DNA from: Faecousia sp.
GTDB lineage: Bacteria; Bacillota; Clostridia; Oscillospirales; Oscillospiraceae
Reading direction: 5' to 3'
DNA: 64,000 nt
Assembly: GCA_045658365.1 (NCBI GenBank)
Contig: JAZOUU010000103.1
Location: 15,206-79,205 of the forward strand
The position numbers and the translations under genes were made by a program. Below are positions 1-64,000 of this stretch, piece by piece. Every line of letters begins with the position of its first letter. Positions within the stretch are counted from its first letter, which is position 1. The notes beneath the pieces were generated by a model. That model worked only from the letters and a program-made list of their open reading frames with translations. It did not search any database and had not been told where the DNA came from.

Positions 1-373
1 CAGTGTGGTAACCTCTCTCTATCACAATATTGTTAAATATGCCACGGAACTGGGCGTTGGAGACAGCGATACCATTGCTGCATCCTACATCTTTACATCC
101 AACCTGAAAGAACTCTCCGGTGCAGTCCTGCATAAAACTGTTTTTGCTTTCCGTTTGGCTTATATTATCGAAATTCAAAATGCTCTGGGCATTAAGCTCC
201 CAATTATTTTGGATTCTCCCAGTGGCAAAGAGGTAGATCAAGCAAATATTCAATTAATGGTGGATATTCTCAAGCGCGACTTTGCAGATAACCAAATTAT
301 CATTGCATCTATTTTTACGTATGCATTCGACAGCGTGAATACCATTGAAATCAAAAAACGTTTGCTGGAGTAA
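1..373 (+). CDS. C-terminal part of an SMC/ABC-type ATPase (ABC-three-component/LmuB-like), truncated by window edge
   Basis: Degenerate signature LSGA, Walker B PIILDSP, terminal QIIIAS strand. Confidence 0.6.
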   Translation, partial: SVVTSLYHNIVKYATELGVGDSDTIAASYIFTSNLKELSGAVLHKTVFAFRLAYIIEIQNALGIKLPIILDSPSGKEVDQANIQLMVDILKRDFADNQIIIASIFTYAFDSVNTIEIKKRLLE

Positions 374-408
374 AGATTTCAGGCCTTGATTGAGATTTTA
401 AAAATATT

Positions 409-452
409 TAGCGGGGGAAACCACGAACTTTTGTGGTTTTTCCCGCTATTTT
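409..452 (+). terminator. Rho-independent terminator-like hairpin
   Basis: tagcgggggaaaccacgaa / tttgtggtttttcccgcta followed by T-run. Confidence 0.6.
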
Positions 453-566
453 TAGCTTTAGGAGAGGATGATCTTTGCAAAATTGTATTTAAGAAATGCC
501 CTTGTGCATTAACGTTATCTTACAATAACTATTTATTATTGCGAGATTAAATGGAGGCACACATCA

Positions 567-1283
567 TTGATCTTTCTATGTTTCTCTGTCAAAGACAGAA
601 TCCCACTAGTTAATGATTTTTATCATTTCCTCTCCAATTTTGGCTTAGATATATGGTATGATCGAAGAAATATTTATTTGGGTGATAACCGTCGAGAAAA
701 GAACATAAGTTACGGAGCAGAAAATCCTAATGTAGATTACGCAGTGGTTTTTTATTCTAACAATTTTAAAAGTGGTAATATCTGTTTGGATGAATTTGAT
801 ATATTAGTAGAACGTTATTATAAAGGTGAAGTTTTTCTTTTTCCTGTTTTCATCTCTGAAGTACCTCAAAAAATTGATCAGAAATTCCAACTCTGCAAAA
901 CACTTGTATATAAACACATTCATGATCAATCAGATTTTAATGCTTTGGCGTTACATATAATCGCAAAAATAACTTCTGATGAAATCTGTAATACAAAATT
1001 TAAAAGTATTTGCGATATAGAGTTAAGCTATGGTGATAAAACAAGCATATACTATAAATTAGTAACGGAGTATCAAAATATAAAGAAAACAAACTACAAC
1101 ATGAGGATTGCTTCATTGTATTCTTTATATCTAATTGTTTCGCACACACATAACTTAAACTTTTTCCACAACAAAACTATGAATTTTATTTATCACCAGA
1201 ATTGTTTAGACATACTAATAGATGAAAAAAGAGAACTGCAAATCATGGAGAACATAATATGCTACACCCTTTCTGTTTTATAA
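567..1283 (+). CDS. TIR-domain protein (TIR_2-like) with helical C-terminal extension; putative Thoeris sensor
   Basis: IFLCFS..D, GLDIWYD, YAVVFYSNNF.S..C.DE (catalytic Glu), LFPVF motifs. Confidence 0.8.
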   Translation: MIFLCFSVKDRIPLVNDFYHFLSNFGLDIWYDRRNIYLGDNRREKNISYGAENPNVDYAVVFYSNNFKSGNICLDEFDILVERYYKGEVFLFPVFISEVPQKIDQKFQLCKTLVYKHIHDQSDFNALALHIIAKITSDEICNTKFKSICDIELSYGDKTSIYYKLVTEYQNIKKTNYNMRIASLYSLYLIVSHTHNLNFFHNKTMNFIYHQNCLDILIDEKRELQIMENIICYTLSVL

Positions 1284-2641
1284 GACTTAATCAAATTTAC
1301 TACAAGGTGTACAATATGCTCGATATCGTTAGTATTACCCAACTCTTCAAAAATCTTTTGATTAGTCAGAAAAACATTACTACATCTAAATTCATTAGAA
1401 TTAAATATTTCCTGTGCAGCATATCCGGTTGATGGGATAGGTATAACTAAGGGGTACTTTTTTTCTTCCGAAGAATTTGCGAACATTAAAAACTGGCTAA
1501 TAACATTTTGGCTTGTAGTTAAAGATGCATCCTGCCCACACACAACTATCATTGTGTCACAATCCTTCATTATTAATCGATTCTTTACATCTTTATCTTC
1601 ATTAGTATCGTTTGTGAAAATCAAAGGGCGATTAACAAAGTGCTTCTCAGCATTATGCTTGTTTATTTGTGCAACAACAATTTCTCCCAGACCCCTACCG
1701 TTGCCGGAATATATATTGAAACTATTCTCTGTAAGTTTTTGGATAAGACAATCAATCAAATCCTCTACATATACACGCTCGTCATTATTTTGCAGATGCC
1801 TGAAGGAGCCAGATATGAGCACATTGTGGTTACAAAATCTTTCATAAAGCTTTTGTAAGTAGACATCTATCTCATTGAAATCTTCAATATATATTGTCTT
1901 AATATTATACTTGTCGTAATAGTATTGTGCTTCCAGTGCACTGAATTCTTCGGTGCACTTCTCGTTATCTTTCCTTTTTACAAACCGATAATGTATTTTC
2001 CCTTGATTAGGAAATACTTCCTTGATTTCTCGAAGTGCGTTTAAAACTAAATCGTCAGTAAAGCTATAGCCAATAAACAAGAAAGAATCCAAGACTAATT
2101 GCCGCTTAAGCATTTCAAAAATAAGTCTTTGTTTTTTAAAATAGTCAAAGAAATCACTTTTGGTTAGAACCATTGTATCTGGTTTGCTAACACAGCCATT
2201 TAGTTTATATACGACATAGCGCGAACCAAGATTTTCTGTGAACAGATCTGCGGATTCCTTGATAATTGTAGGAGCGAAACCAAACTTTCTTTGAATTGTA
2301 TTCTCAATAATTGAATCAAAATTCGTAGTCCATATTTGATTGATATTAAGATTTACGATATTGTTAATGTGTTGAGACTCCAAATCTGATACAGCAGAAA
2401 GATTGCTATAGATATCCCTGAAAAAAGACTCTGAGTTATAGTATCTTTTTTCTAGGTCTGCAAGGAAATACACATCTGAAGAATATTTCTTATAAAATCC
2501 TTTTGTTTTCTCCGTGAAAATATCTTGCCATTCTTGTTTTGTTGCATCGCAATCGGCGCCTGCTCCACAAAAAACAGAGAATGTTCCATTCAGCATTTCT
2601 TTAACTATCTCATCGATATATTCCATATTTTTCTCTGCCAT
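1262..2641 (-). CDS. thsA: SIR2 + SLOG/STALD protein, Thoeris ThsA-like
   Basis: VFCGAG, WTTNFD, VVYKLNG, FLFIGYSFTD (SIR2), then VLISGS, IYSGNGRGLG, NRP, VIPIPSTGYAA (SLOG), colinear with B. cereus ThsA as recalled. Confidence 0.8.
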   Translation of the reverse strand: MAEKNMEYIDEIVKEMLNGTFSVFCGAGADCDATKQEWQDIFTEKTKGFYKKYSSDVYFLADLEKRYYNSESFFRDIYSNLSAVSDLESQHINNIVNLNINQIWTTNFDSIIENTIQRKFGFAPTIIKESADLFTENLGSRYVVYKLNGCVSKPDTMVLTKSDFFDYFKKQRLIFEMLKRQLVLDSFLFIGYSFTDDLVLNALREIKEVFPNQGKIHYRFVKRKDNEKCTEEFSALEAQYYYDKYNIKTIYIEDFNEIDVYLQKLYERFCNHNVLISGSFRHLQNNDERVYVEDLIDCLIQKLTENSFNIYSGNGRGLGEIVVAQINKHNAEKHFVNRPLIFTNDTNEDKDVKNRLIMKDCDTMIVVCGQDASLTTSQNVISQFLMFANSSEEKKYPLVIPIPSTGYAAQEIFNSNEFRCSNVFLTNQKIFEELGNTNDIEHIVHLVVNLIKSYKTERV

Positions 2642-2751
2642 AAGACACGTTCCTTCTTACGATAATAAATAGTTATTGTAAGTTCTATTCGTGACCATTA
2701 TATCGTATTTTGGTAAAATATTCAATATCCTATCAGAATATGAGGTGCAAT

Positions 2752-3666
2752 ATGAAAGAGATAAATTTAGTAGTCGAAGAATTTTTGAGCGTTATTAAGT
2801 CCACAAAGAATTTAACCGATAAAACTATAGCAGCATACCGGTCTGACCTGATGGATTTCGCAAGTACGACAAGGCTGACTCCGTTGGAGGAGAACACAGT
2901 CCTGAACTATGTACATGAGCTATCGCAGGTCAGACACTTAAAGGACAGTTCCATAACAAGAAAACTGGTCGTTTTGAAGATGTTTTTTGAATATGCCCAT
3001 TCCCATAATTACATACAGCAAAATTACTTTTTTTCACACAGTTTTAAGTTTAAGAGAGAAAAGCAGTTGCCCAGAACCTTAGCGGTTAAAGAAACAACAA
3101 AACTCCTTAGCTGTGCAGCAACCAAAGCTTCAACCGCGATAACTACTTTTGAAAAATGGAAGGCTTTGCGAGACTTGGCGCTAGTCGATATTTTAATCAG
3201 CACCGGTATACGAATTGCTGAAGCTTCCAATATATCAACAGCCGATATAATACTGTCGGAGCGAACGATATTGATCCACGGCAAAGGTCGCAAGCAAAGA
3301 TTGATATACATCTCCTGCCCTCAGACCTGGGCAAATCTAATACAATGGCTGAAAATCAGGCAGCAGCTCTTTGCAAATACAGACAAAGTCTTTGTTAATC
3401 GGTATGGTAACCAACTTGGTATTCACGGCATTGAGTACATTTATAACAACCTCAAAAAGGAAGCCGGCATTAATGTAAGATCTACCCCTCACTATTTGCG
3501 ACATACCTTCGCAACAAATCTGTTGGCCAATGGCGCAGATCTGCGATCTGTTCAGGAGATTCTTGGACACAGCAGTGTTTCAACTACGGAGCGTTATACT
3601 GAGGTAACCACAAAGCGAAAAAAGCAGGTATTGGACAAGTATAATTATAGAAACAAGATGGGATAA
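2752..3666 (+). CDS. XerC/XerD-like tyrosine recombinase
   Basis: TGIRIAE, GKGRKQR, HYLRHTFAT, ILGH, TERYT; ATG at 2752 after GAGGTG. Confidence 0.92.
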   Translation: MKEINLVVEEFLSVIKSTKNLTDKTIAAYRSDLMDFASTTRLTPLEENTVLNYVHELSQVRHLKDSSITRKLVVLKMFFEYAHSHNYIQQNYFFSHSFKFKREKQLPRTLAVKETTKLLSCAATKASTAITTFEKWKALRDLALVDILISTGIRIAEASNISTADIILSERTILIHGKGRKQRLIYISCPQTWANLIQWLKIRQQLFANTDKVFVNRYGNQLGIHGIEYIYNNLKKEAGINVRSTPHYLRHTFATNLLANGADLRSVQEILGHSSVSTTERYTEVTTKRKKQVLDKYNYRNKMG

Positions 3667-3730
3667 GTGTTGTCACACAAAATAGTTGATATTTTTGGAT
3701 GTGTGTGGTAAAATGTAGTTGGTGATAGAG

Positions 3731-4027
3731 ATGCTTATTAATTCTGTTGTAAAAAACGAGGCGATTCGCAACGAACAGATGATTGCAGAGTATGAGAAAC
3801 GAATCGCAAAACTCCCAAAGGGCTCTTTGATTTGTCGCAAGAAAGAATACTATTATTTGAAGTACCGCAAAGATGGTAAAGTCTGCGACGAATATATCGG
3901 AAAAGATCCTGATGTGGTTTCTCAAGTCAAAGAGCAATTGGAACTGCGAAAACATTATGAAAAAATGCTCTTGGCACTGAGGCAAGAACAGAAGGCTATT
4001 ACGAAAATTATGGAGGGGTTAGCATGA
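3731..4027 (+). CDS. Small hypothetical protein (LPKGSL...YYYLKYR..GKV...YIGK family)
   Basis: ORF overlapping the start of the DUF3990 gene; motif common in clostridial mobile DNA. Confidence 0.7.
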   Translation: MLINSVVKNEAIRNEQMIAEYEKRIAKLPKGSLICRKKEYYYLKYRKDGKVCDEYIGKDPDVVSQVKEQLELRKHYEKMLLALRQEQKAITKIMEGLA

Positions 4028-4509
4028 TCTTATATCACGGAAGCATTGATCTCGTAGATAAGCCGGAAATCAGAAAAGGCGATGTCTATCTGGATTTTGG
4101 TGTGGGATTCTATACAACCACCTCCTATGAGCAAGCAGAGCGTTGGGCAAGGATCAAAATGCGGCGGCACAATGCTACAGTTGGGTATGTATCCATCTAT
4201 GAGTTTGATTTAGACACCGCATCGAAAGAGCTGTCCATTGATAAATTTGAAACTGCTGATGCAAAATGGTTAGAATTCGTGGTGAACAATCGCAAGGGTG
4301 TCCCTGACGGTGATATTAAAGATATGCATATCGGCCCGGTTGCTGACGACAATGTATATCAGTCCATCCGCTTGTTTGAAACAGGCGCTTACGATGCAGA
4401 ATACACTGTGAAGAAACTAAAAACCGAAGTGCTGCAGGATCAATGGACCTTGCACACAAACAAAGCCCTGTCCTACATGAAGTTCATTGAGGCAAAGGAA
4501 ATCAGATAA
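4024..4509 (+). CDS. DUF3990 family protein (ADP-ribosyltransferase-like fold)
   Basis: LYHGS, DFGxGFYTT, QAERWA, WLEFV..NR, GPVADD motifs. Confidence 0.85.
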   Translation: MILYHGSIDLVDKPEIRKGDVYLDFGVGFYTTTSYEQAERWARIKMRRHNATVGYVSIYEFDLDTASKELSIDKFETADAKWLEFVVNNRKGVPDGDIKDMHIGPVADDNVYQSIRLFETGAYDAEYTVKKLKTEVLQDQWTLHTNKALSYMKFIEAKEIR

Positions 4510-4520
4510 GGAGACGCGTT

Positions 4521-4757
4521 ATGAGTCAGGAACAATTTGTAGCAATGATGCCTTATATCAGTGCAGACCTAGTTGCAATGATCGCAGAAAAGCAGAACAT
4601 ATCCCACGAAGAAGCCATTAAGAAACTGTACGCATCCAAGCTCTATGCGACACTGGAAAAAGAAGAGACAAAAGTATGGCAATACAGCACGCAAATGCTC
4701 TATTCACTGTTTGAGCAAGAGGAACAGACAGGAACGATTCGCTTTCCTGATGTGTAA
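4521..4757 (+). CDS. DUF3791-like small protein
   Basis: LYASKLY..LEKEETKVW motif; RBS AAGGAG; adjacent to DUF3990. Confidence 0.7.
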   Translation: MSQEQFVAMMPYISADLVAMIAEKQNISHEEAIKKLYASKLYATLEKEETKVWQYSTQMLYSLFEQEEQTGTIRFPDV

Positions 4758-4769
4758 GGAGATGAGACT

Positions 4770-4985
4770 ATGAGCAAAGAAATGACCTTTACCGTGTTTT
4801 GTATGGAAAGCTATAAGCAGCATCGCAATCTAACCGGCAAAGCGGTTGCCAAGCTTTTCAGCGACTATGGTGTGTTTGATTATATCTATGAGTTCTACGA
4901 TGTGCTCCACACCACCGGACATAATTATATCAACAACGATATTGATATCTATCTGAAATCCCGCGGTGCTGTGATGCCTGCTTGA
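4770..4985 (+). CDS. DUF3791 family small protein
   Basis: FCMESYK...LF..YGV..YI...YDVLHT.G..YI..DI motif. Confidence 0.8.
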   Translation: MSKEMTFTVFCMESYKQHRNLTGKAVAKLFSDYGVFDYIYEFYDVLHTTGHNYINNDIDIYLKSRGAVMPA

Positions 4986-5022
4986 TTTCACGAGAAGAAA
5001 TATAGAAACGAGGCGTTTTTTA

Positions 5023-6018
5023 ATGAAAAGGGTACGCTATATTATTAGTCTGCTTGTTGTTATCTTGTTGTTCATCACGTTCCCCTTTTCTGTGCATGCA
5101 GAAGAAATACCCTCTACCGCTGACAATGAGACTGCTACAACAGAAATGGAAGAAACACAGCCAAAGGAAAGCTTGGTCGATGCTGACTATCAAACCCAAC
5201 TCGAAGAATCGTTGGCCTTGAATAAAGAACTGCTTAGCGTGTACGAAACCTGGACATCCATTATCAGTATCATTTTGATTCTTGTTACAATCTTTGGTGT
5301 CTCTGTTCCATTGTATTCGAATTTCAGGATCGACAAAAAGATAAACAACGCAACAAGAAAGATGCGAAAAGAGTATGAAAAGGTAATGGAGAAGAATATC
5401 TCAATAAACAATGCATTGATGCTCTCTGCGTCGAAAGAGTACTGGTCCTCCAATGAAATTCTTAATGATATTTTGAGAGAAGATAAAGAGAACGCCTATT
5501 TGCATTTGCTCATTGGCAGAAATTATTTCCTGCAATATGAAGGTGAAAACCAACCTCAGAATTTTGGTGAAGAAGATCTGAAAAATATCGAGGATGCAAT
5601 CAACCATTACTTGTTTGTTGCAAATCATTCTAAAACAGAGGATAGGTATTATGAGTTGGGCGTGATTTTTCCCAACAGCATTATCCATGAGCTTTGCATG
5701 CTTACGAACAAGCTCGTAGAACACTCGCTAAAAGGAAATTGTGCCAATTATCATAAACTCACTGTGGCCGTCCTAAAAGCAATAGAAAAGATTTTAGGAA
5801 TAAAGGACTTTGATGATATTGCCAACGACGAGCCTACCAATGTGCATATTATGAATTACATCAATTTGAACCACGCATTAGCAAAAAGCTATGCGTATTT
5901 TGACAACATAAAAGCTAAGGAGCAGTACTTATATACCTTGAAATTGTATTCTATCTCTACAGATTTGGATTATAAAACAGAAATAGACCATTGTACAAAA
6001 GCACTTACAGAGTTATAG
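5023..6018 (+). CDS. Hypothetical membrane protein (signal peptide, one TM helix, helical TPR-like C-terminus)
   Basis: 331-aa ORF with RBS GAGG, signal peptide ending VHA, hydrophobic segment near aa 78-97. Confidence 0.7.
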   Translation: MKRVRYIISLLVVILLFITFPFSVHAEEIPSTADNETATTEMEETQPKESLVDADYQTQLEESLALNKELLSVYETWTSIISIILILVTIFGVSVPLYSNFRIDKKINNATRKMRKEYEKVMEKNISINNALMLSASKEYWSSNEILNDILREDKENAYLHLLIGRNYFLQYEGENQPQNFGEEDLKNIEDAINHYLFVANHSKTEDRYYELGVIFPNSIIHELCMLTNKLVEHSLKGNCANYHKLTVAVLKAIEKILGIKDFDDIANDEPTNVHIMNYINLNHALAKSYAYFDNIKAKEQYLYTLKLYSISTDLDYKTEIDHCTKALTEL

Positions 6019-6101
6019 TATGCCTCCTGATCATAAGCAACGCCTTGGGGGCAAAACTTGATTTTATAGCTAAAAAATGGCCGTGGGCGATTTTTAATCG
6101 C

Positions 6102-6989
6102 TCACGGCTTTTGTGCGTATTCAAAACTAGCACAATCGTCTGTATGGTCTAACAAAAGCGCATTGCCCTGCCAAAAACGATACCGAACCCCGGCACACAA
6201 GCTTTCATGGATGGTGCGGCTCATATTGCCATCGGAAGGAGCCCGAAGGGGCTGAGGCTTTTGCTCCAGAAGATCTATTTCCAGTCGGTATTTCCCCTGA
6301 CGCAAAGAAGCTCCCTTAGACGACCAATTAGATATTTTTACACCCCGGTAGGTTGCTATGCGGTACTCCTTGCCATCCAACACAATTGCACAAATGCACC
6401 CGGTAAAGTGAAGCCTGCCCAGAGGAATGGCTGCAATTGACAGCATCAGGCTGCAATTATCCCATAGGCACTGCGTCCAGAGATAGGTTGTCGGAAAGGA
6501 TCTGCCGCGGTCCGCTTCAATGTAACCGATTCCTCTGTTAAAATCCAAAACATCATTATTTATCTCCAACTGACCTCGCAACGTATGCCGCATACTGAGT
6601 ACACTGTGCGCACATTCCATATTGGCAAACCATTGAAATGGTCCCATAATATCTGACTTTAGCATTTGGAACGGACCAAATTCTACCCCGCCATGCAGTG
6701 AGAGATCCTCCTGTTCCACATTCAAATGCAGCCCAGCATCCGAAAAACGGTTTTCCCCAATTGCAATGTGCAGGGAATCCTGGGATGCTGCAAATGCCGA
6801 GGCAGGATAATCCAGATACCATGCCTGCTTATCCGTAACAACCTGTATAGACGCGCTCTGTTGTCCGTTCTCACCGATGTGAAAAGCTGGGATCAATGCA
6901 AGAGATTGTCCATCCTGTTTTTGGCATTTGAAATACCAGCCCTCGAAATATGGACCGGATTTATTTGCTCCGTGGAAATACTTTTTCAT
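6102..6989 (-). CDS. Tocopherol cyclase family protein
   Basis: YFEGWYFK, DIMGPF, MECAH.V.SM.H, GYIE.D.G.SFP..Y.W.QC motifs. Confidence 0.85.
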   Translation of the reverse strand: MKKYFHGANKSGPYFEGWYFKCQKQDGQSLALIPAFHIGENGQQSASIQVVTDKQAWYLDYPASAFAASQDSLHIAIGENRFSDAGLHLNVEQEDLSLHGGVEFGPFQMLKSDIMGPFQWFANMECAHSVLSMRHTLRGQLEINNDVLDFNRGIGYIEADRGRSFPTTYLWTQCLWDNCSLMLSIAAIPLGRLHFTGCICAIVLDGKEYRIATYRGVKISNWSSKGASLRQGKYRLEIDLLEQKPQPLRAPSDGNMSRTIHESLCAGVRYRFWQGNALLLDHTDDCASFEYAQKP

Positions 6990-7119
6990 AATAATCACCA
7001 TGGAGAGTATTCCCATTAACACAATTGCCAAACCAAAGCAGCAGTCCCTTTGAGTGTCATTTCTGTTGTGTCCTCAGGAATATACTTGTACACATCAAGT
7101 AGTGGCGGAGGGAACGCGG

Positions 7120-7653
7120 ATGAAACAATCTATTTCCTATTGGCAGGTGGCAGGCTTCCTGTTCACATCCATGCTGGGGACCTTTCTTCATTTTTTATTT
7201 GATTTAAGCGGTCAGAGTGTGATTGCTGCAATCTTTTCCGCAGTAAACGAATCCATTTGGGAGCATATGAAACTGATCTATTATCCTATGTTTCTGTTTG
7301 CGTTGATCGAATATCGATTTTGGGGGAAAGAGCACAAATCGTTCTGGTGCATAAAGCTGATAGGGATTTTGCTTGGATTAACCCTCATTCCTGTGCTTTA
7401 TTATACCTATACCGGTATCTTTGGTGTATCGGTAGATTGGCTAAATATCACCATCTTTTTCCTCTCGGCTGGTGTTGCATTTTGGGTGGAAAACAAACTG
7501 TTTCAAAAAGAAAACGGCGGCTGTCTGTCTTCTCGAACATCTTTTTCCCTGATCTGTATGATCGGCGTTGTTTTCATCATTTTAACATTCTTCTCCCCAG
7601 AAATCCCCTTCTTCAAGGATCCTGTGTCGGGGAGCTATGGCTTTCAGAAATGA
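7120..7653 (+). CDS. DUF6512-like membrane protein
   Basis: GTFLHFLF, VNESIWEHMKL, YYTYTG motifs; RBS GGAGGG. Confidence 0.75.
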   Translation: MKQSISYWQVAGFLFTSMLGTFLHFLFDLSGQSVIAAIFSAVNESIWEHMKLIYYPMFLFALIEYRFWGKEHKSFWCIKLIGILLGLTLIPVLYYTYTGIFGVSVDWLNITIFFLSAGVAFWVENKLFQKENGGCLSSRTSFSLICMIGVVFIILTFFSPEIPFFKDPVSGSYGFQK

Positions 7654-7690
7654 TGGAGAAAACAGTATACTTGGTGCAAATATACAAAAT

Positions 7691-7726
7691 GCAAGCCTGG
7701 AACGATGCTAGTCGTTCCAGGCTTGC
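7691..7726. terminator. Inverted repeat, terminator-like
   Basis: gcaagcctggaacga / tcgttccaggcttgc 15-bp arms. Confidence 0.6.
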
Positions 7727-8350
7727 TGTCTATACTCGGTTTTTACCAATTCGGCTCTATGTGGGAAAAGGATTTTGTTAAGCTTTTTCGTTTATTCGTC
7801 TGCCAATATAAAGCATCACTGTTTCTGTTAGTGTAGCAACTCTCAAACCTACATACAGAGAGGATACTCTCAGAGGCATTATCATTTGGATTTTTTGTGG
7901 AACCATCTTCCAGTCTATGCTGCCGATTTGCAAGGCGGAATAAAATGGACCTCCATCCAGGGCTTTCCCCAGGAACATCAGTGCAACAAAAGCAAAAAAG
8001 CACCTATAATTGCATCTTTTAAATTCCCCTTCCACCGGGCAATAATTTCTACATTCTGGCACAGGATAAAAACATTTAAAGCTTTTCTGACTAGGGGCAG
8101 AAGTACAAGTGTGCCGATGGTTGCATTAATTTGGTTATTGAAGAATTCGCTGTAGCTTTGCATAGGGCAACTCCACAACTCGGGGTGCTGTAGCAGACCG
8201 CTGTAAGCCAGGTCAAAAACCTCATTAGTGATTAGCAACCCCAGTGAAAACAATACAACGTCAGTATTTTGTAGATATGTAGTGGTAGCCATTATAACAG
8301 CCTTCGATATATCGTGCTATTATACCAGTTATTTTCTTTTACCGGACTTT

Positions 8351-8370
8351 TGTTGGTCAAAAGTTGGTCA
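8351..8370 (+). repeat. 20-bp direct repeat (copy 1), integrase arm-site-like
   Basis: tgttggtcaaaagttggtca identical to 32100-32119; internal tandem GTTGGTCA. Confidence 0.75.
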
Positions 8371-8641
8371 CAATATTGTCACCTTTGTGCCCAGGATTTC
8401 GTGGTGGATTTGTTGAATATTTGATATATAACATAATCGCACATTTTTCCAGATGTTTCCTACATTGTTTATAATTTGTAGTAGGATAAATATTCAGAAG
8501 TTATCAACAAATAGAGTTTGCTCACATGTCCTAACACAAATATTTTAATGCAAATGGATGTTAAATGTCAAGAATATTCTCAAATCAATCAACACTGTGA
8601 AATAAGTGAGTGCATATTTTGTAATATATTTTACTTTACGA

Positions 8642-8675
8642 TGTCCAATTGGTATCGCATATATCGTTACTATAG
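8642..8675 (+). promoter_or_regulatory. Putative ECF-sigma promoter (copy 1)
   Basis: TGTCCAA-N16-CGTTACTATAG; same spacing at 12312, 17031 and 18048. Confidence 0.75.
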
Positions 8676-8772
8676 TTGAATGGGGAAGGAGGTTAATATT
8701 TTAGTACACGTAAATGATTCTTAGATTATCTATTCTATAAGAATCAAACAGAATGAAAGGAAGAATATACTT

Positions 8773-9186
8773 ATGAAAAGACTGTTTGCAACCATGTTGA
8801 TTTTAGTTCTTCTGGTTTCCGCTCTCGCTGTTGGCGCATCGGCAGCATGGATTACAGAAACCATTCGGGTTGATTTCACGCAGCCATACACTAACACGGT
8901 GGAAAACGGCGTTTTGACCCTGCGTTATAACCCGGAAAATATTTGGTTTTGGGTTCGTGCGTCTACTGATATAAGCGTATCTGCTGATATGACCGGATTT
9001 GCATATGTCAAGATCTGGGCACTGAATAATGAGACCAGCGTCTCTACCAACACCACTCGCTCTAACGGAATTATTAATTCCGGAAAAGCAGAGGTAGACG
9101 GCCAAACATATGCAAAAGAGGTCAACCATTTTGGTCGCAGAGCGTTAAATGGCCAAAGCACCGGTTGGGATTATTACTGTGAATAA
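8773..9186 (+). CDS. Small secreted protein (Sec signal), head of ABC-transporter operon
   Basis: Signal peptide ending ASA; beta-rich mature part; layout resembles lactococcin-972-type operons. Confidence 0.75.
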   Translation: MKRLFATMLILVLLVSALAVGASAAWITETIRVDFTQPYTNTVENGVLTLRYNPENIWFWVRASTDISVSADMTGFAYVKIWALNNETSVSTNTTRSNGIINSGKAEVDGQTYAKEVNHFGRRALNGQSTGWDYYCE

Positions 9187-9248
9187 ATTCTGACAGCGCC
9201 CGCTGTCTCATGGCAGCGGGGCCATTTTGGCATTGTGAGGTGAAGAAA

Positions 9249-10283
9249 ATGAAAACGTTATTTTTGATAGCAAATCGCTTACGGCAATACACGAATAAAA
9301 ATCGAATAATATTTTGCTTATTTATTTTAGGTGGAATTCTTAACGCAATAGTATTTGCCTATACATATGGTAACTTATTGCCGGCAATCGCGAACCGAAA
9401 TTCGGAGGAATTTTATTATCGACAGTATTTTGTTTATTTAGATAATAATCCAATAGACTTATGGCCTAACAATGCAATCAATTCGATTACCCAATCTGAT
9501 TTCGTAGAATCAGTATCCGTGGCATCTGAAATTGATAGAACCACTACAGTTGTAGCCTCTGTAAATGGCCCCATAAACATAGTTTATGTAGAAGGCAATG
9601 TGGATGAAATATGCGCCGGACAGGCTGTTGTTCCGTTTGATAATGCTGTTAATAAAGACAAGATCAACCTGTGTGGGAGGGAGTATACAATTGTTGGGCG
9701 GCATACAGGAATGGAATATTATATTTCATTGGAAGATTACCAAGATACTAAACTGATAACAAACCAGATTATCGTCACAGCGAAAAATAGACAAAGCAAA
9801 GCAAACGATCAGATCCTTTCTATACTTAATGGGCAATTTGAAAATGAATACATCAAAACTCCGTACATTTACGAAAGTGCTGATCAAAGGGGATCTTCAA
9901 CCGAATTGTTTATGATTTGCTGCGTATTTGCTGTTGTTATGATTTCGTTTATGTTTTTGTTAAGATATCTAATTGATCAAAATGCAGATGAAAACATAAC
10001 AAGCATAATTGTTGGCGCTCCCAAAAGTGCAATTCTTACGTTGGTTTATTGGGAGGGACTCACTCTTTCAGCTGCATCGTATGTAATAGGCTTAATAATT
10101 CATCGCGCAACTTGGGATCTGTTATTTAGCAAAATTAATGTCTCTGACAATATCGAATATCATTTGAGTGATTATTTGACAATGTTTCTTCTGATGTTTG
10201 TAGTCACTGTAATCGTGTTAACACCGTTCTTGAAGAAGTATTCAAAAATGACTCCTATTGAAGTAAAACGGCGTCACATGTAG
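9249..10283 (+). CDS. FtsX/MacB-type ABC transporter permease
   Basis: N-terminal TM, extracellular loop, three C-terminal TMs; upstream of LolD-type ATPase. Confidence 0.75.
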   Translation: MKTLFLIANRLRQYTNKNRIIFCLFILGGILNAIVFAYTYGNLLPAIANRNSEEFYYRQYFVYLDNNPIDLWPNNAINSITQSDFVESVSVASEIDRTTTVVASVNGPINIVYVEGNVDEICAGQAVVPFDNAVNKDKINLCGREYTIVGRHTGMEYYISLEDYQDTKLITNQIIVTAKNRQSKANDQILSILNGQFENEYIKTPYIYESADQRGSSTELFMICCVFAVVMISFMFLLRYLIDQNADENITSIIVGAPKSAILTLVYWEGLTLSAASYVIGLIIHRATWDLLFSKINVSDNIEYHLSDYLTMFLLMFVVTVIVLTPFLKKYSKMTPIEVKRRHM

Positions 10284-10288
10284 GAGGT

Positions 10289-11497
10289 ATGAATGTGAAA
10301 TTTTTGCATCTTTTACGAATGTATTTTCGTGGAATCAAGGGCTCTGCCATGATTCTAGCTTTTATGATGACTATTTCGATGCTGATCGGTGTGCTCACAT
10401 ACTCAAGAATACAATATATAACAAGTGAATTCAATGTAGTTAATAGCGCAACAATTCCGGATGCATATTATGTTGAATATTTTTATTCAATCAAAGATTA
10501 CAAAGATGGTGAAATCTCGAATACTACCGAAACCACAATCAAGGAACTTGAAGAACATCCGAGCGTCGATAATATATATCCGATCAAGGTTGTTAATCCG
10601 CTTACTTATGAGGGGTATAGTATTAGCATAGTTCTTTACGAGCCGGGTATGGTTGAAGCTTTCCCTGCACTTCAAGCCCTTGGTATAGATTTTTCATCAA
10701 ATCAAAACGGATGTGTTCTCGGAAGTAAAATATTTTCAGGACTTAATCAATCAGAAGAAGTTACTTTGGAATTCTATCGCCCTGAAACTCATACCGAATC
10801 GTTTGAAATCGCGTCACATTTAAAGTATCCATATAAATACTTGTCGCTGTCTACATCTAATACTACTGTTACAGCAAAGGACTTGTTCTTTTCCGGCGAT
10901 GTAATTCTCATGCAATCAACCGACGAGGTAATGAGCAAACTCGAAGGGATTGCGGAGATTGAATGCAATAGCAATTTTATTCTATCTCTGAAGAATGATC
11001 TTGGAGAAGATGAAAAGCAAGCAGTTCTGAATGAAATTAAGAAAAACGCAAAAGTATTTCCGCTGGACGAAATAGTGGACAAAAGTGAAGAAACGGTAAC
11101 CAAGCAAATTAAAATGATAGCACCGCGCCCAATTTTTCTGTTGTTGTCAGCGATAATTGCATACTTTAGCAACGTTATCTTAACAGTGATCAAAAAAGAA
11201 AAAGAGCTTGCAATATTTTATCTATGTGGTGGCAGTAAAAATATATGCATATTGGTTTCGATTGTCGCAAACTGCTTGATAGCTTTCGGTCCGGTAGTTA
11301 TCAATTGCTTATTCATTCTACTGGCGCCGACATATGATTGGTTGGGTTATATAGACCTAGGCGGTTTCTTTATTACCCCCGATGCATACGGTCTTGTTTT
11401 AGGCTGCTTTGCAGCGACATTAGCGATTTCGGCCATTACCGTTATCGCAACCATGCATAAGAAAACACCATCTACATTTTTGCGAGGTATCACGTGA
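10289..11497 (+). CDS. FtsX/MacB-type ABC transporter permease
   Basis: Same topology; KELAIFYLCGGS motif. Confidence 0.75.
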   Translation: MNVKFLHLLRMYFRGIKGSAMILAFMMTISMLIGVLTYSRIQYITSEFNVVNSATIPDAYYVEYFYSIKDYKDGEISNTTETTIKELEEHPSVDNIYPIKVVNPLTYEGYSISIVLYEPGMVEAFPALQALGIDFSSNQNGCVLGSKIFSGLNQSEEVTLEFYRPETHTESFEIASHLKYPYKYLSLSTSNTTVTAKDLFFSGDVILMQSTDEVMSKLEGIAEIECNSNFILSLKNDLGEDEKQAVLNEIKKNAKVFPLDEIVDKSEETVTKQIKMIAPRPIFLLLSAIIAYFSNVILTVIKKEKELAIFYLCGGSKNICILVSIVANCLIAFGPVVINCLFILLAPTYDWLGYIDLGGFFITPDAYGLVLGCFAATLAISAITVIATMHKKTPSTFLRGIT

Positions 11498-12174
11498 TGA
11501 TTAAATTGAAAAACGTAAGCAAAATATACAGCATGGGAAATGACGAATTAAGGGCACTCGATCGGGTTAATCTTGAAATTTCCCGCGGAGAATTTGTTTC
11601 TATTTGCGGAGCTTCCGGTTCTGGAAAAACCACTTTGCTGAACATTATCGGTTGTCTGGATGACTATGATGAGGGACAATACTGCTTGAATGGCATTGAT
11701 GTTTCCGGGTTTAAGGATGGAAAACGGGCAGAAATAAGAAATAAAACCGTAGGTTTTGTATTGCAAGATTTTGCGCTGATCAATTCGCAAACGGTTCTTT
11801 ATAATGTAATGCTGCCATTGCTTTTTGGGAAATGCGCATACAGCCAACTGAAAAACAAGGCATTAACAGCATTAGAGCTAGTAGGCATTAAAGATCAAGC
11901 ATACAAAAAAGCAAACCAACTCTCTGGTGGACAGAGACAGCGTGTGGCTATCGCTCGTGCGATTGTCAATTCTCCACTGATGATTTTGGCAGATGAACCG
12001 ACCGGTCAGCTTGATTCACAAACAGGAAAGCAGATAATGGACCTTCTGAAGGCTCTGAATAAAAAGGGAGTATCGGTAATTGTAGTGACGCATGATCAAA
12101 GTGTTGCAGCAATGGCAGATAGAGTTATCACTGTATCAGATGGCCATATTTTAAACGATGTACATACAGATTAA
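11494..12174 (+). CDS. ABC transporter ATP-binding protein (LolD/MacB type)
   Basis: [33 protein letters not shown]. Confidence 0.95.
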
Positions 12175-12177
12175 AGC

Positions 12178-12208
12178 CAAAACCTCCGGCACGCAGCCGG
12201 AGGTTTTG
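12178..12208 (+). terminator. Rho-independent terminator
   Basis: caaaacctccggc / gccggaggttttg. Confidence 0.75.
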
Positions 12209-12311
12209 ACTAAAAGTCTTAGTCCTAAATCGACGTGCTTAGCAGATTGCTGGTTATGAATACTACTATTTTAGTCTAAATACTCTTAGGCTTTAGAGTT
12301 TTGTGTTTTTG

Positions 12312-12345
12312 TGTCCAAATGAGGGGGATATATTCGTTACTATAG
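12312..12345 (+). promoter_or_regulatory. Putative ECF-sigma promoter (copy 2)
   Basis: TGTCCAAatgagggggatatattCGTTACTATAG. Confidence 0.75.
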
Positions 12346-12526
12346 ATGACATGGAGATTAGGGAGGTGTGTGCCATGAAGTAATTTAGTTCGCCCCTCGC
12401 AGCGACGGAACCTATCGCAATGGTTATGTATTTAGACATAATCACGTTTGCGAATGCGAGGATTCATGAGAAGATAAGCCGCCTGTTCGAACATAGTTTC
12501 AGCTATGCTACTAAGGAGGACTAAAA

Positions 12527-15451
12527 ATGAAGAATAAAAATAGTAAACAACTTTACAAGCTAGTTTCATTCTTACTTGTAATCGTTCTATTATGCCAGTT
12601 TCCACTTAATACCATTGCAATTGGTGACAATGAAACTGAAATAACATCGGTGTCAGAAACCCCCGTGTTGGAGGAAACGGTTGACAATGAAGTAATACCA
12701 CTGGTATCTGCAGCCGAAGTCCCAAACTTCATCTCGCAAGCACAGATTGAAGAGCATGGGCATATTTCTCGCCTTTCTGACGAAGAGACCTTAAATACAT
12801 TGGTGTATCTGAACAGAGATGGGACAAAAACTAAGTACATTATGGATTACCCGGTCAAGTATGTTGACGAAAACGGGGATACGAAATTCGTCGATTTGTC
12901 ATTGAGCGAAACTACTACGGCCTTTGAAACCACAGCAAATGACATTGTATTGTCTGTTTCTAAGGATTATACCAAAGGCATTACGTTGACATACAATGAT
13001 TATGCGGTTTCTTTAGTTGCAATGCCCGGCAACAAAACCGTAGTCTCTGGAGGCATTAGCACAGCACCAATCGTCATGGCAACAAAAAACAATAATGCAG
13101 TTACATACAACGATGTTTTTGGCACAGATATTGACATACGATATTCGCCGTTACATAATGGTGTTAAAGAGGACATCATTCTTCAGGCCTATAATGGCAC
13201 GAATACATTTGATTTTTTGCTCAGCACCAGCGGCTTGGGGGTATATTCAGAAAAGGATAATTATTATCTAGCTGAAGCGGCAAATGCTGATATGCGAATG
13301 GACCTTGGAAAGGTTATTGTATATGATGCAAATCGTAAAATATCTGAAGGCTCTTTGACAGTAACCACTCTAAAAGAAAACCAATTATATCAGGTAACGG
13401 TATCTGTTGATCAAGCATTTCTCACTGACCCTCATACGGTTTATCCGGTGCAGGTTGATCCTAGCATTATGGTATCCGATACAACTCACGGCGCTAACGC
13501 AGTGATCGACTGCCCTGTATATTCTGGAAAGCAAACGGTTAATATGGGAACCGCTCTATATAACCACATAGGTTATATAGACAGCGCTTATCAGACCGGA
13601 AGAACGGCAGTAAAATTAGTTGGTCTTATTAACGATACTACATACCAAGGTCTACATAGAGATGCGATACAAAGTGCATATTTCTACGTCAAAGATTCTT
13701 CTGGTACTGCAACAAAACAAATTAACATTTATGCACTTACTAGCAATAGTACGTGGACAGAAACGTCGTTGACATGGAGTACGGTTGGTACTGTATCTTC
13801 AACCCTGCAAGCATCTGCTAATGTTGGTGGTGGAGCTTGGTCGAGTTTTGATATTACTAATTTGATAAAAGAATGGAAAAGTGGTAATTTAAACCCTAAT
13901 TGCGGTTTTATTTTGCAAAGCACTAACGAATCTTTAGCGGGTAATTTTTTCTCGTCTGAATCTGCAGAAGCAAACTGGCCATATCTTGCACTAACATATG
14001 TATATGGTTCAGGGGGTGGAGATAGCTTCTTAACTGCCGAAGAGGTAGTTTGGGGTGACGCATTTATTTATGCGTATCCAGTCGTGAAAAATGAAAAGAG
14101 GTATTATTGGATAAGACCGACTGAGACATGTACGTATCTATTTACAAGCATTCCAGGGGAAGGGGACCCAAAGATTTGGCTTTATAATGAGAACCAAACT
14201 CTAATTGGATCCAACGATGACGGTGCAGGCAACCTGCAGTTTCGTTTTGAAGCCACATTAAATGCGAATGCTAAGTATTACATTGTTCTCGGACATTCCG
14301 GAAGCAGTACCGGATTATTTGGGTTAAGCATATATAAAAACGCCAATATTGCTAACGGAACATATTATTTTAAGAGTGGAAATGGAATGTATCTTGACAT
14401 CCATGGCCCTGTTGCACAAGAATTATTGCATCAGTGGCAATTTAGTTATGGTAGTCAACAAAAATGGAGCCTATTTAAGCTAACCGACGGATACTATACT
14501 ATTCGTGCATTATATGGAGATCAAAAATACGTTGCAATATCTAATAGTAATCTTAATTCAAATAATATTGTTCTTCAATCAAGCGTAACAGATGCGGCAA
14601 AATGGAGAATATTTACAACATCGAACGAATCGTTTTATTTAGAACCTAAGAACGCACCCGGAAAAATATTATATTGTCCCAATAACGTATTGGGAACTGA
14701 ATTGCAACTCATATGGATTTCGAGTGATTATCAGGGCTCCACAGCATGGAATCCGATTTGTTGTAATTACGACTATTCCGTTCAGCATTATTATGATCAA
14801 GGTTATAATGTTAGATATCCAGGCGCAGCAACTGCAATTGCGGATTATCAACGAATCTGTTCGGAAATTTTGCTTGATGTATTTGGAATCTCAATGACTG
14901 TAAACGGCATTCAAAATTACACGTCAAGTGCTGATACATGTACAGGAACACCAGTAACCATCGAAGACACCACAACAGCGTGTAGCTGCGGTTGGGGCAT
15001 AAATCACAAAAAAATAGATTTAATGTTGTTGAACTTGGTGCTGAACTACGGAGAGGGATCGAACATACTATCCAAATTTGCGTGGATTGGCCATGATTTA
15101 GATACGACACGCTCTGCATCATATACTGAAGCTAATTGCGTGATTATGGTTTCTTCGGGTGTCAATCGTATTAGAAATATTTGTACTCTTCTTCATGAAA
15201 CATCTCATGAAATTGGCGCTCCGGATCACTATTGCGAAGGAGACATAGATTCAACTGGAAAATGTTCAAACTCAACATGTTGGTCATGTTATCGGGGAAA
15301 GACGCCTCCAGCATGCATTATGACATCTGGTTATAATGCTGGAATTGAATCTGTAGTAAGTTATGGAATGGCCAGCGAGTTGTATTGCAGTGAGTGTTTG
15401 AGTAATACCAACGCAAACGGAATCTTTACACATCTGATAAATCATCATTAA
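12527..15451 (+). CDS. Large secreted multidomain protein: WapA/RHS-type N-terminus, DNRLRE-like, PPC-like and ricin-B-like domains, C-terminal Zn-metallopeptidase motif
   Basis: Signal peptide; GVKEDIIL and YPVQVDPS; WTETSLTW...FDITNLIKEW; DPKIWLY...NDDG; YLDI...QKW; HETSHEIGAPDH. Confidence 0.75.
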   Translation: MKNKNSKQLYKLVSFLLVIVLLCQFPLNTIAIGDNETEITSVSETPVLEETVDNEVIPLVSAAEVPNFISQAQIEEHGHISRLSDEETLNTLVYLNRDGTKTKYIMDYPVKYVDENGDTKFVDLSLSETTTAFETTANDIVLSVSKDYTKGITLTYNDYAVSLVAMPGNKTVVSGGISTAPIVMATKNNNAVTYNDVFGTDIDIRYSPLHNGVKEDIILQAYNGTNTFDFLLSTSGLGVYSEKDNYYLAEAANADMRMDLGKVIVYDANRKISEGSLTVTTLKENQLYQVTVSVDQAFLTDPHTVYPVQVDPSIMVSDTTHGANAVIDCPVYSGKQTVNMGTALYNHIGYIDSAYQTGRTAVKLVGLINDTTYQGLHRDAIQSAYFYVKDSSGTATKQINIYALTSNSTWTETSLTWSTVGTVSSTLQASANVGGGAWSSFDITNLIKEWKSGNLNPNCGFILQSTNESLAGNFFSSESAEANWPYLALTYVYGSGGGDSFLTAEEVVWGDAFIYAYPVVKNEKRYYWIRPTETCTYLFTSIPGEGDPKIWLYNENQTLIGSNDDGAGNLQFRFEATLNANAKYYIVLGHSGSSTGLFGLSIYKNANIANGTYYFKSGNGMYLDIHGPVAQELLHQWQFSYGSQQKWSLFKLTDGYYTIRALYGDQKYVAISNSNLNSNNIVLQSSVTDAAKWRIFTTSNESFYLEPKNAPGKILYCPNNVLGTELQLIWISSDYQGSTAWNPICCNYDYSVQHYYDQGYNVRYPGAATAIADYQRICSEILLDVFGISMTVNGIQNYTSSADTCTGTPVTIEDTTTACSCGWGINHKKIDLMLLNLVLNYGEGSNILSKFAWIGHDLDTTRSASYTEANCVIMVSSGVNRIRNICTLLHETSHEIGAPDHYCEGDIDSTGKCSNSTCWSCYRGKTPPACIMTSGYNAGIESVVSYGMASELYCSECLSNTNANGIFTHLINHH

Positions 15452-15519
15452 TAATATTTGCTAACGCTCTAGCTGTTTAATAAAGGTCATTATACATTAT
15501 AGAGTACGGAGGGATTATT

Positions 15520-16239
15520 GTGAGAAAAATATATACATTGCTTTTGATTCTGCTTATCCTTACTATTTGTGGCTGTCAGGTTAACAATGAAAAATACAGT
15601 ACTCCAGAAACAAAGGAAACTCATATTTACAGTGAAACACCATTTATGATTATTTTAAGAAGCCATAATGAACTTGAAGAAATGCGGAAGATGGCTGTTA
15701 CCACTGATCAAGATGCACTCAACGAGTATTTACTTCAAATGGGGCTCTCGTCAAAAGATGAAATTGTGGATTTTTTAGAAAAATATGATTCCTTGCCAAA
15801 AATAAATTTAATAGAGGGGAATCTTTGTCTTATTATGCGACAAATGGGAACGGTAAAAGCGCGGGATGAAGATGGCAACCTTTATGATACAGGATCAGTT
15901 TATGACATCATGTATATTACAGTAGAATCCGATGACGGGGATTGGGTTCGTACAAATTATTATTTGTCAAAAGAGACGGGCAAGTTATCTGAAGAGTACA
16001 ATGAAGGTAAACTTGGAACTGAAGCGCTTGCAGAACCTATACTTGTATTGGACGGTAGAGGTTGTATTTACAGCGAATCGCAAGATTATTCCCTAGCAGA
16101 GAAAAGAGATGTAACAGTTTGGGACATGAGCGTTGATGGAATTCATGTAGAAGTAGTATATTGTTCGGATAGCGTTACTCCAATAAGTGTTGCAGCTATA
16201 TTTGACAAAGCTACAATTTCTAACGAAGAAATTGATTAA
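15520..16239 (+). CDS. Acidic lipoprotein, possible immunity/partner protein
   Basis: Lipobox-like TICGC after hydrophobic N-terminus; RBS GGAGG. Confidence 0.7.
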   Translation: MRKIYTLLLILLILTICGCQVNNEKYSTPETKETHIYSETPFMIILRSHNELEEMRKMAVTTDQDALNEYLLQMGLSSKDEIVDFLEKYDSLPKINLIEGNLCLIMRQMGTVKARDEDGNLYDTGSVYDIMYITVESDDGDWVRTNYYLSKETGKLSEEYNEGKLGTEALAEPILVLDGRGCIYSESQDYSLAEKRDVTVWDMSVDGIHVEVVYCSDSVTPISVAAIFDKATISNEEID

Positions 16240-16374
16240 GCAAGGATGCAAAATTTGCGTTACTTATGGAGAGATGTACAAATTGGAAATAGTGTTGATA
16301 ATAATATCGTCAGCACATCAACCAATAGGTTGACGTTGGAAGAAGCGCAAGAAGTATATTTGGATTCAAACAGA

Positions 16375-16396
16375 ACCGCACCCTTCGGGGTGCGGT
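16375..16396 (+). terminator. GC-rich hairpin with UUCG loop
   Basis: accgcaccc-ttcg-gggtgcggt. Confidence 0.55.
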
Positions 16397-16760
16397 CTTG
16401 TGTTATATCCGTGAATCCAAATCACGGACAAATCTAAAACTTGGGAAAAACATAATAATATCAGGACGAATACGAAAGAAGTACCATTTATGGCCAACAT
16501 CAAAATGCTACAGGAACATAACGAGCTTCACAAAGCGATTTGGAGCATTAATGACGAGCTGCGAGGCAGTATTGGCGGTTGAAAATTTAAGAACTATTTT
16601 CTGGGCACCATGAAGTTCTACTACTATATTTCCGGGAATATTGCATGACACATCAATAAACATAATGAGGTTCTGATAATGAAGAGTTCATTACGCAGAT
16701 GTGTCTAATCAAGAGAATTTTAGGCCTCTGGAATTGAAATTATTGCCCTAATCTTTTTTC

Positions 16761-16788
16761 TTGACGAAAATTAATGTGTTGATATAAT
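16761..16788 (+). promoter_or_regulatory. Sigma-A-type promoter of the ECF sigma gene
   Basis: TTGACG-N16-TATAAT with extended -10 TG. Confidence 0.6.
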
Positions 16789-16838
16789 TATAATAACTGG
16801 GCACATTTCAATTAGATAGATTGAGGAGATAGAGAGAT

Positions 16839-17360
16839 ATGCTAATTTATCTGCAAATGATAGACACTCTAGAGGACAAGCATAAGTTTGAAATCATCTA
16901 CGAGGCATATCGGGAGGAACTTTACAATATTGCAAATGATATTTTGCACAACAGCCATGATGCCGAAGATGCAGTTCATCACGGCTTTCTTAAGCTCGCA
17001 GAAAATATTTTGAAAATCGGGGATCCAAAGTGTCTTAAAACTAAGGGTTATATCGTTACTATAGTTGAAAACAGAGCTATAGACATTTATCGAGCAAAAC
17101 AAGCGCATCCTACGGTGCCATATAGCGATGAAACCGTGGGCATTCAGGTGGAGTATGATGGTGCCAACAATTTGACAGATTGCATTCTAAAGCTCCCAAC
17201 CCGTCAACGAAGTATCATCGTTTTGAAATACCATCACGGATATGAGTTGAAGGTAATTGCGAAAATGCTCGGTATTACATATGCGAATGCTCTGAAGATT
17301 GAACATAGAGCAAAGAAACGATTGGAAGCGCTATGTAAGGAGGCAGACATTGAATGGTAA
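16839..17360 (+). CDS. ECF RNA polymerase sigma factor
   Basis: DAEDAVH..FLK region 2, IVENRAID, LP.RQR....LKY.HGY....IA..LG region 4. Confidence 0.92.
   Translation: MLIYLQMIDTLEDKHKFEIIYEAYREELYNIANDILHNSHDAEDAVHHGFLKLAENILKIGDPKCLKTKGYIVTIVENRAIDIYRAKQAHPTVPYSDETVGIQVEYDGANNLTDCILKLPTRQRSIIVLKYHHGYELKVIAKMLGITYANALKIEHRAKKRLEALCKEADIEW
17031..17064 (+). promoter_or_regulatory. Promoter-motif copy inside the sigma gene
   Basis: TGTCTTA-N16-CGTTACTATAG; 20 bp (atatcgttactatagttgaa) identical to 8661-8680. Confidence 0.5.
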
Positions 17361-18028
17361 CGAATGCAATGCTGCGGGAAGCGGCAGGGGAAGCAGAGAA
17401 AGCACTGCTGCAATCTCTCGAAAACAAAACATATGAACCGCATCAGTTCTCTGATCGCTTTGAAAAGAAAATTGACAAACTGATCCGCAGGGCAAAACAC
17501 CCGGTCCGATATAATGTGATGCGTTCCACAGCAGCGATCCTTTTGGCTGTTGTTATTTTGTTTGGTATGGTATTCGCAATTAGTCCAGAGGTTCGAGCAG
17601 GTGTTATCAATTGGGTTAAAAGCACATTTATGAGATACTCTCAATATTCAAGCGATGGAAACAACAGCAACATTGAGTACGAATACTTTTTCCAAACAGT
17701 TCCGAGCGGCTATTCTGAATTAAAAATTATTGACAGCAAGGACGGAAAAACATATTTATACATCAATAAGGAAGCTAATTTATTACAATTTACATATGCG
17801 CACGGTAGCAGAATTGATAATTTCTTCGTTAAAACTGATTTACATACTCATATAGAAGGATTTGTAAATGAAAACAAAGCAGATATCTACATAGCTAACA
17901 GCAACAAGGAATCTAGTGCAATTGTTTGGCAGGATAGCGAAACAGACACATTACTTTGCATTAGTGCAAAAGCTGATATAGATCTGTTAATTGCATTTGC
18001 AGAGTCTGTTACAAAATCTCCCAAATGA
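17354..18028 (+). CDS. DUF4367-domain membrane protein, putative anti-sigma/receptor
   Basis: HQFSDRFEKKIDKL, single TM, VPSGY, IVWQD...ISA......LIAFAES; overlaps the sigma stop. Confidence 0.85.
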   Translation: MVTNAMLREAAGEAEKALLQSLENKTYEPHQFSDRFEKKIDKLIRRAKHPVRYNVMRSTAAILLAVVILFGMVFAISPEVRAGVINWVKSTFMRYSQYSSDGNNSNIEYEYFFQTVPSGYSELKIIDSKDGKTYLYINKEANLLQFTYAHGSRIDNFFVKTDLHTHIEGFVNENKADIYIANSNKESSAIVWQDSETDTLLCISAKADIDLLIAFAESVTKSPK

Positions 18029-18047
18029 AAAAATAATTGCCAATTAG

Positions 18048-18081
18048 TGTCCAATTACACCCCCTTAAATCGTTACTATAG
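18048..18081 (+). promoter_or_regulatory. Putative ECF-sigma promoter (copy 3)
   Basis: TGTCCAAttacacccccttaaatCGTTACTATAG. Confidence 0.75.
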
Positions 18082-18109
18082 TTAGTGCGATAGAAAGGGG
18101 GTGAATTTT

Positions 18110-18457
18110 ATGAGGAAGGTAGCATTGTTTTTGGCGATCATCATTGTGGTTGCCATGCCATTAAGTGTATCAGCTGCATCCAGAGCAATTACTGTTAACC
18201 CGACGCTTCAATTTTCTGGAACAACTGCTGAGTGTGAAGCGATTGTGGTTGGAGATAATGGCACGGATTACATCGAGGTTACAATGAAGCTGATGCGAGG
18301 AGCCAGTTGTGTTGCGACTTGGAGCGACAGTGGATACGGTTATGTATATATGTATGAAGAAGCAAGCGTCGTCAGAAATGTTACATATACACTGGTGGTT
18401 CAAGTTAAAATCAATAACGTCGCATTGGATCCCGTATCGGCAAGTGGAAAAAGCTAA
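18110..18457 (+). CDS. Small secreted beta-rich protein downstream of sigma/anti-sigma
   Basis: Signal peptide ending VSA; RBS AAGGGGGTG. Confidence 0.8.
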   Translation: MRKVALFLAIIIVVAMPLSVSAASRAITVNPTLQFSGTTAECEAIVVGDNGTDYIEVTMKLMRGASCVATWSDSGYGYVYMYEEASVVRNVTYTLVVQVKINNVALDPVSASGKS

Positions 18458-18538
18458 TGAAGTGAATGTTATCACAAAAGGAATCTATTGTGGTAATATA
18501 GAAGTAGTCAATAATTAGCAGATACGATAATCCTTATG

Positions 18539-18573
18539 CCACCAGTTCTGTTCTAAATAGGACTGGTGGTTTT
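18539..18573 (+). terminator. Rho-independent terminator
   Basis: ccaccagttct / ggactggtgg followed by tttt. Confidence 0.65.
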
Positions 18574-19124
18574 AATTGTATTAAAGCCAGCCCTAGGTTT
18601 TATTGGGGCAATTTATAGATTGGGGTGTGCCCATGGCATTATGGCCCGCAGGCGGATCGACGAATCTGGCTCTTTTCGTAGCCGTCCGGTGGCGGTAGTA
18701 GATCAGCTGGGCTGGGTACGCTGCCGGACTATATGTTCATAGCCTTACCGAGGAACTGCTGGCATGGTCGAAAACATTAATACACCCGATACCACCGGGA
18801 GACCTACAGCTTTTGTCGAGTTTACGTTTCTGCTATCGAATCATCTCTCGTTGTTGTTATCAAAACGAGCAATGCAATGAGCGATGGGAAGATGGACAAA
18901 GCAACCCTTCGGTGGCTTCATATCGAAAAGTTATTAAAAACTACGAGTTTATTATGAATTCGATGTCCAGACTCTTTGAAACATTTCTGTTGCTATCGCC
19001 AACCGCATACTCGTCGGTCTCCTCGCCGATGGCAGCTTACAAAATACCGCGAGGGTGGTTTGTTGGCATATAAGTTTAAATTCTAATTCTAGGCAACCAA
19101 TAAAGAGGAATAGGGTGTGAAAAA

Positions 19125-20108
19125 GTGGAACGAGATTTTAGATATTTAAGAGATATGCACACCGATGCTGGCGCAAGAGAGATATTTGAAAAAATATGTA
19201 CGGAATGGCTTTATGCACAATACGGAGACAATGCGCACAACATTCGAGTCAGTCAAGGCGATGCGGGTATAGATATTTTGGTAGGCGATTTTTCGGCGCC
19301 AATTCAGAATTACCAGTGCAAATTCTTTTTGGATGGGATTGGCGATGCGCAAAAGAATCAGATTAGGGATTCTTTTAAGACAGCCGTTACATCTTCTTCC
19401 TATACAATGGAAAAATGGATTCTGTGCGTACCGTGCACATTAAGTGCGCCTGAATTTAAGTGGTGGAGTGAATGGCGGTCTAAGCAGGAGAAACTTTATG
19501 GAATTGATATAGCTCTTCATGAAGGCGGCTATCTTATTTCGCAACTTAAAAAGTACGATATTTATCAGACTGCTTTTGATGATGATGTTCGTGAAAAGCT
19601 TGATACAATTCTATCATACTTTAGTGATGAGAAAAGAAAGATACACGAAGAAATAATTGTGATGCTTAATGAACTGAATGTTGAGCAATTCAATGATATG
19701 ATTTTTGTCAAGAAACTGGAAAATGCAAATATAGCACTTTTAGATGGTTGCAAACGAGATTTTTTTAATGCCGAATTAGTTGAACAAACAATAGAAAGCA
19801 AAGGAGATCCTGAGAATATTCGTTTGCTTAATAATTTGAAGCAAAAAGTGTATTCCCTGTGGGAAACGCAATTTCGGAGGTATTCTGATGACTTAGACGG
19901 GAATGAATTGCTCTCACGTACATACGAGCGTATTGAAGATACAGACACAACAACGCTGAATTGCCCTGCTATTCCTGAGGCGAGTCTTTTTTCTAAGAAA
20001 GGCATTCTGCACCAATGGGCAGAAGAATGCAGTATTGGATGGCTGAAAGACTATAAACAAAAATTAAAAGAGTATTTGGCAAAGGGGACAGAGAAGCATG
20101 GAGATTAA
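19125..20108 (+). CDS. lmuA: Lamassu/ABC-3C effector: PD-(D/E)xK nuclease + C-terminal ABC-3C domain (LmuA-like)
   Basis: FEKIC, GDAGID, YQCKFF nuclease motifs; C-terminal KGILHQWAE...IGW. Confidence 0.75.
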   Translation: MERDFRYLRDMHTDAGAREIFEKICTEWLYAQYGDNAHNIRVSQGDAGIDILVGDFSAPIQNYQCKFFLDGIGDAQKNQIRDSFKTAVTSSSYTMEKWILCVPCTLSAPEFKWWSEWRSKQEKLYGIDIALHEGGYLISQLKKYDIYQTAFDDDVREKLDTILSYFSDEKRKIHEEIIVMLNELNVEQFNDMIFVKKLENANIALLDGCKRDFFNAELVEQTIESKGDPENIRLLNNLKQKVYSLWETQFRRYSDDLDGNELLSRTYERIEDTDTTTLNCPAIPEASLFSKKGILHQWAEECSIGWLKDYKQKLKEYLAKGTEKHGD

Positions 20109-20601
20109 CTTTACTGACTACATAAATGATGCTGTGCGGATCTTAATTTTGCTTAATGCAGCCAAGAACAGAAAATCCTTAGTAATGACAGAACGAAAGA
20201 TTATGCTGTTTGATTACTATTTGAAGTTCCCCCACACCATGCTGAGTGATCTTGCTGATATGCCATGTGATTTGCAGACACTCGATGAATACTATGCTTT
20301 TTTTCACTGGCAGCCAGACATTATTCGATATCGTAGAAGCATTAATTACTTAATCGCAAAAGGTTTTGCGGAGAAAGGGTTTGATAAAAATCAAACAGTC
20401 TTAAGAATTACATGCCTTGGAGAGGAAGTTGTTGGGCAGATAAACACAACATACAAAAGTCGTATGGAGAAGCTTACATTGACTTTTTTACCGATAGTGG
20501 CAAAACTTTCTGACTCAAGAATCGAAGAGCAAATACGGAATAAGTCCAATATACTTTTGCGTAACGGAGGTGGAAATCATGAAAAAGAGATTGAAGATTG
20601 A
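20098..20601 (+). CDS. lmuC: ABC-three-component middle component (LmuC-like)
   Basis: RILILL, FDYYLKFP, YLIAKG, ITCLG winged-helix pattern; coupled between effector and ATPase. Confidence 0.7.
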   Translation: MEINFTDYINDAVRILILLNAAKNRKSLVMTERKIMLFDYYLKFPHTMLSDLADMPCDLQTLDEYYAFFHWQPDIIRYRRSINYLIAKGFAEKGFDKNQTVLRITCLGEEVVGQINTTYKSRMEKLTLTFLPIVAKLSDSRIEEQIRNKSNILLRNGGGNHEKEIED

Positions 20602-22486
20602 GTCTCTGGTTTTAGTTGGAACAAGAAAGAATTACACAGTAAAATTTCATGATGGCTTTAATCTGATTTCTGGGCATACATCAACGGGTAAAACCTCTAT
20701 TCTGGAAATGATTGACTACGCATTAGGTGCGCAAAGCCATAAGTCCTATATTGAGATAGGAAATTCATGTTCTCATGTTGAGTTAATAGTCGTTATTGGA
20801 GACGAGAAGTTTAAAATTCGAAGAGAACTGTTCAATTTTAAAGCTCCGGTAGTTATTGAGGACTGGAGAGAAGATAAAAACAAGTATCTATTCTATAATC
20901 GGTATGAGATAGATGTGCCGAGTAATCCTAAATCGCTTTCTGCATTTTTGATTGAAAAACTGGGCCTTGCAAATATCACTATATCGGGACAAACTTTCAG
21001 CTTTAGAGATATTTTTAAATATTGTTATATCAAGCAAACAGAAATTGACAATGAAGATATCCTGGGTGAAAAAATTTGGACGAAAGATTTTAAGAGAAGA
21101 GCAACGTTTGAAATCATATTTAATATTTATGATAACGCACTGGAGGATTATAAGCGTGCTCTAGAGGAGCGTAGACAGGAAGCACATGACCTGGCACTTC
21201 AAATTACAGGCATACAGGATTTTTTGAAAACAGTTGATATTGTAGACGCAGAAGCTTGCAAGGAACTTGAGAAGGCAATAAGAAAAGAAATTGCGGAATT
21301 GAGTGTGCAATTAGCTGAAATCAAAAAAGGAAAAGGCAATATGTCAAGCGAAGCGATTGCCTTGCGTCGTCGCATAGAGGAGATCAAATTCAAGCTCGCA
21401 GATCTGGATGAAAAGCATAGAGACCAGAAGCAGTACTTAAAAAAGTTACGTCTTCTGTACAATCAATATCTGAGTGAAGTCGATAAGAAAGAACTGGCAA
21501 TACAGGGATATCTTACTTTTAACCAGTATGAGTTCTTGTTTTGCCCTAATTGCTTGCGTCCCATTAAACGTCCTGAAAATGCTGAAGTTTGCTGTTTGTG
21601 TGGAAGCGAAAAGAGTGATGATACTGCTGAGACTTTAATTCTTAAAAATGAGATATCTGTATTAAAGCGAAAAGCAAATGAACTACTAAAGTTTATTGAT
21701 GCCGAGGAAAGAAAGTATGATGCTATTATTCATGAAACACATGAACTGAAATCAGCTTTGTCTGAAGCTGAAATAGAACTGCTTCATTTATCACAAGGCT
21801 ACATTGATCCCCTTATGGAACGAATTGAATATATCAACTATGAAATTGGACTCAAAAACAGGCGACTATTTGAACTTGAAAAGAATTTAAAAATGTTCCA
21901 AGAGGTCGATAGACTCAGTGAAGTTTTTAAAAAGAAAGAGAATTCCATTGAACTTCTAAAAGCTAATATTAAAGCACTATCTATGAATGCCGTTGATAAG
22001 CAAACATTAATTGAACAGCTTTCAAGCGCTCTGCATAATACTTTAGAAGCATTTGAATATCCTAAATTGAGTACAGCTTATATTGATGATAAACGATATC
22101 TACCCTATGTTCGGGGGAGAAAATATGATGATATAGGTAGTCTAGCAGGAGTAACGCTAATTACAATGGCCTACTATATGGCACTGCTTATGGTTGGATC
22201 TTCAGAGGAATATTATCATCCCAATCTATTGATAATTGATTCTCCGAGGAAGAATCTTGGCGCACAAAACACAGGCGATGAGGAAGAGTTTAAAGATGAG
22301 CGAATTTTTAATGCTACGATCAGATACCTGTATAATACTGTGGAGAGTCGAAAAACGGATATTCAGGTGATTGTGGTTAATAACGGATATCCTGACTTCC
22401 TGCCTCGGGAGTGCGTTGTTGCTGAGTTTGATGCAGATGAGCTGTATGGATTGCCAAGGGGGCTTATTGATGATGCAACTAGCTAA
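20579..22486 (+). CDS. lmuB: SMC-like ABC ATPase (LmuB-like) with Zn-hook
   Basis: Walker A GHTSTGKT, coiled coils, CPNC...CCLCG, Walker B LLIIDSP. Confidence 0.85.
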   Translation: MKKRLKIESLVLVGTRKNYTVKFHDGFNLISGHTSTGKTSILEMIDYALGAQSHKSYIEIGNSCSHVELIVVIGDEKFKIRRELFNFKAPVVIEDWREDKNKYLFYNRYEIDVPSNPKSLSAFLIEKLGLANITISGQTFSFRDIFKYCYIKQTEIDNEDILGEKIWTKDFKRRATFEIIFNIYDNALEDYKRALEERRQEAHDLALQITGIQDFLKTVDIVDAEACKELEKAIRKEIAELSVQLAEIKKGKGNMSSEAIALRRRIEEIKFKLADLDEKHRDQKQYLKKLRLLYNQYLSEVDKKELAIQGYLTFNQYEFLFCPNCLRPIKRPENAEVCCLCGSEKSDDTAETLILKNEISVLKRKANELLKFIDAEERKYDAIIHETHELKSALSEAEIELLHLSQGYIDPLMERIEYINYEIGLKNRRLFELEKNLKMFQEVDRLSEVFKKKENSIELLKANIKALSMNAVDKQTLIEQLSSALHNTLEAFEYPKLSTAYIDDKRYLPYVRGRKYDDIGSLAGVTLITMAYYMALLMVGSSEEYYHPNLLIIDSPRKNLGAQNTGDEEEFKDERIFNATIRYLYNTVESRKTDIQVIVVNNGYPDFLPRECVVAEFDADELYGLPRGLIDDATS

Positions 22487-22781
22487 GGTATGAAAGATAC
22501 AACTAGATGGAATAGTATGATGAATGGTTGCTGCCGTCTTATTATCTGGATGCTGATCTCAGCATATTTTTTATTAGATAAAAGTTTCATTATATGGAAT
22601 TTTGTGATCGGTAGTATCGAACAGAATGATACTGATCAAATAATGCGATACTTGAAAGAAACAGTTGTGGGTCAACAAAAGCGGCATTTCTTGTTCGTCC
22701 TAATAAGTAAATTAAAGTTTCCATTAGGCTTTTTAGTGCATAATACATGGCAAGAAAATAGAAAATATAAAGAGGTAAAAT

Positions 22782-23384
22782 ATGGGTAAATATATTGGCA
22801 TGGTAAGTTCTTTGTTATCCATTTTGGTGATGATTTTTACAGATATCAGTAACCTTCCTACGTTTAAGTGGGTATTAACTGTGGTTTCAATTGGTGGGTT
22901 GGTTTTGGCGTTGGCTCTCGAAGTTCATTATTACTTTAAAGGAAAACCGAAGAAGTATAACAAAGAAGAGAATATTGAGTATATGAAACGAATAATATCT
23001 AATGGAGGTAAAGTGGTTGTTTTTGCAGGAAGTTTGAGTTGGGTAAATAACGATGATATTAAACAGGCGATGTTGAACAAAAAGAGAAAACTGCATTTAT
23101 GTGTAGAAGAATCGGCACCTCATATAGATGAATTTAAGGCGGCGGGTGTTAATGTTTATACATATGGTAGTAGTGGATTTTCACCAAAAACACGTTTTAC
23201 TGTTATGAGAAAGGGAACCACAAATGAGAAGATAGCGATTACCTCCATAGAGGATACTGACAAAGCGGCCATACGGTGGATTTATGAAGTATCCAAGGAC
23301 GATAAGGATTTTAAAAACCGTTGGATTGGATATGCTGCCGAGGATTTATTCAATCTTGCAAAACTTTTAGAAGATAGGAGCTAA
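22782..23384 (+). CDS. Two-TM membrane protein with C-terminal alpha/beta (PLD/TrmB-like) domain
   Basis: Two N-terminal hydrophobic helices; VVVFAGSLSWV, RFTV pattern; RBS GAGG. Confidence 0.65.
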   Translation: MGKYIGMVSSLLSILVMIFTDISNLPTFKWVLTVVSIGGLVLALALEVHYYFKGKPKKYNKEENIEYMKRIISNGGKVVVFAGSLSWVNNDDIKQAMLNKKRKLHLCVEESAPHIDEFKAAGVNVYTYGSSGFSPKTRFTVMRKGTTNEKIAITSIEDTDKAAIRWIYEVSKDDKDFKNRWIGYAAEDLFNLAKLLEDRS

Positions 23385-23385
23385 T

Positions 23386-24129
23386 ATGTATATTAAGCCC
23401 GTTAACTCAATTAGTGAAGTTATTATCGAGCAAGAATGGGATGCTATAGCGGATTACCGGGATAGCTTGATTCGTACAGGTCAAGACATAAGTCTCTTGG
23501 ATGTTACAGAGCCGTTTGTGCTCGAAAACATTAGTCGCGAATCAATACGCACAGTTATTGATTGTGGTTGTGGGACCGGTCATTTGTCTAGTTTGATGGC
23601 AGAAAAACTTGAAAAAGATGTTGTAGGGATCGATATTAGCGGTAGGAGCATAACGCTGGCTCAAAAAAACTACGGCCACAAATCGAATCTTTACTTTGTA
23701 AAAAGCTCGGTGATACATTTTGCCAAACATGATGTGAATTTTGATGCTTGTGTTGCTAATATGGTTCTCATGGATATTACAAACATAAAAAAGAATCTTG
23801 AGGCTATTTATAAAATGGTCAAACCAGAGGGGGTTTTTTGTTTTACAATAACACACCCATGCTTTTGGCCGATTTACTGGTCGTATTTTAATGAGCCTTG
23901 GTTTAAATATGATTCGGAGATTTTTTTAAGGGCACCTCTTTACATTAACAACAAATGTTTAGGGGAGACTACACATATTCATAGACCTTTGACAACATAT
24001 ATATCATTGTGCAAAGAAGCTGGATTTAAGATTGAGGAAATAAGAGAATTGTATCCATTAACATCACACCTTGATTTAGATTATCATTACGAATATCCCC
24101 GTTTTATTGGTTTCGTATGTAGAAGGTGA
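23386..24129 (+). CDS. Class I SAM-dependent methyltransferase
   Basis: VIDCGCGTG, VVGIDIS, FDACVANMVLMD, KPEG.F..TITHPCF. Confidence 0.9.
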   Translation: MYIKPVNSISEVIIEQEWDAIADYRDSLIRTGQDISLLDVTEPFVLENISRESIRTVIDCGCGTGHLSSLMAEKLEKDVVGIDISGRSITLAQKNYGHKSNLYFVKSSVIHFAKHDVNFDACVANMVLMDITNIKKNLEAIYKMVKPEGVFCFTITHPCFWPIYWSYFNEPWFKYDSEIFLRAPLYINNKCLGETTHIHRPLTTYISLCKEAGFKIEEIRELYPLTSHLDLDYHYEYPRFIGFVCRR

Positions 24130-24282
24130 TAATCTATTATTAACAGCCTTGTTCGTTCTTTTTACCTATTATGAAAATAATGATAGCATTTGTGATAGGA
24201 TGCTGCTGGACCGAATGTCGGAGGTTGGGCACAATGAAAAAAGGTGCTGAAGGAAGTGTCCGGTGGGAATAAAATAAATTGA

Positions 24283-24315
24283 AGGCACCGGATTCTGCAA
24301 ATGAATCCGGTGCCT
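24283..24315. repeat. 13-bp inverted repeat
   Basis: aggcaccggattc / gaatccggtgcct. Confidence 0.6.
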
Positions 24316-24572
24316 ACTAATATGTAATGCAGTTGAAAGTGTGATGCTTTTCCTTGGCGAGCAAGTTATGAATAATGGGGAGGCAGCAAAATAACCGGAG
24401 GGATACCGTGCTTGATTAGCTTGAGGTGTTATTTCCGTTGAGGTGTATACATATGAACAATAACTTATAACGCACATGCACGCAAGAAAATTCAAATTGA
24501 CTTTTATAAAAAACTTAATGAAAGCAAAGTGTAGATGCTCAAATATCACTAGAGACGTTTGTTCTAGATATA

Positions 24573-24779
24573 TCACTTTGGGTTGTACTTTCCGGATTTT
24601 TTGTCACAATCCATTGTTTCTGTAATTGCGCGACGAATAAAATCGCTCAACGATTCATTGGTTGTATTTACGTGTTCAGCGATGGCAAGTTTTTCTTCAG
24701 GAGAAACACGTGCCTGCAAATATTCTTGCTTTTCACGGTACTTCCTGCGTGCGCGAATTTGTGCTTCTGTAGGGGACAT
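24573..24779 (-). CDS. Small ribbon-helix-helix-type DNA-binding protein
   Basis: AQIRARRKY..K...LQARV..EEK..I......ESLSDFIRRAI; RBS GAGGTG. Confidence 0.75.
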   Translation of the reverse strand: MSPTEAQIRARRKYREKQEYLQARVSPEEKLAIAEHVNTTNESLSDFIRRAITETMDCDKKSGKYNPK

Positions 24780-24828
24780 TCTTCTCACCTCATGTCTTAG
24801 TATATCATGGAGTTACCTCAAAAGAAAG

Positions 24829-24916
24829 ATATGCACATGTGTATAAAATGCACAAAAATGAGAGTGATTCTTTGTGCAGATTTCCTCTTGATATGCGCAT
24901 GCGCATATGATATGAT
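24829..24916 (+). promoter_or_regulatory. Sigma-A promoter with palindromic operators in the divergent control region
   Basis: TTGATA(24888)-N17-TATGAT(24911); perfect palindrome atatgcgcatgcgcatat at 24891-24908; related near-palindrome at 24830-24845. Confidence 0.65.
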
Positions 24917-25171
24917 ATCAATAGAAAATAAAACAACGGCAGTGCAAGGGAGCGCCAACTCCCATGCACCTGCGCAGGTGGTATCAGCACCTACACAACG
25001 GGATTACCCCGCACCGCAGAGATATTATATCCTTTTTGTATCTTTTTTGCAAGAGGGAAAGTATATCTTTGCGAGGTTACTCCCGGCTATCATATTTTGA
25101 TTTGCACCGTGTAGAGCTATCAGCCCTGCACGGTGTTTTGTTTTCTCTATAAAAATCAAGGAGGAAACACT

Positions 25172-25354
25172 ATGGAAAACAAAAGATTTTTGACAGCCAA
25201 TGATGTGGCAGAGTATATGGGCATTTCGGTGCCGATGGCCTACAAGATCATTCGTCGCTTGAACGACGAACTGGTCGCTGCAGGTTATATCATCGTTTCC
25301 GGTCGAATCAGCCGTAGCTATTTCGAAAAGAAAATCTACGGCGGCATCGCGTAG
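25172..25354 (+). CDS. xis: Excisionase-like HTH protein (ICEBs1 Xis-like)
   Basis: FLTANDVAEYMGIS...AYKIIRRLN.EL...GY....GRI...YF; RBS AGGAGG; directly upstream of integrase. Confidence 0.8.
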   Translation: MENKRFLTANDVAEYMGISVPMAYKIIRRLNDELVAAGYIIVSGRISRSYFEKKIYGGIA

Positions 25355-25365
25355 GAGGTGAGTAT

Positions 25366-26460
25366 ATGCCTGCTTATAAGGAAAAAGACAGGAACACCTG
25401 GACGGTAAAATTCAAGCATAAAAACTGGAGTGGCGAAGCCAAGTGGGTTACCAAAAGAGGTTTTGCAACCAAACGGGATGCACTGCAATATGAACGTGAT
25501 TTTCTGGCTCGCCAGAGCGGCAATCTGGATATGTCATTCGCGGCCTTTGTTACGGTGTACCGAGAGGACAGAGGAGCTCGTATTAAAGAGAGTACCCAGG
25601 AAACAAAAGACAATATCATTGATACCAAGTTGCTGCCTTACTTTGGGGAAAGGAGTATGCGTGATATCACCACCAAGGATATTATGCTCTGGCAGAATGC
25701 TATGCTTGCCTATCGGAATCCGGATACTGGGAAGCCATACTCCAAGTCCTACCTGAAAACGATACACAATCAGTTGAGCGCAATTTTTAACCATGCAGTT
25801 CGCTACTACAAGTTGACCGAAAATCCTGCTCGCACGGTTGGCAATATGGGCAGTGAAAAGGGAATCGAAATGAAATGTTGGACCCGGGAGGAATATCTGA
25901 AATTTGCTGAATACATGATGGATGACCCTGTGGGTTACTACTATTTTCAAATGCTCTACTGGTGCGGTCTCCGTGAGGGTGAGGCGCTGGCATTGACTAT
26001 CGACGACTTTGATTTTGAGAAGAAGACGGTTTCAATCACAAAAACTTTTCAGCATTTGAAAGGAAAGGATGTAATCACCGAACCAAAAACGCCTAAGAGC
26101 AACCGAATTGTAGAAATGCCGGCTTTCCTGGTGGAGGAAATTCAGTACTATATTGAGAAACTGTATGATCCGCGACCGGATGACCGCCTGTTTCCCTTAT
26201 CCAAGAGCTACCTCAACCGCAAGATGGAACAAGGCAGCAAAGAAATGGACATTCAGCGTATTCGAGTGCACGATTTGCGGCATTCTCATGTATCCCTGTT
26301 AATTCATATGGGATACAGTGCCGTGGCAATCGCGGAGCGGATGGGACATGAGTCTATCGACATTACCTTCCGGTATGCTCATCTGTTTCCTAATGTGCAA
26401 CGGCAAATGGCTGCTGATTTGAATACGTTGCAGGAAGGAGGTGATAAAAATGTCGGCTAA
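25366..26460 (+). CDS. int: Tyrosine integrase (arm-binding + SAM-like + catalytic domains)
   Basis: KRGFATKRDA, GLREGE, PKT, HDLRHSH, MGH, YAHL. Confidence 0.93.
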   Translation: MPAYKEKDRNTWTVKFKHKNWSGEAKWVTKRGFATKRDALQYERDFLARQSGNLDMSFAAFVTVYREDRGARIKESTQETKDNIIDTKLLPYFGERSMRDITTKDIMLWQNAMLAYRNPDTGKPYSKSYLKTIHNQLSAIFNHAVRYYKLTENPARTVGNMGSEKGIEMKCWTREEYLKFAEYMMDDPVGYYYFQMLYWCGLREGEALALTIDDFDFEKKTVSITKTFQHLKGKDVITEPKTPKSNRIVEMPAFLVEEIQYYIEKLYDPRPDDRLFPLSKSYLNRKMEQGSKEMDIQRIRVHDLRHSHVSLLIHMGYSAVAIAERMGHESIDITFRYAHLFPNVQRQMAADLNTLQEGGDKNVG

Positions 26461-26767
26461 AGCTCGTGACGGACAAGGACGGTGGCGTTGCAAGACGATC
26501 GGTGTTCGGGTATCTCCTGAGGAAAACGCCGAGATTGACACATTGGTGGCATTGTCGGGCATGACTAAGCAGGATTATTGTATTAGCCGCATATTGCAGC
26601 GCGATGTAGTGGTTGTTGGTAATCCTAGGGTGCACAAAGCACTCAAGAATCAGATGGAACAGCTCTGCCGGGAATTCGAAAGACTGTGCAATGCTAATGA
26701 AGTGAGCGCAGAAGCATTGCATGTGCTGGAATATCTCATGAGAATTTACGAAAGCTTGAAGAATTAA
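26450..26767 (+). CDS. MobC-like mobilization/RHH accessory protein
   Basis: RWRCKTIGVRVSPEE...I...V.LSG.TKQDY...R......V.GNPR family motif. Confidence 0.7.
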   Translation: MSAKARDGQGRWRCKTIGVRVSPEENAEIDTLVALSGMTKQDYCISRILQRDVVVVGNPRVHKALKNQMEQLCREFERLCNANEVSAEALHVLEYLMRIYESLKN

Positions 26768-26781
26768 CAGGAGGAAGTATT

Positions 26782-27492
26782 ATGATTAGAAATTTGGAAG
26801 TCAAGAATGATTTAAACTGTGGCAATGTTATCGCAGGGTGCTATGAAGATCGAGCGGAACAGATGAATCTCCAATGCTATTATGGCATTCGGATGGATAG
26901 CATGGTCATGCCGGAGGAGGATTTTGTAATCAAGCAGTTCTTTGGTACGCTGGAGCAGGTGAACGATTTAATGACTGAGATCGATAAGGATACCCTGTGG
27001 CGAGAATATTATGCGTCATCTCTTGATGCTTTTGAACGCTATCAGTCCGGCGACGCATATTCATTGCATTATGTGGGCGGGGACGCGGAGCAATTTTTGA
27101 GGCCGGTGATTGAGGTGTGCAGATCTGCATTTTTGCTGGACAATCCTGAATGGACCTATCAGGATAAATTCGGATGTCTTATGAGGGCCAGAGCAGATGT
27201 TGTATGTGTTCATCAAGTTTTGCTTTGGGATGGAAATTACTTTATCCGCTGTGCTCGATATGGTTTTGAGGGACTTGAATGCGTACATTCTGAAAAGGGG
27301 TGGATTCCTTACGATGGCAAATCCTGTGGTGTCCCCGCCATGATTGACTCCCAGGGTGCCGGGGACGCATATTGTCGCCTCTTTATGGTGGAAGAAACCT
27401 ACGATGATTTGGACATTGCGAAATGGGATATTCAGCAGGGCAACAAACTGAATTATGAGCAGATCAGCAGAGAATTGTTCTCCGGATGTTAA
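26782..27492 (+). CDS. Hypothetical protein
   Basis: 236-aa ORF with RBS AGGAGG. Confidence 0.7.
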   Translation: MIRNLEVKNDLNCGNVIAGCYEDRAEQMNLQCYYGIRMDSMVMPEEDFVIKQFFGTLEQVNDLMTEIDKDTLWREYYASSLDAFERYQSGDAYSLHYVGGDAEQFLRPVIEVCRSAFLLDNPEWTYQDKFGCLMRARADVVCVHQVLLWDGNYFIRCARYGFEGLECVHSEKGWIPYDGKSCGVPAMIDSQGAGDAYCRLFMVEETYDDLDIAKWDIQQGNKLNYEQISRELFSGC

Positions 27493-27683
27493 CGAAAATG
27501 GGATGGGTGGTTTATGCCATCCATCCCGGAAATAGAGTGGTAAATGTACATGGACAAGATTATAGATACAGTTTTCAAATCAGCCGTGAACACGAACAAT
27601 CTGGCTTTGTCGAGAGCGCGCAGATTAGATTTGCGGAGGACATATAAATGTAAGTGAAATATAAGAGCCGGAGAACCCGGCTC

Positions 27684-29177
27684 TTATTCGTTATCCGGTT
27701 CGTGTTCCGGCGCAATTTTGTTGTTTTCTTCCGCCTCCGCTTGATCTCGGGCACGGCGGTGTGTTTCCAAGTAGTCATATATCACATTGGGAGAGTTCTC
27801 AATAGGGCCTTCCAACGGCTGTGTATACATACTTCCGCTGACAATAGTACCATCAGGAATCGTCATTGAGAGCGTACCCGGTGCCAGCAAATCGTAGCCG
27901 GTGAACTCTATAACCAGCTTTCCTTTTTTGTTAGGAAGTGCAAATGCCTGATTAAATGCATTGCTGCTTTCGTAACAACTGGTTTCAATGGTTTTTTGAT
28001 CCAACACAGCCGGATTGACATATGGACGCAGATTCATTTTCTCTTCAAGTCGTCTCAGCAGATCTTCGTTTCGATAGTCGCTTCGTCTGACACTCGGATT
28101 TTCAATTTTGTGCCCCATTCCAAATTGCCGGTCTTCCGGTCGCGAACCTAAAATGTGCATCTCCGTATTCCAATATCTGCGCCATCCGTATGCTGACGGG
28201 TCACGCTCCTCAGCAAATCCCAACTCCCCGGGAGTGACACGCTTGACTGCCTCTGCAAACTCTTGTGAGTTTACAATATTCTGCAACAGCAGAAAGTCTT
28301 TTTCGCTATACCCAACTTGAGAGAACAACTTGCGAAATGCTGCCGTAAGTTGGAGTGATGCACAGTGTCGGAAGAAATCATCCTTATCGTGAACGATCGG
28401 TACTCTGTGGATATCGGTAATTCCATGTGTCGCATCTGTATTCTCTTGGGAAAATACTTCCACGATACGCCTTTGTTTTTCTTCCAGCAGCAAGGCGAGT
28501 TTACTGCTGATGATTGCTGTCCGATAACCATTATCTGTTTTAAGGCCATCTCGCAAATTACGAGTTTGTCCGCTGGTGGAGTTGTGGATGTACACCTTAG
28601 GGATGGTTTCGCCATCTTTGTAAGAGTAAAAGTCGCCATATGTGGCTCCTGCGGCTTCTTTCAAGCGCAAAGCGTCCTCCATCAGAAAAGCCAAACCGGT
28701 TTGTTCACCGGATTCAGGTACTGATTGGTAAATGAGTTTTGCCATTTTCCAAACCATCACCGGATCCAGCGAACGAGGGGGGACTGTTTCCTCTCGCTGT
28801 TCTACATTTTTCGGAGTAAGTACTTCTCCAGTATGAACGCCCCAAAATGGGTTCTTTAACCCTTCATTTTGGACAGCAAAGTCAGTCACGCACTCGATTA
28901 AATGCCAGTAGTGCTGAAGAGTCGTGTTTTTATAGTGTTTTTCTTTACTTAAATCATAAATCAACTGTTTGTAGTCTTCTGCCGTATATTCAGACAATGG
29001 CCAATCCTTCAGCCGAGGCAAAATATTTTTCTCATAATCCTTTGCATAACTCTCTTTTGTCCCTGATCCCCAATGGTGTTTCTTGGCGATTGCATCAAAG
29101 TGTTTTAGCAGGACACCGGCAAATGTAATCTGACTGTTGTGTTGGACCACCCAGTCATATTCAAAATAGTTATTCAT
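27684..29177 (-). CDS. Divergent tyrosine recombinase (core-binding + catalytic + C-terminal extension)
   Basis: T.ESY...Y.KNILP, KNTTLQHY...NPF; LRLKE, LKT, YGWRR, MGH, RSDY; ATG overlaps upstream stop. Confidence 0.75.
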   Translation of the reverse strand: MNNYFEYDWVVQHNSQITFAGVLLKHFDAIAKKHHWGSGTKESYAKDYEKNILPRLKDWPLSEYTAEDYKQLIYDLSKEKHYKNTTLQHYWHLIECVTDFAVQNEGLKNPFWGVHTGEVLTPKNVEQREETVPPRSLDPVMVWKMAKLIYQSVPESGEQTGLAFLMEDALRLKEAAGATYGDFYSYKDGETIPKVYIHNSTSGQTRNLRDGLKTDNGYRTAIISSKLALLLEEKQRRIVEVFSQENTDATHGITDIHRVPIVHDKDDFFRHCASLQLTAAFRKLFSQVGYSEKDFLLLQNIVNSQEFAEAVKRVTPGELGFAEERDPSAYGWRRYWNTEMHILGSRPEDRQFGMGHKIENPSVRRSDYRNEDLLRRLEEKMNLRPYVNPAVLDQKTIETSCYESSNAFNQAFALPNKKGKLVIEFTGYDLLAPGTLSMTIPDGTIVSGSMYTQPLEGPIENSPNVIYDYLETHRRARDQAEAEENNKIAPEHEPDNE

Positions 29178-31713
29178 CTTTGTTGTCCCCCTGTTCTTCC
29201 GGATAAAAGTGTACGGAAAGAGCTGCTCCGTAACGTGCAAAAAATTGAAGCAAAATGCTTGCATTCTCCCCTTCGCAGGAAGGATCGATATCCAATTCGA
29301 TTCGAGTCCTGGTGTATTGATTAGAAGGTGTCACGGCATAAGAAATCATATCGTTTTGGGGTCTAATCCGTGTCACACTATAATCAGGGTTCGACGCAAA
29401 GAATCTTGCAGCCCATTGATCCAGCTGTGTCCGCATCAGCAACTGCATCAGCTTAACGGAATAGTCGCAATAGTATTGACCTTCCGTGGTTTGCAGCTTA
29501 CGACCCATGAGGTAATTAATTGATTCCGCTTCCAGCTTTGTGTCATATCGGGCGTGAAAATCAAAGTTGCAACGCAAAAAATCGCCTTTGTAATCGGAAA
29601 TGTCAGTCGTAGCCTGCGAACTGTGCTCCACATCAACAGACAATTTGATTTCGGGAATTCCGAGCCTGTCTGCAATGCTGTTATAATAGTCCCGCAACTG
29701 CCGGGGGGTAAGCGGCTCTTTATTGTTACCGGGCTTTGCAAACAACGGCGCGTTATTGGACTGTCTGCCCTGAGATTTAATTTTTGCAATTATCTTATCT
29801 GCAATTGGACGAACCACAGGGATCAGCCGCTGTTTTTGTTTTCGCAGTGATACAGCGGTTAGAGTCCTATACTGAAACTCCTTTGTAACCGCAATCATCA
29901 GCAAATTTAGTTCCAGATCAATGATGCAGTCACCTCGTGTCAATGCACACAACTGGTTCAGAGGTAGTCCGGTATAGTATCGCATCAGTGTTGCCAGCGC
30001 CTTTTCAGGATTCTGACTATCGTTTAACAACAGGGTAAGAAACTTGGCCTCTTGCTCAGCATCAAAAGAACGATTTGTCATCTCCCTACGCAGTTTTGAC
30101 GTCTGCTTTCTAGCATATCCTTGAGTGTTGAGCATTTTCCGCACCGGATTGCACGCATAATACCGTTCGATTACTGCGTAGTCAAAAAGAATCACCATTT
30201 GTTTCATGAACAAATCGGCCTTGGTTTCTGATAAAGCATTGTCTTTGATATATGCAGACAGAACCGTCATAAGCTCGTTTGTATTTTCGATATTGGGAAT
30301 AAAACCGCAAATAGGCTCCGTCGCGCTATTAGGGCGGAAGAAAACCGAGTCGTAGAGTTCTTCGTTAAATCCCTTTACGCCGGAAATTTGGTCGAAGTGA
30401 ACAAATAACAGCGTTTTCAGCGACACAGGCTTGTTTTTTTCCAAGTATTCCTTGATTACCGCTTTACGGACTATTTTAGCCAGTTCCTTGTCCTGCAAGA
30501 GATATTCTGCCGAGGCGAGAGCTTCTTCTTTTGTGTTATACCATTTCCCGGGGATGTGGGTTTTGATCGATTTACCTCTAAGGAGCGTGTTTTTCCGCGC
30601 CTGATCAGTGGTAGGGTAGTCATAAATGCTATAGTAAGGTCTATATTTTCCGCCTTTCTGTGCAAAGGACACCCAAATCGAAATTTCTTCAGTGAACTTG
30701 TACTCGATAGGTTTTTGACGTCTGTTCGGCTCTGAATAGTCAATGTAATCCGAATTATACATCTCGCTCAGTGTTCGATCGCGCATGGTAAAGCTGTCAA
30801 AGGGAACACGGCGAAACTCCAGCGCTTCGATTTGGTTCTTGTTCACGAGTTTCATTTTCTGAACAAGGATTTCTTGGCAGTTCTGTGTAGGTTTGTTTTG
30901 CAGGATCAACAGACACTGCTTCTTTTTTTCTGCGTTAACAGCCTCTTGAGGCATAAGTACAATTTTGAAAATTGTATAATTGTCATTCAAGAAATTCCAA
31001 AGCTCACCTTCTGACTGCCGCTTTTCCAAATACACAGTTGGCATCAGAATGTAAATTCCGGTGGAGCGCTGTTCAATTAAAGCGGATTTGATATTCTCCA
31101 GAATTCGCTGGATTTCATCCGGAGTGTTGTCTCGCGCGAAATACAAAACACGGTCAAAGAATTGTTTATCCAGATACCTCATTTCTTTAACGTGATCCTT
31201 TTCTGTAGAATACCGGCTCACTTCGAAGAAACGATCGTCAGAATATGTGTAGGTGAGGGGATTGCTAAATTTCTGTTGTTGCTTAATGAAAGAAGGGGAT
31301 GGATCAATAATAAGCGTTTTGTTTTCTTTCGTCGTGAAGCGAAAGAATATCTGGCTTACAATTCCGTTTTCTATTCCGCTATTATTAGCACGATTGGCAA
31401 TGTAGGCTTCGTATTGTTGCATGAATTGTAACGGGTTGAGTTTGCTCCAGTTCCGGATGACTTCGTTATAGACTGTTTCCAGCTTGCGGAATCGAATATC
31501 TGAAAACTCAGTTTGACTTTCACGAGCTTCAATGTAACGCATGGGGTTTGTCATGTCGGGAATCGTCTCGGCATACTTTTGGGCCTCGATATAGATGTCG
31601 ATTATATGCTGCGAAGGAATGCACATAGATTTGAGTTTTTCAACATTTTCGGCAAAGCTCTTTGTGACAGTAACTTGAGTGGGATTAAGCGAATAGATTT
31701 GATTTGTTGGCAT
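29170..31713 (-). CDS. 847-aa fusion: degenerate DNA-methyltransferase-like N-terminus + degenerate tyrosine recombinase
   Basis: LIIDP, FDRVL, GIYILMP, IFKIVLMP, QCLLILQNK pattern; then TKEEA, LFDYAV...NPV, YYTGLPLNQLCAL, RLIPV, DFLR, LMGR, QYY; RBS GAGGAGG. Confidence 0.7.
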   Translation of the reverse strand: MPTNQIYSLNPTQVTVTKSFAENVEKLKSMCIPSQHIIDIYIEAQKYAETIPDMTNPMRYIEARESQTEFSDIRFRKLETVYNEVIRNWSKLNPLQFMQQYEAYIANRANNSGIENGIVSQIFFRFTTKENKTLIIDPSPSFIKQQQKFSNPLTYTYSDDRFFEVSRYSTEKDHVKEMRYLDKQFFDRVLYFARDNTPDEIQRILENIKSALIEQRSTGIYILMPTVYLEKRQSEGELWNFLNDNYTIFKIVLMPQEAVNAEKKKQCLLILQNKPTQNCQEILVQKMKLVNKNQIEALEFRRVPFDSFTMRDRTLSEMYNSDYIDYSEPNRRQKPIEYKFTEEISIWVSFAQKGGKYRPYYSIYDYPTTDQARKNTLLRGKSIKTHIPGKWYNTKEEALASAEYLLQDKELAKIVRKAVIKEYLEKNKPVSLKTLLFVHFDQISGVKGFNEELYDSVFFRPNSATEPICGFIPNIENTNELMTVLSAYIKDNALSETKADLFMKQMVILFDYAVIERYYACNPVRKMLNTQGYARKQTSKLRREMTNRSFDAEQEAKFLTLLLNDSQNPEKALATLMRYYTGLPLNQLCALTRGDCIIDLELNLLMIAVTKEFQYRTLTAVSLRKQKQRLIPVVRPIADKIIAKIKSQGRQSNNAPLFAKPGNNKEPLTPRQLRDYYNSIADRLGIPEIKLSVDVEHSSQATTDISDYKGDFLRCNFDFHARYDTKLEAESINYLMGRKLQTTEGQYYCDYSVKLMQLLMRTQLDQWAARFFASNPDYSVTRIRPQNDMISYAVTPSNQYTRTRIELDIDPSCEGENASILLQFFARYGAALSVHFYPEEQGDNKDE

Positions 31714-31912
31714 ACAACTGTCCTCCTCTTGATTTGTATGTATCTTTATTGTGATTTTTCGGTAGGGTTTCTAGTAAAAAAAGATGCCCCTGTCGGTGCT
31801 GGGACTGAGCGCACACGACCACTCCCAAAAAACCTTCCGATACTATTATGATTTTTTGTAATTCAAAATTTAAAAAACCCGCCCTAATCGACTAACAGGT
31901 GGAAAATAACAG

Positions 31913-31960
31913 AAAACACCATTTGGTAGCGCTGTAATGCGTGCTACCAAATGGTGTTTT
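31913..31960. repeat. Perfect 18-bp inverted repeat
   Basis: aaaacaccatttggtagc / gctaccaaatggtgtttt. Confidence 0.8.
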
Positions 31961-32099
31961 GATGTCTGAATAGGAGCTGTGTGCTTAAATTGTTTTTGCG
32001 ATATTTCTAAACGCCGAAATAAGCACATATTACCAGAAACGTAATTTTATATTACTGTACGACTCGATATGAGAAACTATGAAAAACAGAGCGTATTTG

Positions 32100-32119
32100 T
32101 GTTGGTCAAAAGTTGGTCA
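32100..32119 (+). repeat. 20-bp direct repeat (copy 2), integrase arm-site-like, ~120 bp from the guaA stop
   Basis: Identical to 8351-8370. Confidence 0.75.
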
Positions 32120-32160
32120 AACGCAAAATAGCGATTTTAGTTTACTGCGAATTAAGAACA

Positions 32161-32205
32161 AAAAACACCGTATTTTGCGTCTTTTAACGAAAATACGGTG
32201 TTTTT
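32161..32205 (-). terminator. 16-bp inverted repeat, guaA terminator / island end
   Basis: aaaaacaccgtatttt / aaaatacggtgttttt. Confidence 0.75.
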
Positions 32206-32239
32206 CTAACTATTTATAGAACCACGCAGCCACTCGGTC

Positions 32240-33241
32240 TCATTCCCACTCGATGGTGCCGATGGGCTTGGGAGTCAGATCCATGAGCACACGGTTGATG
32301 CCTTCAACCTCGTGGGTAATCCGGTAGGTGATGTGGTGCAGCAGGGCGTAGGGGATCTCCTCTACAGTGGCGGTCATAGCATCGGTGGTGTTGACGGCGC
32401 GGATGATGGCAGGCCAGCCTTCGTAGCGGCTTTCGTCTTTCACACCGACGCTCTTGATGTCGGGCACAGCGATGAAGTACTGCCAGACCTTTTCGTTCAA
32501 GCCGTTCTTTTCAAATTCCTCGCGAAGGATAGCATCGGCTTCCCGGAGAGCGTGGAGACGATCGCGGGTGATAGCGCCCAGGCAGCGGACACCCAGACCG
32601 GGGCCGGGGAAGGGCTGACGGTAGACCATGGCATGGGGCAGACCCAGAGCCTCGCCGACCACGCGGACTTCGTCCTTGAACAGCAGCTTAATGGGCTCCA
32701 CCAGTTCAAATTGCAGGTCTTCCGGCAGACCGCCCACGTTGTGGTGGGACTTAACGGCCTTCTTGCCCTCAGCGGCCTTAATGGATTCCAGAATGTCGGG
32801 GTAGATGGTGCCCTGAGCCAGATAGGAGATTCCTTCCAGCTTCCGGGCTTCATCGGCAAATACTTCGATAAATTCCTTGCCGATGATCTTGCGTTTGCGC
32901 TCAGGATCAGAAACACCGGCCAGAAGATCCAGGAATCGGTCGGTGGCATCTACATAAATCAAGTTGGCATCCAGACCGTCACGGAACGTCTTGATGACGC
33001 CTTCGGACTCATCCTTACGCATAAGACCGTGATTGACATGGACACAGACCAGCTGCTTGCCAATTGCTTTGATCAGCAATGCGGCGACTACACTGGAGTC
33101 CACACCACCGGACAAAGCTAGCAGAACCTTTCGGTCGCCCACTTGCTTGCGGACGGCAGCAACCTGCTCATCGATGAATGCGTTTGCCAGCTCAGGGGTA
33201 GTGATGCGGAGCATGGATTCGGGACGTACATTGTTTTCCAT
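32240..33241 (-). CDS. guaA: GMP synthase, ATP-pyrophosphatase part only (no glutamine amidotransferase domain)
   Basis: LSGGVDSSV, QGTIYPD, KSHHNVGGLP, RQPFPGPGL, KP.GTIEWE. Confidence 0.93.
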   Translation of the reverse strand: MENNVRPESMLRITTPELANAFIDEQVAAVRKQVGDRKVLLALSGGVDSSVVAALLIKAIGKQLVCVHVNHGLMRKDESEGVIKTFRDGLDANLIYVDATDRFLDLLAGVSDPERKRKIIGKEFIEVFADEARKLEGISYLAQGTIYPDILESIKAAEGKKAVKSHHNVGGLPEDLQFELVEPIKLLFKDEVRVVGEALGLPHAMVYRQPFPGPGLGVRCLGAITRDRLHALREADAILREEFEKNGLNEKVWQYFIAVPDIKSVGVKDESRYEGWPAIIRAVNTTDAMTATVEEIPYALLHHITYRITHEVEGINRVLMDLTPKPIGTIEWE

Positions 33242-33447
33242 AATGATTACCCTCCAAAGATAAAATGGGTGAAAGAAACGATAGGATTATTATAAACAAT
33301 GTTTTTTCAGAATGCAATAGTTCATTTTCTGACGAATGCATTTTTGTCGAAGTGATAAGATTGGGGAAAAAAGAGAGGCCGTTTTTGTTGCAAATTGGCG
33401 GATGTGTGGTATAATAATCGAAACGGTTTTTGCAAGAGGTGCAGAAA

Positions 33448-34380
33448 ATGGGTATTGTTGTAATTGGCGCAGTTTTTGTGGACATTAAGGGATATCCCAG
33501 TGCTGCGTTTATGCCTACCGGCAGAAATGCAGGTCGAGTGGAACAAATCCATGGCGGTGTTGGTAGGAACGTGGCAGAGGATGTTGCCAACTGTGAACTG
33601 CGCCCCACATTTTTGAGCCTTGTGGACCGTTCGGGAATCAGCGATGATGTACTTCGCAAGCTAAAGAGCCATAAGGTCAATACAGATTTTATTCGTGCTG
33701 TGCCGGATGGCTTGGGTACCTGGCTGGCGGTGTTTGACAATGACGGCGATGTATATGCCTCCATTTCCAAACGTCCGGACTTGCGGCCTATTGGCCATGT
33801 TCTGGACGAGTTTGGCGATGAGATATTCTCCAAGGCGGACAGTGTAATCATCGAAATTGACATTGAAAAAGAAGTGGTAAAGCGGGTTTTCCGTCTGGCG
33901 GAAAAATATGGGAAAAAGGTCTATGCCGTGGTATCTAATATGAGCATTGCTCTGGAGCGCAGAGATTTTCTGCAGTCTATTGATTGCTTTGTATGCAATA
34001 CACAGGAGGCGGGCATCCTGTTTTCAGAAGATTTTGCCGGATACACACCGGAGCAATTGCTGCCGGTTTTGTCGCAAAAAGTGATCAATGCCAGGATTCC
34101 CAGTATGATCGTTACGATGGGCGGAGATGGTGCTGTGTATGCTTCCATGGATGGTGAAAATGGTTACTGTCCTGCCAGAAAGGTGGCTGTTCATGATACC
34201 ACCGGCGCCGGAGATGCTTTCTGCGCAGGGGCAGCTATTGGTCTTACCTATGGCAAGGGCTTGGAGGAAGCCTGCAGGATCGGCACGTTGCTGGCCGCTT
34301 CGGTAATTGTGACATCAGAAAATGTGTGTCCCCGTTTTCTGCCGAGAGAATTGGGGTTGGATATGGATGTGCCGGATTGA
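33448..34380 (+). CDS. PfkB-family carbohydrate kinase
   Basis: GGVGRNVA, DTTGAGDAF. Confidence 0.9.
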   Translation: MGIVVIGAVFVDIKGYPSAAFMPTGRNAGRVEQIHGGVGRNVAEDVANCELRPTFLSLVDRSGISDDVLRKLKSHKVNTDFIRAVPDGLGTWLAVFDNDGDVYASISKRPDLRPIGHVLDEFGDEIFSKADSVIIEIDIEKEVVKRVFRLAEKYGKKVYAVVSNMSIALERRDFLQSIDCFVCNTQEAGILFSEDFAGYTPEQLLPVLSQKVINARIPSMIVTMGGDGAVYASMDGENGYCPARKVAVHDTTGAGDAFCAGAAIGLTYGKGLEEACRIGTLLAASVIVTSENVCPRFLPRELGLDMDVPD

Positions 34381-34406
34381 CAAATTTTATGGGATGAGGT
34401 GTAAAA

Positions 34407-35237
34407 ATGTCATATCATAGAATATTGACGATTCAGGATATTTCCTGTGTCGGGCAGTGCTCCATGACAGTGGCAATGCCCATTCTGTCGGCTTGTGGAC
34501 AGGAAACCTGTGTACTTCCATCGGCGGTGCTGTCTACCCATACCGGAGGGTTTGCGGATGTTGTGTTCCGAGATCTGTCCCACAGCATGCCGGAAATTTG
34601 GAAACATTGGCAGAAAGAGGGAATTTCCTTCGATGCCATTTACACCGGTTATTTGGGCAGCGTTTCTCAAATTGAAACGGTAAAGGAAATCCTTGGCAAT
34701 CTTAAGAACGCCAGTGGCGTTGCCGTTGTGGATCCTGCAATGGCAGACCACGGCAAGCTCTATCGTGGGTTCGATGAAGCGTATGTAATGGCAATGAAAC
34801 AGCTATGCGCCTGCGCGGATATCCTCATCCCCAACTTGACAGAAGCCTGTATGCTGACCGGACATCCTTATAAGGATACCTTTGATGAGGTTGAAATTAA
34901 GACCTTGTTGAAAGAATTGGTCATGCTGGGATGCAAGTACGTTATTTTGACCGGCGTGGGCTATGAGCCGGAGGAAACCGGCGTGGTTGTTTTCCAAAAC
35001 GGAAAACTTACCCGATACCCCCATAGGAAAATACCCGGGAGTTATCACGGAACCGGGGATATTTTTGCTGCAGCCTTCGTTGGAAGCTATCTGCGCGGAA
35101 AAGATTTGGAAGCCGCTGCCCGGATCGCCGCAGATTTTACGGCGCTGTGCATTGAGAATACTTATCAGAATCCCGCCCATTGGTACGGCGTGAGATTTGA
35201 ACCGGTCTTGCCAAAATTGATTGATATGCTGAAATAA
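34407..35237 (+). CDS. pdxK: Pyridoxal/pyridoxamine kinase
   Basis: QDISCVG.CS, LSTHTGG, YTGYLGS, VDPAMAD.G, PNLTEA, HGTGD. Confidence 0.88.
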   Translation: MSYHRILTIQDISCVGQCSMTVAMPILSACGQETCVLPSAVLSTHTGGFADVVFRDLSHSMPEIWKHWQKEGISFDAIYTGYLGSVSQIETVKEILGNLKNASGVAVVDPAMADHGKLYRGFDEAYVMAMKQLCACADILIPNLTEACMLTGHPYKDTFDEVEIKTLLKELVMLGCKYVILTGVGYEPEETGVVVFQNGKLTRYPHRKIPGSYHGTGDIFAAAFVGSYLRGKDLEAAARIAADFTALCIENTYQNPAHWYGVRFEPVLPKLIDMLK

Positions 35238-35247
35238 GGGAAAGAAA

Positions 35248-36684
35248 ATGTTTGCCAAAAAGAAGAAAAAAGGAATAGCAATTGCTGCTGCCATGTTTAC
35301 TCTGTTGGTGCTTACCGCAGCAGCATGGTGTCTGGCAGCATCTCTGGAACTGAAGCTGACGGTAAGCGGCAGCCAAAGTTTTGAGCAGGAATATGGTCTG
35401 GGCTATGTGGATGCCGGGGCAGAAGCGGCATTGGAAAGCAATATCATTAAGGGCTTGCGTATTCCGGTGGAGGTAAACTCCCAGGTGGACGTGAATCCGG
35501 ATGTGATCGGCAACTATACTGTGGAGTACCGGGCGGAATATCTGTGGTTTTTTGAGACCGCAACCCGGGATGTAACCATTGTGGATACCACAGCGCCGGT
35601 GATCACTCTGACCGAGGATACAGCGGAGTTTTGGATTCCGGGGACGGAGTATGCAGAGCCTGGTTTTGTTGCCTATGATGAATATGACGGTGATATTACT
35701 CATCTGGTAACCGTGGAACAAACCGGGAACATTATCACCTATGCGGTGGAGGATTCATCCGGTAACCGGGCGACAGCCCAGCGCGTCCTCACAGAGGGCG
35801 ATATCGTTCCTCCACAAATCTCTTTAAATGGAGAGCAGGAGGTCGTTGTGCATCTGGCAAGGCCCTATGAAGAACCTGGATTTACCGCAACGGATGATCG
35901 CGACGGCGATATCACCCAGAAGGTTGTGGTGGAAGGCACTGTAGACAGCTATACTGCCGGCAGCTACCCCATCACCTATACCGTTACCGATTCTTTCGGA
36001 AATACTACCTCTGTTGTGCGAACCGTAAAGGTCGAGCCTGCACCTATGATAGAGCCGGTGGTTCCAAACGGAAAGGTGATCTATTTAACCTTTGATGACG
36101 GCCCCGGAAAATACACGCCAAAGCTGCTGGAAATTTTGCGGAAATACGATGTAAAGGCTACCTTCTTTGTCGTAAATACAGAATATATTCATTTGCTTCC
36201 GGAAATGGTGGCGGATGGTCATACCATCGGTGTGCATACAGGAAGTCATGTTTATAAAGAGATTTATGCTGATGAAAAAGCATTCTTTGCGGATTTTAAG
36301 ATTGTATATGATCAAATTTACGAATTGACCGGCCAAAAAACCACGATCATGCGATTCCCGGGCGGAAGTTCCAATGTGGTTAGCGCCTTCAATCCCGGCA
36401 TTATGACCAGACTTACCCAATTGGTTACAGATTACGGTCTGCAGTATTTTGATTGGAACGTGGACAGCAAGGATGCAGGTGGAGCAAAGACTGCGCAGCA
36501 GGTATTTCAATCGGTGGTCGCAGGCATCGGGGATAAGACTTGTTCGGTGGTTCTGCAGCATGACACGCTGGGCTATAGCGTAGATGCGGTGGAACGGATC
36601 ATCCAGTGGGGACTGGCAAACGGCTATCAGTTCCTGCCTTTGGAACCCACCAGCCCCAATTGCCATCATTCTGTTCGGAACTAA
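35248..36684 (+). CDS. Polysaccharide deacetylase with DUF5011/Ig-like repeats
   Basis: EPGF.A.D..DGDIT repeats; LTFDDGP, H..SH, RFPGGS, LQHD. Confidence 0.88.
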   Translation: MFAKKKKKGIAIAAAMFTLLVLTAAAWCLAASLELKLTVSGSQSFEQEYGLGYVDAGAEAALESNIIKGLRIPVEVNSQVDVNPDVIGNYTVEYRAEYLWFFETATRDVTIVDTTAPVITLTEDTAEFWIPGTEYAEPGFVAYDEYDGDITHLVTVEQTGNIITYAVEDSSGNRATAQRVLTEGDIVPPQISLNGEQEVVVHLARPYEEPGFTATDDRDGDITQKVVVEGTVDSYTAGSYPITYTVTDSFGNTTSVVRTVKVEPAPMIEPVVPNGKVIYLTFDDGPGKYTPKLLEILRKYDVKATFFVVNTEYIHLLPEMVADGHTIGVHTGSHVYKEIYADEKAFFADFKIVYDQIYELTGQKTTIMRFPGGSSNVVSAFNPGIMTRLTQLVTDYGLQYFDWNVDSKDAGGAKTAQQVFQSVVAGIGDKTCSVVLQHDTLGYSVDAVERIIQWGLANGYQFLPLEPTSPNCHHSVRN

Positions 36685-36699
36685 AGAACAAAATATAAA

Positions 36700-36730
36700 C
36701 AGCACCCCGTTTGCGAAAACGGGGTGCTGT
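36700..36730. terminator. Bidirectional terminator
   Basis: cagcaccccgttt / aaacggggtgctg between convergent genes. Confidence 0.75.
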
Positions 36731-36744
36731 ATTTTGTGTTAGCA

Positions 36745-36996
36745 TTATAGATTGGCCTTTGCCATCTTCAGCGCCTGGGCCAGCTGGTCCGGGCAGGAGG
36801 TGGATTTCATACCGCAATGGATACCTTCCACTCTGGAAATGACTTCATCAATATCCATGCCTTCCACAAGGACGCCGATTCCCTTGAGATTGCCGTTGCA
36901 ACCGCCGATAAACTGAACGTTTTTGACCTTGCCGTCCTCCACATCGAAGAGGATGCTCCGGGAGCAGGTGCCGTTGGTTTGATATTCGTACTGCAT
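36745..36996 (-). CDS. TIGR03905-family TSCPD-domain protein
   Basis: GTCS, F.GGC.GNL, GI.CG.K.TSCPDQLA. Confidence 0.9.
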   Translation of the reverse strand: MQYEYQTNGTCSRSILFDVEDGKVKNVQFIGGCNGNLKGIGVLVEGMDIDEVISRVEGIHCGMKSTSCPDQLAQALKMAKANL

Positions 36997-37014
36997 ACTT
37001 ATGTTATCCTTTCT

Positions 37015-37488
37015 TTACTTTGTAATGTCTGCATATTTTGCGCCTACCAATTGGGCGAGCGCTTCCGGCGATAAGATCATCTGATGCCCTCTGGCACCAG
37101 CGGAAACGGCAATTTCATCGTATAAAACACAGCTCTCGTCAAAATGGGTAGGATACTTTTTCTTCATGCCCACTGGGGAGCAGCCGCCCCGGATATAACC
37201 GGTTAAGGACAAAAGCTCCTTTACCGCCACCATGGAAATGCTTTTATCTCCGGCTGCCAGGGCGGCCTTTTTCAGGTCAAGTTCGCAGCAGACGGGGATA
37301 CAAAACACGTGGATTCCGGTGCGTTCTCCCCGGACAACCAGGGTTTTAAATACCTGCTCCTGGGGCATACCGATGGCGGAGGCCGCATGGGTTCCACTCA
37401 GATCCTGCTCGTCATATTCATAAAAAGCTTCTCGCATAGCGATGCCGGACTGCTGAACGATCCGGACTGCGTTTGTTTTTGTTGCCAT
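37015..37488 (-). CDS. ybaK: Cys-tRNA(Pro) deacylase
   Basis: KTNA.R, VFKTLV, TGY.RGGCSP.G, VSAG.RG. Confidence 0.9.
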   Translation of the reverse strand: MATKTNAVRIVQQSGIAMREAFYEYDEQDLSGTHAASAIGMPQEQVFKTLVVRGERTGIHVFCIPVCCELDLKKAALAAGDKSISMVAVKELLSLTGYIRGGCSPVGMKKKYPTHFDESCVLYDEIAVSAGARGHQMILSPEALAQLVGAKYADITK

Positions 37489-37607
37489 TGAATCACCGCT
37501 ACCATTATACGACATGCTGTCAATGGTTGCAAGGGTGTCTTTTTTTATGAATTATGAATAGCTTAGGGGCGCTTTCGGTTATCCTAAGGAAGATTGGAGG
37601 GGTTTTT

Positions 37608-38318
37608 ATGCAGGAAAACAAAAATGCAGACATGAAAGAACAGGAACGCCAGCAGGTCATTGAACTGGGTTCTGACATCACAAAAAGCAATAAGGGTAAC
37701 ATCTACACGTTGACCATCATCGGGCAGGTAGAAGGCCATCAAATTTTGCCGGAAAACTGCAAAACTACAAAATACGAGCATGTATTGCCTTTGCTCGCCG
37801 GGATTGAGGAAAGTGAAGACGTGGACGGGCTGCTTCTTCTTTTGAATACGGTGGGCGGCGATATCGAAGCGGGCCTTGCAATTGCAGAAATGATCGCAGG
37901 CATGAAAAAGCCCACGGTATCCCTGGTGCTGGGCGGCGGCCACTCTATTGGCATTCCTTTGGCGGTGTGCACCAAGCGTTCCTTTATCACACCCACCGCC
38001 AGTATGACGGTGCATCCTGTGCGAATGACTGGGCTTGTCGTTGGCGCACCCCAAACCTTCCGTTATTTCCAGCGGATTCAGGAACAGATTGCGGAATTTG
38101 TCACATCCAATTCCAGAATCTCAAAGGAGGAGTTTGAAGGCTATATGATGGCCACCGGAGAAATGGCCACGGATGTGGGCACGATCCTTTACGGCAAGGA
38201 GGCGGTGGCATCGGGGCTGATCGACAAGCTCGGAGGCCTAAACGATGCCCTGGCTGCTCTGCACAAGATGATCGAAAAGAACGGAAAGGGCAAGCAGGAC
38301 AGAAAAACACCGCAGTGA
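37608..38318 (+). CDS. tepA: ClpP-like protease TepA
   Basis: IIGQVEGH, KTTKYEH..P, LNTVGGD.EAGLA, GGGHSIG, HPVR. Confidence 0.88.
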   Translation: MQENKNADMKEQERQQVIELGSDITKSNKGNIYTLTIIGQVEGHQILPENCKTTKYEHVLPLLAGIEESEDVDGLLLLLNTVGGDIEAGLAIAEMIAGMKKPTVSLVLGGGHSIGIPLAVCTKRSFITPTASMTVHPVRMTGLVVGAPQTFRYFQRIQEQIAEFVTSNSRISKEEFEGYMMATGEMATDVGTILYGKEAVASGLIDKLGGLNDALAALHKMIEKNGKGKQDRKTPQ

Positions 38319-38399
38319 CCCGAAAAAATAAAAATCGGGGTGGAAATCCGCTTTCAAATATGTTATCATAAATTGAAAATGTATGGGGGAGGAATGAGT

Positions 38400-39233
38400 A
38401 TGGACTGGAATTGGATTCACAGCCTATTTTACGGCTTGATTTCCGGCTTTACGGAATTCCTGCCCATATCCCCGGATGCCCATCGGCATTTGTTTGCGGA
38501 GCTGACCGGAGTGGGGCAGGGACACCTACCCCACCGGCTTTTCAGCCATATTGGTGGATTGCTGGCGCTGCTGCTTGTCTGCAAGCCTCAGATCGACAAG
38601 CTTCTTAGAGAGCGGCGAATCGCTACATTGCCGGTAAAACGGAGAAAACGCCAGCCGGATGTAAAGAGTTTGGCAGAAATTCGTTTCTTGCGTACGGCCG
38701 GATGGATGCTTCTGCTGTCTATTCCCGGCTTTGTTATGATTTCACGGTTTGGACAGCCTCTTTGGTTGGTAGCGGTGCTGCTTTTGCTGAATGGTGTTAT
38801 TTTGTATGTCCCTCAATTTCTCCCAGGTGGCAATAAAGAGGCCCTGTCCCTTTCTGCGGCAGACAGCCTTTTGACAGGCGTAGCCGGTGCCCTTGGCAGA
38901 TTTCCAGGCATCTCCGGCATTGGCACAGCTATGTCTGCATTAAAGATTCGGGGCGCGGATTGGCAGTGTGCTTTGCAAATGTGCCTGCTGCTTTCGGTCC
39001 CGGCCTTCTTAATTGCTATGGGTTGCGATGTCTATGGTATGGTGCTTGTGGGTGCCGGTATTTCCTTTGGATATATTTTGCACTATTTACTTACGACGTT
39101 AAGCGCTTTTGCCGGCGCTTATTTCGGGATCATTTTCATGCGTTTTTTGGCAGTGAAAGCTGGTTTTTCCGGATTTGCCTATTATTGCTGGGGTATGGCG
39201 TTATTTAGTATTTTCCTATACCTTATGATTTAA
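38400..39233 (+). CDS. uppP: Undecaprenyl-diphosphate phosphatase (divergent)
   Basis: G..SG.TEFLPIS..AH, PGISG.G, multiple TMs, FAYYC. Confidence 0.75.
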   Translation: MDWNWIHSLFYGLISGFTEFLPISPDAHRHLFAELTGVGQGHLPHRLFSHIGGLLALLLVCKPQIDKLLRERRIATLPVKRRKRQPDVKSLAEIRFLRTAGWMLLLSIPGFVMISRFGQPLWLVAVLLLLNGVILYVPQFLPGGNKEALSLSAADSLLTGVAGALGRFPGISGIGTAMSALKIRGADWQCALQMCLLLSVPAFLIAMGCDVYGMVLVGAGISFGYILHYLLTTLSAFAGAYFGIIFMRFLAVKAGFSGFAYYCWGMALFSIFLYLMI

Positions 39234-39249
39234 CAAAGGAGGAACTCCG

Positions 39250-41895
39250 ATGGCAGATAAGAAATCAAAATCCCAGGCGCAAAAGGCGGCAATGGGGAAA
39301 AAACAGAAAAAAGGATCAACTGATAAATCCACGGCTGTGAAGAAAGCAGAAAAGCAGAGAGTATTTCCTGTTCGGCTGATTACATCGCTGGTTTGTCTTG
39401 TGCTGTTTGTTCTGTTTTTAGTCATGTTCCTGCAGCCGGACGGAATTCTGGTTAAATTACTGCAGAACTTTGTATTGGGATTGATTGGCAATGTTTCTTT
39501 TTATGTTGCCATTCCTGCACTGCTGTACTTATTCACCATACAGGCTTTCAGCGGCAAGCGGCCGATCATCCTTCGGAGTGTCTGCCTGATTTGCTTTGTG
39601 CTGCTGTGCGGCTGTATTTCCCAGTTGGGCTTGGATACCGGGGACATGCCTTCCGGCATTACGGTTGTAGGATATTTATATGCAGGCGGCGCAGCCGGTA
39701 CTTCTGCCGGACTTCTCTGCGGCGGTATCGCATTGCTGCTGCGCAGCCTCTGTGGCTCAGTTATTTCTTACATAGCCTTTACTGTGGGCGCTTTGCTTAC
39801 CTTGTTGGCATCCTTCCAGGTGACCATTCCCAGCATTATCCGCGCGGTGCAAAATCGTCCTCGGGCCGACTGGGAGGACGAACCGGAAGAAGTGCAGGAG
39901 CCTGCGGCGGTGGTGGTTAATCACCTGGCCAATAAACGCATTGAATATGTGGAAAACAAGCGGCGCCTGCAAGCAGAACGGGAAGAGCTGGAACTGTTGG
40001 AAGACGAGGAAGAACTGCCCGTTCCTGCGCCGGGAAAAAAGCAAAAGGTAAATTCCAAGGCATCGGATCTCATGAGCCAAATTGACGGCGATGTGGAAAA
40101 GCCGGTGGCTGCAGCAGAAAAGGCTGTGGAAGAAAACGCAGATGTGGATTTGATTTTGAATGCCAAGCCCGATGTGCCAGCCAACACCATTGTGGTAGAA
40201 CCGGTGCAGGCGGAAATGATGCCCTTTGAAAAAGAAATGCCGGAAACGGTTCCCGAAGTTCCTGCGGTCTCCGATGTAAAAAAGGAAAAAGTAACCGCTA
40301 AAGATGCGGAAGAGTCTGCAGCTCAGGTAGCTGCGGAAATCGCAGAAGCGGAAGCGGCCCAAAAGGTGGATTATTGCTTCCCACCCATTGATTTGCTGAA
40401 GCTGCCGCTTCGGGGAAGCCAGGACGGGACTATGGAAATGCGGGAAAATACCCGTCGGCTGAATGAAACTTTGGCAAGCTTCCGAATCGATGCCCATATT
40501 ATCAATGTGACCCGGGGGCCCAGTGTCACCCGTTACGAGGTGGAGCTGGATAAAGGTGTGAAGTTGAGTAAGCTTACCTCCTGCGCCGATGATATCGCTC
40601 TGAGTCTGGGCGCATCCGGTGTCCGTATTGCGGCGGTGCCCGGAAAAATCTCTGTCGTTGGTATTGAGGTGCCCAATCGGGCGGTGACCATGGTTTCACT
40701 CCGTGAGGTCATTGATGCCAATGAGTTTAACATGGCCAAATCCAAGTCCTCCTTTGCGGTGGGTAAGGATATCGGCGGAACCTGCATCGTCGGTAATATC
40801 TCCAGACTGCCTCACATGCTGATTGCCGGCACTACCGGTTCCGGTAAGTCCGTGTGTATGAACTCTATCATTATCAGCCTTTTGTATAAGGCAAGTCCCG
40901 AGGATGTCAAGCTCATCATGGTTGACCCCAAGATGGTGGAGCTTGGTATCTATAACGGTATTCCTCATTTGCTGATTCCAGTTGTGACTGACCCGAAGAA
41001 AGCCGCCGGCTCTCTGCAGTGGGCGGTGACCGAAATGATGCGCCGCTACAAGGCTATGTCTGATGCCGGCGTTCGGGATCTGGAGTCCTATAATGGCATC
41101 GTGGAAGCTGAGGGCGAGGGCAGCAAGCTGCCCCAGATCGTGGTCATTATTGACGAGCTGGCGGATTTGATGCTGGTAGCTGCCAAAGAGGTGGAGGAAT
41201 CCATCTGCCGCATTGCCCAGATGGGCCGTGCTGCGGGAATTCACCTGATCATCGCGACCCAGCGGCCCTCTGCCGATGTCATCACCGGCCTTATGAAGGC
41301 GAATATTCCTTCCCGGATCGCATTTGCCGTGGCATCTGCCATGGAATCACGGATCATTCTGGATACCCAGGGTGCAGAGAAGCTGGTTGGCAAGGGTGAC
41401 ATGCTGTATGCGCCCATTGGCAATGGCAAGCCCCTGCGTGTTCAGGGCTGTTTCGTAAGCGATGCGGAAGTGGAAGCGGTAGCTACCTATGTCAAGCAGA
41501 ATTTCACCACCACCTATGACCAGGAGGTCATGGAGGAAATCGAGCGTAAGGCCATGCAAACCGGCACCAGTAAGCCCACGGCCACTGAGCCGGAGCCCAA
41601 TGCTGAGGAACTGGACGGCGACGAAATGCTGCCTGCGGCGGTGGATGTGATTCTGGAAACGGGACAGGCTTCCGTATCCATGCTCCAGCGTCGGTTGAAG
41701 CTGGGCTATGCCCGGGCGGCGAGAATTGTGGATGAAATGGAAGAAAAGGGAATTGTAGGCCCCTTCCAGGGCAGCAAGCCCCGTTCTATCCTGATCACCA
41801 AGGAGCAGTGGGCGTCCATGCGCTCCGGTCAGAGTGTCCAAATGGGCTTTGACGATATGGAAGAAGACGGCGGTGTCCCGGAAGAAATTGACTAA
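39250..41895 (+). CDS. ftsK: DNA translocase FtsK/SpoIIIE
   Basis: N-terminal TMs, GTTGSGKS, IIDELADLM, ATQRPS, gamma domain LQRRLKLGYARAAR. Confidence 0.95.
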   Translation: MADKKSKSQAQKAAMGKKQKKGSTDKSTAVKKAEKQRVFPVRLITSLVCLVLFVLFLVMFLQPDGILVKLLQNFVLGLIGNVSFYVAIPALLYLFTIQAFSGKRPIILRSVCLICFVLLCGCISQLGLDTGDMPSGITVVGYLYAGGAAGTSAGLLCGGIALLLRSLCGSVISYIAFTVGALLTLLASFQVTIPSIIRAVQNRPRADWEDEPEEVQEPAAVVVNHLANKRIEYVENKRRLQAEREELELLEDEEELPVPAPGKKQKVNSKASDLMSQIDGDVEKPVAAAEKAVEENADVDLILNAKPDVPANTIVVEPVQAEMMPFEKEMPETVPEVPAVSDVKKEKVTAKDAEESAAQVAAEIAEAEAAQKVDYCFPPIDLLKLPLRGSQDGTMEMRENTRRLNETLASFRIDAHIINVTRGPSVTRYEVELDKGVKLSKLTSCADDIALSLGASGVRIAAVPGKISVVGIEVPNRAVTMVSLREVIDANEFNMAKSKSSFAVGKDIGGTCIVGNISRLPHMLIAGTTGSGKSVCMNSIIISLLYKASPEDVKLIMVDPKMVELGIYNGIPHLLIPVVTDPKKAAGSLQWAVTEMMRRYKAMSDAGVRDLESYNGIVEAEGEGSKLPQIVVIIDELADLMLVAAKEVEESICRIAQMGRAAGIHLIIATQRPSADVITGLMKANIPSRIAFAVASAMESRIILDTQGAEKLVGKGDMLYAPIGNGKPLRVQGCFVSDAEVEAVATYVKQNFTTTYDQEVMEEIERKAMQTGTSKPTATEPEPNAEELDGDEMLPAAVDVILETGQASVSMLQRRLKLGYARAARIVDEMEEKGIVGPFQGSKPRSILITKEQWASMRSGQSVQMGFDDMEEDGGVPEEID

Positions 41896-41969
41896 ATCTT
41901 AACAGGGTCACCTGTGTAGATATATTACATCCCATCCGCAGCTGCGGAGGGACAGTAGGAGGTTAATCA

Positions 41970-42536
41970 ATGAATAATCATACGAAGAAAATGGTAGGCA
42001 TTGGTTTGTTTACGGCCATTGTTATGGTGCTGCAGTTTCTTGGTGGCGGCATTAAATTCGGCATATTCTCCATTTCGCTGGTGCTGGTTCCAATAGTTGT
42101 GGGCGCAGCGGTTTACGGTTGGAAAGCCGGCGGATGGTTGGGGTTTGCATTTGGCGCGGCAGTTTTGCTTTCCGGTGACGCGGCAGCCTTTTTGGCAGTT
42201 GACCCCATAGCAACTGTGGCAGTTGTGCTGTTGAAAGGCATTGCGTGCGGTGTGACTGCAGGTTTTCTGTACATATGCCTCAGCAAGGTGAATAGGACCG
42301 TTGGTGTGTTTGCTGCAGCTGTTGTTTGCCCGATAGTAAACACCGGAGTGTTTTTGGTAGGATGCTGGCTGTTTTTTTTGGAAACCGTTGCTCAGTGGGG
42401 AGCGGGACTGGGATTTGCGAACGCTGCCGAGTATATGTTCCTTGGACTGGCGGGAACAAACTTCCTGATTGAACTTGCGGTGAACATTTTGCTTGCGCCG
42501 GTCATTGTTCGTCTGATTAAAATTAAAGCAAAATAA
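41970..42536 (+). CDS. ECF transporter substrate-binding (S) component, PanT-like
   Basis: Highly hydrophobic; L.L.PI.VGA...G...G..LG..FG, NT..F motifs. Confidence 0.8.
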   Translation: MNNHTKKMVGIGLFTAIVMVLQFLGGGIKFGIFSISLVLVPIVVGAAVYGWKAGGWLGFAFGAAVLLSGDAAAFLAVDPIATVAVVLLKGIACGVTAGFLYICLSKVNRTVGVFAAAVVCPIVNTGVFLVGCWLFFLETVAQWGAGLGFANAAEYMFLGLAGTNFLIELAVNILLAPVIVRLIKIKAK

Positions 42537-42547
42537 CACATCATTTC

Positions 42548-42575
42548 CCGGCAGCCTTTTGGCTGCCGGTTTTTT
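42548..42575 (+). terminator. Rho-independent terminator
   Basis: ccggcagcc / ggctgccgg + T-run. Confidence 0.8.
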
Positions 42576-42585
42576 GCGCCCAGAG

Positions 42586-42614
42586 GTATTTATTTTCCTC
42601 CGGGCGCATAGTCT
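42586..42614 (+). promoter_or_regulatory. Sigma-E-like promoter of spoIIIA operon
   Basis: gtATtta ... cATAgtcT upstream of spoIIIAA, a known sigma-E target. Confidence 0.5.
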
Positions 42615-42626
42615 TTTCCAGGAGTG

Positions 42627-43466
42627 ATGCAAATGAAGTGTGCGTGGGATGCGCTGTTATCCGTGCTGCCGGCAAGATTTCGGCAGCAGGTGGACAATCT
42701 GGGACGGGACACTATGCAGGAGCTGCGGCTTCGGGTGGGACAGAGCGTGGAGCTGATTCTTTCCGGTCAGTCCCGGATGCTTGGCATGCAGGCGCAGGAA
42801 GAGGATATCAAATTTGTCGTCAATGCTGCCAGCCATTACTCGCCCTGGGCGGCAGCGACATCGGCAAAAGGGTACATAACCGCTGCCGGTGGTCACCGCA
42901 TCGGTGTGGCTGGGGAATGTGTGATACAGAGTGGACAGGTTACCGGCATCCGCCGGGCGACATCATTGTGTATTCGGGTAGCCAGAGCTTTTCCAAATAT
43001 TGGGGACAAGGCTCCAAAATCCGGTTCGCTTTTGATTCTTGGTCCGCCGGGTGCAGGAAAGACAACCCTCCTGCGTGAATTGATTCGCTGCAGATCAGAA
43101 ACTGGACAGGCGGTTGCGGTGGTTGACGAACGTGGCGAACTTTTTCCGGTGGGAGGCGTGTTTTCACCCGGATCAAGGACGGACGTCCTCACAGGCTGCA
43201 GTAAGGCGGCAGGGGTGGATATGGCACTGAGAACCTTAAGTCCTGGGTGTATCGCGGTGGATGAAATTACCTCGCAAGAGGACTGTCAGGCACTTCTAAG
43301 CGCAGGCTGGTGCGGCGTGGAGCTGCTGGCAACCGCCCATGCAAGAGATGCCAAGGATTTGCTCCGCCGGAAAATTTACCAGCCCCTGGCAGACAGCGGT
43401 TTGTTTGAAACATTGCTGATTTTACAGCCGGACAAGTCCTGGCGTATGGAAAGGATGAGGGTATGA
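42627..43466 (+). CDS. spoIIIAA: Stage III sporulation protein AA
   Basis: ELRLR.G, GYIT..GGHR.G..G, GPPGAGKTT, VDERGE, VDEI, TAH; start uncertain. Confidence 0.9.
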   Translation: MQMKCAWDALLSVLPARFRQQVDNLGRDTMQELRLRVGQSVELILSGQSRMLGMQAQEEDIKFVVNAASHYSPWAAATSAKGYITAAGGHRIGVAGECVIQSGQVTGIRRATSLCIRVARAFPNIGDKAPKSGSLLILGPPGAGKTTLLRELIRCRSETGQAVAVVDERGELFPVGGVFSPGSRTDVLTGCSKAAGVDMALRTLSPGCIAVDEITSQEDCQALLSAGWCGVELLATAHARDAKDLLRRKIYQPLADSGLFETLLILQPDKSWRMERMRV

Positions 43467-43975
43467 ACCTAAAGTGGATGGGCGCGATTTTGATTGTTGC
43501 GGGCTGCGGTGGATTTGGCTTTTTGATGGCGCGAAATATATCCCGGGAGGTTTCTGCACTTAGGCGGCTGATGGGCATACTGGACTATATGAGTTGTGAA
43601 CTGGAGTACCGGCTTACACCGCTGCCGGAAGCCCTTAGAAAGGCCACAGTGTCCCAAGTTGGCTGCGTGGACAGGTCGCTGGTTTTTTTGGCGGAGGAGT
43701 TGGAAAGCCAGGTGGCACCCGATGTCATCAGCTGCATGAAAGCTGCATTGATAAAGTCCCCGGAAATGCCAAAGCGGACCCGGGCTATGCTGGAGGAATT
43801 GGGGATCTCTTTGGGCACTTTTGATTTGCAGGGTCAGCTGAAAGGCTTAGAGGCAGTTCGGCAGAATTGCAGCCGGGAGCTGATGGAATTGGAAGAAAAT
43901 CGCGCCCAGCGAACGAGAAGCTATCAAACATTGGGACTGTGTGCAGGCGCGGCATTGGCGGTACTGTTTATTTAA
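43463..43975 (+). CDS. spoIIIAB: Stage III sporulation protein AB
   Basis: K..GA.LI, ELEY.LTPLPE, LG..D..GQ; operon position. Confidence 0.88.
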   Translation: MNLKWMGAILIVAGCGGFGFLMARNISREVSALRRLMGILDYMSCELEYRLTPLPEALRKATVSQVGCVDRSLVFLAEELESQVAPDVISCMKAALIKSPEMPKRTRAMLEELGISLGTFDLQGQLKGLEAVRQNCSRELMELEENRAQRTRSYQTLGLCAGAALAVLFI

Positions 43976-43978
43976 GCT

Positions 43979-44173
43979 ATGGATATTGATCTGATTTTTA
44001 AAATTGCTGCCATTGGCATTATTGTTTCCATTTTAAATCAGGTGCTTTCCCGCTCTGGGCGGGAAGAACAGGCAACAATGACGACCCTGGCAGGCCTGGT
44101 GGTGGTTTTGATGATGGTCGCGCAGAAAATTTCCGATCTGTTTGATCTGGTCAAAACCCTGTTTCACTTCTGA
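43979..44173 (+). CDS. spoIIIAC: Stage III sporulation protein AC
   Basis: MDIDLIFKIAAIGI...L...GREEQA. Confidence 0.93.
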   Translation: MDIDLIFKIAAIGIIVSILNQVLSRSGREEQATMTTLAGLVVVLMMVAQKISDLFDLVKTLFHF

Positions 44174-44568
44174 TGGTGAGTTTTTGGCAAATCGCAGCGG
44201 GGGTTTTCCTGGTTGTGGTGCTGGGGATCGTGCTGAATAAGCATAATAAGGATCTTTCCATGCTGCTGACTCTGGCTGCCTGCACCATGGTGCTGTGGGT
44301 GGCGGCAAGCTACCTGCAGCCGGTACTGGATTTTGCGGAAAAACTGCAGGAACTGGGGCAGCTGGATTCGGAAATTCTCGGCATCCTTTGGAAGGCCGTC
44401 GGTATTACGCTGATTGCGCAGATCGCGACCCTTGTCTGTCAGGATGCAGGAAACGGCGCCCTCGGAAAGACGGTGCAATTATTGGCTGCTGCGGCGGTGC
44501 TCTGGCTGTCGCTGCCGCTGATGGAATCCCTGCTGGAAACGGTACAAAAGATCGTGGGGGAGATATGA
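44173..44568 (+). CDS. spoIIIAD: Stage III sporulation protein AD
   Basis: K..GI........C.DAG...LG; operon position. Confidence 0.88.
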   Translation: MVSFWQIAAGVFLVVVLGIVLNKHNKDLSMLLTLAACTMVLWVAASYLQPVLDFAEKLQELGQLDSEILGILWKAVGITLIAQIATLVCQDAGNGALGKTVQLLAAAAVLWLSLPLMESLLETVQKIVGEI

Positions 44569-45605
44569 GAAGAGTCCTGTTGTTATTTTGTCTGCTGTCA
44601 ATGCTGGCAATCCCTGTAAAGGCTGTGGAATATACAGCACCGGAGGCACCGGATTCGGCGCTGGAACTGATGCCTGCGGAAAAGGAAAGCTTTGCTGAGG
44701 GCTTATGGCAGGTGATTTTGGCGGCATCCCGGCAGCTTCAACCGAAATTTGCCCAGGCCTGCAAGGCCTGCGTGGCGTTGGTGGCGATCGTGATGCTGGT
44801 ATCGTTGCTACGGGGAATTTCGGAAAAGCCGGGAAAACCCCTGGAGCTGGTTGCGGCATTAGGGATAGCCGGTGTGCTGCTGGGGCGGGCGGATATTTTA
44901 ATTCATTTGGGCACGGAGACCGTAGAATCCCTCAGCCAATACGGAAAGCTGCTGCTGCCGGTGCTGACAGCTGCTTTGGCTGCCCAAGGGGGCGGGACAA
45001 CCTCTGCAGCCCTCTATACCGGAACGGTGATCTTTGACACGTTTTTATCATCTCTGGTGGTGAAGATACTGGTCCCCATGGTATATGGATTTTTAGCTTT
45101 GGCGATTGCCAACAACATGACCTCCGAAGGCGTTTTAGCGAAGTTTCGGGACCTAACCAAGTGGCTGATGACCTGGGTGCTCAAAATCGTACTCTACATA
45201 TTTACAGGCTACATGGCCATCACAGGGGTAGTCAGTGGCACAGCGGATGCCATGGCGATGAAAGCCACCAAGCTGACCATTTCCGGCATGGTGCCGGTGG
45301 TGGGGGGCATTCTGTCCGATGCTTCGGAAGCGGTGATTGTGGGCGCAGGTGTAATGAAAAGTGCGGTGGGTGTATATGGTCTTCTGGCGGTGATCGCCAT
45401 TTGGATTTCTCCGTTTTTGGAGATCGGGATCCAGTATTTGCTCCTAAAGCTGACAGCGGCGCTCTGTGCCACTTTTGGCATCAAGAAAGCATCGGAGCTC
45501 ATTGAGGATTTTTCTTCTGCCATGGGATTTGTGTTGGCTATGACAGCCACGGTTTGCCTTCTGCTGCTTATCAGCGCAGTATGTTTTATGAAAGGGGTCG
45601 GTTAA
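44565..45605 (+). CDS. spoIIIAE: Stage III sporulation protein AE
   Basis: VPVVGG.LSDA, K..VG..G; polytopic membrane protein. Confidence 0.9.
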   Translation: MRRVLLLFCLLSMLAIPVKAVEYTAPEAPDSALELMPAEKESFAEGLWQVILAASRQLQPKFAQACKACVALVAIVMLVSLLRGISEKPGKPLELVAALGIAGVLLGRADILIHLGTETVESLSQYGKLLLPVLTAALAAQGGGTTSAALYTGTVIFDTFLSSLVVKILVPMVYGFLALAIANNMTSEGVLAKFRDLTKWLMTWVLKIVLYIFTGYMAITGVVSGTADAMAMKATKLTISGMVPVVGGILSDASEAVIVGAGVMKSAVGVYGLLAVIAIWISPFLEIGIQYLLLKLTAALCATFGIKKASELIEDFSSAMGFVLAMTATVCLLLLISAVCFMKGVG

Positions 45606-46081
45606 TGAATTCCGTGGGAGCATATATCCTGCGCCTGACAGCGGCGGCGGTGATCTGTGGGTTGATTACCGGGATTGTTGGAACCAAGGGGGCGCTGGCT
45701 TCTGTTGTAAAACTGATGACGGGGCTGTTCTTATGCTTTAGCGTGGTCAGCCCGTTTCTAAAGGTAAATGTAGGAAATTTGACGGGTTATTTGGATGATT
45801 TGCAGGTAAGCGGAGAGGAAATTGTAATGGAGGGGGAGTCGGCTGTAAAGAAGGAACTGGAAGCTATCATAAAATCCAAAACGGAAGCATATATCTTGGA
45901 CAAAGCTGCTTCTTACGGCGCGGAGCTGGCGGTGGAGGTTTCTGTGGATGCTTCGCAGATGCCCGTACCCAATGCCGTAAGAGTGCGCGGCCAAATTTCT
46001 CCCTATGGGAAAAAGCAGTTGCAGCAAATCATCACCAATGATCTGGGGATCGCACTGGAGGCGCAGATATGGACCGAGTAG
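45605..46081 (+). CDS. spoIIIAF: Stage III sporulation protein AF
   Basis: Two N-terminal TMs, E.YILDKA; operon position. Confidence 0.8.
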   Translation: MNSVGAYILRLTAAAVICGLITGIVGTKGALASVVKLMTGLFLCFSVVSPFLKVNVGNLTGYLDDLQVSGEEIVMEGESAVKKELEAIIKSKTEAYILDKAASYGAELAVEVSVDASQMPVPNAVRVRGQISPYGKKQLQQIITNDLGIALEAQIWTE

Positions 46082-46572
46082 CCGTTGGAAAGAAGATTCT
46101 GGAGTTTGGTCAAAAGTACCGGTATGCGCTGTTGGTGCTGCTGATTGGCCTGGGACTTATGCTGCTGCCGGGGCTGGAAAAGAGTGCTGACTCTTCTGAC
46201 AGTCAGCCCGTTCAGCAAGTAAAATCGGAGGATATTTCTCACCGACTGGAGGAAATTCTCAGCCAGATTCAAGGGGCCGGAAAGGTGCAGGTGATGCTGA
46301 CAGTTGCCCAAGGGGAGAGGATAATGTATCAAACGGATGAGGATCTGGCATCGGGGGATAGCGGGACTTCCCGGTGGGATACGGTAATCATTGCCGGCGC
46401 TGACAGAGCTCAGGCGGGACTGATCCAGCAGGTGATCCCACCGGTATACCGGGGGGCGATCATCGTGTGCCAGGGGGCGCAAAATGCAGCTGTCCGGCTG
46501 GCAATTGTGGAGGCGGTGTCCAATATTACAGGTCTGGGAGCAGACAAAATCTCGGTGGTAAAAATGAAATGA
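46069..46572 (+). CDS. spoIIIAG: Stage III sporulation protein AG
   Basis: LEEILSQIQGAGKV.VM.T, P...G..IVCQGA, ISV.KM. Confidence 0.9.
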   Translation: MDRVAVGKKILEFGQKYRYALLVLLIGLGLMLLPGLEKSADSSDSQPVQQVKSEDISHRLEEILSQIQGAGKVQVMLTVAQGERIMYQTDEDLASGDSGTSRWDTVIIAGADRAQAGLIQQVIPPVYRGAIIVCQGAQNAAVRLAIVEAVSNITGLGADKISVVKMK

Positions 46573-46589
46573 TGGGGAGGCATCTTTTT

Positions 46590-47135
46590 ATGAATCAATG
46601 GAAAAAGAATTTGGTGGCGGCGGCGGTGCTGCTGGTGGTGTGCGCGGGTATTTACATGAACTGGATGTACGGAAACAGCGAGAATGTGGCAAATTTGACG
46701 GATACTCTGGATACTCAAAAGGTACTGTCCGAGGATGGCTTGGTACTGGATCAGCTGGACAATGCGGTGAGCGCAGACAATACTACCTCGGATTATTTTG
46801 CTGCGGTAAGACTTTCCCGACAGGAAGCCAGAGACAGCGCAGTGACGCTGCTGCAGGAAGCTATGGCCTATGGGGATGACACAGAGAATGCTCAGTCAAG
46901 CGCCCAACTGGAGCAAATTGTTCAGACCGCCCTGTGCGAGGCACAGATCGAGAGTCTGATCATCGCCAAGGGGTACACGGACTGCGTGGCCTATATGTCC
47001 GATGAGGGGATCTCCGTAGCGGTTGCCACTCCGGAGGGCGGTATGAAGCAGGAGGATGTGGCGGTAATAGCCGACATTGTGATCACCCAGACAGGGCTGG
47101 GAATGGAAAATATTCGCGTTGTAGAGGTTCAGTAG
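46590..47135 (+). CDS. spoIIIAH: Stage III sporulation protein AH
   Basis: DYFA..RL.R...RD, IE.LI.AKGY.DC. Confidence 0.9.
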   Translation: MNQWKKNLVAAAVLLVVCAGIYMNWMYGNSENVANLTDTLDTQKVLSEDGLVLDQLDNAVSADNTTSDYFAAVRLSRQEARDSAVTLLQEAMAYGDDTENAQSSAQLEQIVQTALCEAQIESLIIAKGYTDCVAYMSDEGISVAVATPEGGMKQEDVAVIADIVITQTGLGMENIRVVEVQ

Positions 47136-47136
47136 T

Positions 47137-47168
47137 ATAATGGGCTGCATTGCAGCCCATTATTTTTT
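47137..47168 (+). terminator. Rho-independent terminator
   Basis: ataatgggctgca / tgcagcccattat + T-run. Confidence 0.8.
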
Positions 47169-47265
47169 GCGATACTTTACAGATTGACTTGTATTTGTTT
47201 TTTTGATATACTAAGGAAAAAGTATCATGCCATAATAGGCATGAGATGATTTAGGAGGAGTTACC

Positions 47266-47634
47266 ATGGCTGAGAATAAACAGTATATTAGCCAGATGCA
47301 GGACAATGGCAGCGTTATGATTTCCGAGGATGTGGTGGCCACCATCGTTATGCAGGCAATGAAGGACGTGGAAGGTGTGGTCAGTCTTAGCGCCAAGCCC
47401 GGTGCAGATATTGCAGATATCATCGGCAAGAAGAATTGGGGCAAGGGTGTCCGGATCGAAATTGCCGAGGACAATGCCCTGACCATTGACTGCGATATTC
47501 AAATCGGCTATGGCCAGAGTGTGCTGACGGTTGCACAGGCCGTGCAGACTACGGTGACGAATCAGGTAGAATCCATGACCGGTGTGAAGGTAAGTGCTGT
47601 GAATGTCAATGTTTGCGGCATTCTTCGCCAGTAA
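47266..47634 (+). CDS. Asp23/Gls24 family protein
   Basis: G...IS.DV.A.I, V.GV, KGV, VE.MTG..V..VNV.V. Confidence 0.9.
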   Translation: MAENKQYISQMQDNGSVMISEDVVATIVMQAMKDVEGVVSLSAKPGADIADIIGKKNWGKGVRIEIAEDNALTIDCDIQIGYGQSVLTVAQAVQTTVTNQVESMTGVKVSAVNVNVCGILRQ

Positions 47635-47643
47635 GGAGTAATC

Positions 47644-48099
47644 ATGACAAGATCAAACGCCAGAGAACTGGCGGTGCATTTGATTTATTCCCAATCCTTT
47701 ACCGGAGATGAGCCCGAGATGGTGGTTTCTGCCCGGATGGAGAAGGAATACTACGAAAAGCTCTCCGCGGAGAACGAAGTCTATCAGGAGCGGCCCAGCC
47801 GCGGCCAGCTTGCCTATATTGATGGCGTGGTTTCCGGCGTTGCCAACCGGCTGGAGGATCTGAATGCGCAGATTCAGAATTTCTCCATCGGATGGGATAT
47901 TTCCCGAATCTCCCGGCTAACCAAGGCAATCATGCAGCTGGCAATCTATGAGATCCTTTATGTAGAGGATGTCCCCACCGGTGTTGCCGTATCTGAGGCA
48001 GTGCGTCTTGCGAAGAAATACGACGGTGACGATACCGGCGCCTTTGTCAACGGAATTTTGGGCTCTTTTGCCAGAAGCCTGACACCTGAGGAAGTATAA
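47644..48099 (+). CDS. nusB: Transcription antitermination factor NusB
   Basis: R..ARE.A, W...R, VA..EAV.LAKKY, FVNGILG. Confidence 0.93.
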   Translation: MTRSNARELAVHLIYSQSFTGDEPEMVVSARMEKEYYEKLSAENEVYQERPSRGQLAYIDGVVSGVANRLEDLNAQIQNFSIGWDISRISRLTKAIMQLAIYEILYVEDVPTGVAVSEAVRLAKKYDGDDTGAFVNGILGSFARSLTPEEV

Positions 48100-49022
48100 T
48101 GTGTGTCATTGGATTTGATACCAGCAATTACACCACATCTATCGCATGGTTTGATGGGTTCAGCGGTGAAAATTGCTCGCAGCTTCTGCCTGTTAAGCAG
48201 GGAGAACTGGGACTGCGTCAGTCGGATGCAGTATTTTCTCATATCAAAAGCCTGCCGGAGCTTTCCGGCAGGCTGTTTTCCCATGTGGATTTAAAAAATG
48301 TGTCCGCCGTGGGTGTTTCTACCCGCCCCAGGGCGGTAGAAGGCAGCTATATGCCCTGCTTTATGGTGGGTTATTCCCACGCAAAGCTCCTGGCGAATGG
48401 GCTGAATGTGCCGCTGATTGAAGTGTCTCATCAGCAGGGGCATGTGGCGGCCTCCCTTTGGAGCGCCGGAAGAATGGACTTGATGGATGAGCCACATCTT
48501 GCCTGGCATCTTTCCGGTGGAACTACGGAGCTTCTGCTGGTAGAGCCGGAGGGGAAACAGGTTCGCTGCACAAAAATCGGCGGTACTACCGATATTTCCG
48601 CCGGTCAGCTCATTGACCGTACCGGTCAGCTGCTTCAGTTACCATTTCCCTCGGGAAAGTACCTGGATGTTCTAAGCCAGCAGGCTCAGAAGACGGATGT
48701 GTTTAAGGTCAAATGCGCGGGTATGGAATTTTCCCTGTCCGGTGTCCAGAATAAAGTGCAGCAGTATCATAATGCCACTGGTTCAGCGGCAGAAACGGCG
48801 GACTATGCGCTGCGGTGCGTTGCTACGGCTGTATTTACCGCCACGGAGCACGCGCTGCAGGCCTATCCCGGGTTAAATGTGGTTTTTTCCGGTGGCGTGG
48901 CATCCAATTCCATGCTCCGTAAGGCGATGGAGCCTTTGAATCCGATATTCTCAGAACCTAAGTACTCTACGGACAATGCCATGGGTGTGGCTGTTCTGGC
49001 TCACCGGTTACGGGAGGGATAA
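48099..49022 (+). CDS. TsaD/Kae1-like (peptidase M22 family) paralogue
   Basis: DTSNYTTS, HQQGH, HLSGGTTE, D..AGQ..DR, GGVASN, DNA.G. Confidence 0.85.
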   Translation: MCVIGFDTSNYTTSIAWFDGFSGENCSQLLPVKQGELGLRQSDAVFSHIKSLPELSGRLFSHVDLKNVSAVGVSTRPRAVEGSYMPCFMVGYSHAKLLANGLNVPLIEVSHQQGHVAASLWSAGRMDLMDEPHLAWHLSGGTTELLLVEPEGKQVRCTKIGGTTDISAGQLIDRTGQLLQLPFPSGKYLDVLSQQAQKTDVFKVKCAGMEFSLSGVQNKVQQYHNATGSAAETADYALRCVATAVFTATEHALQAYPGLNVVFSGGVASNSMLRKAMEPLNPIFSEPKYSTDNAMGVAVLAHRLREG

Positions 49023-49023
49023 T

Positions 49024-50235
49024 ATGCAGCAGGTGTATTCTGTTTCCCAAATCAACGAGTATATCCGGGGTAAAATGGATACCGATGGGCTTCTTGGAAA
49101 TGTGGCAGTTAAGGGAGAAATCAGCAACTATAAGCTCTATCCTTCGGGGCACCATTATTTTACGTTAAAAGACGATGCCGGCGCACTGAAAGCCGTAATG
49201 TTTAAGGGAAATGCTCTCCGTTTGCGGTTCCGTCCCGAAAACGGCATGAAAGTCATCGCTATGGGACGGATTACAGTCTATCCCCGGGACGGCGCCTATC
49301 AGCTTTATTGTACCGCCATGGCCATGGACGGCATTGGGGATTTGTATGCCGCTTTTGAGCAGTTGAAGGCGAAACTGGCGGCGGAAGGACTGTTTGATCC
49401 CGAGCATAAGAAGCCGCTTCCAAAATATCCCGGGGTCATCGGCATTGTTACCAGCTCTGCCGGCGCGGCGGTTCATGATATGCTGCGGATTCTGCGCAAG
49501 CGGTATCCCTTAAGTCAGGCGCGGCTGTTTCCTGTCCGGGTACAGGGGATGGAAGCACCGCCGGAGATCGCCGGCGCGATCCACTACGCCAATCGGTATC
49601 ACTTGGCGGATTTGCTTATCGTAGGCCGCGGCGGCGGCTCTATCGAGGATCTGTGGGCATTCAATGATGAACGGGTTGCCCGGGCAATTTACGATTCCCA
49701 GATTCCGGTGATTTCCGCAGTGGGACATGAGCCGGATGTGACGATTTCGGACTTCGTTGCAGATCTGCGGGCGGCCACGCCGTCGAATGCGGCGGAACTG
49801 GCAGTCCCGGATCAGGATGCTTTGCGGCAGACTTTGGACAGTATGTCCGCTGCCATGGTGACTGCTGTGCAGCGGCAGGTGAAATCCGCCCGGCAGCATT
49901 TGAATGTATTATCCCAGAGCCAGGTGCTGCAAAGCCCTCTGGGCTATCTGGAGCAAAAACGAAAGAGTGTGCAAATGCTGGAGCAGCGGCTCTGCGGAGC
50001 TCAGAATCAAAACTTAGAGCGAAAGAAACGAAACTTCGTGGCGCTGACAGCGAAACTGGATGCCATGAGTCCCTTAAAGGTGTTGACCCGGGGCTATGCC
50101 ATGGTGCAGACCGGGGATGGGGAACTGCTAAAATCTGTGGAGCAGGTTCGCATCGATGACCGGATCACGGTATCTCTGGCAGATGGGCAGCTGGAAGCTG
50201 CAGTAACGGAACGGAGGGGAAATCACCATGAATGA
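49024..50235 (+). CDS. xseA: Exodeoxyribonuclease VII large subunit
   Basis: GEISN, SGHHYFTLKD, RGGGSIEDLW.FN, AVGHE.D, TPS.AAE. Confidence 0.95.
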   Translation: MQQVYSVSQINEYIRGKMDTDGLLGNVAVKGEISNYKLYPSGHHYFTLKDDAGALKAVMFKGNALRLRFRPENGMKVIAMGRITVYPRDGAYQLYCTAMAMDGIGDLYAAFEQLKAKLAAEGLFDPEHKKPLPKYPGVIGIVTSSAGAAVHDMLRILRKRYPLSQARLFPVRVQGMEAPPEIAGAIHYANRYHLADLLIVGRGGGSIEDLWAFNDERVARAIYDSQIPVISAVGHEPDVTISDFVADLRAATPSNAAELAVPDQDALRQTLDSMSAAMVTAVQRQVKSARQHLNVLSQSQVLQSPLGYLEQKRKSVQMLEQRLCGAQNQNLERKKRNFVALTAKLDAMSPLKVLTRGYAMVQTGDGELLKSVEQVRIDDRITVSLADGQLEAAVTERRGNHHE

Positions 50236-50467
50236 AAAGAATCTTACCTTTGAAGCCGCCATGCAGCGGCTGGAGGAAATTGTCCGCACAATGGAGCGGG
50301 GAGAAGTGGCGCTGGAGACATCCTTAAAGCTGTTCCAAGAGGGAACAGAGCTGGTTCGTACCTGCTCCGGCCTGCTGGAAGAAGCTGAGCTGCAAATCCA
50401 AAAGGTCGTCAAGGGCACGGATGGCGCTCCCACCATGGAGGACTTTGCAGATGAATCCAATGCTTGA
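50228..50467 (+). CDS. xseB: Exodeoxyribonuclease VII small subunit
   Basis: FE.A..RLE.IV..ME.G...LE.S...F.EG..L...C...L..AE. Confidence 0.93.
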   Translation: MNEKNLTFEAAMQRLEEIVRTMERGEVALETSLKLFQEGTELVRTCSGLLEEAELQIQKVVKGTDGAPTMEDFADESNA

Positions 50468-51329
50468 ATATAAATCCGCAGAATATCGCAAGATTCTGGA
50501 AGATGCTCTGCAGAGTTGGTCAGGAAATTTCCGGGAAGAACCCCAGAAGCTTCTTTATGAAGCCATGGACTACAGCTTACTTGGCGGCGGCAAGCGGATT
50601 CGGGGCATTTTGGCGCTGGAATTCTGCCGGCTGTGCTGCGGCGATTATCAAAAGGCAATCCCTTTTGCTATGGCGGTGGAGATGATCCATGCTTACAGCC
50701 TTATCCACGATGACCTGCCTTGCATGGATAACGATGATTTCCGCCGGGGAAAGCCCACAAATCATAAGGTTTACGGCGAGGGCATGGCGGTGCTGGCAGG
50801 GGATGCATTGCTGACAGATGCCTTTGCCTGCGCTGCCGGTGCAGAGCTTCCCGGAAAGGATGTGGCCTTTGCTGTTTCGGTTCTTGCCCAGAATGCCGGC
50901 TCTGCCGGCATGGTCGGTGGGCAGGTACTGGATATTTTTAGTGAGCAGCGGTTGCTAACGGAGCAGGAAGTGCTGGATATCCAGTCCCGGAAAACCGGCG
51001 CGCTGATCAATGCCGCCTGCGCCCTGGGTGTCATTGCTGGCGGCGGAGATGAGAAGCAGCTTCGTTCGGCCTGCGGCTTTGCGGCTTTATTGGGTCTTGC
51101 GTTCCAGATCCGGGACGATATGCTGGATGTGATCGGCACTCAAGAGGAAATGGGTAAGGGTGTAGGAACGGATGCGGGGAAAAACACCTTTGTCCGGCTT
51201 TACGGTCTGAAAGAAAGCGAAAATTTAGTGCAGAAATATACGAAAAAGGCCATTGAATGCCTGTCTGTGTTTACAGATACGGACTACTTAATTGCTTTGG
51301 CGGAAAGTCTGACCGCCAGAAAAGTGTAA
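50451..51329 (+). CDS. ispA: Farnesyl-diphosphate synthase / polyprenyl synthetase
   Basis: GGKRIR, LIHDDLPCMDNDDFRRG, KTGAL, FQIRDD. Confidence 0.92.
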   Translation: MNPMLEYKSAEYRKILEDALQSWSGNFREEPQKLLYEAMDYSLLGGGKRIRGILALEFCRLCCGDYQKAIPFAMAVEMIHAYSLIHDDLPCMDNDDFRRGKPTNHKVYGEGMAVLAGDALLTDAFACAAGAELPGKDVAFAVSVLAQNAGSAGMVGGQVLDIFSEQRLLTEQEVLDIQSRKTGALINAACALGVIAGGGDEKQLRSACGFAALLGLAFQIRDDMLDVIGTQEEMGKGVGTDAGKNTFVRLYGLKESENLVQKYTKKAIECLSVFTDTDYLIALAESLTARKV

Positions 51330-51330
51330 C

Positions 51331-51364
51331 AAAACCGCTCACGGATGTTCCGTGGGCGGTTTTT
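51331..51364. terminator. Bidirectional terminator
   Basis: aaaaccgctcacgga / tccgtgggcggtttt. Confidence 0.75.
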
Positions 51365-51366
51365 CG

Positions 51367-53988
51367 TTAGGATATTTTGTTTACAATGGGGTCACTGACA
51401 CTCATGGAGCGGGCGATGAAATAAATATATTTCTTCCCGGAGGAATCAAGGAGAGAAATATAATAATAATCTCCTGTGTCCACGGTCGTGTCTAGGCTGA
51501 CGTTATCCACAGTGGCAAAGAGATCCTCCAAAACGATCTGCAGGGCTTCTTCCTTGGTGCGTGTGCCGGTGGGTGGCTGGGTAATGTCCAGAGAGTCTCC
51601 TTCGGAACAGACAGCGGAATATAGGATCACACCGGTATTCCGGCATACTCGGCTGACATAGCAGATTTTTCCATAAAACAGCTGAATAATGTACTCATTG
51701 TCAGTTATTTCATGGCCCTTGATGGTTGCATCCTCCGGACGGATTCCCACGGCCTCTGCCGCAAGACTGTAGGCGCGTTCCAAGGTGATCACAGGGCGAG
51801 TGCCTGAGCGCCAAACCTTTCCTGTTTCGAAGGAAACATTGGCCCAATAAGCCGTGGTGCCGTCAGAGAAGGTCACATAGTAAAGGTGCCAGTTTTGGGT
51901 GACGGAAAGATCCTGACTGGAATACACGGCATCCGGTGTCAAACCGAAATGGTCGGCCACCGCTTGCACAGCTTCGTCTTTACTGAGGTAGGAGTTAGGC
52001 ATCATGATAATATTACCGGTAAGTAAATCTACAAAATAATTCCTTGTTCCGTCGGAAAACTGCAAATGGATTATATAATAGGGATTAGACGCTGCGGTAC
52101 TGACCTCATAGGTCACGGATACAACATCATCTTCTGTATAACGTGTTTTGGCAACCGCCTGAGTTACGGCTCTTCTGGGAGAAATTCCGCCCGGAGGTAC
52201 CGGACTTTCGGTCTTTTCAAAAGTTAAGACCATATTCCTGGCCACATCCACATCTACACAGTAGTAGGTGTACATATCCTCGGAGTAGAACGTTACCCGA
52301 TATTTTCTGAAAACCGGGATTACCTCTATGTAGTAGGGTGGAATATCGTAGGAAGGGGAGATATCAAGGACCGGGCCGGCGGGGATAGTGGACTCCAAAA
52401 AGCCATTCCAGATATCTTCTGAATCAATCTCAGCAGTGATGAAGGCCACAGAATCTGCGTTACACGCTGCAGCATTAAGGGCAAGGTAAATGGCCTTTTC
52501 TTTCTCAATAAAGGTGTCCAGCCCAATGTATTTGGAGTTAAAGTCTAAGGAGACTGCTTCTCCGTTATGGGTGCAGCTAAGGAAAAACCCGGTCAGGGCG
52601 CTGATTCTCAGGTGATAGGTTTTTCCGCTTAAGACCAGATAAAGGTTATAAACATTATCTGCATCTACGTAGATATTAGTAAGGGTCACCCTCGACCCGG
52701 GCTTACGGGCATTGGCATCGGTCAGCAGATACAGCGAAGCGGAAAGAAGTTCCTCAGGAGAGTCGTACTGGGACATTTTCCCGGTTTGGATAATAGAAAT
52801 CTGTGGCGGTTCTTCCGGATACCCGAACGCCATAAGCCAATAGAAGTAGAAGGGGGATTTATCGGACAGGAATTTTAGAGCTTCCTCCGCATCGGCATAA
52901 GATGCAGGCTCATGTAAGTAACAGTGAATAAACCCTGCCATTCCGGGAGAAATCTGATACTTCTCGGCAAGCTCTAATACCCTGTCTTCCGTGGGAAGAG
53001 TTTGGGAAAACAATACCGTGGGCAGCTGCTTCTGCTCCAGCGCGGCTAATATGTAATATTGATATTTCTCCAATGCGGCCTCGGTTGCTTCCTGACCGGC
53101 AGGGGAGGAGGACACGGAAAGCAGCAGCGCATCGGGATAGACTTTTAGCTGCCCGTTTTTTACCATGATATCCACGATTTGGCCCATGGAGGTATCCACA
53201 GGGGTATCGCGCAGATTTAACTCCTCAAAGCGTGTCTTAAGCATATCGTTTGATGCTTTAATATTCAAGATATTATCGTTTTCGTCCAGCTCCAGACAAA
53301 TACTGGATGCGCCGTCAAGGTAAATGGTAGTGGCTACGGGGATCTCCGGCGCTTCGTAGTTAGCAAAGATCATCACCAATAACAGCAAAGCGATAATAGG
53401 AATGCCGCAGGCCAGCCATTTCCACTGAAAGCCAGAAACGCGTTTTCTGGTTGCTTCGGGTATGTTCTCAGGTTGGTAAATTGGAGGCTTTCCGCTGGAC
53501 AGCAGCGCGCTGATAATGATGTTTTGGGACAGATCCGGTACACGTTCCGAAATGGATTCGCAATAAGCAGATAGGTCAGCGTTCCTGTTTAGCTCCTTAA
53601 AAAAGGGAATTTCCTTTCGGGGAAGACCGGTGATTTTGGAGATTTCCCTTGGGTGTAAGCCCACGACCACGGATAGGGCAGCAACTGGTGTAAAATCAGA
53701 GGGAAAGTCCTCTGTTGATATACTCTCCCGTGAACGGCACTGGCGGTAGACCAAGGAAAGAAACCATGTCAGCGCCGATTCTCTGGGGGAATAGTCGGCT
53801 GCGGTTTCGTAGGCGGTCAGATAGGTTTCCCGGATCGCATCTGCGGCAGCTTCGGAATTTCGGAGCATGGACAGAGCAAGGGCGTAAGCACTCTTGACAG
53901 TAGCACGGTAAAATTGAGACAACGCATCGGTGCTTCCGGCGGCCATGTGCTGAATATTCAAGGCTATCGGCGACTTTTTCATGTCCAT
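51367..53988 (-). CDS. Fusion of degenerate ECF-sigma domain, TM, RsgI-like domain and PepSY-like repeats
   Basis: N-terminal AL.QFY......Y.LAL..L.N...A.D...ETY.....A..Y.......W...L.Y..C; TM; TIYLD..SI.L.LD..D.I....A.ND; repeated I....A...A / Y.V.F...Y.VD..TG units. Confidence 0.65.
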   Translation of the reverse strand: MDMKKSPIALNIQHMAAGSTDALSQFYRATVKSAYALALSMLRNSEAAADAIRETYLTAYETAADYSPRESALTWFLSLVYRQCRSRESISTEDFPSDFTPVAALSVVVGLHPREISKITGLPRKEIPFFKELNRNADLSAYCESISERVPDLSQNIIISALLSSGKPPIYQPENIPEATRKRVSGFQWKWLACGIPIIALLLLVMIFANYEAPEIPVATTIYLDGASSICLELDENDNILNIKASNDMLKTRFEELNLRDTPVDTSMGQIVDIMVKNGQLKVYPDALLLSVSSSPAGQEATEAALEKYQYYILAALEQKQLPTVLFSQTLPTEDRVLELAEKYQISPGMAGFIHCYLHEPASYADAEEALKFLSDKSPFYFYWLMAFGYPEEPPQISIIQTGKMSQYDSPEELLSASLYLLTDANARKPGSRVTLTNIYVDADNVYNLYLVLSGKTYHLRISALTGFFLSCTHNGEAVSLDFNSKYIGLDTFIEKEKAIYLALNAAACNADSVAFITAEIDSEDIWNGFLESTIPAGPVLDISPSYDIPPYYIEVIPVFRKYRVTFYSEDMYTYYCVDVDVARNMVLTFEKTESPVPPGGISPRRAVTQAVAKTRYTEDDVVSVTYEVSTAASNPYYIIHLQFSDGTRNYFVDLLTGNIIMMPNSYLSKDEAVQAVADHFGLTPDAVYSSQDLSVTQNWHLYYVTFSDGTTAYWANVSFETGKVWRSGTRPVITLERAYSLAAEAVGIRPEDATIKGHEITDNEYIIQLFYGKICYVSRVCRNTGVILYSAVCSEGDSLDITQPPTGTRTKEEALQIVLEDLFATVDNVSLDTTVDTGDYYYISLLDSSGKKYIYFIARSMSVSDPIVNKIS

Positions 53989-54004
53989 GTCTCCTTTCTG
54001 CTTT

Positions 54005-55000
54005 TTATGTCTCGTTGAGAATGGTTTTGATCAGCTCCCCAGCGGTGATACCGCCGAGATAGGGGGTTAAATCTATGTTGGAGAGAAGTGTTTCCAAGGC
54101 ATCCGCCCCATAGGCGCAGCCGATCAGCATTTGCTCCAGCTCAGATACCGGCGCTACCGCAAGAAAATCACCAAAGATATGAATTTCTGATATTTTTCCG
54201 TTTGCCACGGAGATTTGCAGATCCAAAAGACCGCAATCCCAGCGCTTTCTGCACCGCATCTGGCATTTGGGAGATTTGCCGTAGTTCCAGTCCCAAGTGT
54301 CGTACTTTTCCTGCTTTAGTTTTTCAATGGCAATCAGGTCTTCCTCGGAAAGGGTAAGGGAAGTGGCAAGATTTTCGGTCAAGAAGGTCTTTAAATAGGA
54401 CCAGAATCCAGCCATATCCATGTCCATCGAAAGGGCCTGACGAATGTTGCCCACCCGGCTGCGGACGGATTTTACACTCTTGGACTGAAATTTTGTGGGA
54501 TCCGGGTTCAGCGCCCCGGAGATCATATTCACATCGGCATCAAACAGAAGCGTGCCGTGATGTAAAATGCGACCCTTTAGCACTTGCTGGGCAGTACCGG
54601 ATACCTTTTGCCCCGAGACCAAAATGTCGTTTCGCCCGGAACATTGGGCATCCAGGCCCAAATTTTGCAGCGCCTGCACCACCGGGGTCAAAAACAGCTG
54701 AATGGTGTTTTTGTCCAGCCCCTCCGCGTCGGTGATAAAGGAGTAATTCAGATTTCCCAGGTCGTGATATACAGCGCCGCCGCCGGTATTCCGTCGCACC
54801 ACCCGGATGCCGTGAGCATCGATAAAAGAGGGGTTAATTTCCTCGGCCGTATTCTGATTGCGGCCGATGATCACGGAGGATGCATTTTGCCAAAGGATCA
54901 GCAAATTTCCTTCCCGAAAATGAGTGAGGACATATTCTTCAAATGCCAGATTATAGGCAGGGTTTTGAGAATTGGTTTCGAGATAATAGGTATGTGTCAT
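54005..55000 (-). CDS. lplA: Lipoate-protein ligase A
   Basis: NLA.EE, IGRNQN, RR.TGGGAVYHDLGN, GRND, KVSG.A, HHGTLL, W.WNYG. Confidence 0.93.
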   Translation of the reverse strand: MTHTYYLETNSQNPAYNLAFEEYVLTHFREGNLLILWQNASSVIIGRNQNTAEEINPSFIDAHGIRVVRRNTGGGAVYHDLGNLNYSFITDAEGLDKNTIQLFLTPVVQALQNLGLDAQCSGRNDILVSGQKVSGTAQQVLKGRILHHGTLLFDADVNMISGALNPDPTKFQSKSVKSVRSRVGNIRQALSMDMDMAGFWSYLKTFLTENLATSLTLSEEDLIAIEKLKQEKYDTWDWNYGKSPKCQMRCRKRWDCGLLDLQISVANGKISEIHIFGDFLAVAPVSELEQMLIGCAYGADALETLLSNIDLTPYLGGITAGELIKTILNET

Positions 55001-55139
55001 AGTGAAAACCTCCTTAAGATACTTCATTATACCATAGGATAACCCTTGGCGCAAGTAACTGCTGAAAAGGGTGTTGTAAATTTGAGAGTAATCGTGTTAT
55101 AATAAAACCAGAGAGAATCAAACTGCTGTTTACGGGAGG

Positions 55140-57128
55140 ATGAACTCTATGCGGATTATGAAACTCAATCCCTGCCTGGCTCCCTTTGAAAAGGATCTTC
55201 AGCTCCGGGCGAAAAACTATAAGGATACTAAAAAAGCTTTGCTCCAGCCCGGTCAGACCCTTAGCGACTTTGCCAATGGGCATTTGTTCTTCGGCTTTCA
55301 CAAGACTGAGGACGGCTGGTATTATCGGGAATGGGCGCCCGGCGCGGAGAAAATCTACCTCACCGGTGATTTTTGCAACTGGGAGCGTTATGCACATCCC
55401 ATGACCAAGGGGGGAAACGGCGTTTTTGAGCTGTTTCTACCCGGCGAGGATGCCCTGCAGGAGGGACAGCGGGTTCTGGCAGTAGTAGTGCATGAGGGAC
55501 AGGAACTGGATCGGATTCCCATATATGCAAAGCGGGTAGTGCAAGACCCTGCCACCGGCGTTTGGAATGCGGTGATTCATGATACAAAACCCTTTCCCTG
55601 GACGGATGAGGGATTTGCACCGGAAAAGAATCTGTTTATCTACGAATGCCATATTGGCATGGCCCAGGAAACGGGCCGGGTGGGTTCTTATCTGGAATTT
55701 CGGGACAACGTGCTGCCGAGGATTAAGAAGCTAGGATATAACACCATTCAGATCATGGCCATTATGGAGCATCCTTACTATGCTTCCTTTGGCTATCAGG
55801 TCACCAATTTCTTTGCGGCGTCCTCCCGTTTCGGTCTTCCGGAGGAACTGAAGTCGCTGGTCAATACTGCCCACGAAATGGGAATTGCGGTGCTTTTGGA
55901 TGTGGTGCATTCTCACGCTTCCAAGAACACCCGGGAGGGCATTAATGAATTTGACGGAACTACCTGCCAGTTTTTCCACATCGGTGAAAGAGGAAATCAC
56001 AGCGCATGGGATACCAAGTGCTTTGACTACGGCAAACAGGAGGTGCTGCATTTCCTGCTGTCCAATCTGAAATTTTGGATGGAGGAATACCATTTCGATG
56101 GTTTCCGTTTCGACGGTGTGACCTCCATGCTCTATCGGGATCACGGCTTAGGAACAGCGTTTTCCAATTTGAAGGCATATTTTTCGGAGAATACCGACAC
56201 CCAGGCGGTAACATATCTGCAGCTGGCGACTCAGCTGGCCAGGGAGGTAAATCCCAATGCGATTTTGATCGCAGAGGATGTTTCCGCCATGCCCGGCCTG
56301 TGCCTGCCCATCCGGGATGGAGGGATCGGATTTGACTATCGTCTTGCCATGGGCGTACCGGATATGTGGATCCGCCTGTTGAAAGAGCAGCAGGACGAAA
56401 ACTGGAATCTGGGGCATATTTATTATGAGCTAACGAATCGTTGGCCCAAGGAAAAGGTGATTGGCTATTGCGAATCCCACGACCAGGCGCTGGTGGGGGA
56501 TAAGACCCTCATGTTCCGGCTCTGCGATCAGGAAATGTACTGGTCCATGAATGTTGGCAGTGACAATATGGTCATCGACCGGGGTGTGGCTATGCATAAA
56601 TTGCTGCGTCTGCTGACCATGACCTTGGGCGGCGAGGGGTATTTGACCTTCATGGGCAATGAATTTGGCCATCCTGAGTGGATCGATTTCCCCAGAGAGG
56701 GCAATGGCTGGAGTTATCATTACTGCCGCCGGCAATGGAGCCTTGTAGACAACCCCGACCTCAAATACAAGTATTTGCAGAAATTTGAAGAGGATATGGT
56801 TACCCTTGCCAAGGGTTCTGATATCCTTCAGGGAAAGGATAAACAGCTTTATATCCATGAAGCGGACAGTGTACTGGCTTATCAGAAGGGAAGCGTCACG
56901 CTGGCGTTTAATATGAGTCCTGAGCAGTGCTATGAAGGGTACTTCATTCCTGTGTCTCGGAGGGGGTCTTACCGTGTGATCCTGTCCAGTGATGATTTCT
57001 GCTACGGCGGTCATGGACGGGTTGCTCATCAGATTTATCGCACAGAGCGATTGCCGGATGGCCGGGTGGGGATCCGCCTGTATCTGCCCAACCGAACGGC
57101 TATTGTATTGCAACAGGTAAAACGGTAG
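55140..57128 (+). CDS. glgB: 1,4-alpha-glucan branching enzyme (GH13_8 type)
   Basis: YREWAP.A, EHPYYASFGYQV, FDGFRFDGVTSM, AEDVS, ESHDQA, FMGNEFGHPEWIDFPR. Confidence 0.92.
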   Translation: MNSMRIMKLNPCLAPFEKDLQLRAKNYKDTKKALLQPGQTLSDFANGHLFFGFHKTEDGWYYREWAPGAEKIYLTGDFCNWERYAHPMTKGGNGVFELFLPGEDALQEGQRVLAVVVHEGQELDRIPIYAKRVVQDPATGVWNAVIHDTKPFPWTDEGFAPEKNLFIYECHIGMAQETGRVGSYLEFRDNVLPRIKKLGYNTIQIMAIMEHPYYASFGYQVTNFFAASSRFGLPEELKSLVNTAHEMGIAVLLDVVHSHASKNTREGINEFDGTTCQFFHIGERGNHSAWDTKCFDYGKQEVLHFLLSNLKFWMEEYHFDGFRFDGVTSMLYRDHGLGTAFSNLKAYFSENTDTQAVTYLQLATQLAREVNPNAILIAEDVSAMPGLCLPIRDGGIGFDYRLAMGVPDMWIRLLKEQQDENWNLGHIYYELTNRWPKEKVIGYCESHDQALVGDKTLMFRLCDQEMYWSMNVGSDNMVIDRGVAMHKLLRLLTMTLGGEGYLTFMGNEFGHPEWIDFPREGNGWSYHYCRRQWSLVDNPDLKYKYLQKFEEDMVTLAKGSDILQGKDKQLYIHEADSVLAYQKGSVTLAFNMSPEQCYEGYFIPVSRRGSYRVILSSDDFCYGGHGRVAHQIYRTERLPDGRVGIRLYLPNRTAIVLQQVKR

Positions 57129-57130
57129 AG

Positions 57131-57163
57131 AAAACCAGAACAGCATTTGCTGTTCTGGTTTTT
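57131..57163. terminator. Bidirectional terminator hairpin
   Basis: aaaaccagaacagca / tgctgttctggtttt. Confidence 0.75.
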
Positions 57164-57165
57164 TA

Positions 57166-57735
57166 TCATTTTTTAATTAAGTCGGGGAAATTGCCCCGGA
57201 GGAAATGCCTGTAATCCGGCTGATCCGCGGATGTTTCATATTCTTTATTTATGGTTTCCTTCAGCCACAAACGATGCTTTTCTGTCATGTCTTCATACCG
57301 AAGAATTCTTACCAATCCTTTTCGGTCCGCTTCCAAAATAGCAAGATAGGCATCCGGGATATACTCTGATTCCAAGACTCTCACCGGGGAGCTGCTGGCG
57401 ACGGCATCCGGGATTTGCAGTTCAAAATCTGCTGTATCCACATCCACTGCCGTGTAAATGTAACCCGAAACCCCTTGATATGTTTTTTTCAGTGCGTTTG
57501 GATAGTATTCTTCGATTCGCTGGATTCCGTCTTTATCAAATCCGTAGGAAGCCCATTTTTGCCAGATACCATCATGGGGGAAACCAGTTTCCTTGCAGTA
57601 TTTTTCCACTGCGTTGCTTAAATACACCAGCACATTCTCCCGCTTTTTGGAAAAATAAATAAAAGGTGTTTTGTGATTGGAAACTCTGGGTTCCAGCACT
57701 TTAATTCCTTCCACCGGTGAAGCGTGATAGTACAT
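57166..57735 (-). CDS. Hypothetical protein, possible ADP-ribosyltransferase-like fold
   Basis: YYHAS...LEP, IYFS, GYIY pattern; RBS GGAG. Confidence 0.65.
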   Translation of the reverse strand: MYYHASPVEGIKVLEPRVSNHKTPFIYFSKKRENVLVYLSNAVEKYCKETGFPHDGIWQKWASYGFDKDGIQRIEEYYPNALKKTYQGVSGYIYTAVDVDTADFELQIPDAVASSSPVRVLESEYIPDAYLAILEADRKGLVRILRYEDMTEKHRLWLKETINKEYETSADQPDYRHFLRGNFPDLIKK

Positions 57736-57785
57736 TGAATCATCTCCCACAATTTGGCTTTTAATAAGTAAACTATAACATATTT

Positions 57786-58105
57786 TGGTGTGCGTGTCGA
57801 GATTCGTTTGCATTTTTGCCGATGGCAAAAATTATTGTTTCGCTCCGTCATGGAATTTAGGTATGATTGCCACCGGCAATCATAGAGAATCTTAATTCGC
57901 TGCGCGGAGCACCACCGTCGCGAGCAACAGTCCACCGGACTGTTGCATTATAAATTTTCGAATCTCTCCACAAACATAAAAAATCCAGAGCAGCAAATGC
58001 TGTTCTGGATTTTTTGGTCCGAGTGTCGAGATTCGAACTCGAGGCAGCCGGTGCTTTGCACCGCTGCCTGTGGCCGGATTGAAATACAAGAGGCCTCGAG
58101 TTCGA
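57786..58105 (-). repeat. tRNA-Pro-derived repeat units downstream of the tRNA
   Basis: 31-bp exact copy of tRNA 3' end at 58015-58045, degenerate copy at 57786-57806, inverted 19-bp tRNA piece at 58087-58105, internal palindromes. Confidence 0.8.
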
Positions 58106-58158
58106 TATAGCACACATAAAAAATAAGCAGAAACGGCACAAAGCCATTTCTGCTTATT

Positions 58159-58235
58159 TGGTCCGAGTGTCGAGATTCGAACTCGAGGCCTCTTGAACCC
58201 CATTCAAGCGCGATACCAAACTTCGCCACACCCGG
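58159..58235 (-). tRNA. tRNA-Pro(GGG)
   Basis: Cloverleaf CCGGGTG/CACTCGG, anticodon loop ATGGGGT, GTTCGAAT, encoded CCA. Confidence 0.95.
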
Positions 58236-58318
58236 ATATGCTTGCGTTTCTCAACGCCAGAGTATCTTAGCATACCTTGGCGAAAAATGCAAGCATTATT
58301 TTTGATTTTTTTAAATAT

Positions 58319-58534
58319 TTATTCTCCAATGTTGGCTTTTATGACCTTGCCCAAATTCCAAAGCATAGCCACCTTCCGCTCAGCTTCCTCTTTTTCCTGG
58401 TCATTGTTATATTCTACGTAGACGGTATGGCTGCCGCAGTCCGCGCATTCTACCTGGACAGACCAGCCTCCCTCGTGAATCAGCATTCCGTTGCCCCGGC
58501 AGCAGGGGCAGATTTCCAGTTCAATATCTTTCAT
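58319..58534 (-). CDS. Small zinc-ribbon protein (Lar restriction-alleviation-like)
   Basis: L..CPCC.G, V.C.DCG, terminal WN. Confidence 0.65.
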   Translation of the reverse strand: MKDIELEICPCCRGNGMLIHEGGWSVQVECADCGSHTVYVEYNNDQEKEEAERKVAMLWNLGKVIKANIGE

Positions 58535-58544
58535 CCAAAAGCTC

Positions 58545-59204
58545 CTATCTAAATAATTGTTCCTGTGCGTCATAAATTTCAATGCGTTTGCACATGCAGA
58601 AATCCGGTTTGCATTCCGGCAGATACTCTGCGATGGCGGCATGCAGATGCATGGGATTTAAGGACGGGTTCTGGCAGCAGACCCGCGCCGACAGCTGCAG
58701 CGTATTCTCATCTGCCCGGGAAAGGGTGAACTTCCGAATCATAGGAATGATATCCTGACGGACAGTTCCGTTCTTTCCTTTCTTTTCCACAGTTAGTATT
58801 TCCCGGGAAAAGAGGGAAGATATTTCTTTTTTTGCGTTTTCCGGAATACCCTCATCATATTCAAGGGTTAGTTCACAGTCCAAATAGGTAAGATTTTTGA
58901 TCTTGGCGCCGTCGGAATACACCGCCAGCACCCGGATGCCATCGATCAGCGCATTATTTAGTCCCTGCAAAACGGTCTGGTCCGAAATGGGTTCGCCCTC
59001 CAACGCAAAATCCAAAAGCTCACACCGGCTTTCTACCCCGACAGACAGGGGAAGCGCAATGGAAACAGAGGGACGGGGATTAAAGCCCTGGGTATGGGTC
59101 AGGGGAAACCCGGCCCGTTTAAAGGCGCGCTGAAAGACCCGCATCAAATCCAGATGGGAGATCCAAATTGCTTTTCCGGTCTTTTCAAACAGCAATCTAG
59201 GCAT
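58545..59204 (-). CDS. Radical SAM-linked protein (TIGR03936/DUF2344)
   Basis: F.K.G....ISHLDLMR...RA..RA.......QGFNP.P. Confidence 0.9.
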   Translation of the reverse strand: MPRLLFEKTGKAIWISHLDLMRVFQRAFKRAGFPLTHTQGFNPRPSVSIALPLSVGVESRCELLDFALEGEPISDQTVLQGLNNALIDGIRVLAVYSDGAKIKNLTYLDCELTLEYDEGIPENAKKEISSLFSREILTVEKKGKNGTVRQDIIPMIRKFTLSRADENTLQLSARVCCQNPSLNPMHLHAAIAEYLPECKPDFCMCKRIEIYDAQEQLFR

Positions 59205-61032
59205 CGCATTTCACCTCCTGCAGCAGTCGGTTTGCACCGCAGCCGGCGCAGCCTTCCCGACAGTCCGGGGTGATCATTTCCGCATAGGCCCGCTTTCGCT
59301 CCCGGAGCAGGAATTTCTTATCTACGCCCACATCGATGGTGTCCCAGGGGAGAATTTCATCCTCTGCGTAGCCCCGCACCGTGTAAAAGTTCGGGTCAAT
59401 TCCACATGCCTGAAAGGCATCAAACCATTTCGCGTAATTGAAGTACTCATCCCAGCCATCCAGCCGAGCGCCATTCATGACAGCCTGTTCAATTACCGGG
59501 CCCAAACGCCGGTCGCCCCGGGCAAAGACAGCCTCCAGACGGCTCAGATCCGGAGCATGGTAATCGTACTCAATAGACTTGGAATACAAATGGCTCTTGA
59601 GCAGTTTGCACCGGCGCAAATATTCCTCCGGTGTAATTTGCTTTTCCCACTGGAACGGTGTATGGGGTTTGGGCACAAAATAGGCTGTGGCCACGTGGAC
59701 TCGCAGCCCACGTTTCTTGTTCACCGCATGTTCTTTCCACGCAAGAATGATTTTATACACCAGCTCAGCTATGCCCAAAACGTCCTCGTCGGTTTCCGTG
59801 GGCAGACCCAGCATGAAATACAGCTTCACGTTATTCCAACCGCCGGAAAAGGCATTGGCGCAGGTTGTGAGGATTTCCTCTTCCTTTAGGTTTTTGTTGA
59901 TCACATCCCGAAGTCGTTGCGTACCGGCCTCCGGCGCAAAGGTAAGGCCGCTTTTGCGCACAGTTTGCAGCTTCTCCATCAGCTCCCGGGAGAAATTATC
60001 CGCCCGAAGGGAGGGAACGGAAAGATTGACCTTGTGATCAGCGCAGTAGGGGATCAACGCATCTGTCAGCTCTTTCAACCCCCGGTAGTCGGAGGTGGAC
60101 AGGCTGGACAGGGTGATTTCATTATTTCCGGAATGCTCCAGAGTAGATACTGCTTGATTATAAAGAACCTCCGGGCTTTTCTTTCGCACCGGGCGGCAGG
60201 AGAAGCCTGCCTGGCAGAAGCGGCAGCCCCGGATGCAACCCCGGAACACCTCCAGATTCGCCCGGTCATGGACGATTTCCGTAGAGGGAACAATCATGTT
60301 ATCCGGCCAATAGGCCTTGTCCAAATTTTCTACGATGCGCTTGGTGATCCGCTCCGGCGCGCCCTCTAAGGGAGTAATGGCTTCCAGAGTGCCGTCTTCC
60401 CGATACGCATGGCGGTAGAAAGAGGGGACATACACCCCGGGAATTTTGGCAACATCCTGCAGAAACTGATCCTTACTCCAGGATTCTGCCTTGGCGCGAT
60501 CGTAAAGGGATACGATTTCCACTGTGATATCCTCGCCCTCACCCAGGGAGAAGAAGTCAATAAACTCCGCCAGTGGTTCGGGATTAAAGGCGCACACGCC
60601 GCCGGCAAATACCATCTGATTCAGCCCGGTGCGATCCTTTGCGTGGAGGGGCACACCGGCGAGCCGCAGCATATTGAGAATGTTGGAATAGCTCATTTCG
60701 TAGCCGATGGTAAAGGCAATCATGTCAAAATCCTTCACCGGCTGTTGGCTTTCCAATGCCCAAAGGGGCAGATTATGCTGGCGCATGGCATCTTCCATGT
60801 CTCCCCAGGGGGCGAAGACCCGCTGACACCACACACCGTCCATCTGATTCATGACACCGTAAAGAATCCGCATACCCACATTGGACATGCCGATTTCATA
60901 GGTATCCGGGAAACAAAACGCAATATTGACCCGAATGTCTTCGGGATTTTTCTGAATTTCATTAAATTCTCCGCCAGTATACCGGGCAGGCTTTTGCACC
61001 GTTGGGAGAATCCTCTGCAGCAAGTTAGTCAT
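59197..61032 (-). CDS. B12-binding radical SAM protein (TIGR03960)
   Basis: KPARY.GGE, FPD.YEIGMS, RGCIRGCRFCQAG, APEAG, PKP.TPFQW. Confidence 0.92.
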   Translation of the reverse strand: MTNLLQRILPTVQKPARYTGGEFNEIQKNPEDIRVNIAFCFPDTYEIGMSNVGMRILYGVMNQMDGVWCQRVFAPWGDMEDAMRQHNLPLWALESQQPVKDFDMIAFTIGYEMSYSNILNMLRLAGVPLHAKDRTGLNQMVFAGGVCAFNPEPLAEFIDFFSLGEGEDITVEIVSLYDRAKAESWSKDQFLQDVAKIPGVYVPSFYRHAYREDGTLEAITPLEGAPERITKRIVENLDKAYWPDNMIVPSTEIVHDRANLEVFRGCIRGCRFCQAGFSCRPVRKKSPEVLYNQAVSTLEHSGNNEITLSSLSTSDYRGLKELTDALIPYCADHKVNLSVPSLRADNFSRELMEKLQTVRKSGLTFAPEAGTQRLRDVINKNLKEEEILTTCANAFSGGWNNVKLYFMLGLPTETDEDVLGIAELVYKIILAWKEHAVNKKRGLRVHVATAYFVPKPHTPFQWEKQITPEEYLRRCKLLKSHLYSKSIEYDYHAPDLSRLEAVFARGDRRLGPVIEQAVMNGARLDGWDEYFNYAKWFDAFQACGIDPNFYTVRGYAEDEILPWDTIDVGVDKKFLLRERKRAYAEMITPDCREGCAGCGANRLLQEVKCDA

Positions 61033-61078
61033 AATATAACCTCTTAAACGTGGTAACGCTATTGTACCCTTTACGAGG

Positions 61079-61654
61079 TTACTTTTCAAGGGATTTTTCC
61101 GAAAAAGTACGAAACAGGGCTACGGCAGCCATCAACATGGGTATAATTCCTAAATTCCAAATAAAAGTAGCAGCGAGCCCCAGGGCGCACAGCGTAAATC
61201 GCGCAACCGTTTCTGCGATGGTGCAAAAACGGCTGGCTGCGTTCGGCGGCAGCAGCATCTGACTGATGCACCGCAGTGCCCGACCTCCGTCCAGAGGAAA
61301 CAAGGGAAGAAGATTATATGCCGATTGAACCATGGCGCAAACGGCAGTCCGTGGCAGCCATTTTGCAAAGAGCAAAAGGGTCAGCCCACCGATTGGCCCG
61401 GCCAAGGCGCAAAAAAATTCCTTACCCCGGCTGATGCAGTCCAGCTCCATCACAGCGCCACCGACGCCAATTTGCAGACGCAGCACCTTACACCGGCACA
61501 GCTTGAGGGCAAGATAGTGAAAAAACTCATGGACAGCAGCGGCCAAAGCGGCTGCCATCAGCCATTTTAGTGGCAATACCAATAGCATCAATGCTGCAAG
61601 AATGTAAAATGATCCGCTGATACGGAGGCGATGACTGGCAAATTTACGTCCCAT
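61079..61654 (-). CDS. Site-2 protease (M50), SpoIVFB-like
   Basis: HEFFH, ALAGP, NLLP..PLDGGR. Confidence 0.85.
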   Translation of the reverse strand: MGRKFASHRLRISGSFYILAALMLLVLPLKWLMAAALAAAVHEFFHYLALKLCRCKVLRLQIGVGGAVMELDCISRGKEFFCALAGPIGGLTLLLFAKWLPRTAVCAMVQSAYNLLPLFPLDGGRALRCISQMLLPPNAASRFCTIAETVARFTLCALGLAATFIWNLGIIPMLMAAVALFRTFSEKSLEK

Positions 61655-61916
61655 TGGCAATGATGTTTCGGCAAAAGGCGGTGATTGCGTCCATGAAGGA
61701 TTCGCCCTGCTGTAGATTATCCGCAAGATCCTCCAGGGCGGCTGCGGTGACAGCGCTATCACCGGGCAGCAACAAATTCTGCGCCCAGGGAAGGTGCAGT
61801 GCGGTTATTACGAGACAGCTGATGCCAAGAGTGGTAACGATTACTAAAACACGTTTGCTTTTCTTCGCAGTTCTCCTGTTCGGCCCTACCAGATTGTATT
61901 TGATTTGATATGCCAT
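61644..61916 (-). CDS. Small membrane protein upstream of the M50 peptidase
   Basis: RBS AAGGGGG, single TM, overlaps the next gene; sigma-E-like gcATgatt...cATAaatT upstream. Confidence 0.7.
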   Translation of the reverse strand: MAYQIKYNLVGPNRRTAKKSKRVLVIVTTLGISCLVITALHLPWAQNLLLPGDSAVTAAALEDLADNLQQGESFMDAITAFCRNIIANGT

Positions 61917-61989
61917 GGTCATCCCCCTTTTCTTAAATTTATGACTGTGGGAGAAAATCATGCCATCGGCTGAAAATTCCTACCGGGTC

Positions 61990-62018
61990 TTGACAAGTCA
62001 TTGGAATTTTATTATAAT
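61990..62018 (+). promoter_or_regulatory. Consensus sigma-A promoter of tRNA-Pro
   Basis: TTGACA-N17-TATAAT. Confidence 0.9.
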
Positions 62019-62029
62019 ACTTTGGCTAT

Positions 62030-62106
62030 CGGGGTGTGGCGAAGCTTGGTATCGCGCTTGGTTCGGGTCCAAGAGGCCTCGGGTTCGAATCCCGACACTC
62101 CGACCA
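62030..62106 (+). tRNA. tRNA-Pro(CGG)
   Basis: CGGGGTG/CACTCCG acceptor stem, anticodon loop TTCGGGT, GTTCGAAT, CCA. Confidence 0.95.
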
Positions 62107-62108
62107 AA

Positions 62109-62142
62109 AATTAAGAGGGAGGTAACCGCCTTCCTCTTAATT
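62109..62142 (+). terminator. Terminator after tRNA
   Basis: aattaagagggagg / ccttcctcttaatt. Confidence 0.7.
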
Positions 62143-62379
62143 GTTCTTCCAAGGAAAGACGGGATTTGTTTTTCATAGGGGTAATACGACAAAAAATGTT
62201 TCTGCTAACCATATTCTGTTGATTTATCAGGTGTAGTTCGTTATAATAAAAGCACCAAACATAATGGAAACAACGCCTGTAAATACCGCAAGATGACTGG
62301 GATGAAATTGTAACCGGTTGCGGGAAGTGACATTTTTCTTACTGCATATATTTCACACCAATTTGGCAGGAGTACTACT

Positions 62380-63636
62380 ATGGAATACAATGTTTTGATG
62401 AATTTGGTATCGGAAATCGGTTCCCGTTTGGCTATAGCAGGAGCTGAGACCTATCGGGTGGAGGAGAGTGTCATCCGGATTCTCAATGCCTATGGACTTA
62501 CAGCTAAGGTCTATTCCGTTCCAAACAGCTTGATTATTACCATTTTGGTCCCGGATGGTCTTCCCATTACCCAGCTTTGTCGAGTGGATAGCCGCGGGAA
62601 TGATTTAGATGCGGTGGAACAGTATAGTAACCTCAGCCGTCGTATTTGTGCTGAAGTGCCTCCTCCCCAGCAGGCACTGCAATGGCTTCAATCCACTGAA
62701 AAAGCCTGCAAGCACTATGGCCTTCCTATGGCCCTGCTGGGTCACATGTTGGTGGCTAGCGGATTCTGCATTTTCTTTGGAGGAAGTCTAAAGGATTGCC
62801 TGTGCGCCTGCCTGTGCGGCCTTCTTTTAGGTCTTGTGACGCATTATCTGGATAAGGTGAAAACCAATGCTTTCTTCCAGAAAATTGCGGCAGCCTTTAC
62901 AATGGCCTTCTGCGCCTACATCCTTGGAACACTGGGTGTTGTGGACAATGTAGATACTGCGGTCATCGGCACGTTGATGCTTTTGGTGCCGGGCCTGTTG
63001 TTCACAAACGCCCTTCGGGATATTATCTTTGGTGATACCAATTCCGGTATCAACCGAATTGTAGAAGTCCTGTTGATTGCTGCAGCGATTGCGCTGGGTA
63101 CTGCCGCTGCCTGGAACTTGAGTATTTCTCTCTGGGGGCACCTTACTGTCACATCGCCCCTGTCCTACGGTCCAATACTTACTTGCATTATCAGCTTTGC
63201 GGCCTGTGCAGGCTTTGTAATTGTATTCAACATTCACGGCTACGGTAACCTCCTGTGCGCACTGGGAGGCAGCATCACCTGGGGCACCTATTGTATTGCG
63301 GCACACTTTGGGTGTAGTGATCTTCTGTGCTACTTCATCGCCACCATCACCGCGGCAATCTTCGCTGAGGTGATGGCCCGGGTGCGCAAATACCCCGCCA
63401 TCTCCTATCTTGTTATCTCTCTGCTTCCTTTGATACCCGGCGCCGGCATTTACCATACTGCTCAGCAAGCTGTACAGGGCAATGTGGATGGCTTCATCTC
63501 CTATGGTGCCCAGACCCTGGCCATTGCCGGTGCTATGGCTGTTGGAATTCTATTGGTTAGTACCATTGTACGAATCATACAGGCACGGCGCAGTGTTAGG
63601 AAGAGCCTTCTGGAAAAAGAACCGGATCGAGTATAA
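62380..63636 (+). CDS. Threonine/serine exporter family protein (fused ThrE domains)
   Basis: GAETYRVEE, LVPG...TNA.RD, PLIPG..IY; multiple TMs. Confidence 0.88.
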   Translation: MEYNVLMNLVSEIGSRLAIAGAETYRVEESVIRILNAYGLTAKVYSVPNSLIITILVPDGLPITQLCRVDSRGNDLDAVEQYSNLSRRICAEVPPPQQALQWLQSTEKACKHYGLPMALLGHMLVASGFCIFFGGSLKDCLCACLCGLLLGLVTHYLDKVKTNAFFQKIAAAFTMAFCAYILGTLGVVDNVDTAVIGTLMLLVPGLLFTNALRDIIFGDTNSGINRIVEVLLIAAAIALGTAAAWNLSISLWGHLTVTSPLSYGPILTCIISFAACAGFVIVFNIHGYGNLLCALGGSITWGTYCIAAHFGCSDLLCYFIATITAAIFAEVMARVRKYPAISYLVISLLPLIPGAGIYHTAQQAVQGNVDGFISYGAQTLAIAGAMAVGILLVSTIVRIIQARRSVRKSLLEKEPDRV

Positions 63637-63770
63637 TATGCATAAGACAGATGAAGTTGTGATTACACACTTTTTTGTCAAATCCTATAAAACAACTCGT
63701 ACCAAAATTGTGGGAATAGCAAAAGCTATTCCCACAATTTTTATCGTCGCGGGATTCAAAGAAAGTGGAT

Positions 63771-63804
63771 AAAAAACCCCTGACCGAAAAGGTCAGGAGT
63801 TTTT
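63771..63804. terminator. Bidirectional terminator
   Basis: aaaaaacccctgacc / ggtcaggagttttt. Confidence 0.7.
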
Positions 63805-63813
63805 ATTATATGC

Positions 63814-64000
63814 TTACAGCGTTTCCAACACAGCGTTGATACGCTCCACGGTGCGCTCCTTGCCGAGAATCTGCATGACGGTATACAGATCCGGGGAATT
63901 GACCTTGCCGGTCACGGCCTGGCGGATGAAGGTGGAGATATCTGCCACCGTGCCGGGGAAGGCATCGGGATCTGCCTTGTAGGCCTTCATATCGGTGGTA
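63814..64000 (-). CDS. gltX: C-terminus of glutamate-tRNA ligase (truncated by window edge)
   Basis: Reverse-strand translation ...MKAYKADPDAFPGTVADISTFIRQAVTGKVNSPDLYTVMQILGKERTVERINAVLETL*. Confidence 0.8.
   Translation of the reverse strand, partial: TTDMKAYKADPDAFPGTVADISTFIRQAVTGKVNSPDLYTVMQILGKERTVERINAVLETL

What the first reader, a model, noticed from the sequence alone, without database searches (positions are those of the whole stretch)
27684..31713. Coupled pair of atypical tyrosine recombinases, one fused to a pseudo-DNA-methyltransferase domain, at the guaA-proximal island end
Seen: two minus-strand genes overlapping by 8 bp (translational coupling). Gene 1 (847 aa) has an N-terminal pattern like the Rossmann/C-terminal part of N6-adenine MTases (LIIDP, FDRVL, GIYILMP...IFKIVLMP...QCLLILQNK) but lacks the GxG SAM motif and the NPPY/F motif. 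It continues with arm-binding-like (TKEEA), core-binding-like (LFDYAV...NPV) and recombinase catalytic segments, where the first Arg is Pro (GLPLNQ), HxxR is DFLR and GH is GR, while Tyr residues remain. Gene 2 (~497 aa) has no arm-binding domain but keeps R (LRLKE), K (LKT), YxxR, GH and Y. Both end in a short beta-rich extension. Established: RIT elements, Tn554 TnpA/TnpB and gamma-mobile-trio use several recombinases, but I know none with an MTase-fold fusion. Inference: a heteromeric recombinase in which an inactive subunit provides targeting or methylation/SAM sensing and the partner performs catalysis. This could be a new mobile-element or defence system.
Basis: partly seen in the sequence, partly recalled or inferred. 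Interest (0 to 1): 0.85.

Follow-up and report, generated by a model that had tools for sequence, protein, structure and literature searches.

The report
Two-gene recombinase sharing one active site
Two overlapping genes in a bacterial defence island each keep only part of a DNA-cutting site of the integrase type, one the attacking tyrosine and the other the activating residues, and they are predicted to pair into a single enzyme that would likely cut only one DNA strand.

Summary
Gene 1 (A, 847 aa) has a dead Type I methyltransferase (HsdM) fold, then an integrase body. It lacks the catalytic Arg/His residues, yet Tyr748 is the only invariant residue in 113 of 113 diverse homologues reaching that column. 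Gene 2 (B, 497 aa) keeps R-E-K-Y-R-H in 34 of 34 aligned rows, but its candidate nucleophile is Tyr in only 5 of 14 lineages and Phe in 7. A predicted A–B complex (0.87; best control 0.00) puts A-Tyr748 against B's catalytic helix and co-folds both C-terminal beta tails. A and B are adjacent in 15 of 18 loci and co-diverge. Best reading: an obligate heterodimeric tyrosine recombinase with one composite active site, likely a one-strand exchanger of islands at guaA, tRNA and other gene ends. Its substrate is not shown; a canonical integrase nearby may do the guaA integration. The HsdM-like part is optional: 5 of 10 intact pairs lack it. No paper found in 8 searches; the scan had no look-alike.

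The parts
29170..31713 (-). Gene A (847 aa): tyrosine-donor subunit; pseudo-HsdM + likely arm-binding + core-binding + catalytic-fold domains + beta tail
30751..31668 (-). A residues 16-321: whole Type I HsdM-like fold without GxG or NPPY/F motifs
   Evidence: Foldseek 3lkd E 5e-7; VIA 2okc Z 15.2, rmsd 4.8, 282 aligned; motifs in 0 of 114; dN/dS 0.21
30484..30717 (-). A residues about 333-410: likely arm-binding domain (strands plus helix); inferred, not searched alone
   Evidence: secondary structure; 60-89% identity across the 25 homologues of A1
29398..30426 (-). A residues 430-772: core-binding + tyrosine-recombinase catalytic fold with a dead pocket (Arg-I column R in 1 of 114; His-II column Asp in 101; His-III column His in 1; Arg-II kept in 72)
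   Evidence: VIA 4a8e Z 17.7, rmsd 10.8, 253 aligned; 6emz Z 15.6, rmsd 6.8, 276 aligned
29470..29472 (-). A Tyr748, the predicted nucleophile donated to B
   Evidence: 113 of 113 homologues reaching the column; only invariant column among 141 rows; contacts B334 and B337 in the model
29197..29391 (-). A residues 775-839: beta tail, predicted to co-fold with B's tail
   Evidence: interface list
27684..29177 (-). Gene B (497 aa): activating subunit; core-binding + catalytic domain + beta tail; 8-bp overlap with A at 29170-29177
28110..28667 (-). B catalytic set R171, E174, K213, Y330-x-x-R333, H356
   Evidence: invariant in 34 of 34 rows; aligns to Tn1549 Int, E 3e-14
28074..28076 (-). B Tyr368 (His+12): not conserved as Tyr, likely a packing residue
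   Evidence: Tyr in 5, Phe in 7, neither in 2 of 14 lineages
27771..27989 (-). B residues 397-469: beta tail, mostly unstructured alone, predicted to co-fold with A's tail
32097..32119 (-). Arm-type-like tandem repeat (TTGACCAACTTTTGACCAAC); other copies at window 8348-8370, upstream on the same contig and on contig C157
   Evidence: also beside unrelated phage integrases, so not specific to A/B
32240..32256 (-). guaA 3' end = attachment core; duplicated with its terminator on C157:17092-17195 and partly near C103:12585
25172..26767 (+). Context: Xis-like HTH, canonical integrase (25366-26460) with a full active site, and NikA-like gene, convergent on B
19125..22486 (+). Context: Lamassu (LmuA, LmuC, LmuB) defence cargo of the same island
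   Evidence: PADLOC; Pfam

Best explanation
The two genes encode tyrosine-recombinase-fold proteins with complementary active-site losses that are predicted to form an obligate heterodimer, in which A likely inserts its invariant Tyr748 into B's Arg-Lys-Tyr-Arg-His pocket to make one working site. Shown: the folds, the complementary conservation, the pairing, the co-divergence and purifying selection. Predicted: binding through the two beta tails and Tyr748 docked on B's catalytic helix (my odds for a composite site about 0.75). Inferred: A's own pocket is dead, so each dimer would cut only the strand next to B. An A2B2 synapse would then do one strand exchange and leave a Holliday junction for replication, or another enzyme, to resolve. 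That would give copy-out circles or strand-specific integration of the island (about 0.45). The pseudo-HsdM domain is an optional, swappable accessory, likely a non-catalytic DNA- or protein-binding module.
For: A: Y748 in 113 of 113, while the Arg-I column has R in 1 of 114 and the His-III column His in 1 of 114. The Tyr is also present in all 12 A-type ORFs or ORF pieces checked from loci, including MTase-less forms at 14-21% identity. Its spacing (+10 from the His-III column) is canonical (9 of 9 controls at +9/+10). B: R171, E174, K213, Y330, R333, H356 in 34 of 34. Tyr at His-II occurs in 6.8% of tyrosine recombinases while the nucleophile is 99.6% Tyr (PMC2943603 Table 1, passage); B's candidate is Tyr in 5 of 14 lineages. 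Complex: score 0.87 (runs 0.87/0.84/0.88), best control 0.00; runs agree in at least 83% of contacts; partner pLDDT at least 77; the mark was reached by 116 of 157 solved complexes and 2 of 215 mismatches, holding only roughly here. A748 touches B334 and B337 (error 0.5-0.6 A), and B330, 333 and 356 are in the interface. Pairing: adjacent in 15 of 18 loci, the other 3 being fragments. A forms one side of a branch (99/94) and the A and B distances correlate (rho 0.83, 11 pairs). Mosaic A proteins P0015/16/18/19 keep the window-type N-terminus (66-81%) but carry a different C-terminal half (40%), and the B remnant beside such an A (L002) is closer to the P0052-54 type (46-47%) than to the window type (40-41%). 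Position: directly after guaA 3' ends (window, L001, L002, L035, L051), tRNA-Met (L064) or a truncated deacetylase gene (L052).
Against: No activity was measured and no DNA was in the model. Solved recombinase dimers exist, so the docking may partly come from memory. A-A and B-B controls were not run. The window's own B and its cluster of 23 rows have Tyr368 (one row is cut before it), and L051/L063 and P0055 have a Tyr at the canonical +10. A keeps Arg-II in 72 of 114. No att sites could be assigned to A/B: a complete canonical integrase with Xis lies 1.2 kb away, integrases or their remnants lie near the pair in most loci with long flanks, and the arm-like repeat also flanks unrelated phage integrases. 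Support for B as one clade is weak (81/63), and shared ancestry alone gives congruent trees.
Confidence: 0.62

Rival explanations
1. Same composite active site, different job: the heterodimer is not the island's integrase but a site-specific nicking-closing or covalent-trapping enzyme, for circle maintenance or for defence. The pseudo-HsdM would act as bait or sensor, for example for anti-restriction proteins that bind HsdM.
For: A canonical integrase and Xis can account for the guaA insertion. The island carries Lamassu and Thoeris. One active site per dimer cannot finish a standard two-step recombination (inference). An Ocr-bound and an ArdA-bound Type I MTase are among the fold matches (7eew, 7btr). 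Two B proteins carry long C-terminal additions, one with a weak gyrase-CTD match (E 0.0012, below cut-off).
Against: The pair sits at island junctions, where integrases sit. In G334:C23, G188:C17 and G330:C15 no canonical integrase was detected in 28-39 kb by my tblastn and profile scans. No PADLOC match. The HsdM-like domain is missing in 5 of 10 intact pairs.
Confidence: 0.22
2. One reading: B is a complete recombinase cleaving in cis with Tyr368, and A is a catalytically dead targeting or sensing partner, like Tfp or GinC.
For: The window's B has all seven positions if Y368 counts; 5 of 14 B lineages have a Tyr there. Dead recombinase-fold partners are known in SE and GInt elements (PMC10214605, PMC5385486; passages).
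Against: The sister lineage P0052-54 (38-40% identical, full length) and 6 other lineages have Phe. The model does not explain why Y748 is A's only invariant residue, nor its predicted place in B's site; B365-370 are not listed in that interface.
Confidence: 0.12
3. The substitutions are decay of ordinary integrase genes.
For: Several loci hold broken copies (L002, L032, L035, L048, L049, L052, L063).
Against: dN/dS 0.06-0.21 for all major domains, 0.33 for A's short tail; the same pattern holds across proteins at 16-21% identity (quartiles); 388 clusters.
Confidence: 0.01

Closest known systems
Flp and SSV1 integrase (cleavage in trans)
   Same: One subunit's tyrosine completes a neighbour's active site (Flp: recalled; SSV1: reference titles seen in PMC8371274).
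   Different: Those are homo-oligomers in which every subunit has all the residues. Here donor and acceptor are separate genes, each having lost the other half.
XerC/XerD
   Same: Two different tyrosine recombinases work together on an asymmetric site (recalled).
   Different: Each Xer protein has a complete site (PMC2943603 Table 1). A and B do not, and both score far below the Xer cut-offs or not at all.
SE elements (IntA, Tfp, IntB, Srap) and GInts (GinABCD)
   Same: Several recombinase-fold genes at an island end, one degenerate; strand-biased copy-out circles in SEs are a model for the inferred outcome (PMC10214605, passages).
   Different: They have four genes, and IntA/IntB and GinA/GinB keep RHRY; Tfp lacks the motif and GinC lacks part of it. 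Here there are two genes, neither complete, with complementary losses.
Tn554 TnpA/TnpB/TnpC, RIT elements, Gamma-Mobile-Trio
   Same: Multi-recombinase mobile elements.
   Different: TnpA/TnpB keep RHRY and all three recombinases of the archetype RIT keep the tyrosine. GMT is a trio with GmtX; no split site appears in the passages read. No third conserved gene accompanies A/B.
Tn916/Tn1549-type integrase; IntDes subgroup
   Same: Best solved-structure match of both catalytic regions. IntDes also has Tyr for the first His (PMC8138268, passage).
   Different: Single-gene enzymes; Tn1549 Int has its own Tyr379 nucleophile.
Type I HsdM / Type IIG methyltransferase fold
   Same: A16-321 matches the helical N-domain plus MTase domain.
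   Different: No GxG and no NPPY/F in any of 114; fused to a recombinase body; no hsdS or hsdR beside it in the window.

Membership tests
Tyrosine recombinase superfamily | Core-binding + catalytic fold | tested here: met
   A: Z 17.7 to 4a8e and 15.6 to 6emz; B: Foldseek E 4.5e-5 to 6emz, profile E 3e-14
Tyrosine recombinase superfamily | R-K-H-R-H/W and Tyr conserved in one polypeptide | tested here: not met
   A lacks Arg-I, His-II and His-III; B lacks a conserved Tyr; together they give the full set
Tyrosine recombinase superfamily | 3'-phosphotyrosine strand cleavage and rejoining | not testable with these tools
   needs biochemistry
N6-adenine DNA methyltransferase (HsdM) | HsdM fold | tested here: met
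   profile hits 2f8l E 0.007 and EcoKI M E 1
N6-adenine DNA methyltransferase (HsdM) | SAM-binding GxG and catalytic [NDS]PP[FYW] | tested here: not met
   0 of 114 for each
SE / GInt elements | Four-gene core with two RHRY-complete recombinases | tested here: not met
   two-gene core, neither complete, in 15 loci; definitions. No direct sequence comparison with IntA, Tfp or Gin proteins was run
SE elements | Strand-biased circles with no empty donor site | not testable with these tools
   contigs laid showed no att joint; no raw reads available
Tn554 / RIT / GMT | Three-gene core | tested here: not met
   no third conserved neighbour in the ORF maps
Trans-cleaving recombinases (Flp-like mechanism) | Nucleophile helix docks in the neighbour's site | tested here: inconclusive
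   predicted contacts A748-B334/337; a model without DNA, not a measurement
Integrase of a guaA island | att duplication attributable to this enzyme | tested here: inconclusive
   duplication found, but a canonical integrase is also present
Known anti-phage system | Match to a curated defence profile | tested here: inconclusive
   0 PADLOC 2023 families for A and B; the library holds only described systems

The most novel reading that the evidence does not exclude
A previously undescribed class of tyrosine recombinase with half-of-sites activity fixed in the genes. A nucleophile-donor gene and an activator gene form an obligate heterodimer that can cut only one strand, and it drives a family of Clostridia islands that move by a single strand exchange resolved by replication. 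Swappable accessory domains (dead HsdM on A, gyrase-CTD-like on some B) would gate the reaction.
Probability: 0.4. Interest if true: 0.92.

Novelty: new variant of a known kind. Interest (0 to 1): 0.82.

Why it matters
Tyrosine recombinases are taken to carry their catalytic set in one chain, with strand order and half-of-sites activity controlled allosterically. A natural two-gene split would fix asymmetry and strand choice in the genes and give a direct test of what one strand exchange alone can do. It explains why these genes escape annotation (no Pfam, NCBIfam or PADLOC match above cut-off; the only source name seen is 'hypothetical protein'). It also suggests a two-component, strand-specific enzyme for genome engineering. 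The test is cheap, four point mutants, and a cultured rumen isolate (Aristaeella lactis WTE2008, NZ_CP069422.1) carries an intact pair.

Tried and rejected
Single-sequence searches of solved structures found nothing useful. Pfam gave only sub-threshold integrase hits. A or B were not found in the phage collection or, with the close B alignment, in viral contigs, nor in 399 scored genomes of the class with that alignment (one genome not scored). The wide B alignment returned no new distant proteins by word search. G230 (L054), one of 8 B-search hits, is a canonical integrase and was dropped from all pair counts; weak A-search hits at E>1e-6 were not followed, except where the B search recovered the same genome. 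The TGACCAAC tandem repeat was considered as the A/B site and rejected as non-specific: it occurs in 7 viral contigs without A or B and in 0 of 200 family genomes. The likeness of the guaA core to the truncated deacetylase junction in L052 (CCATCnAnTGGGA) is only suggestive: the pattern occurs 2-7 times in each of 5 genomes, and the gene's other half was not found. Self-comparison of eight contig regions gave no repeats that bound an A/B-only element. No Rfam match in 7 loci. No RNA holder listed. Contigs of four runs showed no att-circle joint. The ESM Atlas gave no answer. The beta tails and the arm-binding domain were not folded or searched alone, and Pfam was not scanned across the A family. 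Literature searches returned no listing that describes a two-gene complementary site or an MTase-fold fusion; most subscription journals are not covered and no supplements were read.
Full report
Observation. The two ORFs exist as described: A 29170-31713 (847 aa) and B 27684-29177 (497 aa), minus strand, 8-bp overlap, just beyond a short guaA at the edge of a low-GC region. Neither reaches a Pfam or NCBIfam cut-off, and neither matches PADLOC.

The family. Word searches gave 29 A homologues (38-87%) and 24 B homologues besides itself; 8 A/B pairs share a longest-contig length. A full HMMER scan found 388 clusters at 50% identity for A (225 at E<=1e-10); the best 150 were listed and the 113 of at least 650 aa were aligned with the query. 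Against L001, dN/dS is 0.15 for A and 0.17 for B. This is not decay. The closest named relatives are in an Oscillospiraceae MAG and a Faecousia MAG. In a sample of 400 genomes of the host family, 8 held an A- or B-type gene; 2 of 390 order-level genomes matched the wide B profile.

Anatomy of A. The model (mean pLDDT 87.6, pTM 0.47) has residues 16-321 matching whole Type I HsdM subunits and 430-772 matching integrases. Motif I reads [ND]PSP, with no GxG, and no [NDS]PP[FYW] occurs in any of 114 rows, so the domain is very likely not a methyltransferase. It is covered in 112 of those 114 rows, but that set was found with the full-length query. Among the 10 intact pairs with genomic context, 5 have it (window, L001, L031, L073; and L035's fragment shows it too) or lack it as follows: L033, L034, L050, L051, L053 and L064 are 465-551 aa and lack it. 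By this list 4 intact pairs have it and 6 lack it, so 'at least 5 of 10 lack it' is the safe reading of the figure given elsewhere in this report. In the recombinase part, the Arg-I column has Arg in 1 of 114, His-II is Asp in 101, His-III is His in 1, and Arg-II is kept in 72. Tyr748 is present in 113 of 113 rows that reach it, the only such column, and in the MTase-less forms.

Anatomy of B. R171, E174, K213, R219, Y330, R333, G355 and H356 are invariant in 34 of 34 rows. Tyr at His-II is a known variant (6.8%; PMC2943603 Table 1, passages; IntDes in PMC8138268, passages). The nucleophile should be 99.6% Tyr (same table). In B the aromatic after GH is Tyr in 5, Phe in 7 and neither in 2 of 14 lineages at 50% linkage (L073 and L052 read by eye). 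In the window it lies at +12, against +9/+10 in 9 of 9 canonical controls; A's Tyr748 lies at +10. Against my reading: the window's own lineage has Tyr there, and L051/L063 and P0055 have a Tyr at +10.

The complex. A425-847 with B1-480 scored 0.87 (0.87, 0.84, 0.88), best of 3 controls 0.00, with at least 83% contact agreement and partner pLDDT at least 77. The mark was reached by 116 of 157 solved complexes and 2 of 215 mismatches, roughly applicable here. A748 touches B334 and B337; B330, 333 and 356 are in the interface; the tails A775-839 and B397-469 form the largest interface. B's tail is mostly without secondary structure when folded alone. The model supports binding and does not show it. 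It has no DNA and no homodimer controls, and recombinase dimers are in the training data.

Pairing. Of 18 loci with an A- or B-type gene (window, L001-L003, L031-L035, L048-L053, L063, L064, L073), 15 have both adjacent. The order is A-B, except B-A in L050, L051, L053 and L063. The other three are fragments (L035, L048, L049); no intact solo gene was seen. In a 31-row tree A is one side of a branch (99/94), B weakly so (81/63), and the subgroups mirror each other (rho 0.83, 11 pairs; this shows shared descent, not selection). Mosaic A proteins have exchanged everything after about residue 405, and the B remnant beside one of them is of the other type. So A's C-terminal half appears to travel with B, and the HsdM/arm-binding half is swappable.

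Context. The guaA 3' end and terminator are duplicated on contig C157 and partly upstream on C103, with arm-like repeats, which points to tandem islands at guaA. Cargo includes Lamassu and Thoeris. A complete canonical integrase with Xis and a NikA-like gene faces B; the same trio occurs in L051 and L073. I therefore cannot assign the guaA insertion to A/B. Other pairs follow a full-length guaA, tRNA-Met, or a truncated deacetylase gene, and three long regions showed no canonical integrase in my scans. The cultured isolate Aristaeella lactis WTE2008 has an intact pair on a 44-kb record deposited as a non-mobilizable plasmid, with a 5.3-kb near-duplicate at its ends. An excised circle is possible but unproven.

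Mechanism. Shown: folds, complementary conservation, pairing, selection. Predicted: heterodimer with Tyr748 on B's catalytic helix. Inferred: one live site per dimer, hence one strand cut and one exchange per synapse, resolved by replication or a helper. Strand-biased copy-out has precedent in SE elements (PMC10214605, passages), and replicative transfer in GMT islands (bioRxiv 10.1101/2023.03.28.534373, passages). Rivals: the same composite site used for nicking, circle maintenance or defence (0.22); B complete and A dead (0.12); decay (0.01).

Comparison and novelty. It works like Flp or SSV1 trans cleavage (Flp recalled; SSV1 from reference titles in PMC8371274) and is heteromeric like XerCD. 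It is not a member of SE, GInt (PMC5385486, passages), Tn554, RIT or GMT by gene number and residue pattern. Eight literature searches (listings and abstract starts only) found no description; coverage of subscription journals is poor. The scan's own index had no look-alike by sequence and no finding with all search words. Verdict: a new variant of tyrosine recombinase, interest 0.82. It would be a new category if single-strand exchange by the pair is confirmed.

Noticed in passing
window 19125-22486 (+) and 567-2641: Lamassu (LmuA, LmuC, LmuB) and Thoeris (ThsA Sir2-STALD plus a TIR gene) in the same guaA island array, with a Xer-like recombinase at 2710-3666.
   Followed up: partly
window 8268-8372; C103:11920-11967 and about 12585-12704; C157:17092-17311: Repeated copies of the island-end sequence suggest several elements integrated in tandem at the guaA 3' end, the far end lying after a his operon on contig C157.
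   Followed up: partly
L064 7980-10553; L033 4649-7864: B proteins with long C-terminal additions (857 and 1071 aa). L064 has a weak gyrase C-terminal repeat match (E 0.0012, below cut-off); L033 looks similar by eye but gave no such match.
   Followed up: partly
L002 10001-12973: A deletion fuses A just after its conserved tyrosine motif to an internal part of B; 798-aa members of the same cluster recur in several assemblies.
   Followed up: partly
L035 8452-14879: An A N-terminal half directly after a full-length guaA is interrupted, followed by an HsdS fragment and an HsdR gene; a real Type I system beside the pseudo-HsdM may be chance at this hotspot.
   Followed up: no
L073 (NZ_CP069422.1) 203-5476 and 38920-44127: Record labelled plasmid has a 5.3-kb near-duplicate starting at a sharp junction with TGACC repeats upstream of both copies; cargo is a kinase-phosphatase-FHA and DUF4011 cluster.
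   Followed up: partly
window 32240-33241: guaA here is a 333-aa form without the glutaminase domain; full-length paralogues exist in genus relatives, and both forms are used as insertion sites.
   Followed up: no
window 8642, 17031, 18048: A repeated ATCGTTACTATAGTT motif upstream of several genes near an ECF-sigma-like gene (16839-17360), possibly its promoter element.
   Followed up: no
window 22782-24129 and 26782-27492: A membrane-anchored 200-aa ORF with a class I SAM methyltransferase next to it, and a 236-aa ORF without family match between the NikA-like gene and B.
   Followed up: no
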